Shown piece by piece: positions 1 to 64,000 of a DNA stretch of 64,000 nucleotides. The DNA comes from Balanoglossus misakiensis (lineage: Eukaryota > Animalia > Hemichordata). A program made the translations under genes and the position numbers. Every line of letters starts with the position of its first letter. The stretch's first letter is position 1. The notes below the pieces were generated by a model. The model was given only the letters and a program-made list of their open reading frames with translations, had not been told where the DNA came from and did not search any database. The DNA lies in assembly GCA_040954595.2 (NCBI GenBank), contig CM082579.2:12029834-12093833 (forward strand). Direction: 5' to 3'.

Positions 1-3000
1 AGAATGGTGATCCAGTAGTTTTACTTCCGGAGAAAACCGACTATACCATGCATCTGAGAAAAGATCCTAACAGCCAACGAGAGGGGAACCTCAATCATTA
101 CATGAAATGTAGTGGCAATGTTCAGCCAGATACAACAAGATACAGGTATGCCCGCTAAGATGGAAATTAATGAAGAACAAAATACACTCATTCAGAAACT
201 ATTAATATAATTATTTTATATCTTAGTTTCCATTAAGGGAACATACTTGCTGCCCCTTTTCCATTAATTACGTTAGATGCAAGACACCGTTTATGTTAAT
301 GTACATGTGGATATATATAGGGAATCAACGTTCAACCACACACACCTTCCATCCCGTTGTAGATACTAGAGTGAAAAAACTCGCCAAAATGAATAATCGT
401 TCTTTACCATTTATTCATTTTGGGCGAATTTTTACTCTCATATCATACAAGTGAGATGGAAGTTGTGTGTGGTTGAACGTTCATTCATTACATATACACA
501 TCCACATGTAGAATAACATAAACAGTGTCTTGTATCAAACATAATTAATGGAAAAAGGGCAGCGAGAGAGAGACTTTATCCCTTTAAACTGCAAATTACC
601 CAGCAGCAGCAACTGTATGTACTTTATAATTGTTGTTTTGGTAGAATCCTGTATTATGACCAAACTGCAAAATCCAAGATAAACAGATCTGTTTTGTTCA
701 AAACCAGTAAGGTTGCTGGTTCTGCATGAGGTTTGGTGACTGCTGACAATTTCAGACATTAAGTGATTGATAGTAATTCCCAGCATTTTCATTTAGCAAT
801 AATTATTAATATTAACAACTGATTCTTTTCTGTATTCTCAATCATATACCAGATGGACTGACGATGGTTTTGGCAATTACACCCACATCAAAGTATTAAG
901 GTAACAGATCATTTATTGCCAATTACAAAATTATAATGCATACCATGTAAGTGTTTATTTGATACATTCAGTAATGGATCATAATTACAATTTACAAGGC
1001 TGCACAACTTTGTAGATTGTATAATTAATTGAATCATTAATAATGATTACACTTACTGTAAAGTGAGGGGCATGCAGTGTCATGAAATCATATTTGTGTC
1101 TGGGAATTTTAATTTAACCAAAGGGGTGGTCATTTCAGGAGTGTGACACTCATTTATTACTAGTATTTAAAAAATAAATCCTGTCTCCTAAACCAAAACT
1201 CAAGACACTCTGTCTGACATCCATGTCTCCAAACTGGTGCATCCCCTTTGTACTTTGACTGATTGCAGTTTCATTCCTTACAAATTCACTAGGATTTATC
1301 ATAATCAAACTTGTACACAAAGTCCAAATCAGTAAGTGTACTTCCTTTAACCAACTTTGGTTTGAAAGTAAAATCATGAAAGTAATGCAAAGACCTTGCA
1401 GCTCTTGGGGCTTTAAGTAAAGCAGTTTCATATTTCACACAGTAGTCTTGTGTGACTGTGTGAGTCATTTTAGATGCCTGTGCTGGGTGTCTGTGGTAGG
1501 ACTGAGTATCATTGTAGTCCTCGCCATGTCTACATCATTTGAGTAGTTCTCACTGGCGGCACTTCAGTTACTGTAAAACACTTTATTTTCGTGAGTTGAA
1601 ATTTTCGTGATAGCGAGAGAGGCCACTGTTTCGCGAGTATTAATCTTCGCGTTGTCTTATTTCATTCACTGCATGGTTATCTTCAAAATAATTGACGTGA
1701 CTTTTTATTTTCACGCTATTTTGGCTCTCACTTTTTCGCGAAAATTTATTGCTCGCGAAAATAAAGTGTTTTACAGTATACACTAAAGAGAGTGAGAAAT
1801 GGTAAAATTAGTAGAAACTCTTCAAATTGTATTTAAAAAATAATACAGTTATTTCTATTACTATTTTTCCAGACGACCTGAATCCGAATGTAAGACACCC
1901 CGTAATTTACGAACAGCTGGTTCTATATCTGGCGGCAGACGACCAGCTACATCTCCAACAAAACAAAAATGGACGGTTGTTGACAAGGTGCTGATACCAC
2001 AAATACTTGATTTTGACTTTGTATTTGATTAGGCATTTCCCACATCTGCTTTTCAATATCTTCTGAAATTCTTTGTTGGTGTAACTATGGTGATGAGGGG
2101 ATTTTGGATTGGCTGCTGGAACACATTTGGTCTTACAGTTCTTTAAAAATCTTCACAGAATCCACCTGTATTTTTAGTTGCGTGGTTCTGACAAATCTAT
2201 AATGTATAAGCTTGACGCAGGTTAGGTTTACGATGAAATATTTCAAATAACTTTGATATTTACAGGACCAGTTTCTTATATTCAATTGAGAAATTTTCTC
2301 TGATCACTTCATTTTATATGTTAATTTTTACAGGAAGACGACGTTAATGAGAGAATCAATCAAGCTGCAAGTCATAATACTACACAAGTGCGATCGGAAA
2401 CTGTCTCAAAGATGGTAGTTGTCAATCATCTTGGTTCAGAAAAAAGCAGGCGATCAAGGTAAGCATGCATATTCTTTATGAATCTGGCCCAATCTATGGC
2501 TTCAATTTTTACCACCAACATTTTCATACACAGCTGCTACAGGGTCATGAATATGGACAGCAGTGTAACAGATTGTGGTGTAAAAATTACACAACCTTGT
2601 CTGTAGACTGGGTTGGCAATTATCAAAGATGTTATGCTATTGTGTTGATTATGTGTGCAAGTGCAGTCCTAATTCTGACATCAGTGCATATCTCTTAAAC
2701 TGCCATGTCCAAGAACACTCATCCAGGCATAATTGTTCATAAAACAATGCCCATGCACAACCCTTTGCTCGATGTCTGGCAGTTTAGGATTACATGCATC
2801 ACTTCTCACAAACTTGTAGTCACCTAACAAAGATCTGAATGACTTTATCAAAAACTCAAGCTTGACATTTAAAGGTATACGGTCACCTAAGGAAATTTAA
2901 CTACAGTTACCTTGGTTACCTGAAATCTAGCTAATCAACATAAGCAAATTGGAGGTGACCGTGTTTCCTTCATATCATTGGATAAAATCTTTTGTCAAGA

Positions 3001-6000
3001 CCTTTTGTGAAAATTGTAAGAAAATGACAATACGTCCTATTCTACACATAAGGCTGTGGAGATTAATCAATACATACATGTACTGTATCTTGGTATTCCT
3101 TACCTTAATAAGCTTTTAACTTTATATAAATCAAGATGCACAAAAAATACAAAACTGTGAACAATAGAGTCACGCTCATGTAAAATATTTGTTATTATAA
3201 AAACGTTTGTATTTTGTTTTGTAGGTCAAGATTGGGTCACAGAGTTGCAGGCAGTGTGGCCTCACATCACGTATGTTAATATTTCATCCTATTTAATCAT
3301 TTGAAATCTTTTGATACAAAGTCTGACTTCATAATGGTGGTCCTTAACATTGGGGTTCCTTGTTTCTCTGGATGAATTTTGAACTGGGACTTTTAAGTTG
3401 GACACTGTGGTAGATGTCAGTCTGTATCAGTGCATGTAGAGACATCCCTCAGAAATACTTGTATTGGGTATTGGTAACTTGTGTCAAAGCTGATATAAAA
3501 TAATCAATTCATAGAAAACTTTGTTTTTCCAGTCTGTAAAAATTATTGAGAGGTTATAAGTTGTGTGTGGAGTTGCTGTTTAAAAATGTTTTCAGAGAGG
3601 ACAATTTTCTGTTAATGGCAATTTTTTTCACTGTTTGATCGTAAGTCTTGTTGACAGTACATCCAATAATGTCATCAAAATGAAAGACACTTCATGTAAA
3701 AATCAGCGAGGGTAAACAGCAGCGTATATCTTGCATTTATTGGTGTAGCACGAAAGTTTTGCAGATAACATCCCAAATATAAAAAAAAAAACAGCCCAAA
3801 TCACACAAAAAAAAACAAACAGCAAACTTGGACTCAACTGAGTGGTTTTTGATAAAGGAATCACAACAGAGGTACTGGTCACAACAGAGGTACTCAATTA
3901 CCAGAGATTGAAATTTCTCGGACCGCTAGTTTTTACTGCAGAGCCCATGTTAAAGGCACGTAAGCTGTAACTTTTGGGATAATTTTCATAATTTTTGTTT
4001 CAAACTGCACTACCATTAGTCCATGCAGATGAAGGCAGTGAACTATACACAAGCATTATAAACCATAAATATGAGTGCATATGCAAGTTTTAACCAGATA
4101 AATAATAAAGCTTTGCCGCAAGCGATTATGGCCGCCACCGTGGGAAAATGCAAGAAACGATGAAAATGTTGCATTTCAGGTTATGAAACTTCATAAACAA
4201 AACATGATCTCATCCACTTGAGCTCGTGGAAGTAAATGTACACCACTGAGACATCAGATTTTCATTTTTCATTGCAATATTGCACTTTTTTTAAAATTGC
4301 AGGAATTTTCGTTTTTCTTTAATTTTTTGCCATTTTGTCATAATTAAGTGTTGAGCTTGATATATTATCATGAAATATCATTTATTATATTATACCAGTA
4401 TATTGATGGTGTAAATCACGCTATTTGATTGGTCGAGACACGACACGTGACCGTGATATATTAGCCATATACCACAGTCATATATCATAGCCAAAGAAAA
4501 TGCCTTTTTAAAATGTTTTATGCAAAGTTTCAATATACTGGCATAATAAAATAGCAATAAAACACCCCAAGCCATGGTATACCACTCGATTTTTACCAGT
4601 TCAACTCCATTTTAAAGTTTTAAATTAAAGTTTTAAATAATCTCATATATGAGAGCGATAGCGAGTGCGTATATGTCGTGAACTGGTCAAAATCTCGTGG
4701 TATACCATGGCTGGGGGTGTTTTATTGCTTAAATAGACATAATTAAAAGCATATATGAGATTATTTAAAACTTTAATTTTTTATCCAGTTGCAGCTTACG
4801 TGCCTTTAAAGTAAGCTTTGCAAATAAAGGGGATTAGCCCAAGGAAACAGTTTGACTCCATACACGGTAGTTTAGGTCTTCATTTTGAGAGTTCTGCCAA
4901 TGTTAACGCCCTCTACAGTTCATTCTGTGCAATATGGCAACAACAAAAATGGCAGACACTGAGCACATGTCTCCTGCTTCTGGACCTGTACATTCAAGTC
5001 TTGTACTAAAATTGATAGAAGCCAGTAATAGATTGCAGCATTTAACCACTCATTTGTTTTCTACTCTCAAAAGTCTTGACGGTTTCATGCAACTCCCCCT
5101 TAAGAAACTCTGATATTATTTGAATCGCTTGGCCAGGTTGTTTTAATATTTTATCAGAAATGTGTAAAAAGTCATTAAGACATGTGCAGTGAGTGTATAG
5201 ACATTTCATGAATGTTAAAATTAGGAAATATTACTTTTAGCATATTTGTTAGTCTACAGAATATTTATTATGTTTTCCTTTTTTCTATATTTAAGGAACT
5301 TCCAAGATTTCCTCCCTCTCTTCAATTTCTCTCATTTACTGGACCTGCCAAAATAAAAGGTAATACTTACAGCATTTGGTAGTATAGGGGAAACATGTTG
5401 TAGGCTATGATTTGGACATTTGAAAAGCATGCCTTGGGCCTCCATTTATAATAATTAAAATGCTACATGCTTGTCCTATATTATTTTTCTTCATTATTCA
5501 TGTTTTAAAAGTAGGGACTAGGTGGCATTTCAAAACCATTTTCTTGTATAGTACACTGAATGTCACAACAGCAGTCTAAAATTGTCACCAGGAACTATGA
5601 CCTCACAACTTCAAAAACTTATAAATACTGACATTTGAATATGATATGTGTTCCATTCACGTCACATCTAGACAAAGAAACCCATCCATCATGCCTGTTT
5701 GAATTTATCAGGAGTGCACAGTTGTCTAAAAATAATTGAGTGTAAATGAACATAAGTGGAATTGGTATCTCCTTGCTGTGGAAACGCAGCTGTACTGTGA
5801 CCGGTGGGGATATATTCTGATTCCCTCACGGACTGGTGACCCAAGATGACCTCACTTTGCATATCATAAGGTGCACAGCTTGACCAATCAATAACAATTT
5901 GATAGTCGAGTCATCACTGCTGCATTTTTGTATTGAAAATCAAGACTCCATATAAATCAAAACTTAAGTTGTCATCCAAACTTGGGGAACATATGCAGAC

Positions 6001-7276
6001 AGATTTTCATGACAATGTTTTATTTGAGTCACGTATAAAGTCAGATACATTTGTAGTCGCAATGATTATATAGTCACTTATAGGTCTGTGTAGCAGGACC
6101 GTCTGTTGTTTACATGAGGGTACCATGGTAACTCGTCACTTATCTTCTCGGTCATTTTCAGTATCAGTACTTCAATCTTGTGCTCAGACACCGATTTCCT
6201 GTCAATAAAAAGTCACGACCCTGACTCTTTGTATATTTCTAGTTCTTCTCTGTTTTTGAAGAGAGCTTCTCTGACTGTCTTGTGGCCAGCTGAAATTATT
6301 TCTGTCCCTCCAGCATACAGAATGTATTGAAAATGTGCTGTGATTTTTAGAGAAAACTTATTTATTTTCTGATTTAATTTCAGTGAAAGGACAGGAAGAT
6401 GCTGGGTAAGTCTAAAATTTATTTCCTTTTTACTAGTTCAAGTTGTATGAAAGTATCATTAAGTGTTATTTACTGCGCTGGTGTGACAATAATATCATGA
6501 AAGCATGCAACAAGATTACTTTAGACCAAAGAGAGAAATTGAGTTGTCTCATGCAGATGACCCCTTGACCTCCTGGCATCATTCAACAGGTTACCTGCCA
6601 TTGACAAATAAATTCCAATGTTCAATTTATGGAAATGATATCTGAAATGTTGCTGCCTGTTTCTGTTGACAGACTTCTTCCAGAAGCCCCACCACAATCA
6701 CCTAAGGAATGTCACTCGGACGGAACAAGTGTTTCCTCTGGTAGAGAGATGTCTTTCAACAGTCAGTTCGGGTCAGGTCAAAGTTCACCAGTACCATTCA
6801 ATTTGGAGGAGACCCCACGCCAAGATGAAACCCCAGGCGCAGATACAGAAGGTGGTAAACTGACCCCAATTCAGGCTCATTTCAAACTGAGAGGACAAGC
6901 TATCACACCAATAGTTCCCAAAGGAGCATATCAAGATTATAAATGCGCAGGCAAGAACAGCGATGGACAAAACCCTGTCAGTGGCGCACGTGTCGGAGAC
7001 GAAAAGGAACTAGCTGAAAATATCCAAATAGTTTGGGACACAAACATTTCAAATCTGTTGACAAACAACGATGAGAAAACGGTTGAAGTGGGTATTGAAA
7101 ATCTGTCTACATCAATTGAGGCTGACACCCTGAACAAAGAAACCTGTGAACAAGCTGAAACAAACACAGCAACTATGGGAGAAGCGAAGAAGGAAAAACA
7201 AGAATCATCTATTGCAGAACTGTCATCAGATTCCACCATGTCTCCAACAAAGGAAACAGTTAAGCAGAGTGACTAA
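1..7276 (+). CDS. Uncharacterised multi-exon protein, 3' part (5' end lies outside the window)
   Basis: Phase-compatible GT-AG exons: <1-145, 853-900, 1873-1987, 2334-2458, 3225-3270, 5296-5359, 6384-6405, 6673-7276 (TAA). The joined frame is open (NGDPVVLLPEKTDY...RWTDDGFGNYTHIKVLRRPESECKTPR...ELPRFPPSLQFLSFTGPAKIK...LLPEAPPQSPKE...KQSD*). The C-terminal part is S/E/T-rich and low complexity. No domain recognised. Confidence 0.75.
233..587. mobile_element. TTAA-flanked foldback MITE family A (Kolobok-like), copy 1
   Basis: TTAA at both ends. Near end-to-end inverted repeat (..GCTGCCCCTTTTCCATTAATTA / TAATTAATGGAAAAAGGGCAGC..). Other copies at 7337-7686, about 26110-26354 (partial) and 50324-50664. 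Confidence 0.8.
1569..1778. mobile_element. TA-flanked MITE (Tc1/mariner-type), TACTGTAAAACACTTTATTTTCG termini
   Basis: TIR TACTGTAAAACACTTTATTTTCG / CGAAAATAAAGTGTTTTACAGTA. Related elements at 9603-9802, 51061-51255 and, partially, about 31660-31830. Confidence 0.8.
3950..4809. mobile_element. TTAA-flanked MITE family B (Kolobok-like) with a nested insertion
   Basis: TTAAAGGCACGTAAGCTG...CAGCTTACGTGCCTTTAA. Colinear with the uninterrupted copy at 16819-17322 except for about 350 bp inserted at ~4385-4731. Confidence 0.8.
4385..4731. mobile_element. Hairpin-bearing non-autonomous element (possibly Crypton-like), nested in family B
   Basis: Absent from the sister copy, whose empty site is near 17240. 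Terminal hairpin GCAATAAAACACCCCAAGCCATGGTATACCAC / GTGGTATACCATGGCTGGGGGTGTTTTATTGC. Second copy in the opposite orientation at ~53315-53585. Confidence 0.7.
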
Positions 7277-7336
7277 GGAGAAAAATCTCCAGGTAGAGTA
7301 ATTATTTTATTTAGTGTAACATTAATCAATCAACAA

Positions 7337-7686
7337 TTATAGGGACAAAGTCTCTCGTGCTGCCTTTTTTCCATTAAGGATGTTTGATACAAGACATCGT
7401 TTTTGTTATTCTACATGTGGATATATAGTGAATCAACGTTCGATCTCACACAACTTCCATCCTGCTTGTATGATATGAGAGTAAAAATCTCGCCAAAATG
7501 AATAAATGAAGAGACCGATTATTCATTTTGGTGAGTTTTTCACTGTCGTGTATACAAGTGGGAAGGAAATTGTGTTGAACGTTGATTCACTATATATACA
7601 CATGTACATGAACAAAAACAGTGTCTTGTATCATTAAACATTATTAATGGAAAAAGCGCAGCGAGAGAGAGTCTTTGTCCCTTTAA
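7337..7686. mobile_element. Foldback MITE family A, copy 2
   Basis: AGGGACAAAGTCTCTC...GAGAGAGTCTTTGTCCCTTTAA; homologous to 233-587. Confidence 0.8.
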
Positions 7687-8095
7687 TAAATTAATTGCAA
7701 GATAAGTATAACTTTTAGCAATCAATTATATGCTGCATTATTTAATTTTTAGTGAACACAGTATCAGGAGTGTGCAATTAAGTGAAACAACATTATTTCA
7801 AGAGTTGCCGGTGTTGTTGGTTTAACAAATGTGATACTTTTTAATTTACAGCAGGTAAAAAGAAGACCACAATGAGAATACCCAACTACAGCAAGAAGTA
7901 AATGAAAGAAAATCATTTCAGGCAGTGAGGAAATTTTCAGTAATGAATGAGAAGCCCTCTAAGGGAGGAATCCTGGTTTATTATCTAAAGAGTTCAGTTG
8001 ATGTGATATTTGGATAACTGTTGGGATATGCAGACAGCCAAGCGGATGTATCAATTGTCGAAATGATATATTAACTTTTCAAGTGATGAAGGTGA

Positions 8096-8330
8096 ATAAT
8101 TGCATGTACATTCCAAAATTATGCAAATAATTGCATGTAATGTATTCCAAAATTATGCAAATTCTATAAATAATTACATGTACATTTCAAAATTATGCAA
8201 ATTATGTAAATAGTTGCACATATGTTCTAAAATTATACAATTTCTGTAAATAATTGCATGTATATTCCAAAACTATGGAAAGTCTGTAAATACTTGCATG
8301 AATATTCCAAAATTATGCAAATTTTGTAAA
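8096..8330. repeat. AT-rich minisatellite, ~40-bp unit
   Basis: About six degenerate copies of AATAATTGCATGTACATTCCAAAATTATGCAAATTCTGTA. Confidence 0.85.
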
Positions 8331-9602
8331 CTGGATTAAAATAGAGCAGTACAGGAGGGCCTGTATAAATCTTTTTAATTGATTTGAGAAAAAAAAATTG
8401 ACATCAGTATCATAATATATCAACTTGCTCTATGGCAAACAAACACTGCTGGCAGTTTGTAGTGAAATCTAGAGGGGTTTTTAGATTTATAAGTATAATG
8501 TTTGTGAATGAAACATTTTATTTTGATAAGGTATTCCGTCAACCTGGAAAGTTTTGATGCAAGGTAGCTCCCATTTGGTATATGCCAGAGGGAGCAGTCA
8601 GCTTTTTGTCTGCATGTATGTGTGTAGTAGGTATTTTGTATTTGTATATTTGTATGTATGGTCATTCACTTCAAAAACTGCATGTATCACCTTGGTATTT
8701 TGTGGGTAGATTCATACTGGACTGTAGATAAGATTTTGTTCAAGTCAAATTATCACTAGGATGAGATTCACTCCTTTTGTTCAGTTTGAATGGAAACTCT
8801 AGTTCTCAGAATTTGCTGGTCTGGTTCTATGAATGTCCTTGTTATAATGTGCAAAAATTATGATTTATTTAACCTTTTCATCCCCGGTTCCTTTTATAGA
8901 GGTCCAACTTTACCATAGAAAACAATGGGTTTGGACTGAACCATGGTGGTGAAAGGGTTGAAGTTTTGTCTGTAGATTCGTAGGGGTGTTCCAATTATGT
9001 GTGTAAATCCTGTTTTCCTTGGCTGCAAGATGCCACTTATTACATTTTCACGAGGATCTAGACTTATAATAATCTGAATATTTTAATATGTGAACCTGCA
9101 TTGGTTAGAAAAGAAAACTTGCTGTGATCATATTCAGCCGTAGTCCACAAAATCATGGTTAAATATCACATCTACATGGCCAGTTTAAAAGACAATCACA
9201 AAACAGCACAGCACAATGTGACATAGACAACGAAAAGATAAACACAGAACAAGTCAAATCTGTGAAAGAAAGATATATGGACCTCCAATTAAAAAGGCCA
9301 AGAAGTAATATCACTGGTGTTTCATTTACAGTAAGTGCAACCTGCCCAACACCCAACATAAATCGATTAGCAGGTCGAAATATAAAACAGACAAATTTCA
9401 CTGATACCATCAGCGATCATTTGTTCAAGAGAGATGCTGTGTTTCTCTACTGGCTCATGACACTTGCCAAGAAGCATTTGAATGTAGAAACCAGTCTTTG
9501 TATACGTTAACTTAGCTTGATTTCCAAGAGGGGTGGCTGTGTTGCTCTGGAAAATAACCATGTGAACTACATGCTCATGCATAACCAATAAGCAGGGAAA
9601 TA

Positions 9603-9802
9603 TACTGTAAAACAGGAAATTTTCGCGATATCAAAACAGGCAACTGTTACACAATGATTACTTTTCGTGTTCTGGTATTTCACCAAGTGCATCGATGTCT
9701 CCTGAAAAAACATTTTTGCGTAACTTTTTTTATTTTCACATTTTTGGTCCTCGCGAAGTTTGCGAACATTTATCATTCACCAAAATTTCCCCTTTTACAG
9801 TA
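9603..9802. mobile_element. TA-flanked MITE (TACTGTAAAA...TTTTACAGTA)
   Basis: TIR TACTGTAAAACAGGAAATTTT / AAAATTTCCCCTTTTACAGTA. Interior related to 51061-51255. Confidence 0.7.
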
Positions 9803-12800
9803 TACCCATAGGCTGGCGAGAGTTGCATATTGCTATCAATTCAAGCTGGGTAAATTGATGATAGTTCGGTTGAAATCATGACTGCACTTGATTAAAGGTG
9901 GTATGGATAGTGATCTGTATGTAGTTTGAGACACTGAGCAGTTTCGTGTTACCTGCAAATTTGCATATTAAATTGTGTGTTACAAGAATGTGTTGCATCA
10001 CTCTAGTACAGAAGGCTTGAAAATTCTCATGTAGAACTAAAAAATGACCCATAATTATGTCAAATGAAGGCAGCTTTGTCCTGTAATTCATACATACAGC
10101 AGCAATTGATTCCAATATAACACTTTGTATAAAAAAAAACTTGCATGTCAGTATTACATGAGATTCAAAGTTGACACTAAATATGTTTCAGGCTTCAATT
10201 TATCAAATCCTGTAGTTGTCAGTTTTATATGGATATTTTTCACCATTGGTGTGTTCCACCTTTTTTTGGTCATTTACAGACCAAAAAGATTAAAATGGTG
10301 CCTATGCATGAGATATACCTGCCAATTTTGTCATTTTCGAATTCTAATTCTGTAAACTATGCAAGGGGTATAACACAGCCATTAGTGAGACATTTTTGGT
10401 ATTTTTGTCTCTCAATCCTGTTATTCAAACAAGCATATTAATCTGATGTCTTTCAAATATGGTAAGGTTTTGATATTTGAATAATAACGCATGATAGTGA
10501 GGGCAATATCATGATCTTTGGCCTGCACAAGGGATGGTGATCTCTGACCATTATATTGATGATGCCCAATCCTAAGTTTGTGGTCTTTTTTTTCATCTTG
10601 AAAATTTGATATGCATTAAGGCAAAAATCATCAAATGTTATTTGTATTATAGAGTGGAAAAAGTAAGAATTCAGGCTACTTTATAAGAGTTTTTAGGTTT
10701 TTACTTCATGCAAGAGGTCAAATCATGTTACAATAGATGAATTGTGGGTAAGAAAGTTAACAACAGTGCTCACTTTAAATGGAAGGAGAGATGGTATAGC
10801 CTGTATATCATGGCCTCTGTATGGCTAACATTTCATTCTCTTTGCAGTGAGTACAAATGTATTTAAAATCGTTTTCGTCCACTACAGAAGTTCAGTATTA
10901 CCCAACATTAATTTAGCCTTGTGAACTTTCAATTGTAAAACATAACAGGAGTCCATCATCTTGAAATTTGTCGATCACATGACATTTTTATCACTACCTA
11001 GGTAGCAAAACCTATTTTTAGGTTGATGAGAATTGAAGGGTTTATAATTTCTCACCATAGTTGTGTGTTTTGATAAGAGTCGTATAACCATGACCTCTTT
11101 CATGATGTGTACAGGACATAATGGACTACATCTTCTATGTAAGAAGGGCAAACTGCAAAGGCACATAGCTGTGGTAATGCAGCTGTACCAATAAGGGGGG
11201 GTCTGATTACCCCCCCCCCTTACCCTCCCCCCAACGGTACAGCTGTGTTACCATAGCTACAAATGCACACTGGTAAGCGTATAATTCATAACTAGAATGT
11301 TATGGGGCAGTGTGTTTCAAACACTCTGTTATGTTACTTTATTTTTATTGTATAATTTAGTCTTGTTATGTGTGTTCAGTCACAGTAATATAATGCGCAC
11401 CTGGAAATGTTTCACCCTGACTTGTTTTGTAATGTCAGTGAAATGATTTCACCTACTGTTAGGGTGAGGTTTAAGGGTTGTGTTAAATGTCAGGAGAATG
11501 TCAAGTGTGGTTAATGCGTAAATACGATAAGAAATAAATAAAACAGATAATGTGTTCTAGTGACCAGGTGCAGACTTTTTTTGATATAATGAAATTAAAG
11601 GAAGTATTCACTGAGGGTGATTTATTTGCTGTTCTTATCAATCTTGTTAAGGTATTTGAATGTAATAAAACAGCGTCTAAACTGATAAGCTTATCTGTTG
11701 TCTTGCTTCCGCCTGTTAATATGGGTATTGCCAATGTTGAAGGTAATGACAGCATTGATATTACAGTACAAATTTACAGCCTGCCAGCATTCTATAAATA
11801 GTAATGCTGCCTTTAAGGCAATGTGCCATTAATTCAGTGATACTGTCTGTGGAAGGGGAATATTATCGGTGTAAAAATGTCCCTGGGGTGCCAGAGATCT
11901 TGGCATGCTGTATAAACATTTGTGACAGCACATATGTATGTGTCAAGACTGGTACAATTATGTTTACTTTGTTGACAAAGATGCAGTGATTGTCATTTAT
12001 GATGAAGTGGGCAATTAACTTTAATTTCTGTCATTTTCAAAGCTGTTTACAGTGAAACCAGTCTCTAATCAGGACACCTCTCTATTAAGGACAGATTTTT
12101 CAAGACAAAAGTAACTGTTTAAATAGAATGTTACCTGTCTATCTATTTTCTGGTCCAAGGAGTGTCCGTAACAGACAGGTTTCACTTTTCACATAAAAGA
12201 AAAGTGGTGGGGGACAATCAATACCATGTGCCATGGAGGATGACACCATTGTTGTTTATATCTGCTCCCCATGGTGTATTTGCAATTGATATTCTATCCC
12301 AGAGGAAACTGGTCAGCCCTGCGCTCCAAGCACAGGAGTTGAAATGTGTACTCTTCCAGTTGTTTCTACTACCCTCTCCTCCAGGTAAGCATGACTCGAC
12401 CCTAGGGCACCGCAGTGGAGATCGAGACATCCAGCCCCGCCTGGTCTAACAGCCTGGCACAGGGTACCTATGCAGGGGGGTAGGAAGCAATTCATGCTTG
12501 GGGGGGGGGGGGGAATGTAACCTACATTCCGGTGGCGTATGATTACAATGGAATAAATTAAAAATTAAAGTAATATATGAATAAATTAAAATGCCAAGTC
12601 ATTACAATAGTTGGTAGAATTGGTAATGGAAGAGAAGTGAAGGGAGTAGGTTTGGGATGTCCCCCCTACCATGTAAGAAAATTTTATAAAATACAGAGCT
12701 CGAACATGCATTTTAATGAAGTCAAAAGCAAATGAACTTGACTATGTTGGGGAGGGCAAATTTAACCTTCGCCGCTCAAAGTTAGCATCGGTGGGGGGGG

Positions 12801-13864
12801 GGGGGGGGGCAAGTACTCTGCCCTGGTACACCGGAGAAACCAGCGAATGAATGAAAGGTGTTGAAATAAGAAGGGGGTGAAAATTTTGTAATATAAAGAG
12901 CTCGATACTGCATTTTTGTGGACTCAAAAAGAAATTTTTAGTCCCAAAAGTTGGGGGGGGGGGCAAAAATATGTCTTAAGTAGGGGAGGGGGCGAGCGCC
13001 CCCCGCCCTCCCGGTTCCTACGCCTATGCTTTGGTTTTCCTAAGGCTGTTTTGTCCAAGTCTAACCCTCTGATGGGAGGTGGGGAATTCCCCCCCCCCCC
13101 CCCCCGCAGCCAAGTTTGGTCCCAAGTGAGGCCATCCCCTGTTTGGCAGCCCCGATCAGAATACAGCATGTCATTCTGCATAAAGAAGTGGGTGGTACGC
13201 TAAAATCGAAGGCGATTCATCAGAAAATGATGTTGGTGTGGACTCGGAAAACATTTCTGTGGTATCTCAATGCATTAGGCCAATTTTACCAATTCTGCCC
13301 ACTATTGTATTGACTTATTCATTGATTTCTTTATTGTAACACTATACTATTATACACCTCAATTACAAATTTCGAGCAGGCTCTTGGAAACAAGCTTTTT
13401 TCCTCCACAAGTAGTTGTGTAATGTTTTCAGGGGGGCATCATATTTTTTGCTTGTCAAAGGGCAGAGGTCATCATTTTTTGGTCCTGGGTGAAGGGGGGT
13501 CCGCCTGATTTTGAAAATCGATGACACAAACTTGCCGACCCTCCCCCAGCCGTAAAAAAAACTGAACAGTCCCTTATTTTTTATGAAATGTTGAACGGTT
13601 TTATGAATGGTGCGGAATTTTTAGAAATTTTTATTCTCCACAATCACTTGCATAATTATAATATTAAAACATCGCCAGGCCAGTTGGTTGAAATATGAAT
13701 GAGCTGAGACTTTCGTCCGACCACAGTGCTCTTATTTATTGATCAATGAGAGTCCCATTTACTATAGGCTAGCCCATACAAGACCCTTTTCTTCCGCGTA
13801 GCGCAGTCAGTGGCGGGAATATGGGGCAGGGGACTGGTCACACACGTGTTGCATTAATACGTAA

Positions 13865-14203
13865 ACACAACACAACACAACACAACACGACACGACACGA
13901 CACGACACAACACGACACGACACGACACGACACGACACGACACGACACGACACAACACAACACAACACAACACAACACAACACAACACAACACAGCACAG
14001 CACAACAACCCGTCGCGACACGACACAACACGACACGACACGACACAACACAACACAACACAACACAGCACAGCACAACAACCCGTCGCGACACGACACG
14101 ACACAACACAACACAACACAACACAACACAACACAACACAACACAACACAGCACAGCACAGCACAACAACCCGTCGCGACGCGATGCGACACAACACAAC
14201 ACA
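13865..14203. repeat. Compound pentanucleotide microsatellite (CACAA/CACGA/CACAG)n with a higher-order unit
   Basis: Seen directly. ACCCGTCGCGAC interrupts the array at ~14008, ~14081 and ~14169. Confidence 0.95.
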
Positions 14204-15468
14204 TGGCAGAAAAAAGCCCCAGTGTGCTTAAGGAATAGAGCTTTCATACTCAAACAAATAAAACATATTTCGTTCACAAATGAAACAGCGACACAGGACA
14301 AGAAAAATAGAGCATGGAAACCGTCCGCTATTTGCCATGTCTTGAATCATTTTTGATGTGATGTGCCCTAAGGTCTGTCCAAAGGTGTCCTCTTCACCCG
14401 TCTTTCCACATGACTGTTCGCATAAGCCATTCATGCAGGAATTTCGTCGGTGTCAGAATCAACCCGTTAGATACGTTTCATATTCACTCAAGCGAGGACT
14501 ACATAATTGACAATAATGATCAATTTTCTCGCAGAAGAAACTTTCAAGCAAACACAATATAGCTTTCTCTCCTGCTGCAGATAACCACTGAGTAAAATAC
14601 ACAAAATGCAATTGCAATATATTCATTGTTCCCTTTCATTTATTCATACTATACTATAGAATATAAAATGGTTACATTATGTCGGGGTCTCTGACTAGCT
14701 GAATTCAACCACTGGTATGATGTGGTCCTTTGAATAATGACATCTTCAAATGTTTTGACGTCAGACTAAATAACTAACTTAAAATATCACAAAACCAGGA
14801 TGTATATATACATGTACCCGAGCATATCTGTCATTTCAGAGAAAAAGTAGCCCACTTTTGACATTATTGAAGTTATTTTAGTTTCTTATATGTTACATTT
14901 GTCGTTCTGTTCACTAAATGATGCCGAGTCACCGGTTGTCGGAAATCCATTCGCGTCCTCTATATGAATACTTCTAGGACACGATTTTTGGTACTGACCA
15001 GAAAATAAATGAAGGAAGTGTTCTGAGTTGTTACCGCCGTCGTTGAACATATTTCAGTGAGCGGAATAATATTAGTAAAAGAATTAATATAAATAACCAA
15101 AATATTGGCAAAACGTGAGCGACCCTTTGACATATAACACGTCTTACTTAGGACAGGACATCCCCACTACAACATTGTGAAAACCAAGTCAAAGGTCTTG
15201 TAAATGTTGTTTTGGATAGGGTTTGGGTGATGAAATTCACATTTAACAAATTTGTGTACACTTGTGTAAAAACATACATGTAAAATGTTATAATTACTCT
15301 GCAGACATTATAATCAATCTTATGTGAATTTGTGATGTGTAAAATTAATTTCATGCTTCTAAAATGGTAGGCGCAGGCAAATCTTTCTGAGTTTTTTTTT
15401 TTTACATTTCGTGCTCTATAAATTATCATAAAACTCACTTTCAGAATATAGGCCTATGGAGATGTCCA

Positions 15469-17428
15469 TCAATCATCTGTATTTTCACCGAAAACAGGCA
15501 GACCCATGTGAACCCCTTCACCAGGATTGGCTGAGCGAACATAGTCCACTCTTTTGCCGCCAAAAGTAGGTAGACCTATAAATACACCTTTGCCAGAATT
15601 CGCAGAGCGAATAGAGGTGTACCGTTTGCCATTAAATGAGGGTAGCCCCATGAAAACCCCCTTTCCAGAATTTGGAGACCGAATTGTGGTGCCACCTCCC
15701 CGCTTGCCGTGAAATGAGGGTAAGCCCATGAACACACCTTTGCCGGGACTCGGAGAGCGAATGTTAGTAGTGTGAACCGCCAGCTCGCTGTCCGGCGCCC
15801 GCTTGCCGTTGAATGATGGCAGACCCATGAAGACTCCCTTTCCAGGGCTTGGTGATCGAATGGCTTTTTCTGGCTGTCGCGATTCTCCAACCAACGCAGT
15901 CTCTCTATCCGGGAGATTTTGCTCACTTTCCTCTTCAAATCCATCTTCACTTACGTCCCGCTGACGACGGTCAAATATTGGCATGCCGAGGAAAATGCGT
16001 CTGGTTGGTGGTGACTTCAGGAATGTCTCGTTTGTACGACCGAGGTAATAACGCATCTCGGCATCTCTCTCCTTCTCATCTTGCTCAAAACTGTCTGATT
16101 CAGTGTCCGAGTTACCACAAGGAAAACTTTTCTGCTCCCCTTCATTCGGGCCATAAAACTGAATCCCCGTCAACTGTGGTTCAACAGCTTGACTGCGGTA
16201 GCCGACAGGGTTTCCATCGGGACGTTTGATAACGGGTAAGCCGAGAAACACGGGTCTGCTGGTTCGTAGGTACCTTACATTATCAACGGGAGTATTCTGT
16301 ATGGAAGTAATGAAATCCGAGAATCACTGGCTCTCCTTTAACAAGTTTCAGTGCATGGTGACATGTCGCCCTTAGCTTCAAGTTCAGTAAAATTCCTAAG
16401 TTGTCGCCATGCTTTCTATAAAAACGCATGTATGTTCACTAAAAAGTGTGCGCAATTTTCAAATTGACCCTGACATCTATTATACAAATGCAATAAAAAT
16501 CCCAAATTTTTGGTATGACATGTACAATGTAGAATGCTATGATTTCATTTTGCTCCAGTAACTCTATCGACAGTTTTGTATCATCTACGTTCTTGTTCTA
16601 CTCGGGATAGCTTTGTGACATGTTCATTGTAATTTTTTTTGACAAATGAAAATCGGGACTTTAAATTTAGTTTCAACAAGAACAAAAAACTGCTGTTTAC
16701 TTCAAAAGGGCTATATTGAAAAATCTAATACTGAGAAACTCTTCGTATTTTACAGCGTAGAACTAGAACCACTGCACACTCAGAAAAAATAGCCCGAAGT
16801 GGGAGTCTAACTGCAGCTTTAAAGGCACATAAGCTGCAACTTTTGGGATAATTATCATATTTTTTCCAAATTGTATTACCATTAAGCCATGCAGATGTAG
16901 GCACTGAACTACACACAAGCATTATAAACCCTAAATATGAGTGCATATGCAAGTTTTAACCGGATAAATTATAAAGCTTTGCGGCAAAGGGAAATGGCCG
17001 CCACCGTGGGAAAATGCAAATACAGTGAAATCGTTGCATTTCCCACTTTGAAAGTCCATTAACAAAGCATGATCTCATCCACTAGAACTCATTGAAGTAA
17101 ATATACTCCACTTTACACTTTCATGTTTCATTGCAATATTGCACTTCTTTAAAAATTGCAGTAATTTTCGAATTTCTTTAATTTTTGGCCATTTTGTCAT
17201 AAATAAGTGTTGATCTTGATATACTATCATGAAATATCATTCTACAGACATAATCAAAAGCATATACAGGATTATTTAAAACTTATTTTGTTTTTATCCA
17301 GTTGCAGCTAATGTGCCTTTAAAGCGAAATAGTAAAACTACACTTACCTTTTGCCTGTTATTCTGTGCAATACAGGGACTCCAAGAAAGGGACGTTAACA
17401 CAGATAACAGCAGCAGATTTAGCTTCAT
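15469..17428 (-). CDS. Secreted neuropeptide precursor (302 aa) with repeated IRS(P/A)xxGKGVF(M/I)GLP(S/T)Fx-amide peptides
   Basis: Exon 1 is 17428-17348 (MKLNLLLLSVLTSLSWSPCIAQNNRQK, hydrophobic signal peptide, donor AAG|GTAAGT). Exon 2 is 16296-15469 (acceptor TTCCATACAG, phase 0). It has acidic spacers, KR/RR sites and four GKR amidation/cleavage signals (SFN-GKR, SFH-GKR, SFN-GKR, TFG-GKR). Confidence 0.9.
16819..17322. mobile_element. TTAA-flanked MITE family B in the neuropeptide intron
   Basis: TTAAAGGCACATAAGCTGCAAC...GTTGCAGCTAATGTGCCTTTAA; homologous to 3950-4809. Confidence 0.85.
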
Positions 17429-17504
17429 TCTAGCAGACAATCCTCAGTGGTTGGGAACGAAGCGAGTTTTCACTAGTAACCAGCCAGCCAGCCAACCAAC
17501 AAGA

Positions 17505-17512
17505 CTATATAG
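17505..17512 (-). promoter_or_regulatory. Candidate TATA box of the neuropeptide gene
   Basis: CTATATAG lies about 80 nt upstream of the ATG at 17428, a spacing compatible with a ~50-nt 5' UTR. Confidence 0.45.
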
Positions 17513-19041
17513 CTTCCAAACACCGATTGCGAATCCAACAAAGTTACAATGCTTTGCATAGACTCTGTGTTAAGCACCGCAGTGTCTGAAAAGGGAACTA
17601 ATATACGACTCGGAGCCGAGGAAAGTTTGGCACGATTTGGACACAATCTGAGGAATCACTGAGAGTTCAGTGAATTCCAACAAGTAGGGATGTGGCGATG
17701 ATTGTACACAGTTAGCGTCTACATTGATTCACTGCGGGTAATTACACACAACGCCCCGTTTTTATTCTCAGTCAAAGATCAAACAATCACGCGCGCAAAC
17801 AATTTGAATGCATCGCTCATTAACTGCCCACGTTATTAATGTTGGGAAATTGCCAGGCGTTCTTCATAATGGTTTAATTTCATCCGGCAACTTGTAGGGC
17901 GTGAAATTAATACGGTTATACATGCTGTCGTGAGAAACCTTACATCTCATGAGAAATTGCATCAGATGCGCAAGGCAATCGGAGTTCCCCTGATACTAGC
18001 TGCAGATAAGCCTACATATGTGCAACAATTAAAATTAAACCCATTCAACATTAAATTCATAATTGGAATACAGCAACTGCAATTTTTATTTTCCTAGAAA
18101 TTATTTTTTGGCGTGGGTGTTTTATTGTACGAAAAAGAAAATTTTAATCGAAAATAATTCTTATTTTGTGTCTTTCCAAGCAGTTAGCTGTATGGTTACT
18201 GTATTGGCAAACTGTAGGAAAACTTATTAAGGAGGTACGTAGGATCTGTTCACCTATCACAAATATACAATCGTGACAAAATTCACCAAGTGAAATTTTA
18301 AATGGCAATATTTTCAATTTATAGTGGACCCACCTAAAAGCAACCACGTCTGCCCCCCTGTACTTCGCCCGTGAGTAAAAAGTGTACTATTTTTAGTGAT
18401 GCCGCCATCTTTCGAGTTCGATTCTACTGTTCTCATAAACCTAAACATTGATGCAAATGACAAACGCTTGAGAGAAGTCAGATATCGTGGTCGACGACTA
18501 CACTATGGAAATTCATCAAATGTGCCACTTGTAATAGTATTTGACAATATTGTTCTTATGTTACCTCCTGTTTGTTGCACCTACAATTGAAACTGAAAGG
18601 TGAAATTATTAAAAGTTAGATGTTTTATTGCCGACGATCGTTTTTATTCACATGTGTTATTTCGTGTGTACAAATATTACGTCAAACCCAAATGTTCTGC
18701 AAAATTTGCGTTCAACGCATTCAAATAGTGGACTGCCTTCGCTTCCTAAACACAGAACTTTGAATAGGACGTTTACAGGCATTTCAAATTGCGATTGTGG
18801 GCGGGTCTGTCACCTAACTACATTTTCAAGAAATGCGATGAATTTGTCGCTGTGCAGAGATATTTGTGATCATATGTTGTGAGCATATGTGAAATCGGAT
18901 AAGCAAAATGATATATTTTTGGGCAATTTCAAAATAATTTTTTTTCATTTGACCTTTGTTTTGTCCCTTCTTTTCACCCAATTTGATGTCTTTTCCCGAT
19001 CTGCGATATAAACTATATGGTTACCGCCATCTTGTCTGCTG

Positions 19042-19930
19042 TTAGGGACCGTTCAGTTTTTACGGCAGGGGGGGGGGCGGCAAGTTTGTGTCATCGGTTT
19101 TCAAAATCAGGCCGACCCCCCCTTCACCCAGCCCAAAAAAATGATGACCCCCCCTTTGACAGACCCAAAAATATGATGACCCCCCCCCCCCACGCCGAAA
19201 ACATTCGCCGTCCTGATCCTATGTACACTGTACATGTATGCAATAAAGGGAATGGGGCTCCTCACCCCTCAGTTATAAATTTCTTAAAGTAATTGAATTA
19301 TTTAATAATATCGTTGCAATAAAGAAATCTATGAACAAAATAAAATGACAAGTCAATACAATAGTTGCTAGAATTGGTAAAACAAGAAAAGTGTAAAATA
19401 TGTAGCTCAAAGTTGCATTTTTATGAACTCAAAAGCAAATTCATCTCAATGTTTGGGAGGACCAATTTTATTTTTTGCCATTCCACTCAAAGTTAGAAGA
19501 TTTGGCGTCATCTTCGTCATGACATCATTTATAAAACTTCCAGCATATAGAAGATGCAGCACGAAACTATCAGTTATGCAAAATGGTTTAAACGTTTATT
19601 CTCCTTTATGTATTAACTTTGTTAAATATTATCATCAGTGGGTTTGGGGTGGCAAGCACTCTGCCCTGGTAGAATAGTCAAACCAGCAAAAATCGATATG
19701 TTGCAAAGAATGTAGGGGGTGGGTGTGTGTCCCACATTAGAAAATTTTGTAAAATAAAGGGCGCGAAACTGCAATTTTGTGGACCCAAAAGCAAAAGTTT
19801 GATGGCAAAAGTATGTGACCCCCCTTAAACGTTTAAAAAAAACAGATGACCCCCCCCCTTTTGGACTTCAAAATTCAAGTGACCCCCCCCCCTGGATTTT
19901 GCCGGGCCCCCCCCCCCGGCCGTAAAAACA
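19042..19930 (+). mobile_element. G/C-tract-rich non-autonomous DNA transposon (PIF/Harbinger-like)
   Basis: TTA|GGGACCGTTCAGTTTTTACGGC-G-tract at the left end; inverted C-tract-GGCCGTAAAAAC at the right end. Homologues at 61058-62180 (+) and, reversed, ~13290-13576, ~26650-27490 and ~44350-45015. GGG termini with TTA/TAA flanks suggest Harbinger (inference). Confidence 0.75.
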
Positions 19931-22061
19931 TGCACTTTTTGTAACCAGAGTCTCTGGTTTAGCACATGCGCATAAGACGATCGTCGCCCTTTAACTATAA
20001 ACGGTGTGCAGTGGTTTGATTTCTGGATAGAAATTGAAAAAATTAGCCCTCGAAAAAGGGTAGACAACAAGTAAACGTTAGAATAGCAAGGTTTGAGAAT
20101 ATACGGTTGGAATCTACTCTTATTGAAGCAAATCACAACTTAAAGGTGTGATTGTACATTATTCCGTTTCGTCCAAATTTTCACACTAAAATCCAAATGT
20201 GAAATGTAGACCTCTGACATCTATCGATCTGCTTCATTAGTTCGGAATGGCCTACAAAATTAAGGTATGCACTAGCTTCCATTGGCACGGCCAATGTAAT
20301 ATTTAAGAGGTGCCTTCATCACATTACTATTTTAAAGCGATATGGAATGAACGCGTCCCAAAACATGTAACTTGCACATTGATGTATCTCTCAGTAGAAA
20401 TTGGGCTGGCAAAATTTAAGACAAACTCAGAATGGTTGTGTCAATTAAAACATGGTCCTCACTACACGGTTCTGTCACGCTCATCCAAAACTAATTTCAC
20501 GTTTTCGGAGAATCGTGGAAAATTTTAGCATGTGAGCTTGAGAAATATGCCGGAAAGTTCACATCTTGGAAATTTAATTGCCCACATGCGCGGCTGAGAT
20601 TAATTTTCATTTGATATGTCTGTCGTATTTGACATGTCTGCTTGTGTTCGTAGCATGGGTTCTATCAATAGTTTTGCGAAATGCTGTGTTCTGTTTTGCA
20701 TATCGGCATATCAAATTTAAAGTATCTCTGTAATTACAATATCCTGACATGAAATGTCGTAAAAGGGGCTGTTTCAGTGCAGCAACTTATAGTTGGGCTG
20801 TGCATCGGTTCCGCTGGTCCAGCCTAGACAGGTCATATATGTCCATGCCTGGTCCTTCTTGAAATAAAGTCATCGGCGTTGAAATCGTGTTCCCGTCTCT
20901 TCACATCTCAACCGACACCACGAGTAGACTATCGAATGCATCCAACCACATTTGGGAGACATGACAGTTCTATCTTACAACGCGATCCTAGCCTCCAGTC
21001 CTTGTCTGTAAAGAGTATACACATACTTTCTTCTGTTAATTTAGGTGGAGACGATCGGTCAAAATTATACACCCTTGTGGTTTCAGTTGCTCTTAAAATA
21101 TTTCTAGCAATACCTGTGTGATACATGACCCTTTTCTAATTCAACACCCGAAATATGTTTGGTTTTACCTGCATACTTTCGTTCTCCGGGTGTGCTTGAA
21201 AGACCAGCGTTTAAATAAACTGATGCAGTGATGGAACACATTCAGTCAAATTCACTTTTTTGAGTACCTTACTGACATATACATGTATAGGGCCTATCCG
21301 ACTATGTCACGTGTGAAAATGTCAGCTTCAAAAATAAAAATCATGCAGCTATTAAGAAGTGCGGTAATTTTCACAACAATGAAAAACTAGTATACAGATT
21401 TTCACCAGAATGTATTTGCCACCATGTTTGTAAGTACCAACTTGTCTGAAAGAGACACTTGACTTAAATCGACATTTAAAGTTCATAGCACCCTTAACCA
21501 TTCCCTATTTGAATCTTGGTGATATTGCCAGTTCACTTAAAGATTTTCAGCAGTGAAGTCGTAAATATACACCGTAATGCTTAGTATATTATTTTTAACG
21601 AACTTGATAAAGTTAATTTATCTCCAAAGGCACATTGTTTCAGCCTGCCCCTTCATGGTCAGTGTAAAAACAAATTCTAATCGACCTAACGTGGCGGAAC
21701 GAAATTATGACAGACCCTTGTGTATTGACTAATATCTATAAACGATTAATGGAATGGAAACACACCTGTGAACACAAATATTTGTATCGACGCCCTGTGG
21801 AATTACCTGTCATGACCCGTCAGTCTAGCTATTGAATGTATGGGACTACCTGGATGTAGTGCACGGAATTTTGCGGTAAAACATTTGCAATATTGTCATT
21901 GTCTCGAATTTTTCTCAAACGGTACCAAAAGAGGAACTTAAGTAAATGATTTAAAGAAAACGTCACTTTGTCACCGTGCTTGGTTCTTTGATAGAGCTGT
22001 TCAGATGTTTGTAGAGCAGCTGAATATAAAGTGAGGTTAGCTGGAGAAACGATAAGCGGTG

Positions 22062-22198
22062 TAATCTCTACAAACGTTGTTTATTGAGTCACTGGACTCA
22101 CCTATCAGGAGAAAAAACTGTTTAGTCTCCCTGATGAGTGAGTCCAGTCTCCTGGTGAGTGAGTCCAGTGACTCACGAAACAACGTTGTGGAGATTAT
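22062..22198. repeat. Short foldback element (~140 bp)
   Basis: TAATCTCTACAAACGTTGTTTATTGAGTCACTGGACTCAC pairs with GTGAGTCCAGTGACTCACGAAACAACGTTGTGGAGATTA. Confidence 0.7.
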
Positions 22199-24051
22199 AT
22201 GTCTTATCGTTTCTCCAGCTACCCATACACACACATAAATCAGAAAATTTTAAATGACAATATTTCGATTGACAGAAGACCCCCACCTTAAAACAAACCC
22301 GCCTTTCCCCCTGTACTTCGTCCCTGTCTAAAAAGTTATTATCTTTGGTGATGCCATGCCGCCCTCATTCATTTCGACTGTTCGCATCAAACTAAAATAT
22401 ATTGATGCAAATGACAAACGCTTGAGAGAGGTAAAATATCGTGGTCGACGGATGAATGTAAAACTACTTAAAATATAGAAGCGTGCATAGGTAATAATTT
22501 GTCAATAAGGATTGTAAGTCATGCAAGACGTGACAATTAGTCTTGATTGCCAGCTGGCGATACAGAATTCATACTAGACACTCTTGAAGTGTGACGCACC
22601 AACTTTTTACAGTTTCAAAAGAGAAAAACATTTGTCATCGATATTCGAGTAATTTATGGTGTGGAAAAGTATAGGGTTTGTGAAAACATTCGTTTTTCCT
22701 GTGGTGTTTGGTGATTAAGACACTTGATGAGGAGGTGACACTGAAAATGAAAATGACATCTGCACAAAGTTAAGCAGCAGCTAGACAAGCGAAGTGAATG
22801 TGTTGGTGATAATGAAAGACGAAATCAAACTGGTTTGCATGAAACACTTCGACGTTGTTCGTGGAGGTACACCCCTGTTATCAGCTAGGGCAAGATATCT
22901 GCCGAGCGATAGCCAGGGTATTTGGTTGCGGATATAAGACCTTTCATGTGGAAATTGGGATATTTTGGGTGAAATAATCACCTCGCGTCTGTGGTCTGGA
23001 TCGGATTCAATTTTAACGGGCCAAAATCCTTTCCCTGCCTACCTGTAAGCCTACCCTCTAACCGACCCTAGAAATGAACCGTTCGCTTAAACCGTTGTGT
23101 TTTTTACCAATGGTGATCGCCATGGGTAAACACACGCGCATTTGCAATAATTGTGGTTTCTATAGTAACCAAACTCGTTTGCATCTTTAGCTATTGAAGA
23201 CGACCGAAAGCCATCTTTGACTTCCTTTGTCTGAACACTGTGCGCGGCGACCCCCATTTTCCCCCTTGAAGTGATTTGATATATTTCAAACAAATTATCT
23301 CTCAAGTTTTAAACAACGTTAAGTCTGGAAGTCAGTGGTAAAGACATTATATCAAAGTGGATTTTTAGGCAATTTCAGTAAAAGTTTAACAGTGGAAATG
23401 AAATGCGATTATTATACTAAACAAGAGAAAATCTCGAAATTGCTAAAAAAAAAATAATCATTAAGTTAAGATTCTATAATGGTGAAAAAATATGACCACC
23501 CTAGCTCCCAAAATACTTATTTATGAAGCCGTTTACAAAGATGTACGGAAACTGGCAAAATCTTAGAGAGATGGTCGCTAGAGGGCGTTTCCCCAAAATC
23601 TTGCCGGTTGACCCCAATTTTTATTCCACAGATTAAATGTTTGAGTCAGAGTATCAGCAGTATTATTTTCAACATAATCACAGGACTTCTGATTCCGAGG
23701 TGCATTCCACCTTTAAAGTATACACTCACAGGCCGGCGCGGCGCGGCGGGGCCTCATCGTTCTCTCGCACGGGCGGTGTCCTCAAATCAACAGCAAAGCT
23801 CCACTGACAGTTGCATAGGCGATTGTGTCTCGTGGTTTTTAATTTGAAGACCTGCGCTTCACTTATGCAAATTTAGATCAGACGTTGTATAAAAATTGTT
23901 TATACCACGTTGAGATCTCGCAATGAAAGATTTTCAGTGGGTGGGGCCACTCGAAAGATGTTGGCATGCCGAAGGCATTCTCGGCTTAGAAATTTGCATG
24001 TGACCTGTCGGTTGTGGTCACCTGATCCAGGGAGGAACTACAGACTGCAAG

Positions 24052-27000
24052 ATGGCTGATGCCGAAGCTAACTACTTCGACTCGCTGAGGCAAGCAGATT
24101 TCTCTGACACAAATGGAGTCAAGACATGTTTCGACCACTTCGACAAAGACAGGTAAATGTCTGATGTGTAACATCCTGTTTTTTATGACACGCTGCGTTT
24201 CGGTATAACCATGGCAACGGGGATCTGAACGCTACCGGTTCAGTGCTTCACTGCTTGGCGTGCGGTGCATTGACATTGTACATGTCAGCCGATTTGAAAT
24301 GTAGTGATAGAGTACATTAGCTTAAATGTAAATACAGTCTGACTTTGGGTTGGGATACGCAGAGTACCAAAATCCGCGCAGGGCTGTGCCAAAATTTCAG
24401 AAACTAAACAGATACAGTAACAAGCACTTTGGAAACAGAAAAGTACGTTTGTTGATAAAATTACGTAATCGCCCAGGTAATGACATTGTATGCAGAATTC
24501 ACAGTTTTACATGGTCTAGGTACATGTACATGTTCCACGGTCCTTAGTACTTTGTGTCTCATAAACTGCCTTTCAACCTGTAAACCCTTTTGTTGACTGT
24601 GGCGAAAGCATAATTCAGAGTATGAGACAAATAACTATGTGATAGTTACATGTAAAATTAATGAATAAAACACTAAGTATGATATTGGCAGAAAAGGAGG
24701 TGCTTTATTATTTCTGTAAATTTCTAAATGGACAGAGACATTTTCTCATGCCATGCAGGAGTATCTCCATTTACATATGGTGTTATTGTACTTTAGTTGA
24801 CCATCAAAATGTGTAAATACTAAGTGACACCATTATGGTACTTTCAAAGAGGTTTGATTTCCTTACAGTTGAAAATACAGCCACAGCTGAAATTTCACTC
24901 AATCTGCACTGCCAGGAGAACCAAAGTTTTGAATGAGTTTTTCTTAGCAGAGTAGACACATTCATTGGAATGAATGGACCATTTACCAAAGTATGTGTGT
25001 GAAAAAGAACCGAAATTTCACGGTTGAGTTGAGAAATAGCAGACTCTTTATGATCATTTCTATCATTCAGCAAAGAATATTTCCACTTATGACAGATTAG
25101 TGGGGTGAGTCTAGATGTTCAGAAAAGAGCATTCAGGTGGGGATTCTAACTGTGTTATGTTGGAATCGGCCAGCAACAAAGATGAACAATGCAACGTCTT
25201 CTGAAATCAGTAATGATGCTAGAGCAAGTATGTGATTTCCATGCTAATCAGAACTGTTCTAGCGGTAAAATATTGAGCTGTGCCCAGAGATTCATTAAAC
25301 TACAATGTATTGCAGCCCCAACATGCCAAATATAATTTTAGTATTTTGAAATCTAAACTTCCATTTTTCAAGAAAATATACAGTATTTATGAGATTTTAT
25401 TTCCCCTAAAACAAACCTAAAATTTGGTAGACGCAACTGTAAAGTAATTTGACAGACAAAACTTTAATTTTGATGGACTAAACATTCTGATTTCGACAGT
25501 AAAACTTTAATTTTAGTTTGCACAACCTCGTATTTCAGAGAACAAAACTTCAAGACGTAGCTCACATCAGTAAGGGTAGTGTACGGCATATGAAAATCTA
25601 TGCATCAATGTGTGGCCAGGTTTTTCAATACCTGTGATCTAGATGGAAAGTGTAATTTTGTAACGCATTTTTTCATGCCATTTCAGAGATGGTCTTCTAG
25701 ATGTCAATGAGTTTAGCACGTTGTGTAAGAAGTTATTCGTCCATAACAAGGGCAGTGATTACCAGTTGACTCGCCAACAAGTTGAAGAATTGATGGAACT
25801 CCTAGATTATGATAAGGTGAGTTCTGATTGGTAGAAATTCACTGATCAACATACCGGTACAACTGGCATGGAGGTCCTTCGAACTGATGGAACAACCAAT
25901 ATGTTATCAGTATACATGTATAATAGTGGCAGGTTGGTAGTTTTGATGTTAAAGGTATAAGGTCACTTATGCAAATTTAGCTACAGTAACCATGGTAAAT
26001 TGAGATCTAGCCAAGCACAGATTTTCAGTGGGTGGCACACACAAAAAAAGAGCACCACTATATCTGTTCTTTAGAACACTCAAATACACCATGTAAAATG
26101 AATAATCAGTGAAAGTGAATGAACGTTCAACCACACACAACTTCCATCCCACTTGTAGACATGAGAGTGAAAAACTCGCCAAAATAAATAATCAGTCTCT
26201 ACCATTTATTCATTTTTGGCGAGTTTTTACTCTCATATCATTCAAGCAGGATGGAAGTTGTGTGATTGAACTTTGATTCACTATATATCCACATGTAGAA
26301 TAACATAAACGGTGAATGGAAAACGGCAGCGAGAGAGAAACTTTGTCCCTTTAAACAGAGAGGCACAAAATGGCATATTTGAAGTCTCCAGAGGGAAACA
26401 GTTTTGCATTATCACAGCAGCTACATTATTTTCCCCAGTGTTGATATTTGGCCACAATGAAACGGGATGTCTATGGTACGTTTGTTTCTCCCGTGTCTAA
26501 GTCTTTCCAAGGCTAAAATCACAGAGAGTGAGGCGAACGATTTTCTGTTTTTTTTTAACACATACATGTATACTACTATGCAAATGTAAAAAGCTGTATT
26601 TTAGAACATCTCGGCTCCTACAAATTTGTACTGTTTTTCCGTACTGTTTTTGGCAAAATCCAGGGGGGGGGGGGTCACTTAAATTTTGAAGTCCAAAAGG
26701 GGGGGGGGGGGGTCATCTGTTTTTTTTAAACGTTTAGGGGGGGGGGGGGTCACATACTTTTGCCACCGAACTTTTACTTTTGAGTCTACAAAATTGCAGT
26801 TTCGCGCCCTTTATTTTACAAAATTTTCTAACACCCACCCCCTACATTCTCCGCCATATTTCATTTATTGCTGGTTTGACTAGTGTACCAAGGCAGAGTG
26901 CTTGCCACCCCAACCCCACTGATGATATTATTTAACAAAGTAAATACATAAAGGAGAATAATCGTTTAAACCATTTCCCAAAACTTATACTTTCGCGCGG

Positions 27001-30000
27001 CATCTTCTATATACTAGAAGTTTTATAAATGATGTCATGACGAAGATGACGTCAAATCTTCTAACTTTGAGTGGAGTGGCAAAAAGTAAAATTGGTCCTC
27101 CCAAACATTGAGATAATTTGCTTTTGAGTTCATAAAATTGCAGTTTCGCGCCCTTTATTTTACACCCCCTCCCACACCCACCCCCTCCATTCTTCGCCAC
27201 ATAACATTTATTTGCTGGTTTGTCTAGTGCACCAGGCCGGGCAGACTTCTTGCCACCCAACCCCCGATGCTTACTTTGAGTGGAGTGCCAAAATTAAAAT
27301 TTGTCCGGCCTAACATTGAGTTAATTTGCTTTTGAGTTCATTAAATTGCAACTTTGAGCACTGTATTTTACAAAATTTTCTTATGTGGGAGGGGGACACC
27401 CCCTCCCACGCCACTTTTCTTGTTTTACCGATTCTAGCAACTATTGTATTGACTTGTCATTTTCTTTTTGATCATAGATTTCTTTATTGCATGTGAGGCT
27501 ACACACTTAGGGGTTACGCGATGTCATTTATCCCTGGCTTAGTAGCCTATCCCAGTCTAGTTGTCCCACCTCAAGTTGAGATATAAATGCCTGCCTTGGG
27601 CCCACCCTACACAAAGCAAGCCCAGCAATCCCATAGAATGGTCAAAGTAAGGCTGAGCCCCCTGGTGCAAACAGCAAGCCAATGACAATGTGCAAAAGAT
27701 TCAGTCTGTAGTGAAATGTGTCTTGAATATCTAACCTGCAGAACATTTTAGTGTCTGGTCAAAGGTCAGACTCTAACAATACAATGTTAAGACCTGAAAT
27801 TTACTATTCTCACCTACATGTAGCCTGTGCAGATCCGAAATGTCTGACTTGCAAACCTTTCACTGTGTCCTCTTATCTGTGGTTAAAATGCTCATTAATT
27901 GGAAATGCCAAAATTTATTTAACGTAACTGTTCCAGCGGTATAAAAATACTGTTGCAAGTTTCAGATAGAATATGTCAGGTTGATTGATGTCATATTCCC
28001 AGGCTGGCTATTTTCAATTTTGATAACAATGACATATTATGGGTGGGTGAGGGACACAATGAGGTCATTCAATCCATTGTTTCTAATCAGAGTGACAGAA
28101 TTATAATTAGACTGAGCGCTTTATGTGTGTACATTTTATCTTTTTTTTTTTTAAATGAAAGTTTTTCACCAAATATGATAACATAGTGATACATGTATAA
28201 TTTACTTCATTGTTCTTTGTCGTTTTAGGATGGCAAGATAAATTTGACAGAATTCAAGATCTGTTGGAAGTACTGGTTAAGACAGGTAAGTTGAAATGAT
28301 TTATGTGTTCGCATAACAGCAGAGATTGTTTATTTGGCAGGTTGCAATGTTTGTGTTAAGAAATACTTTGGTCATGTATACTTTGTCTCTGACAGGGTAC
28401 TTGTGAGAGGTAAATTATAGAATACAAACCAATCTGTTTATTTGTTGTACTCTGAACACATCAAAATTAATTTGTATATGTCATTGCTCTTCACAGTGGT
28501 CCCAGTCAGATGAAGGGTGGAACAGTTTACAACTGATTTTATTACCTGTTATGACATGGAAAATATTTTTTACAGTTGCTTTAAATTTCATTGACCAATA
28601 ACACTCAAAGACTAATTTTTGGAGAAAAGATTTTGTATTTAAAAACCCGCTGCTAGTACATGTGAAAACATTTAATGAACAGTAAATCTAATGTACAATT
28701 TTATGCAATTGTCAGATGAAAACAAATAATTGGTATTTATGGAGATATGTCCTCAATTTCAAAACCACATTGATTCCACGTTCACAGCTAATTGACTTTT
28801 GCAGTGAACAGATTCAAAATAAAGTTCACATTACTTTCTATTAAACATGAAGATAAATATTAAGCAATCACTGACTCTATGCTTACATGTATCATTAGTT
28901 AGGCTGCATGTTTGCAATAACATGTATGTGATTCTTACTGTCAGATCACCAATCCGGGATAATGATGTTTTCATATGATTCCATAAATGATTTATTGGGA
29001 ATGTTGATGTAAAACAGGAATAACATCTAATCTGGTGATCAGTCAGTATTCTCTTTGTATACAATCAACACCAACTGATGTGCTGTTAAAGGGGGAGTTC
29101 ACCAAGGGTGATCTTTGCATATTTGTCTTCTAGGAATTCGTGTAACCAATAGAAGTCTTTTTTTACTAACCACAAGTCACCAATTTTCACCAAATTCAAA
29201 GAAAAAACTTACCATAATACAAACCTTTCAAACAATTTTCCTTGCAGACTAAATTTGTTCATTTTCTGTGCCATGGTGTCCAAAATTTGATTTCATAGAA
29301 ACTTATCACATGTAGCTAGATAAAAAAGGTTGCTTACAAAGAAAGATACATGTACATAATTTCACAAGGTTTATGATCATTGACCTCTGGTCAAAATGTC
29401 AGATACAAATATGTGATATGTTATTTCTTTGCATGAAACTATACATGTTGCTTGAAAAAAGTCTAGTTTGGATTCGTATTTCATTATCTACATGTATAGT
29501 TCCTACAGATAAAATTACAAGAAAATGTCATAAAAAATATCTGAATTATGATGCCATTTTGCATGTATTGCTATACTTAAATAATAACACATGATAGCGA
29601 GGGCAATATCACGATTTGAAGCCTGCACGAGGGATGGTGATCTCTGACTAAAATATTGATGATGCCCGAGCCGCAGGCGAGGGTATCATCAATATTGTGG
29701 TCAGAGATCACCAGCCCGAGAGCAGGCTTCAAATCGTGATGTTGCCCGAGCATCATGTGTTATTAATTTTATTACGCCGAACATTTGAACGTACATACAA
29801 GGCAGGCATAGAAGAACGTAGACGCGCGTCCATATGTCGTACGTTGCTGAGAATGTAAAATGTCTCGATCTCCCAAGATTTATACGATACCTACTTCGAA
29901 CTTAGATTATTTTGAAAATACTGCACTGTTGGTTGCGATTTTGTTGTATTTACTGTCCGTTTGTGGTAAAATATCGTCCAGTTGAACAGGTGTTAATCCT

Positions 30001-33000
30001 GTTTGTCGCTTTGAAGCCATAGATGCGGGAGTTGACTGATCGTGGAGGAAGCCATTGAACGACAGTTTGGAACGCGCAGAAGTCGCGCGCAGAACATCAA
30101 AACAACCCAGCGGGCAATATCAGCGCACGCGACAGGGCTTTATCAACTCTAGCCATGTTATATCACTTTTTTTTCTATATCACGTGAGCGCGTCTCAGCC
30201 AATCACGAATATGGTATAATACGTGAGGTGTAATAAATATTAATTGCCAATGGAAATGCACCATTGAAATTATTAGGGTTAGGTTAAAGTTTGACAGTGT
30301 TATTTCTTGAGTAAGTTTAAGTCTGAATGTAAAGTTAACTTGTTCTGTTTTTAATAATTTTTTGACTGCAGGTCTTATCGCCGGTCACTGCTCTCATAAT
30401 TGTGGATGTTCAGAATGATTTCATTGATGGGTCATTAGCATTAAAAGAATGTGCAGCTGGCCAAGACGGTGCTGATGTCATCCCAGTCATCAATCGCTTA
30501 TTGGAAGAAGCACACTTTGATGTTGTCGTGTACACCAAAGATTGGCATCCAGCGGACCACATCTCTTTCTTTGAAAATGTCAAACTCAGGCAGATACATC
30601 CATCATCACCGGTAAGATTTTTGTAGTGGGGCCTGTATCACCACTTTACATGTGGTAGTGGTTCAAGACAATCTTGTTGAAATTGTCATTTTAAGGTCCC
30701 ATTTGGTCATGTATATGTACACCGTGGAACCTTATGGAATTGGTTGCGTCTGTACATACATATGTATATGTATGTATGTATGTACAGTCGAACGCCGATT
30801 ATCCGAACACCGATTATCCGGATTTCGGATTATCCGAACGCTTTGGTATAGTCCCTAAACATTAAATTAGCCATGCCAAGCACCTGTTTTCTCGGCGGTC
30901 TGTGACATTTCCGCAGGTAAACTGACAATTCGTACGGTTTTCTTTGGTCAGTTCTAATTGTTTCTGTTGTAAAGGGCGGTGGGACGTGTTAAGAACGTCT
31001 TTATCATTGAATATTTCAATCACTTGGACCCTGTAATTAGCTTACCTTGAAAGATATTGATTATTGGACCTGATTTGATGTCTTACTGTCAGTCATTCAG
31101 TTCCGAGACTGAAATTAGAGTCAAATGCATGCAAAGCTATCCGACCACCCGGGGCAAATATTATGTCCACGGATAAAACTGCCAATGCTTCTGACCATTA
31201 GTTTCATTCATTATGCATGACTTCTCCCAATAAACAACCGTAAAATCTTACATATTAATCTGAATCCCAGTCCTGGTTGTGCAGAGGTTTAAACCCTCAT
31301 GTCACAGGCCTCCAGAAACTTTTCACTTGGCATAGGGAAAGTGACTTTACAATCTCACTGGTCTTTAAGAAAAAAACTGCACATTTTTTCATATCCATAT
31401 CATGATATGTGTGCACAGGCTAAGTTTGCAACCTTGTAGATAAAGATCGTAAGGTCACCCATTGTATTTGGCAGACAGCACAAGTAGATCAGTCCTGGTG
31501 TAAAAGACAAACTCGTACGTTTAGTACAGGGTAAAGGTCACTTGCTTGTCGGACAAATGACTTATTTTTCACTTGCCCAGGCTAAAAATACACTTGCCAC
31601 ATGTGTCAGGGGACAGGAATTATTGAGGCCTGTCAGGTGATAAATGCAACAAACAGTCATACTGTGAAACACATTATTTTCGTGAGCAATACATTTTAGT
31701 GAAATACGCGAGAGCCAAAATAGCGTGAAAATATAAAGTCGCGTAAATTTTTGTTTAAGTTAACGATGCAGTGAATGAAATAAGAGAACGCGAAAATTAA
31801 TACTCGCGAAACAGTGGCCTCTCTCGACATCCGCTTTTTAAAAGCATTTATGGATGTGATGGAACCCCATCCAGTTAATTCCATTGAAAAAATGAGGATG
31901 TATTCTAGACAAATAAAAATCATGCGAATAATTGCATTTTGCAGGTTAGTGCAGAAGATGCCAAGTTGTTAGATACAGTGCACTTTGTAGGACCTGATCA
32001 AACAGTACCAGTAATGGAACAGATATTATGGCCAACACATTGTGTACAGGGTACAACGGGTGCAGAACTGCATGAAAAATTGAAGGTAAGTCCTATCATT
32101 AAAGGGTGTGATGGATGCCTATCATTGAAACAATGATGTGGTGACAGTCTTTGTCAGTCACTTAACATACATGTACATATCATACATGGTCAACATCTTG
32201 ACGTGGTTACGTCATCTTGATAAACTTGGTCTTTGGGGTCAGAGGTAGCGCAGGTAGGAAATATTAAATTATGCAGTTAAGTACATGATCTCTGAGTCTG
32301 AATAGGAGAAAATTAAAGTGCAGATTTGCACTGGTTTCTATCATTGGCTGTGTTCCAAACGCGCACTCTTGCTCATCCAAAATATTACTTTGCCATCATT
32401 TTCTGTGGATTTTTGACTCTTGACTCCAATTTAAGTCAATTTTTGATTGGAAAGCATGTTTCCCTACAGATTCCGCACCATTTTTGAGGTACATGTATCG
32501 TGATAAAAACCTTCAAAGTTTCACAAAACGACACAGTTTATATTTGCCTTTGCAAAAATCATTTGGTTTTGGACAGATAATAACGTAATCCATTCTTGGG
32601 GCTCTGAACAGGTATCTGTTCAATTCTGAAACTTTGGAAAATTCGTGGCGGAATTGTAATAGGAGCTGAGACATTTTAAGGAATATCGCGCCTCGATCAT
32701 TTTAGTTGTTTACGCAGAGTTCTGTGCAGAGTTTAAAAAGTTAAATTTTATTTCCAGTGTTTTTCAAACAAAGATGTAGAGTAGTGCTGTGAGGTTATTT
32801 TAATACATACGATGTATTTATTAAATTTGGGACTGAAATTTACACGCGTTTGCATTACTTTTGGTTGCTATAGCAACTGAACTCTTATGCAGCCTATCCT
32901 GGGCTGTTGAAGACGCCCGAAATCCATGTTTAACTTTCTGTGTCTCAACAATTTGCGTGGTGACCCCCTATTTTTTTGCCTTTAATTGATTTGATATATT

Positions 33001-35888
33001 TCAAACGAGGTACCTACCAAGTTTTAAAAAAAGTTTAAATCTAGAAGTGGTAATTTTTTTTATATAAATGTGGATTTTTAGGCAATTATGTGTTTAATTT
33101 AACGGTTGTATTGATATGTGATTATCATACTGAACAAGATAAAATCTCAAAATTGCTAAAAATAAAATATTCAGTAAGTTAAGATTCTATAATGGTGAAA
33201 AAATATGACGACCCTTCCAAAATACTTATTGTTGAGGCCATTTTACAAAGATCTACGAACACTGGCAAAATCTGAAAGATGGTTGACCCCCCATTTTTAT
33301 TCCATAGATTAAATGTTTAAAAGTCATAGTATCATCAGTATTAATTTCAACGTGATCAGACAACCTTTTATTTTGAGGTGCGTAACACCTTAAATTAGAG
33401 ATGTGAACATTTGCATGTGTGTGACACCATTCACCAGTGGCGCGAACAACATGCTTTCTAAATTGTATGATTTCCAGTGCAAATTTTTGTGTGTGAAAGT
33501 TTTGCACTTTGACCAGTTGTAAATATTGTCCTTTATAGCAACCATTGCTTAGCACACGGTCAGTCCACACAGAGACCATGCTTAGCATTTACATATATTA
33601 ATGTTAGTCATAATTTTACGTAAATCCTCACTGGCTTTGTACAGAGAGAATCATTTGTACATGTGTGTATAAATGTTAATGTGAGTGCTCAACTTAAAAC
33701 TACAGGTAGCCTTTGAAATCATGCTGATATAATCACAGGATTTATAATTGGACTAACTGCTGTGCTGAAAAACAACCAACAAACTCAAGGTTTCCTTGAC
33801 AACGGTGATCAACATCATTAGCAGGATGAGATTCTTGAGGGTTTGCTCGTACTTTGTGGTGGTCACCGTGCCGCCACGCAGTCAAACCATAGAAACTATA
33901 GTCACATGTACTGTCTCACAATATTCTGACATTTACAGTGGAAGTTATCACAGAGAGCCTGTTGAACACCAGTCAAGCTTTACTGGAATTTGATGCAATT
34001 ATCAGTGATTGTAAACCACACGAGAGCAGATGGTTATATTTTGTCCACAGTGGGACGTGAAGACATTAGATACTGTGTACATGTAACTACAATGTTGGTT
34101 CATGACTGCTGATAATCCTCATTTTGTAGCAAATGACTGCATTGCCTGTGTTACTTTCTTTCAGTTGCATTCTACACCTTACAGAACACCTGTTTTCAGG
34201 TGGGAAGACCTTGATGTATGAAATCAGTCCAAAGTAAATTTCTGTGGTGAAAATATCACAGTCTTTTTTACAAAACAAGCCACCTAGCAGCTGCAGTTAC
34301 TGCTCCACTGTGATACTTTGCATTGTAAACAAGACAACTGCTTCAGAATTAATGTTGCACTTCTCTTGAGACTTGGAAAACTTGACAGCTGAGGTTAAAA
34401 GGCAAATTTGCGATTCCATAAAAATATGGTTAATGCAAAATTTGTCGCAATATATATTGAGAAATATGACTTAGATAACCCCACACATGTAACTATTATC
34501 TTGGTTGGCGTAATTCTTTTTGTGTGGGCTGATTCTCACAGAGCCAAGACTGTTTGTGTGTCAGTCAAACAGCATTATGAATGGCCACTGAGTTGAGCGG
34601 CCCTATGTATACCCCACACGGTAGTTTAAGTTAACTTACTAGACTCGGGATAGTGGGCCAGCGTGAATGTCAAACCCTGAAACTGATCAGTTTCCACTTG
34701 TTTTTTACAGAAAGTAAATGATGCCATAGTTATCCATAAAGGAACCAATCCTGATTTAGATAGTTACTCAGCATTCTGGGACAACATGAAATTGTCGCAG
34801 ACCTCTCTTGTCAGTGAACTCCAAGCTCGCAGAGTAACCGACATATATGTTTGCGGATTAGCAGCTGACATCTGTGTTGGGTTCACTTCATTAGATGGAA
34901 ACAGTCATGGATACCGTACAGTTGTCGTAGAAGACGCAACGAGGGGCGTGGACACAGATGGAATGAAAAAGATGAGAGACAGACTTAAAGAAGTTGGCTG
35001 TGTTCTGGTCAATTCTTCAAAAGTAAGTTTATGGTTAAAATATCAACATTAATTTTTTTCTCTTTTTACTCCTATTTGATATATGTATATGTACATGTAC
35101 ACAACTGGAGCTGGTCTTCTGTATGTCAATAATGCATTTCGGGGATGATTTTTGTTATTTGCAGTTTGGTTTATGGTTTGTTATAATATGCCAACAAAAT
35201 GGTTAAAATGTTATTATTGGGAGAAATGTTTAGGTCAAAAAACTTTGAGTGACAAACAAGTGATAACTGAAAAACAAACAGTTAAAGAGAAAAATGTAAA
35301 TGACGTTTTTATTCTTAAAAGCTGATGTACATGTTGATTAAAGGGACATTAGCTGTATCTTTTGGCTTTATTTTTCAGTAATTTGGTTCTTTGTACCATA
35401 TGCAACTTCTTGTTCTACTCCAAACAGTATTTTTATATACCCAGTACTCTGTGAACATAGCCTTTGTGTGTGTAATGACCATTGTTATTGTTGACAGATG
35501 AATTCTGGTCCGGATTTGAAATTCAAATTTTGCACAATAACAATGTTGACTGTACGCATACAGAATGTATTGATTTATTGAATGCTGGGCAGTTCATCAT
35601 GTTGCAGGAATTTGAACAAGAAACTGCAGTAGATAAACAAAACAAAAATACTGGAAACAGAGCAAAAAGTTACAGCTAATGGAGATTTAAAACTTTGAGG
35701 TGAAAATACAAATCTGCCCAAAATTTTATGCTCAGAAAAAAAAGTTTTTGATTTTTTTTATATATATATTTCAGGTGCCTGATATGTTGAACTGTAAGGA
35801 CAGACGACCAGATTTGGGTTATCAGGCGGCCATCAATGTTGCCACGGCAATGAAAATACATCAGAGTAGAGTAAATGTTCCACCATAG
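24052..35888 (+). CDS. Naam: Nicotinamidase (isochorismatase/PncA family) with two N-terminal EF-hands, 364 aa
   Basis: Exons 24052-24152, 25687-25816, 28229-28285, 30372-30611, 31945-32085, 34711-35022, 35775-35888, all GT-AG and in phase. EF loops DKDRDGLLDVNE and DYDKDGKINLTE. PncA motifs IVDVQNDF (catalytic Asp), KDWHP..HISF and WPTHCVQG (metal ligands), KG..DSYSAF (catalytic Lys) and GLAADICV (catalytic Cys). Confidence 0.93.
26650..27490 (-). mobile_element. Harbinger-like G/C-tract element, reversed partial copy in a nicotinamidase intron
   Basis: Reverse-complement match to ~61330-62180 and ~19310-19900. Confidence 0.75.
29582..30237 (+). mobile_element. Hairpin-bearing non-autonomous element (possibly Crypton-like)
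   Basis: 184-bp imperfect palindrome at 29582-29765, followed by a segment bounded by TTTATTACGCC / GGTGTAATAAA with CCAATCA near its end. Fragment of the left arm at ~10483-10570. Confidence 0.7.
32677..33392. mobile_element. TTAA-flanked element family C (Kolobok-like)
   Basis: TTAAGG..CGCGCCTCGA / TGAGGTGCG..CCTTAA ends. The interior is shared with ~23230-23716. Confidence 0.6.
35338..35690. mobile_element. TTAA-flanked MITE family D
   Basis: TTAAAGGGACATTAGCTGTA...TACAGCTAATGGAGATTTAA. Related sequence starts at ~55233. Confidence 0.6.
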
Positions 35889-38710
35889 CAACAAAACATC
35901 CAAGTAGATATACAGTCCACCAATGAAACAAGAGATCAAAACTGAACAATTTCACTTTTTACAAGGACAGATATTCAGTATTCACTTTAAATGCTTGAAA
36001 AGCAACACCTAATTAATAAGGAATTGCTCAGTACATGTTTTAGTTTTTTTTCAACACAGCCCTTTTGCAGTAATCAGCATTGTTATTGTTGAAAATTGGA
36101 TTCAAGTTCGGACGGAATCTCTGTCAGTATAGAAACACATTCTACCATGGTCCCACCACTAACAGTCATTTGAAGTTTTCAATATAAACGTCAGGAGGCA
36201 TGGTCGCTTCAAGATCCTGAAATAAGAAACGGTGATTAAAACTCTACAGCTTGTGTTTCAGATCTGAGGTGATCATTACTAACCCTATGCGTTTTAGAAA
36301 TTATGTCCATTTTTGGAACTTTATTTGTGCCTAGTCAATTACACTATTGCTCATAACCTAATCTTTACATTCTATATTTAAGAATGGTTTTATTTTTTAT
36401 AAATTAAGCTTATATAATTATCCAAAATAACTTCAAAACAATACAGTAAATGTGTTTGAAGGACTGAAGAAAGTGTTTAATTTGCATGCAGAGGTGTCTG
36501 GTGTATAGACTGGAAAATGTGTTCGGTATAGATAGGTTTCCAGATTAGACAGGGTTCAGTTTAGACAGGTTTTACTGTAACTTCTTCTGCTAGTTGGCCT
36601 CATAATGGTTTGATTGCAGTGCGGGATTCTGAGCAATGACAATCTATAGCCAGTAAGCATATTTTTCAATCATTTTCAAAACGTGTGAGCATGTTTTCAG
36701 TTCATATCTGGGTACTGTACATGTAGCACCAAAAATGAATCTTTCGCCATGGTCACTTGTATTTTTGCATGATATGAACAATTCTCTGCGTGAATAGTCA
36801 TTAAGGATGTATGTTCAGTAAAATTGAAAATACATGTATTATCATTTCTTTTAATTGTTGATTTTTGGATTCTCCTTTGTATGTATAATGAAAATCTGTA
36901 ATAAAATATAGGGGTCACCGCGCTTGTTTTTGAAATACAGAGCCATGAATTTAGTCGATAATAGAAGAAATCTGCTGACTCAGCATTTTTCACCAATGGT
37001 TTGTCTGTGGGCAAAAATTTGAACGAAATTCATCTCAAAATACAGTGCGGTGACCATACAATTTTATTTGATATATGAATTTATATTTACTTGACTGAGC
37101 TATGTGTAAAATTTCGTAAATGTGACAATAGTAGAAGTTTGTTTTCTAGCAATTATCAATGTTTATCAGTTTATGTTCTGTGCGTACATCCTTAAAATGT
37201 CCTTGTTGGCTGTATATATATGTATATAATTGTACTTGTTCAATTGCGAGCTGTTTATTTACCTCATGGAATAATCAAGCTTAGCAACAAGCTCAGTGTT
37301 AGGACAAAGAAAGAAAATGACTACAGAAATCTAAATGCTTCCAAATACGCACAATAATGGACCTATTTTCATGCCTACCTCTGTTGTCAGTGACAGAGTG
37401 CATTGAGTGTCCATCATCTGTCAGTTTTAAACTTCCTCTCAGAAAGACTTGTCTGATTGCTGAGCAGTTTTGTATACAGGTCCCCCAGGGAATGGGCCTA
37501 GTGGAATTTGTTCAAACTGTGATGAAATCTGTGATTTTCAATTTAAGTGAGAACATTTCTTCGCCGATATTGTAAAATGTCATGTACTTTTGAAATTGTG
37601 ACACAGTTCCCTGGGAAGACGGAGTCAAGTTGTGAGGAAATGTTCAGTTTCACATTTTTGGAGCACTTTTGGTCAAACGGTCTTTTTTGCAATAATGTTC
37701 GCTCTAAAAAACTGTGTGTGCACTTTCAGCTGGTTTCAACGTCCCGCAAACAACGGTGTAAACAAAAAAGATGAACTCGACAAAACATCTTGCCGCAATG
37801 CTGTTTGTTTTACCCCTGATACGACCAACTTTTTATGAAGGCTCCTGCGGATGGTCAAAAAAGATGACCTGCTACGCCATGCCTTACCATTTTCAGCTGG
37901 GACACAAAATCTCCCATGAGAGATTGTTTTCACAAGTGAGAAGTGTCTGGTTTATGATCAACTTCTGTACCTTTCAACATGGCTCCAATAGGTACAATAG
38001 ACACATATACTTGTAGACATTGCTTTGTCTGAAACAATTATTTTGCGTACATCTGTGAGTACATATGTACATCCACTGAGAACCTATGATGTGTCAAACT
38101 TAGGTTGAAAATGTCAGTCATGTATTTTGCTGGCAACTTTGTTATTTTAATTTTTAAAACTCAGTTTTGTTTGCAGGATCATTAGGGTGAAACTTTCAAT
38201 ATTGTACAAGGGAATATTGTCATTCTTTGGCCAAAACAAGATTTTTCAGAAAGGGACTGACCGATCCAAAGAGTCTAACTATAACTGACATGTACATGTA
38301 TATCCCTTTTGAATGTAACAATTCTCATCAAGTGGAAACACTGGGTGTCCTTGATGCTTGTATTTCTGATTTTAAAAAAAAAAGATATCTTCACGTAAAA
38401 TCTTTTTTTTTCCAGTTCACTTTTTCTACTGGTTTGCTTGGTAATAATGCTGCAAGAATACTACTTTTACATGATTGTTTTTAAAAAAAATATTCGATTT
38501 TTTTATTAATGAATCATTTATAAAGTAAAAAGCATCTCAACAAATATTTTCATGTATTTACTGACAGTTTTACATTTGAGTACATTTTGGTCTGGAAAGT
38601 TTTTTTGGGGCAAATGCGTATTTCCATCATTGGGATTTGATTAAATAAAATAAACATAACATTTATGTTGGATCCCATTTTCTGTACATTTTATATGTTA
38701 GAGAATTAAT

Positions 38711-38759
<49 letters not shown>

Positions 38760-38875
38760 ATGTTTGTGTGTGTGTATGTATGTATGTATGTATGTATGTA
38801 TGTATGTGTGTATGTATGTATGTATGTATGTATGTATGTATGTATCTATGTATCTATGTATCTATGTATCTATGT
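38711..38875. repeat. Compound microsatellite (TCTG)n(TATG)n(TATCTATG)n
   Basis: Seen directly. Confidence 0.95.
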
Positions 38876-40810
38876 AATTTTGCTAGCAACATTTTACACA
38901 CATAATTCCACAAAACAATTCAACTTCTCTGGAATTATTATAACCACTGTTCAATCCTGTAAGATTTCTTCACATATGGCTGAATAATGTTTGCTGTAAA
39001 TTGTACAGAATTCTATTCATTTCATGGCAAGATACAAAGTCACATGATCCAGAGAATCACATGACTCCAACATTATCAATATATACAGAACCTCACATAG
39101 GTGAATAATTTGTGAAAAGGTTGGTTTCATTGTTCATATCATAACAAAAGACTCGTTTTATATTCAACGTTTATTAAATCTGTATTCTACTGGGTATTTA
39201 ATTACACATAAATATATATTAGCCACAGTTTATGCAGTACGTGAAAGCTTGCCTTTTCTTGAAGTGATTCACCTAAACATGCAGCAATGAAACATTGTCC
39301 CTCAGAGTGTGAACAGATATACAGTGTATGCTGTATGGCTGTTATTGATTGACCAGAGATGTAGTGAACTTTCAGAGATGGTACAGAAATCAGAATTGTT
39401 TCACAGAATTTGGGAAAACAGCTGGTAAAAGTTAGAATTTTCACTAGTGACCATTGACTGACCACGGACTCTTATCAAAATCAACGATATCATTATGATA
39501 TAAACACTGCATTTGACACGATACGATACAGACTGTAGTCACATTTTATTTTTTATACTCAAAATTAATGACTTCCACTTATTAATGGTGATTGTGACGT
39601 CACTTAGTAAAAAGTGCTATTCTGAACGTTAATTGATTTCAACAGTAGGCATTAATTTTGTAATATAAGGTATACAGGGCAGAATAAGCGTCTTTGAATG
39701 TCCTGATGTGACCAATCAAATGTATATTATTCCCTTTCATTGAAAATTTAAATGCAGGTAAAATTTGGTTAATCCCTAGAACTCATTAATACAAATTACG
39801 GTACATAATCCCTGCTACTCATTAAAGTTGAATAAAGGCCTGCAAAGAAACGTGGCACAATTTTAACCTTTTGACATTTACGTAAAATCACATAAATTTC
39901 ACTCACAAATTTGCAGTCCGTCTTGCAGGGGAAAAGAAACTGATTTTTGACAGGATTTGTAAATAACTGGTCAGGTGTAACTCCCGTAAACAATGACAAC
40001 AAAAACGTTTGCAGCTGCTTTACTGAAAATCTTGGCTCTCTGAAAATATAGATTGTTTACTCACTCTTAAAGAGATAAATTCGTTTAAAATATGTGCACT
40101 CACTAAAACTCATTTTCACAACACAAGCAGACACACAGAACACATTTTGTAAAAATTGGCCCAGTTGTAAACAGAAAAAATGTATAAATTTAACTGATAT
40201 ATTTCAAAAAGGTGGCTTTTATGCCTGTACAATGAGACAAAGAAAATGTGAGTGACTCTCGCATAACACTTCAAATTTGGTTCAGGTAGGACCATTTATA
40301 TACAGATATGTCCGCAAATGTATCTGGAAGATAACTCGGTAAATTTGCAATAGCAAAAATCAACCAATTCTAGGCTTGGTTCATGCATTAAATGTACACA
40401 AAAATTGACCTTTTCCCACAAAAGTTTGCCAGTTAAATTTGTCACCTGTTTATATGGAATACATATCAGACTATACAAGAAAATTCTTACGATCCACTGA
40501 CATAGCGAAAGATCAACATGATTGTCATTTGCTCTTTCAAATGATAAGTTTAAATGCGACCGATTTAATTGGTATCTGGCAGTTACTTTTTTGTGGGTGA
40601 CATGCTGTAAACATTGTGTCATTTTACTTCGTTTATATTTTTTTAGTTTGAAATTAGGAAGTTTCACATAAACCGAACATATTCAAAATATTCCCGATCA
40701 AATATTAACTGCAACAGCAAAAAAATTCAATACAGATTAACTGAAATATACTATCTTTTCAAAAGCTTCTATAAATTGAGTTCTTTTCCTCGGCTCTATA
40801 TAGATGTGCT

Positions 40811-41013
40811 AGGGACTGGCCAGTTTCTTCGGCCTGGGGCGGTGGATTCTACTTTGTAGATGTCATAATGTGAGTGACCCCTCCCCCTCACTGAAAATGG
40901 AAAGAGGGTCCATGCCACCACACCCCCGCTGGCGACCCCAATCACCCAATTCAAAAACAGGACGGACCCCCCTCCCCATGAATCCACCCAGCCGAAGAAA
41001 CTGACCAGTCCCT
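40811..41013. mobile_element. Short Harbinger-like MITE
   Basis: TIR AGGGACTGGCCAGTTTCTTCGGC / GCCGAAGAAACTGACCAGTCCCT; termini resemble the 19042 family. Confidence 0.75.
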
Positions 41014-41659
41014 TAGTCTTGTAGTACACTCGTGTCGGAATCAACAATACATTTATAGGTACTTAACCCCCGATCCAATTTTCATGTATTTACCATTTCC
41101 CCAACAAAATCAACATTTTGATAACCTCTCCACTAAGTTTTGTTAAGAAACTGTGTTACAAATGAAATAGTATCAGTATTCGGTAAAACTATGTTAATGC
41201 CCCAAAATTTACAAATAATGTTCGTTATTTTTCTCCAGAGGTATTTAGTGAATAATTGATTAATAGAATCAATTTTAATTTCCAGTAGAACAAATATTAC
41301 ATGGTAATAATCTGTGCAACAATGTCCACTGAAATTCTCCCAACTTTGTTTCTCTTCTTCACCAAAACTACACGAGTAAATCACCAGTTAAATCCAATGC
41401 TTATCATATTTTAATACGCCTGTCACTAGCAGTTACATTCTTCACTATGCTGTCGAACACTTGCTTTTCAAAACAAAAACAAAAGCGTAAATTAATTCAA
41501 CACTCATATCAGTACAATAAACCTAAGTCTTGCCATCTGTTTGACATGATACCTGACAAAACATATTTTTTTAATGCGGAAGTCCCTGAAAAGAAGGAGA
41601 TGTTCAAAAGCTCACAACAGAGCTGAATCCGGCCACGGGCTCTCCTGCAGAATCGATAA

Positions 41660-42973
41660 TCAAATATGATCCATGCGGTTTGTAAGTTCAGCCTTTGATA
41701 GAGCGGGAATATCATCATCCACAAAGGAAATGCTTTTGTTCATTAAACTGTCTGGCTCCCCCAGTGTTTTGTAGCCAAACATTTCGAAAGTTTGTTGGCC
41801 GCAAAGATTTTCTATTCCCCTGATCACATTAGGTGTGAGGTGGTAGCGCCAGGCTTGCGCCGTAGCTCTCGAATTTCTCTGCGTTTCGTAAGAGTGTTTT
41901 TCGCGGTTTGTAATAATCGGGTCGCTCCTTGTGTTGCCATCCAGCCACTCGGTTATCTTAGGGTGACCGGGAACACCAAGGAAGTCGTAGATTTCTTTGG
42001 CCATTTTGTAAGGATAGGTAGCGACGTCTTCATATCGAACTAGTTTATACTTTTTACGCAACCATTCTGGTCCATTTGCACCCTCCATTGCATTTCTCAC
42101 CATCCATTTGCAAACGTCTTTGGTTTTATGTACTAGTTGAGGGTCCATCATCCCCCGACCCGCGACGTACATTCGCTGTACGTTAGTATATTTAAGTTTG
42201 ATACGAGAATGTACCATCCCACGCGGATCTCTGATCAAGTGTATAATCTTGATGTTGTTGGTTTTATTTTTCAAATACGGCCACAGATCGCGAATATTTT
42301 CAATTCTAATCGTTTTCACGGCCAAATTGCGTCGCTGTCTGCATTTCTGATTGAACTGGGTCGTGTTGAAATTCTCCGGTAAAGAATTTGACTGGACCAC
42401 CCCCATCCATTTCTCATGTTTCAAGTATTGCACAAAAGACTCGGTAGTTTCGCAGTTTAATAGTTTGCCTAGCAATCTAATAACTTCCGACGCGAAATAC
42501 CTTTTGGGTAAAACATTTTTCTGCACCATGTGGTTCAGTACCAGGAATGGTTCAAACAGGTAAAAGAAATCGGGATGTTGATTGAAGAGTTGACCAAGAA
42601 AGGATGACCCTGTTCTCATTCTGGCCAATATTATCACTTTGACCGTTTCGTTTTCACCCGTCGTTTCCGAATCTGTCCAGTCGATATCTTCAACATCGTC
42701 AAGTAAAACGCCCCACCCTTCACCGTCATTCTCCATCTTCGACGGTGGCACACGAATCTGTGGACCAAAGCCGTAGCGGAAGGGAAGCAGAGGCTGCGAT
42801 GGGTACTTGCTGTAACGATGGCGGTATGCGTAGTGCGAATCTGCCCAGCGAAGTCGTTGCAGCATAGGAATGGCGGCGGATTTGAGTTTGGGAGTGATCA
42901 GAAGGATTAGGACGGCTACTGTCAGTGAAAGTAGGAAAAATGTAAACGGAATGGTGTTCATACGACAGGGCAT
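41660..42973 (-). CDS. Golgi carbohydrate 6-O-sulfotransferase, CHST1/CHST3-like (Gal/GalNAc/GlcNAc-6-ST family), 437 aa, single coding exon
   Basis: Type II N-terminal transmembrane segment (FFLLSLTVAVLILLI). 5'-PSB motif ILARMRTGSSFLGQLF..FYLFEP, 3'-PB motif IIHLIRDPRGMVHSR, plus VRYEDV and a C-terminal AWR..L..CG..M.GY pattern. Confidence 0.93.
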   Translation of the reverse strand: MPCRMNTIPFTFFLLSLTVAVLILLITPKLKSAAIPMLQRLRWADSHYAYRHRYSKYPSQPLLPFRYGFGPQIRVPPSKMENDGEGWGVLLDDVEDIDWTDSETTGENETVKVIILARMRTGSSFLGQLFNQHPDFFYLFEPFLVLNHMVQKNVLPKRYFASEVIRLLGKLLNCETTESFVQYLKHEKWMGVVQSNSLPENFNTTQFNQKCRQRRNLAVKTIRIENIRDLWPYLKNKTNNIKIIHLIRDPRGMVHSRIKLKYTNVQRMYVAGRGMMDPQLVHKTKDVCKWMVRNAMEGANGPEWLRKKYKLVRYEDVATYPYKMAKEIYDFLGVPGHPKITEWLDGNTRSDPIITNREKHSYETQRNSRATAQAWRYHLTPNVIRGIENLCGQQTFEMFGYKTLGEPDSLMNKSISFVDDDIPALSKAELTNRMDHI

Positions 42974-44349
42974 AGCGAATCAATCTTCACAGTGTTACAT
43001 TAAAAACGTACCATTACAGGTCATTCCCTCCTTTTCTGGTGTTCGCTTGTAAATGTCACACAGCGGTACTCGGCGTTTGCGGGGAAAAGATGAAAGACTC
43101 GTTCGATGTGTACAATTCCCATGTCAAACAGTCGTTAATTTCCATTTCCGTGTAGCCATCTCTGTGTCTTCTTGCGTTGAACGGTAGCAAACGTTATGAT
43201 GGACGTTCATTGGTTCTGATTGACATTCTCAATATTTGTCATAGATGATGAAGAGTCCAAGATTAAGAGAAACTTAATCATCGCAGCTCAACACCTTGCC
43301 TCAGCTGACAAACTGCGATCTTGTGGAGAGATGAAGCCTTACAACATTCGCCATTTAAAGCCGTATTTAAATCGGCCTACCCAGCTGTGCTTCTCTATTG
43401 AGTTGACCTCATTATCATGTGGAATATATGAACGTACATTTTTAATGATGCGTCTCTGTGTTATCCCAGAGAAATCACTCACATCAAAGGATCTTGCACT
43501 TTGTCACCGTTATCGGAATTCGCGTAATTGTCCATTAGGACCTAATTACTTTCGCGGTTGATTGCTTATATTCGAATGTACACATTGTGATTCAATTATA
43601 TATGCATATACATCTGTTGTGAACTCATAAGACAATGCCTTCGTCACACAGATATGACGTACATTCATATACTCAGGAGAACCGTTGTTACAGGATGGAA
43701 TACATGTATAATACATGTTCTAGGCCTATATTGAACGAACAGTGACATCACCCATGTCACCTAGACGCGTACAGACAGGCGCTTCGAATTCTCTTCGATC
43801 TTTTCACACCTGCTTGTATATAAGCTATGCCGCTGCAATACGTGCTGTAACATATATGGAACTCGTTTTGACCACAGAGAGTAATATGTTTTGACAGCTC
43901 AGCTTGTCAACAATCGTACAGAACGAACATGTATAGGCCTACTTCAACCATATCAACTGTTCAGAACAATTGATAACGCATGACTGCACAATGGCGACGC
44001 AATTAGGCACCAAATCGCCTAGCAACAGGATCAGCACTTCGAATGACTGAGCCACAGTGTCAGCCCTAAACAGCACCTCCATGTCGTTCTCTAAAATATC
44101 GGCCTCAATACATGAATATTAGGCCTACACATCGTTCTTTAAAAAATCGACCCAATACAGAATTCAACTATATATGAAGTTTCGACGAATAGCGCAAAAT
44201 CAGACTCAGCCCGTCTTTGGCCCAGAAGACCTTAAACGCCCAGTCACGGTGTCAATACACGTAAAAACGTGCACTGCACATAGCATAAGGATGTATTGCA
44301 CATTTTAAATAATATATAGTTGGTGCACGTGAAAAAAGATATCGCAAAT

Positions 44350-45015
44350 GACAGTGGAACCACCCCTTCATTCTTCGCCAGATTTCATTGATTGGCTGGT
44401 TTGTCTAGTTTACCAGAGCAGAGTACTTGCCACCCCACCACCACCCATGCTAACTTTGAGTGTCCAAATTAATAAAAGTAAAATTTGCCCTCCCCAACAT
44501 TGAGTTAAATTTGCTTTTTAGTCCATTAAAATGCAACTTTGAGCTCCGTATTTTACAACATTTTCTTATCTGGGAGGAGGACACCCCTCCCACACCCACC
44601 TCTTCACTTCTTTTGTTTTACCAATTCTACCAACTATCGTATTGACTTGTCATTTTAATTTATTCATAGATTTCTTTATTGCAATACGATACTATTATAC
44701 ACCTCAATTACAAATTTCTTAAAGAAATTTGTAATTGGGGTGTGGGGAGCCTCTTTACCTTTATTGCATACAGTGAACATAAGATCAGGACGGCGAGCAA
44801 GCTCTTGAAAACAAGCTTTTTTCCTCCACAAGTAGTTGTGGTTTTTTTTTTTTTTTTTTTTTTTTTTGGGGGGGGGGGGTCATCATATTTTTTGCCTGTC
44901 AAAGAGAGGGGGGGTCATCATTTTTTTGGTTCAGGCTGAAGGGGGTCTGCCTGTTTTTGAAAAACGATGACACAACCACCGACCCCTCCAGCCGTAAACA
45001 ACTGAAGGGTCCCCA
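44350..45015 (-). mobile_element. Harbinger-like G/C-tract element, reversed copy between the sulfotransferase and RECQL5 starts
   Basis: Ends GCCGTAAACAACTGAAGGGTCCC, the reverse complement of the family's left terminus. Confidence 0.7.
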
Positions 45016-46163
45016 ATTAACGTACATGTACATGATATTGTAACATTTCATTACATGTACTAATGTAGCAGGTGCATGCATACAAATGTAATTTTAAATG
45101 CTGTAAGCATAGTGTGAAGAATTGCATGATTGAAGAACGGGAGCTAGCTGTTCCTCTTGTTATTCTCACTGTTGAAGTTTGTTTATATTTATCAAAACAA
45201 TTTATTGTGTGTTCATGTTCATCAACAATCAAGTGTATAATGAGTATTTTTACAAGCTTGCTTACCAGTATATATCGCTCAAAGGACGATGTTAGAATTG
45301 AACTTGCCAATACATCCATACACATTGGGTTCTGTCCGTCCATTGACATTTGTAAGAAGTGCCCGGACCGATTTTTCTCAAACTTGGCAAAAGTATGAAC
45401 CAGAATGGCATAATGAACTCAGACATGTGTAAATACTTGTTCAAAAATAGGCCCCTAGATACAAATCACTATGTATATGTCACAGAGAAGAAATGCCTGT
45501 CTGAAAATTATAACGCACAAAAGCACAAATCTATACACTACATGCTCCGACTGATGCTTTATTTTAGCAAAAGCCAGTAAATAACACGATACCTCGTTTG
45601 TTCGGAACAATCCCACACCAGTAATTCCGGTTACCACATTCAAACAGAAACACACTATTTCGTTCACAACAAAGAGGTGCGTGTACGTTTGAAACTTACA
45701 TTTACACACAGCTAGCTTTATTGCAGTTCTCGTTGAAACAAACCCACGAAATATTTTATTCCGTGTTCGTTGAGGGCGTCGCGTTTATGCATTTATATTT
45801 CTCTTCCAAGTCAGCGGCGGGTTGTGATGTGTACGGAAATCCGAGGCCCACGATCACTTGTTTGTTTTAAGATCCTCTTCTCCAATACAAACAGTATGGG
45901 ACCATTTTCCAAAGTAATAGAATTGTCAACATGTGTAGGAATTTAAAAACATCAGAAAATGTTCAAGTACTTCACAAAATTGTGCCTTTTTGGACGAAAC
46001 GCGCACTAGAATGACTGTCAACGACCAACACGAATACGAATACGAATTCGAGGACAACGACTTCTGAGTCGAACATGACCTAGAGTAATACCCAGGCCCA
46101 AGTGATGTGAAGCATGTTGACATTTATTCATCCTTCTGGAGTTATTTTCGCATATTTACAAAA

Positions 46164-49100
46164 ATGCCGAAAGATAGGAAATCTGGGACCGTCAGATCAA
46201 AGAAAATTACAGAGTTTTTGTTAAAATCTGAAAGTAGCAGAGAGAAGGAAGTCGGTGGTGATGGTGATGTTTTGCGAAGTGTGTTCGGACACGAGGGCTT
46301 TAAGTCAGAGACACAGCGGAAAGCAGTCGAAGCCGTCACATCAGGTAAATCAGCAAGTTTGTCCATAAATTACGGATCTCTTCCTTCATACCTCATTTAT
46401 ACCATAGGGTCTGTTGTGTCTCCGTGTAGCAACCTATGCGCAGGTTTTGCCTTGGTTTGTGTGTTAAGACCATGGACGTAAAAAGATCTTACCCGAGGGG
46501 GTGTGTCACTGTGTACGTTGACAGCGGCAACCCTCACCTGACACCAAAGGACAGTGTAGACAAAGAGAACACAATAAGTGTGAATGGGCTTAAGCAGCAG
46601 TCCTGTACTGTTACCAACGCCACATGGCCTCTGTTGACCCGTATTCAGGACTATGCCATGGTTGTGGATTATTGAGGTGTATCAATGTCCATGGAGGAAT
46701 ACTAGTATGCCATATGTACTATTGCTACCACTTGCACATGTGTTTATCATATGCCGTACCTCGACACTCTGTTTTTTTAAGGAGGTACAGCATATCTGGG
46801 GGATTTGAATTCTATCTCACTATGATATCTGTATGAATAAAACACCACAACCACAAACTCACAAAAATATATACACTCAGTGAATTGATGTAAAATGGGC
46901 ATTTCATGAAGACGTAAGGTAGGGTTATACACAAAATATAGCCCTGTAGTCTGTACATGGACTTGTGCTCAGAGTTAGTCTGGTCCCCTAGCTGTCCCAT
47001 TTCCCACTGCAGACTAGCTCAGTGAATAATGTATTGGACTTGCCTACGGCTTGTCCAATAACTTTTATGTCGCTTGCTGAGCTTTTGTCCATACAGGGCC
47101 GTACATTGTGAATAACCCTATATTATAATATAAATATAACACCGGAAAATCATCAGTTTGCAATACCCATGATATCTTTTCCCTAGACAACAATCTTTTA
47201 CTAGTTTTAGAGACCTCGTGCTTGCAGAGTTGTGATTTAATATTAGAAACCAGCCAATTTGTACAAATGGTTTTTGCATTGTACCAGCAATGTGTGCATG
47301 CAGATCATTCAGAAACAAGTGGCATTCTAACTATTACCGTTAAAGTCATTTTATAAGACGCACCTTGTTTGAGTGACAGTGTGTGCCGAAAAGGGGGTGC
47401 GACTGATAATACCAATGTTCTGTTGTATTCGTTTCCTTAAAATCTCCTCCCAAACAAGTCTTTCAAAGAAGGGGTGCGACTTATAATACCGCTGCGACTT
47501 ATAAAATGACTTTAACGGTAATTGTTCAAGTGAGACTACACATTGGCTAACTTTTTGTCAAATACATAGGAAATTCATCATAACTCTAATATTTTCAATT
47601 ATTAATATGAACAAAGCTCTTCGGAAGTACGAGTTAGTTGTTTCATAGTACAACACTTTTCTTTGATTTACAGTATAATAAAATTGTATTTATATTTTTT
47701 TTATCACCAGGAAGAAGTGATGTGTTTGTTTCCATGCCAACGGGTGCAGGGAAGTCTCTATGCTACCAACTGCCTGCAGTGCTGTCTGGAAAAGTGGCCA
47801 TAGTAATATCACCACTGATTGCTCTGATACATGACCAGATAGAGTATCTACGAAAGAAACGCATTGTTGCTGAATCTCTGAATTCTCGTATTCCTGCAGC
47901 AGAGCGTCGACGTATATTGGCAGACTTGAACAGCAAACAGCCTAAAGTGAAGTTGCTGTATATTACTCCAGAGCTTGCTGCAACAAAAGGCTTTCAACCA
48001 ATTCTAAGCTCTCTGAAAAACAGAAATTTATTGTCGTATCTGGTAGTTGATGAAGCTCACTGTGTATCGCAGTGGGGGCATGATTTCCGGCCGGACTATT
48101 TGAAACTTGGCAGCCTTCGCAAAAGACTGTCAGATACACCGTGCATTGCATTGACAGCCACTGCCCCAAAACACGTGCAAGAAGATGTACTTTCGGTTTT
48201 GAAGTTGAAGAAACCTGTAGCAGTGTTTCGGACTAGCTGTTTTCGGCCCAATTTGAAGTATGATGTCAAGTTTAAAGAACTGTTGGACAATCCATACAAG
48301 GATCTACAAGAGTTTATACAAAGTGCTCTTGGTAATGAGACTGAGGAAGGGGTAAGAAATGAATTCTGATCAATTTTGGAATGTTCTATGAAATAGTCTG
48401 TGCTGTGTCTTCCTCATCTTCATTAAAGCTCCAATAGCTGCCACTTTAAGTTTTTAACCATTTTTTAATAACTAAAATACTTCAGTCGTTTATCCATATC
48501 CTTAGTCGACAAATGACACTTTCTTTTACTTTATTGGGATGTTAATACCCATGTGGGCATACCACAATAATTGTGCATTCCTGCAACATTGGCCAGTTGA
48601 ATGAACGGGTGCAGTACCTGTTTGTTATTTCACTTGATTTTTTTTATATTCACATGCACGGTCACAATCAGAGGTAAATGTAGAAAATATGTTTGTTTTT
48701 ACCCATCAGTTAGCTGATTTAAGTGGACCAGTCTAAGTTTTTGAGTAAATTAAAAAAATCATGAAAATAATCAAAAGGTGGCAGCTATTGGGGCTTTAAG
48801 TTCATGTACACTTACATGTATACATGTGTATTCTGTGGCCAGAGTGTTCAGATTTTGGGTTTCTCATATTGCAAACAGATAAAGATGATGACATTTTCAG
48901 GACCCTGAAATGGCCTTACATCCTGGTATTTCTGATGGTCTCTTCTAGTCAAAGTTCAGTGTTTTAGTTTTAACATACAATTTGTAAATGTTTGTGTGAA
49001 AATGAACTACAGTGGCAATTAAGCACGTAATTCAGTGATACAACTCAGCTACAGTTGTAGTCGTTGTAGTCATCTACATACATGAATAAACTGGTGGAGT

Positions 49101-52100
49101 CATGAAAATACCAGGATGTAAGGCCATCTTCATTAAATTGGGTGATTAACTGAAAAATTATATTATTAGACAAGACATGCTCTATGGTAGGTGAAGGACA
49201 GTTCTTTGGTTGTGATATCATTGTCTATGATGCATCTTATTACTAGTCTCTTGTAGTTGGTAATAAGCAGGTGCACAAACCATCACTACGAAATCCTAGT
49301 GATTTAACCGGAAATAGAGAGTGAAGTAATTGTTCCTTGGACAGGCATGACTAAACCAGATTTTGTTCCAACTTGACATCAGAAAAATGCACTTAGAATC
49401 ATTTGTACTTTTACAGAGGAACAGAGGCTGTGGTATTATATATTGTAGAACAAGACAGTCGTGTGAGACCCTTGCCGATTGGTTGAGTCGTAAAGGCATC
49501 AGTGCCAAGGCTTATCATGCGGGTCTCAAGTCCGAAAGAACAGACATCCAAAACGAGTGGATGGATGGCAAAGTCTCTGTCATTGTTGCTACTATTAGCT
49601 TTGGTATGGGAGTGGATAAAGCCAATGTCAGGTAGGTGTCTCTTACTTGGAATATTTGTGAGTGAGAAAGATACACCTGAATGCTGTTCTTGATACTGTG
49701 GTAATTGTGACAGAAACTGATTTGAAGCCTTTTTTTCTGTCTTGTCACAGAATTACATGTTTGTATAGCTATTTACCATCTTTTATTGTGTCAGACCTGT
49801 AATTCACTTACTTTTATGTGTACCGGTAGCTCTTGAAATGTTATCACGGTTTCCAAAGGAAAATGGATTACAGGCCCTGATCCAGATAATGTTCATATGA
49901 AAAAAAAATAATAATAAACAGACTCACAGTATCAAATTCACCTTGAGTAGTTAATTTGAATAGTTTCCTACTAAAAAATTGTTTCATAAGGAACTGAAAA
50001 TTTCCATATTTTCTTGGCATCTTATTGTTTTATGTTGCTGAATGACAGTGAGGCTTGTAATCTGTGATTCTATGTGGTAAGATCGAATTTCCGTAAAGAT
50101 TGAAGGGTAATTTTTCTGAAATTGACTGGGTATGTTCATAGTTGAGGACCCCTGTTGATGTAGAAAACAAAACTGTAAGTTCCCAATTTTTGTACTTCAG
50201 AATGGTGTCCAAAGATTTTGTTTCTTGCTCTTGATCGAAAGAAAAGTATGGAAGGCTTTTTGGTCTGAATATCTCCATTGTAACATTTGCCCCTGCAAAT
50301 TCCCTGTGTCATCATACTTATCGTTAAAGGGACAAAGTCTCTCTCTCGCTGTCCCTTTTCCATTAATTATGTTTAATGCAAGACATGTGTATACTCCGAA
50401 TATAGTGAATACATGTTTGACCACACACAAATTCCATGCCGTTTGTAGAATATGAGAGTAAAAATCTTGCCAATACGAATAAATGGTAAGATTGATTATT
50501 CATTTTGGCGATTTTTCACTGTCGTGTTTACCAGCAGGATGGAAGTTGTGTGTAGTCGAACTTTGATTCACTATATATCCACATGCAGAATAACATAAAA
50601 TGGTGTCTTGTATCGAACATAATTAATGGAAAAATGGCAGCGAGAGAGAGACTTTTCCCTTTAATGAGTGCTTTTATTGGAACCTAGTATAGACTAGCAC
50701 TTGACATGCATTTGATATTCTGCAGATTTGTAGTGCATTGGGATGTTCCAAAGTCTATGGCTGGGTACTATCAAGAATCAGGCAGGGCTGGCAGAGATGG
50801 TCAAGTATCACACTGCAGAATCTATTATTCAAGAGATGACAGAGATACAGTGGCATTCCTCATTCAAAAAGAAATGTCCGAATCTAAGGCAAGTCAGTTT
50901 ACCATTTGAATTTGTATTTTTCAGAATTTTGGCAGAACTAAGGAGTAGCCTACTGTAATATACTACTGAAGGATAACAGATTGTTTTTACACTATGTATT
51001 TGTATAGCCCAAACAATGACTGTGTATAGCCCAATTTTGTTTTAAAATTACAATCAAGGATACTGTAAAACGGGTTATTTTCGCGATATCAAAGCAGGCG
51101 ACTGTTAACGCAAGGATAAATTTTTGCGTTCTCTTATTTTTACTGGATGGCTATCTCCGAAAAAACATTTAAGCGACTTTTTATTTTCATGTTTTTTTGG
51201 CTCTCGCATATTTCGCGAACATTTCTGGCTCGCGATAATAACCCGTTTTACAGTAGTCTGTGTTTGTATCATCAAAATCCTTCAACAAATTCAATGGTCA
51301 CGCAACTATATCTTTCATAATTGTGTTCAAATGTGTAGTAGCTAAAGAACACAAACACCTGAAAAAAGTGATTAGAATAAAAGTGTGCCTGACAAAAGTT
51401 CAGTGGGTTGTTTCAACTTCAATTCAAAGACTACATTCTTCACTGTTGCACTTATGGATGAACTAAGCTTCCTAGTAATGGGGAACCATCCTATCTTCAT
51501 GAGCTGCTGACATTTAAATTGAGATAAATGATATTTTATTAAAGCTACCCACTTTTGCAAGGCACACTTTTATTATTACCACTAATGGCTGTATTACATG
51601 CATGCATAAATGTACGTATGTCCGTTAGTATTCATACCAAGTCAAACTCCATAAAATCATAGAATCCAATGTGATACTTAACTATTAAAGAGTATGCGAA
51701 GCAATTGTGCATACACAATGGCTAGTTAGTACCAGGTTCACATGGTAAAATTTTATTGGAGTCACACACACACCATTAAGACGGTTCTGAAGCGTCTCAG
51801 ATCAGATACCGTCTTAAAAAGACACATGTGGATGGTGTAGGTGGTCCTGAAGCATCTCAGATTTGAGACGGCTTTGTCTGCCAGACCTGAGCCGGTGTAA
51901 GGATTTAACACCTCTCAGCAACCCATTGTCTATTGGGCCGAGCCTCAGCACCTATACATAAACTTTAGGAATGTCCGTTATATCTTGTTATATTTAAGTG
52001 TAAATCTTTAGTGTCTCACCTTTTGCAAAGTATTGAACAATCTAATTATCATTTAGGCTTTGCCATATTTAATAGACCCTTACTATTTGTGCAATTTCAG

Positions 52101-55100
52101 AAGAAAGGTGATTTTTCAATACAAAACAAGGCGTCCATGTCCAGCTTTGAGAAAATTGTCAAGTACTGTGAAGAAGCCTGGTAAGGCAAGGTTATGTCTT
52201 CACTTGGTGATTAGTTTGTATTGTTTACATGGGTTATTTGTCCTGTAGTCACAGGATACAGTACTCCATTTTAAATATTGAAATGACACCAATTTCCTGA
52301 TGAGGTCATATTTTGTTGAATTCAGCTGCAGGCATGCCGTGATTTCAAAGTTCTTTGGTGATGACATCCCAGTGTGCAAGACATCATGTGATTTTTGTTG
52401 TGATCGCAAAACACTGCAAACACTGCTTGATCATTTTGATAGAAGAGCTTATGCAAGCAGTTATGAAGGGAAGGGAAGAAACAGCTATACCTATACTGAA
52501 TCGAGAACCGCAGGGCCGAGTAAGGATCTTTATGAAGGTGGACGACATTCAATGTTACGGTAAGATTTCTGTATATTCCTAGTTTAACTTTTATGAGATT
52601 AATAGAATCTCACACTCCCAAGGACCTGGGATCGTATTTCTCACACGAGTTGAATATCCCCGACGAGTGTGAGTAATATGATCCCAGGTCTTTGGTGTGT
52701 GAGATTATATTTCTCACACCTTCACAAATTAGCCAAATTCGTTAAAAATCATTGAATAAATGACTCTGGAACTGTCGTCTGGCAATAATACACATAATAC
52801 GCATCGCACCGTTGGATAGCATTTACCGCGCATTGACAAAAGAACGCTTTGTCAACCAATCAGCGCTCGCGTCATATACAGCTTTCGATTCAATGAGAGT
52901 GTGGGATCGATTTGTTCTCACACTCTCTATCCCACACTCCCAGTGGCCAGGAGTGTGAGAATTATATTTCTTTTTAAAGCTGCCATTCTTCAACCCGTGG
53001 TTGTCACACTGTAGTGTACTCCACCCATTCAGTCACAAATCGCCCAATACAGTGGTATTTATGTTTGGATGTGAAATTGGCTATCAACTTGGCTTTACAG
53101 GAGCCTGACTTGCACCTGTTTTTGTCCAAATTTCAGCTTCAACTTCACAAAATGTAGTCCATGTGTATCAGTCAGCTGTGCATGTACCGGTTACATGCTA
53201 AGGCTCCTTGCATGAGCTACATGTAATGCAGCAATACATTAATTTAGATTATATTATATCATGCTACCATCCGCAATTCTGATTGGACGAGAGCTCAATC
53301 CAGTGATGCTAAAATTAAGCAATAAAACCCCCCCAGCCATGGTATACCACAACATTATGGAGTTGAACTGGTCAAAATCGAGTGGTATACCATGGCTGGG
53401 GGTGTTTTATTGCTATTATATTATGCCATTATATTGAAACTTTGCATAAAACATTTTAAAAAGGCATTTTCTTTGACTATGATATATGACTGTGGTATAT
53501 GACGAATATATCACGGTCACGTCTCGTGTCTCGACCAATAAAATAGCGTGATTTACACCATCAATATACTGGTATAATATAATTAAGCAATAATTGATGT
53601 GGTAGTTACTGTAGCAAAGTTGCGCAGCTATTTTTATGCAAATTGAGGTCATCTTGAGTCAGTTCATCGGGCATTTGGTTCAGGGGTCATGAAATTGTAT
53701 TAACACTGTGAGAAAATTATTGATATCAAGTCCATGTAATATGTATAATGCAATGATGTAATACATGTATACATACAGCAGACTTCTGCTTTGATGGCTG
53801 AGAAAGAGAATTTGATTGAGTCTGTCTAACAATTACTATCAGAGATAAAGACTATGAGGTTGAGAGCTGGGGACGAGTAGAAGATGGTGAATTTGATGCA
53901 GAAAGATTTTGGACTAAAGAAGATGAGGAGGAAAGAGCAGAGAGGACTAACTTGATCAGACAACAGTTCAAACTCAGAAGAGGGGTGAGTTCATTTGGAA
54001 TGATGTAATAGAAGTGTACCTCAAGGAATGATATATACACCTGCTCTCTATCAGTAATGTGCGAGATATATTGTAAATGGAAAATTTTCGTGACAGGACA
54101 TCAAAAGAGGCAACTGTTATAGAAATAACGCACGACGCCCTGACCATTAACGTTTGTTTATGGGCAAGGGCGAGGGGAAAGCCAAAAAATTCATGGGCGA
54201 GGCTTCTGAGCCCATGCCATGAATTTTGGCTTTCCTCAGCAACAAGAAAGAAAGCTTGGTAAGCTGTTCGAAGGAAGTTGGCATGTTATAGAAATAATGG
54301 ACGACGCCCTGACCAAAAATTCATGGGCGAGGCTTCCGAGCCCATGAATTTTGGCTTTCCCCGAGCCCGCGCCCGTAAACAAACATTAATGGTCAGGGCA
54401 GAGTCGGTTATTTCCATTATATTACCAACGAACTCAAGAAAACCGTCAAAATTTGCGAAAATGCCCCATGCAAAAGACTTTAGGGCCCCGGAACTTGTGT
54501 TACGCAAAATGTTGTATTCACTGAACTGTATGCTAATATTACTATTCAGATTTACGGGCATGTAAACAAACCATTACTGAGTTTTTGTGGTCAATGATGT
54601 CGTTCATCTCGACCAATTAAAATGCGGCGCACAGGCCATGTTAATATAATACACAATGATTAATTTACGTGTTCTTATTTTTCACTGCATAATTATCTCG
54701 GAAAAACATTTTTACTCGATTTATAATATTACTTGGATTTGCTTCAGTTCATCATCTCTTGGTGACACATACCACGATAGATGTATACTCTTTATATGGA
54801 GGCCGATTAAAAGGGTGCAGCACCCATTTAATACATCACTTGCAGCCAAAATCGGATGTTGATAAAATGTTCATGTATACATTTCAGTAAGCTTATTTAG
54901 ATGGACTATTCTAAATTGGAAAGTAAAATCATGAAAATAATGCAAAAAAGTGGCAGCTCTTGGGACTTTAAGTACCAGTAGGTAGTGGTGACACTTATAA
55001 TATATTCATGATGTCTGAATTGCAAGTTCATGAAATTGTTGTCGTCTGTTACTTGATCTAATTTGTTACAGGACGTTACATCATCAGCTAAGAAAGAGTT

Positions 55101-58100
55101 TATCCCACCTGATAAAGACTGCCCTCTCAGAGATGCTGCTAATTCCAAAATTACAGGACTAACAGTAAAGGTACGTGTACATGCAGAAATGACCAATCAA
55201 CAATTTACTTTATTATATTGTACACTACTAATTTAAATCTCCATTTAGCTGTAACTTTTCGCTATAATTTTTAGTAATTTTTTGTTTTGTGTATCCACTA
55301 CAGTTTCTTGTTCAAATTCTGGAAACATGGTGGAATGCCCAGCATTTAGTGAAGCGGCACAACATATACAAATGTATGTGTATAGTCAGCATTGTTATTG
55401 TCAAGTGTAGACTGGAATTCATTTGTCAGCAATAACAATGACCAAAAACACACATACAGGCTATGTTGACAAGCTGGGTACTAGCTATATTAGCATGCTG
55501 TTTGGAGAAGAGGAAAAAATTGCATTTGTTACACAGAACAAAAATGCTGAAAATAAAACCAAAAATTACAGCCTATGGCCCTTCAAACACAGTGATAAAA
55601 TCAAGTTCAGAAATTTCAAGACCACTGGCCTCAAACATGGCAGTGGTTGAAATATGGCACGTAGGGCAATACAGTTTCCTCACATGACGGATAAATATAG
55701 TGACCTGATATGAGGTTCATCGAATTTCAAAGTCGACTCTCTGAAGGCATGCAGTAGTGCTACAGTGTCTTAGGAATGCATTCATGTTTAGCTAGTATCT
55801 TGTAAATTATATTCATATCTGATGCCAAAGGTACTCTAGGTTTGTGTTGGAAATGAAACTGTTCTATGTTTTAGACGTGAATCTACCTATTCTGATCAAA
55901 TGGGAGCATAGTGTCCTTGATGCCATTTCTTGTAATACTTTCTAACTTTTTCAGACTCGTGAGCATTGTTTGAAGATGATTGAAGATGCCTTAAGAAATA
56001 ACTACACTTCGTACTTTGCTGAGAATGAAGCTAAAATGGTGATAAGGTAGGCAATAATAGAATCTCACACTCCCAAATATTAGTGACACTAGTTGGGGAA
56101 TACTTAATCTCCCAGTATTTTGTCAGCGAGGGACAAGTGATTCCACTCATAGTGCTAGTATCCCTCTGAGCCGAGGCAAGGAGGGATACAGCTATAGGGG
56201 AATCAAGATGCTAGGTAAACCTAGAGTAGGGAAATTCATTCAGCAATATGAAATCTCTTGTTGCAGTGATATTGAACCGAGGGACTGTGCTTTGAATATG
56301 GAATTTGAAATTTTCAAGATGAGCAAACAGAGTAATGTCTACAGAGCTAAAATCATGTCTAAGGTATGTACACAACATTCTTTGGTTAGTCACGCCAGCT
56401 GTGGAATTGTCTATGCAAGTCAAACAATCCTGGCCTGTACACTAACATCCTGTATACATGTATACAAAGTTTGGGAACATATAAAGGATATACGCACACT
56501 ACAAGCATGTGAAATTTATCTCTTCCTGGCCACTGGATTACATTGAGTATAAATGCTGGAAAATCCACTTCAGCCATCGTCATTCTCAGTTTTACACATA
56601 GCTCAGGCAAATGAAATTAAATTCTGTGGTGGAATAAAATAGTATGGTCACAATGTGCAGTTTTGTGATAAACTTTGTTGAATCATGTTCACCCATAGAA
56701 AAACCATTGGTGAATAAATGCTGACTCAGCAGTTTTCTTCTCATTATCGACTGGATTCATGGCCTTGATTTTCAAAAACGAGCACAGTGACCCTAGATTT
56801 TATTACCGATTTTTGTTATATAATCCAATAATTCACAATTAAAAGAGATGATGCTTTCAATTTGACTGATTCACCTTGGACAACATATGCTTGTTCTAAA
56901 ATAACTTCAGCACCAGCCCTTCACATGTTCATTTGGCTTATTTCTTCCATAGGTTAGTGAAATCAAAAAAGTCACAAAATGCCAAGACTTACACAATGCA
57001 TTTACAAAACTGTCGTCTTCTGAAGTCAAGACGGAAGGTGCTGCAGAAGGTGACACAGTGCTTGCATCACACATTTCACTGGTAAGAGGTGTTTGTGTAA
57101 TTTCATCTTTCTACTCTGAGAGCCGGCAGTGGCCTGACAGGCTGTTCCACTTCCAATAGCTTTTCAAAAATATGATAGGTGTTTGTCACGAAAATAGGAC
57201 GTTTTAACCCTACAGACTTGGATCGGTACTCTTGGTGAATACGACAGTTCCAATAGAAACAGCTTTTCAAAATTTTTTATAGGCGTTTGTCATGGGAATA
57301 GGACATTGACACTACAGACTTTGATCTGTACACTTGGATCTACCACTTGATGAATACAACAAATTATTTCAGTAGCAAAAGCTTTTTAAAGACATGATTG
57401 GCATTTGTCATGGGAATCTTGCATGTACGTAACTATAAACCAACCTTGTTTTTGTTATCTTATCAATACATTCAGTTCAAAGGACCAAGACTGAGTCGCA
57501 TCAACCCACCGTCCACAAGTTCTTGTTCGGGTTTTCAGACTGCATCATCATTATTGTTACAACAACAAAGTGATGGAGTGTGTAGCACGACGAGTCAAGC
57601 AAAGTCCAGTTTATTAAGCCAGTCATCATCATCATCCGCGGAAGATAGTGGTCATCTGCCGAGCTTCCAAACCGCTTCTTCCCTTCTCCAACACAAATCG
57701 AAAATTCCAGTCATTTGCCTGGAGGAATCACCACCTCTATCAGCATCTAGTGAAAATGACATCTCAGCTAAAAGGACAGTAACCTTCCAGAACAAAACAG
57801 AAATATTCAAGTTCCGCTACTATAAGAAGTCTGATGGTAATATATTGAAAGAGAGCCATCAATATTGTCATGACGACGCCGCTGCTGAAATGTGTGCAAC
57901 AGCTGAGGCTGCAGCAACCGTAGCAGATAACGATGAAATTTTCATAGTTGATGACAGTGATAGCAATGATGGAGAACATGATTTGAAATTGGATGGACTT
58001 ACATCAGCGTCTGCATTCTCTGTCAAGAATGACACAAGTGAAGAAATGGCGACAACTGGAAGGTAAAATTCAGCCTTGTTTAGAAGTTGTGATGACATGA

Positions 58101-61100
58101 TAATAATCTTAGCATTTGATCTCTGATGCCATAAAATTGGCTGACAACATCATGACAGAACAAGAATTGGAGGATATTTTCAAAAAGATACATGTGAGTT
58201 AGGCATGAGCACATGTTGTTTGTGATTTATTGACAATAAATTCACCTTTTCCAGTGAATTGTTCTGCATAAGCTGTAGAAAATACTAGTTGTACAGCTAC
58301 ATGTATGTGCCAGATGTGACGTACTGGCCCCATGTTCCGAGATCCAGCCAATCCAGAAGTAAGGGGTTGTGCAGCAGACTTAATAAAAAATGTGCATTGT
58401 TTTTCCTTTCAGACCAAATCCAAGTCATGAGAGTGGTTGCTGCAGAGATAGTACAGATGGACTAGAAGTCAGTGGTAATAAGAGATCCCTGTCAAATGAC
58501 ACACAGGTATTTCTGGTCTTTTGCCTTGTAAGGAAAGCTTTGCAAATCAGTCAGACAGTTTTTACATTTTGGTGTCTTACCAGTGGGACTTTCATAATAC
58601 ATCAGTTTGGAGTTGTTAGGAGATGCCAGAACTTGTCGCAGCCAAATTTCCAGATTATGCAAGCTGAAGTTTCAGTCATTGAAGGTGATCAGATCACTAT
58701 GTGTGAAGATATTTAGCAAAATGAACATGAAAGAGCTATCCAATTCATAGATATCAAGAAATTTTGCTTCCTCCAAAGTCAAAAAGGTTGAGTTGGTATA
58801 GCTCGCTCAGAAGGTGTTAACTGCTTCCATGGCAATCTAGGATTTTCCCAGAATGCTTTATGATCCATATCTGAGCATGCAGTTTGAAAGTTTATGTACA
58901 GTGATTGGCATTTGTCATGGGAATCTTGCATGGACGTAACTATAAACCAACCTTGTTTTTGTTTTCTTATCAATACATTCAGTTCAAAGGACCAAGACTG
59001 AGTCGCATCAACCCACCGTCCACAAGTTCTTGTTCGGGTTTTCAGACTGCATCATCATTATTGTTACAACAACAAAGTGATGGAGTGTGTAGCACGACGA
59101 GTCAAGCAAAGTCCAGTTTATTAAGCCAGTCATCATCATCATCCGCGGAAGATAGTGGTCATCTGCCGAGCTTCCAAACCGCTTCTTCCCTTCTCCAACA
59201 CAAATCGAAAATTCCAGTCATTTGCCTGGAGGAATCACCACCTCTATCAGCATCTAGTGAAAATGACATCTCAGCTAAAAGGACAGTAACCTTCCAGAAC
59301 AAAACAGAAATATTCAAGTTCCGCTACTATAAGAAGTCTGATGGTAATATATTGAAAGAGAGCCATCAATATTGTCATGACGACGCCGCTGCTACAATGT
59401 GTGCAACAGCTGAGGCTGCAGCAACCATAGCAGATAACGATGAAATTTTCATAGTTGATGACAGTGATAGCAATGATGGAGAACATGATTTGAAATCAGA
59501 TGGACTTACATCAGCGTCTGCATTCTCTGTCAAGAATGACACAAGTGAAGAAATGGCGACAACTGGAAGGTAAAATTCAGCCTTGTTTTAGCCCGGAGAC
59601 CAGGGCGTCGATCTAGAATACAACGCCCGGTGACAGTCTAGCAATGTCCTGCTGAACTGAAAGATAGTAGTCCTGGCAACGATCAGGGTCGCTTAGTAAC
59701 AAATGGATAACGAGTGATCTATCAAATGTTGACGGGCGCCAGTGGTTTGATGATATTATTAACAAAGCTTGGTTATGAATATTCATACACCTTCAAAACC
59801 ACTCCCACATCCCGTTGCGGGAATTTCACACATGACTCCACCTCTATTTCCTTATTTAGAATGCGATGATGTCATTTGGTTTACATTGAGTGACCAATTA
59901 GCTTACATGCAAGATTTACCACCCGTGTCGTTCTACGCACAGAATTCTGTGCGTAAATAGAGACTGTCACCGGGCGTTTCTTTTCGACGCCCTGGTCTCC
60001 GGGCTAGCTTTGTTTAGAAGTTGTGATGACATGATAATCTTTGCATTTATTTTCTGTCTGTGAAACTGTTGAGTTTGTGTAGGGTCAGAATTATGAATTC
60101 ACAATGAAATATCTTCAATCAACACTGATTTTTTATCTTGAACATAACTGTCCAAAAATGCCGTTTCCTCATAACATCATTCAGTGTTATCCCCAAAATT
60201 GAGGTGTGTGCCTGATTCTTGTCTTTTAATTGGATGACAGTACCTCTCTTGAATGCATGAAAACCCTTGAGAATGAGATGTAGCATGACTTGTCTATGGA
60301 ACTTGTCATACATGTATTGCAAATATGCCCCCAAACCATCTCACACAATGTCTCAGGTCAAATCTGATCTAAACCATCATGAATACTACCTTTTACTTGG
60401 CTACGAAATGACATACTGTCACACTAACTTTTGCATGTGCCACAATTGATAAAATGAGTTCATCACTGTTTGAAGTCTTTATTTGGTGAAAATGGGCAAG
60501 AGCGGGTGATAATTTACTACATCATTTTTGGTGCGAGAAATACACATGTTGAACAAGCCTTATTTTATGCAGTACTGTTGACCTTTGTGCTTGGAGGGGT
60601 CAACAAAGCTTGGAAATCAGTTGAAAGTTACCGGTACATGTACTTCAATAGATGCCATAACGTTTGCTGAAAACATCATGACAGAACAAGAATTGTAGGT
60701 TATTTTCAAAAAGATACATGTGAGTTAGCCATGAGTATATGTTGTTTGTGATTTATTGACAATAAATTCGCCTTTTCCAGTGAATTGTTCTGCATAAGCT
60801 GTAGAAAATACTAGTTGTACAGCTACATGTATGTGCCAGATGTGACGTACTGGCCCCATGTTCCGAGATCCAGCCAATCCAGAAGTAAGGGGTTGTGCAG
60901 CAGACTTAATAAAAAATGTGCATTGTTTTTCCTTTCAGACCAAATCCAAGTCATGAGAGTGGTTGCTGCAGAGATAGTACAGATGGACTAGAAGTCAGTG
61001 GTAATAAGAGATCCCTGTCAAATGACACACAGGTATTTCTGGTCTTTTGCCTTGTAAGGGACCGTTCAGTTTTTACGGCTGGGGGGGGGGGGGGGGGGCG

Positions 61101-63780
61101 GCAAGTTTGTGTCATCGGTTTTCAAAATCAGGCCGACCCCCCCTTCACTCGGCACCAAAAAATGATGACCCCCCCTTTGACAGACCCAAAAATATGATGA
61201 CCCCCCCCCCCCCATGCCGAAAACATTCGCCGTCCTGATCCTATGAACACTATATCCAATAAAGGGAATGAGGCTCCTCACACCTCAATTATAAATTTCT
61301 TAAAAGTAATTGAAGTATATAATAGTATATCATTGCAATAAAGAAATCTATGATAAAAATAAAATGACAAGTCAATACAATAGTTGCTAGAATTGGTAAA
61401 ACAAGAAAAGTGGCGGGGATGGGCTTGGGAGGGGGTGTCCCCCTCCCACATAAGAAAATTTTTGTAAAATACGGTGCTCAAAGTTGCATTTTAATGAACT
61501 CAAAAGCAAATTAACTCAATGTTAGGCCGGACAAATTTTAATTTTGGCACTCCACTCAAAGTAAGCATCGGGGTGGGGTGGCAAGAAGTCTGCCCGGCCT
61601 GGTGCACTAGACAAACCAGCAAATAAATGATATGTGGCGAAGAATAAAGGGGGTGGGTGTGGGAGGGTGTGTCCCCCTCCCACATGAGAAAATTTTGTAA
61701 AATAAAGGGCGCAACATTGCATTTTTTATGAACTCAAAAGCAAATTATCTCAATGTTTGGGAGGACCAATTTTACCTTTTGCCACTCCACTCAAAGTTAG
61801 AAGATTTGACGTCATCTTCGTCATGACATCATTTATAAAACTTCTAGTATATAGAAGATGCAGCGCGAAAGTCTCAGTTTTGGGAAATGGTTTAAACGAT
61901 TATTCTCCTTTATGTATTTACTTTGTTAAATAATAACATGAGTGGGGTTGGGGTGGCAAGCACTCTGCCCTGGTACACTAGACAAACCAGCAAAAAACGA
62001 AATGTGGCGGAGAATGAAAGGGGGTGTCCCCCTCCCACATGAGAAAATTTTGTAAAATAAAGGGCGCGAAACTGCAATTTTGTGGACTCAAAAGCAAAAG
62101 CTCGGTGGCAAAAGTATGTGACCCCCCCCTAAACGTTTAAAAAAACAGATGACCCCCCCTTTTGAACTTCAAAATTTAAGTGTTCTTTCAGGAGATGACA
62201 TAAAGTGAGTTCGGAGATGAAAATATTTTGAGCTGCAGTGAAAGATATGGACTGATCAATAAATTTTGGGTGGTTTACACAATTAAAGCCTCAGTATTTC
62301 TCGTAGGGGCAAAATTTTGTTTGAAATGGCATCTATAATTTCTAAAAGTAGATGATAATTGATACTGAATCGAACAGTCATCATTCTCAGCTCTGCTCAT
62401 AAACTCATACAATTTACAATATAACGAGTGAAGAATGACTTTCTGTCCGGACAGAAAGTCAGGCTCTGTTGACACACGTGACTACTGCGCATGCGCACTC
62501 AAATGTGATTCTATGCGGAAGAGGTTTGGTCGCCCCAAATCAAGCGACTCAGCAAAGAAATGCGCACTAATTCGGCGAAATTTTGGGAAGATAACTTTAT
62601 GGGAGAAATCAGTCGATGGAACCAGATCAAATCCGAAAATGGTCTGACGATCAAATGTCAAAGTGGCACGTTTGCTGATCGACATGTACAACATTTCCGT
62701 TGTAAACAAACCCGCGCATCATTTCAAGTGTTACGGGCAATATTTACAGCTTGCACGTAGCTACAGTTGCCCGAACCTTTCTTCTATCTTCATTATGTAG
62801 TATTCCATGATGAATGTACGGGAAAAACGGGCATTTTTCGATGATGAAAAATGGATACACACGAGAAATACTGGGGCTTTAATAACTTGCAATAACTGTA
62901 TGCAACATTTTCAAATCTAGAAGAATGTGAAAAGCTGCTGATAAGTGTAATAATAAAAAACCTCACTGAATGTTTCAAACATCCCTCATGCTCTATGTCA
63001 ACTCCTACTTAAACATTGGCTTTGCTGCACACAGTGTTTATTCTTGTCAAAGATTGCTGAGTTTGAATAGTGTTCTTCTCTTGAAAGAACACTACTAGGT
63101 GTTCAGACGATGTATACACACTGTTCTACAGAATACCCATACATTGATTGGTCTGGGTGAATTGAGACCCAACTCTGCCCTATTTCAGTGGCAGGCCACC
63201 GAATTTGCATTCTCATTAAAGTGTTCATTGGCACTACAGAGAGCAATAGGATACTGCGATGTCTTTTATTTGCTGGCTACAGTGTTCTTTAGACTCTCTC
63301 ACAGCCCCCAGTTTGCCCCAAGGCTCTTTGCATGTTGCACACTGATGCCTGACACCTCTGCCGTGGGAACTGTGGCTGAAAGGGTTAAAGATAGTGCTTG
63401 AATACTCAATGAACAAGTGCATCATCATTCATTCGATCAGTCAGTGATGAAGAAAACAAGACTTGCAAGTAAAAAATATCTCGTAAACATTAGATATCAC
63501 TTTATGTTTTTTTTTAAAGATGGAAGGAAGACCTGTGAAAAAGATGAAGTATCTTGAGACGAGAGGCGAAGAACACCCGGATGAAGGACAACAGAGAATA
63601 AAAAAGAAAGTTCGATTTGACATAGAAGCATTGAAAAATGAGAGGGAAAAAGTTGAGTCAGCAGAGATAGCTGAAAACAAGACACATTCCAAAGACAATA
63701 CAGACAGGAGAAAAATGGCCGCAGATGCAGTTGTCAAATATCTCACTCCTCACTACAAAGATGGAAAGTTTGCATCCAAG
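46164..63780 (+). CDS. RECQL5: ATP-dependent DNA helicase Q5 (continues beyond the window)
   Basis: Exons 46164-46344, 47711-48351, 49417-49631, 50726-50888, 52101-52180, 52326-52559, 53843-53984, 55072-55170, 55955-56046, 56267-56363, 56953-57081, 57476-58062, 58413-58506, 58983-59569, 60939-61032, 63520-63780. RecQ motifs [44 protein letters not shown] and Zn-binding CRH..CDFC. RECQL5-specific IRI/KIX segment [30 protein letters not shown] and start of the SRI domain [21 protein letters not shown]. Confidence 0.95.
47335..47520. mobile_element. TA-flanked MITE with TACCGT termini
   Basis: TACCGTTAAAGTCATTTTATAAG / CTTATAAAATGACTTTAACGGTA, a perfect TIR. Confidence 0.8.
48423..48799. mobile_element. 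TTAA-flanked MITE family E
   Basis: TTAAAGCTCCAATAGCTGCCAC / GTGGCAGCTATTGGGGCTTTAA. Confidence 0.75.
50324..50664. mobile_element. Foldback MITE family A, intact copy
   Basis: TTAA|AGGGACAAAGTCTCTCTCTCGCTG...CAGCGAGAGAGAGACTTTTCCCT|TTAA. Confidence 0.85.
51061..51255. mobile_element. TA-flanked MITE
   Basis: TACTGTAAAACGGGTTATT / AATAACCCGTTTTACAGTA. Confidence 0.8.
52601..52962 (+). mobile_element. Hairpin-bearing element (possibly Crypton-like)
   Basis: ~110-bp palindrome at 52601-52711, then an inverted pair TTCTCACAC...GTGTGAGAA enclosing CCAATCA. Confidence 0.6.
54118..54650 (+). mobile_element. Hairpin-bearing element (possibly Crypton-like), partly duplicated
   Basis: Arms GACGCCCTGACCATTAACGTTTGTTTATGGGC / GCCCGTAAACAAACATTAATGGTCAGGGC, with loop GGGCGAGGCTTCCGAGCCC present twice. 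Followed by ATTATATTA...CCAAT...TAATATAAT. Confidence 0.6.
57395..61057 (+). repeat. Intragenic tandem duplication of two RECQL5 exons
   Basis: 57395-58531 is repeated at 58902-61057. The 587-nt exons differ at about 5 nt and the 94-nt exons look identical by eye. Confidence 0.95.
59589..60006. mobile_element. 418-bp MITE with long TIRs and a 9-bp target-site duplication
   Basis: TAGCCCGGAGACCAGGGCGTCGA / TCGACGCCCTGGTCTCCGGGCTA. Flanks GCCTTGTTT / GCTTTGTTT. The empty site GCCTTGTTTAGAAG is visible in the paralogous intron at ~58073. Confidence 0.9.
61058..62180 (+). mobile_element. Harbinger-like G/C-tract element, 3'-truncated
   Basis: TAA|GGGACCGTTCAGTTTTTACGGC. The paralogous position 58529-58531 (TAA) lacks the element. 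Confidence 0.8.
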
Positions 63781-64000
63781 GTAAGCTGCTAGCTTGAAAG
63801 CTTTGAAGTCTCTGGAGAATATGAATCATCTTCAGTTTGTTGTTGTATTCCATCATGTCAAAGCTCTGATGAACTGCACTATATTTGTCATATATAATAT
63901 GCATCTATGCTATTAAAATTTCTGTCAAATATGTTTATACTAACTAATAATTTCTGGTGGCTGCCAAACTGTGGATTTTTTAAAATTGTAATATGGTATT

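What the first reader, a model, noticed from the sequence alone, without database searches (positions are those of the whole stretch)
15469..17428. Unassigned multi-copy neuropeptide precursor encoding a GVFMGLPSFx-amide family
Seen: the ORF track starts at an internal GTG and misses an upstream exon (17428-17348) that encodes a signal peptide and splices in phase 0, giving a 302-aa prepropeptide. It holds seven related segments: TSRPVFLGLPVI-KR, SPPTRRIFLGMPIFD-RR, AIRSPSPGKGVFMGLPSFN-GKR, NIRSPSPGKGVFMGLPSFH-GKR, TIRSPNSGKGVFMGLPSFN-GKR, SIRSANSGKGVFIGLPTFG-GKR and VRSANPGEGVHMGLPVFGENTDD-stop. Established: Gly-Lys-Arg is the PC1/2 + carboxypeptidase E + PAM amidation signal, and repeated peptides with acidic spacers are typical neuropeptide precursor architecture. 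Inference: I recognise no family with this consensus. It partly resembles the tachykinin FxGL core and the LPF-amide ends of echinoderm L-type SALMFamide and kisspeptin peptides, but the C-terminal register matches neither. It may be a new or highly diverged signalling system with an orphan GPCR.
Basis: partly seen in the sequence, partly recalled or inferred. Interest (0 to 1): 0.88.

Follow-up and report, generated by a model that had tools for sequence, protein, structure and literature searches.

The report
Unassigned acorn-worm repeat-peptide precursor gene
A two-part gene in an acorn-worm genome encodes seven related short peptides whose repeated sequence has been kept by selection; they are predicted to be cut out and secreted as nerve signals, and they fit none of the peptide families compared here.

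Summary
Exon 1 (17428-17348) and exon 2 (16296-15469) join across a 1,051-nt GT-AG phase-0 intron to give 302 aa with a signal-like start and seven related motifs, four ending in Gly-Lys-Arg. Exon 1 is the only good candidate of 118. Units 3-6 differ at 0.76 of synonymous but 0.12 of non-synonymous sites, so the peptides are under purifying selection. The neighbouring RECQL5 places the host among acorn worms, nearest Ptychodera. No homolog was found in three protein searches and no paper prints the motifs. Tachykinin, SALMFamide/kisspeptin, bombesin and pedal peptide/orcokinin each fail a defining motif; resemblances are weak against shuffles. Papers read report these ligands as not yet found in hemichordates, so the gene is a testable candidate. 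Expression, processing and receptor are untested. Verdict: a real, unassigned neuropeptide-type precursor, of moderate interest because orphan precursors are common in such surveys.

The parts
17348..17428 (-). Exon 1: start codon and predicted signal peptide (27 codons; predicted cleavage after Ala21)
   Evidence: donor matches consensus 9 of 9
16297..17347 (-). Phase-0 GT-AG intron, 1,051 nt; holds an interspersed repeat (16854-17241) also found at 3988-4382
   Evidence: not confirmed by RNA
15469..16296 (-). Exon 2: all seven peptide units, acidic spacers and the stop codon
16228..16263 (-). Unit 1: predicted 12-residue non-amidated peptide, between a single Arg and KR
   Evidence: prediction
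15970..16014 (-). Unit 2: predicted non-amidated peptide, 15 residues, or 9 if its internal RR is cut
   Evidence: prediction
15808..15855 (-). Unit 3: predicted amidated 16-mer ending Phe-Asn-amide, [M+H]+ 1620.82
   Evidence: prediction
15709..15756 (-). Unit 4: predicted amidated 16-mer ending Phe-His-amide, [M+H]+ 1643.84
   Evidence: prediction
15631..15678 (-). Unit 5: predicted amidated 16-mer ending Phe-Asn-amide, [M+H]+ 1637.81
   Evidence: prediction
15559..15606 (-). Unit 6: predicted amidated 16-mer ending Phe-Gly-amide, [M+H]+ 1550.83
   Evidence: prediction
15472..15534 (-). Unit 7: 21-residue terminal copy; the three codons at the GKR position are each one base from a Gly, Lys and Arg codon, suggesting a decayed amidation site
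   Evidence: codons shown; decay inferred
14639..14644 (-). First AATAAA after the stop, a possible polyadenylation signal
   Evidence: unverified

Best explanation
This is an intact two-exon acorn-worm gene with seven related peptide repeats, likely a neuropeptide precursor that is predicted to be secreted and cut into four amidated 16-residue peptides plus three non-amidated ones, which would act together on a G-protein-coupled receptor. Shown: gene anatomy, repeats, basic sites, selection, host group. Inferred from textbook processing (own knowledge): the signal peptide routes the protein to secretory vesicles; prohormone convertases cut at GKR, KR, RR and at the single Arg of the conserved [ILV]-R-[ST] site; carboxypeptidase trims; PAM turns the last Gly into an amide. 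Predicted active consensus: S-[PA]-x-[PS]-G-K-G-V-F-[MI]-G-L-P-[ST]-F-[NHG]-amide, with the hydrophobic C-terminal half as the likely receptor-binding part. The family cannot be assigned from sequence: it is either restricted to acorn worms or an old family changed beyond motif recognition.
For: Gene model. Pooled pS 0.76 against pN 0.12 over the 6 pairs of units 3-6, with 74 of 107 differences at third codon positions. 6 of 6 Arg sites that precede units 1 and 3-7 have a basic residue at -4, -6 or -8, against 4 of the other 10 single Arg residues (rule recalled). Spacers are acidic: 13 D/E in 63 and 11 in 34 residues. Seven of the ten Atlas rows shown are neuropeptide precursors, at 0.76-0.84, a weak lead only. 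Acorn worms express PC2 and PAM and their neuropeptide list is called incomplete (passages). SALMFamide and kisspeptin genes have the same signal-exon plus peptide-exon layout.
Against: No homolog in three protein searches, although Ptychodera, Glandiceps and Saccoglossus proteins are in the collection and a control says a seven-unit relative at 50% peptide identity would pass in 20 of 20 trials (spacer lengths were kept, which flatters the control). A conserved neuropeptide should have shown up if annotated. This is softened by annotation gaps: Saccoglossus GnRH and CRH carry XR (non-coding) accessions and two precursors are listed by EST clone only. Three of the six monobasic sites take their upstream basic residue from the preceding KR, so they are not independent. 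The Atlas recognition value (1060) is low and the repeat region alone ranked bacterial clusters first. Nothing shows neural expression.
Confidence: 0.8

Rival explanations
1. Within the neuropeptide reading: it is a diverged pedal peptide/orcokinin (PP/OK) precursor, a family reported as not identified in hemichordates.
For: Multi-copy 16-17-residue peptides; starfish copies carry G-K-G-A-F-x-x-L and one carries G-V-F-H-P-L; crinoid copies end F-N-GKR and align to unit 3 without gaps at six identical positions; the 2017 paper allows for orthologs hidden by divergence.
Against: The core Asp-X-Leu motif and N-terminal Phe are absent from all seven units. The starfish and crinoid alignments put the Leu in different registers. 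Shuffles reached the observed score in 307 and 474 of 5,000 trials for peptides picked by eye.
Confidence: 0.15
2. Within the neuropeptide reading: it is the hemichordate SALMFamide/kisspeptin-type precursor, acting on clade-3 kisspeptin-type receptors, plausibly as a muscle relaxant.
For: Same two-exon, phase-0 layout as echinoderm SALMFamide genes; starfish L-type peptides end H-x-G-L-P-F-amide and unit 7 reads H-M-G-L-P-V-F; Asn-Ser in units 5 and 6; Saccoglossus has clade 3.1 and 3.2 receptors without known ligands; an amphioxus kisspeptin ends in His-amide. Best shuffle result of the five peptides: 124 of 5,000.
Against: No unit ends in L-x-F-amide or F-x-F-amide: there is an extra residue before and after the Phe. 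Kisspeptin KPP1 genes use a phase-1 intron. Phase 0 is the commonest phase (own knowledge). 124 of 5,000 does not survive ten comparisons of hand-picked peptides. The IRSPxP likeness to a sea-urchin KP2 peptide is expected about once in a panel of that size.
Confidence: 0.15
3. Within the neuropeptide reading: it is the missing ambulacrarian tachykinin, with the F-x-G-L core extended at the C-terminus.
For: F-x-G-[LM] in 6 of 7 units; tachykinin receptors exist in Saccoglossus without a known ligand, and starfish ligands are also unknown; the two top Atlas rows are arthropod tachykinin precursors at 0.84.
Against: The amide lies four residues after the Leu instead of one; no tachykinin Pfam hit at E up to 10; Atlas scores under 0.9 occur for shuffled proteins and several other precursor types scored alike.
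Confidence: 0.07
4. It is the ortholog of a Saccoglossus precursor already listed in print, such as 'VIamide (VIG, IVG)', so only the species is new.
For: Unit 1 ends Pro-Val-Ile; VIamide is listed by EST clone only, so protein searches could miss it.
Against: Unit 1 has no Gly and the four amidated units end otherwise. The VIamide sequence was not seen: the source paper is not held and the 2026 preprint's Table 7 is closed.
Confidence: 0.1
5. It is a non-neural secreted peptide precursor (skin, mucus, pheromone or defence peptides) restricted to one lineage.
For: No annotated relative in three other acorn worms; skin peptides use the same processing signals (own knowledge).
Against: Strong purifying selection across old repeats fits a fixed receptor better than a defence peptide; the peptides are not cationic or Cys-rich.
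Confidence: 0.1
6. It is a pseudogene or a chance open frame.
For: No homologs were found.
Against: Intact 275-codon exon, perfect donor, pN/pS about 0.16, shuffles 0 of 10,000.
Confidence: 0.02

Closest known systems
Echinoderm L- and F-type SALMFamide precursors (ligands of kisspeptin-type receptors ArKPR6/7)
   Same: Signal-peptide exon, phase-0 intron, one exon with about seven amidated copies; G-L-P and a near-terminal Phe as in starfish ArS1.3 and ArS1.7.
   Different: No L-x-F-amide or F-x-F-amide end; peptides are 16 residues and are predicted to start at a single Arg, not mostly at dibasic sites.
Pedal peptide/orcokinin precursors (starfish SMP and ArPPLN1, crinoid PPLN)
   Same: Multi-copy peptides of 16-17 residues, Gly-rich N-half, G-[AV]-F-x-x-L, Phe near the end; crinoid copies end F-N-GKR.
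   Different: Asp-X-Leu core and N-terminal Phe are missing; the two alignments disagree in register.
Tachykinin precursors
   Same: F-x-G-L core; multi-copy amidated layout as in protostomes.
   Different: Need F-x-G-L-M-amide or F-x-G-x-R-amide (abstract); here the core is followed by P-x-F-x-amide.
Echinoderm bombesin-type precursor
   Same: Unit 2 contains R-I-F and G-x-P, loosely like the R-I-F-G-P-x-x-amide consensus.
   Different: Bombesin genes have one peptide next to the signal peptide, split by a phase-1 intron; here seven copies lie in one exon.
Xenacoelomorph multi-copy peptides (SFxNamide, PxFVamide)
   Same: Short P-x-F or S-F-x ending with an amide (names only).
   Different: None of six longer motifs occurs in the supplements searched.

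Membership tests
Multi-copy neuropeptide precursor (general) | N-terminal signal peptide | tested here: met
   Basic n-region, hydrophobic core (best 9-residue mean 2.5), -3,-1 site at Ala21; SignalP not run
Multi-copy neuropeptide precursor (general) | Repeated peptides flanked by basic sites, with Gly for amidation | tested here: met
   7 units, 4 with GKR
Multi-copy neuropeptide precursor (general) | Neural expression and processed peptides | not testable with these tools
   No RNA run listed; no mass spectrometry
SALMFamide | C-terminal L-x-F-amide or F-x-F-amide | tested here: not met
   0 of 7 units
SALMFamide | Phase-0 intron between signal exon and peptide exon | tested here: met
   weak, as phase 0 is common
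SALMFamide / kisspeptin | Activates kisspeptin-type receptors | not testable with these tools
   Needs a cell assay
Kisspeptin (KPP1 and vertebrate type) | Phase-1 intron after the signal exon; two core Asn; Phe/Trp 3-4 residues before the amide | tested here: not met
   Intron is phase 0; no Asn at those positions
Pedal peptide/orcokinin | Asp-X-Leu core | tested here: not met
   0 of 7 units
Pedal peptide/orcokinin | Aromatic residue near the C-terminus | tested here: met
   Phe next to last in units 2-6 and at the same place in unit 7
Pedal peptide/orcokinin | Phe near the N-terminus | tested here: not met
   First Phe is at position 9 of 16 in units 3-6
Tachykinin | F-x-G-L-M-amide or F-x-G-x-R-amide end | tested here: not met
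Bombesin-type | Single peptide next to the signal peptide, split by a phase-1 intron | tested here: not met
Saccoglossus VIamide (VIG/IVG) | Sequence likeness to the listed precursor | not testable with these tools
   Sequence not in the files seen
Any of the above | Conserved gene neighbourhood or linkage group | not testable with these tools
   No genome is held for the window and no echinoderm or hemichordate genomes can be searched

The most novel reading that the evidence does not exclude
These peptides are the first acorn-worm ligands of an ancient signalling family that the papers read report as unidentified in hemichordates (pedal peptide/orcokinin or SALMFamide/kisspeptin are the best leads, tachykinin next), remodelled so far that the family's signature motif is lost. 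They would bridge echinoderm and chordate peptide evolution and give a defined mix for finding the receptor.
Probability: 0.35. Interest if true: 0.75.

Novelty: new variant of a known kind. Interest (0 to 1): 0.5.

Why it matters
Acorn worms are the sister group of echinoderms and a key outgroup to chordates. The papers read list receptors there without ligands (kisspeptin/SALMFamide as of 2026; tachykinin as of 2019; GnIH/NPFF and QRFP as of 2014) and a peptide family not found there (pedal peptide/orcokinin as of 2017). A well-formed precursor with four predicted amidated 16-mers of known mass makes a receptor screen and a peptidomics check directly possible. If it pairs with one of these receptors it fills a named gap; if with none, it adds a lineage-specific signal, which is more ordinary.

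Tried and rejected
Protein searches with exon 2 or its repeat region: 0 of 2,524 candidates (151-482 aa) and 0 of 3,842 (232-2,000 aa) at E up to 10; 0 at E up to 0.001 among 1.84 billion representatives. Proteins under 151 aa were covered only. PDB: 0 at E up to 10. Metagenome contigs: 0 of 143 pattern matches confirmed. Pfam: the ribosomal S27a hit (23.1 bits, over its 22.3 cut-off) was rejected because no single stretch passes and the region has no Cys. RNA: no RNA holder was listed for 15300-17700, which is no evidence either way. No whole genome is held, so paralogs and receptors could not be sought; within the window no second copy exists (3 stray motif matches on other frames plus one in an off-frame of exon 1). 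Papers: 'GLPSF' with 'neuropeptide' gave 0; six motifs gave 1 unrelated proteomics paper (listing only). Supplements: no precursor hit in PMC6188537 (1 file), PMC11521371 (12 of 13 files) or PMC9793003 (7 files; only FNGKR, in pedal peptides); in PMC8557429 the places shown were all receptors, but 5 of 7 MGLP and 5 of 7 FIGLP places were not shown. Four look-ups of earlier findings returned nothing. Galanin/allatostatin-A, neuromedin U and SIFamide were considered from recall only; no Pfam hit supports them. No fold or complex was predicted: the precursor is not expected to fold and no receptor sequence was at hand. A broad statistical panel of known peptides was not built; only five were compared.

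Full report
Observation. The minus strand from 17428 reads an ATG and 27 codons, then a donor (AAG|GTAAGT), a 1,051-nt intron ending in a pyrimidine-rich CAG, and an 828-nt exon to the stop at 15469; the joined frame gives 302 aa. The seven segments are as quoted. Four end in Gly-Lys-Arg, two at dibasic sites without Gly, one at the stop. Shuffling exon 2 never gave four GKR or even two core motifs in 10,000 trials (the pattern was taken from this sequence). The intron carries an interspersed repeat, as expected of non-coding DNA. No RNA run was listed, so the junction is unconfirmed.

Is it a working gene? Units 3-6 were compared codon by codon over 21 codons: 41 identical, 57 synonymous and 28 non-synonymous codon pairs over six pairs of units; pooled pS 0.76, pN 0.12. 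The repeats are old enough for silent sites to be near saturation while the peptide is kept. Tandem Repeats Finder does not report them as DNA repeats. In unit 7 the three codons at the GKR position are each one base away from Gly, Lys and Arg codons, so the same register, F-x-GKR, likely held for all five C-terminal units.

Host and neighbourhood. A RECQL5 exon in the window is 85% identical to Ptychodera flava, 81% to Glandiceps talaboti and 75% to Saccoglossus kowalevskii. In an 11-row tree (10 of the 120 listed hits, chosen for taxon spread) it falls in a starred group with those three (99/96) and pairs with Ptychodera at 84/88, unstarred. The host is an enteropneust, probably near the ptychoderids. 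Other neighbours are an EF-hand plus isochorismatase gene and a sulfotransferase (142 of 393 frames of 45 aa or more below 46000 were scanned). None helps assign the peptide.

Likely processing. Each of units 1 and 3-7 is preceded by [ILV]-Arg-[ST]. All six Arg residues have a basic residue at -4, -6 or -8, the recalled rule for monobasic cleavage, against 4 of the 10 other single Arg residues; three of the six owe it to the preceding KR. PC2 and PAM are expressed in Saccoglossus neurons (passages). Secretion, cutting, amidation and a GPCR target are inferred, not shown.

Relatives. None was found. A control shows the library search could see them: units 3-4 score E 9e-17 against units 5-7 at that library size, and simulated seven-unit relatives at 50% peptide identity passed in 20 of 20 trials, at 40% in 16 of 20; but units 3-7 did not detect units 1-2, and one core alone scored E 11. 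So no annotated multi-copy ortholog of moderate likeness is in the collection, although three acorn-worm proteomes are represented. This counts against a well-conserved family. It is softened by annotation gaps for acorn-worm neuropeptides and by a 2026 preprint calling the list incomplete. The Atlas put neuropeptide precursors in seven of ten rows shown at 0.76-0.84, a weak lead; with the repeats alone bacterial clusters led.

Comparison with known families. SALMFamide genes share the two-exon phase-0 layout and some starfish peptides end in G-L-P-F-amide, but the defining L-x-F or F-x-F amide is absent. Kisspeptin KPP1 genes use phase 1. Pedal peptide/orcokinin peptides share length, a G-[AV]-F-x-x-L stretch in starfish and an F-N-GKR end in crinoids, but lack of the Asp-X-Leu core fails membership, and the two alignments disagree. 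Tachykinin and bombesin fail on terminal motif and gene structure. Five published peptides, chosen by eye as best look-alikes, were scored against units 3-7: shuffles matched or beat them in 307, 474, 124, 1,153 and 1,773 of 5,000 trials (starfish PP/OK, crinoid PP/OK, L-SALMFamide, KP2 tail, bombesin); against units 1-2 in 336 to 3,454. None stands after allowing for selection. The units scored began after the single Arg, so the I-R of the KP2 likeness was left out; one search puts such 5-of-6 matches at about 1.2 expected in 3,500 residues. Working like a neuropeptide precursor is well supported; membership in any named family is not.

What the literature says, and what I saw. Passages: PMC6188537, PMC9400282 (section 7; supplement 4 whole; 12 of 20 supplements searched), PMC6880623, PMC12002301, PMC13020265, PMC10508912 (S1 Table with cells cut at 400 characters), PMC13554239 (27, nothing relevant), bioRxiv 10.64898/2026.04.13.718258 (its Table 7 of Saccoglossus peptides is closed and may bear on novelty), PMC11521371, PMC3594158, PMC4062910 (section 15), PMC5818035, PMC9793003, PMC5656890 (section 33); PMC8557429 supplement search only. 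The two 2013 PNAS surveys, the main sources of Saccoglossus precursors, were not read (one not held; the other not tried). 'Not in print' rests only.

Verdict. A real gene under selection, best read as an unassigned acorn-worm neuropeptide precursor (0.8). About 0.35 that it is the disguised member of a family reported missing in hemichordates; about 0.1 that it is already listed under another name. Orphan multi-copy precursors are common in such surveys, so surprise is moderate, but the predicted peptides make open ligand questions testable. Interest 0.5.

Noticed in passing
window 57395-58066 and 58902-59573 (+): A long RECQL5 exon occurs twice, 1,507 bp apart and about 99% identical, with a second 97% duplication at 58125 and 60651. 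Either a recent tandem duplication or two haplotypes assembled in series.
   Followed up: no
window 46164-63780 (+): RECQL5 gene with its C-terminal SRI domain; used to place the host among acorn worms.
   Followed up: yes
window 25664-35049 (+): Exons with an EF-hand and an isochorismatase domain, probably one nicotinamidase-like gene (the name is recalled).
   Followed up: partly
window 41660-42979 (-): Single long frame with a hydrophobic N-terminal stretch and a sulfotransferase domain.
   Followed up: partly
window 6605-7276 (+): 223-codon acidic, Ser/Thr-rich open frame with no Pfam match, probably an exon of an unidentified gene.
   Followed up: no
window about 16038-16052 (-): Inside the precursor, residues 110-113 lie between two single Arg residues that both fit the monobasic rule and end in Gly, so a tiny amidated peptide is possible; the spacer also holds one unpaired Cys.
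   Followed up: no
window 17430-17432 (-): A TAG lies one base before the start codon; F-type SALMFamide genes have an intron just before the start codon. The pyrimidine tract is weak and no transcript is at hand.
   Followed up: no
window 13864-14168: (AACAC)n satellite of about 62 copies downstream of the gene; it creates long spurious open frames on both strands.
   Followed up: no
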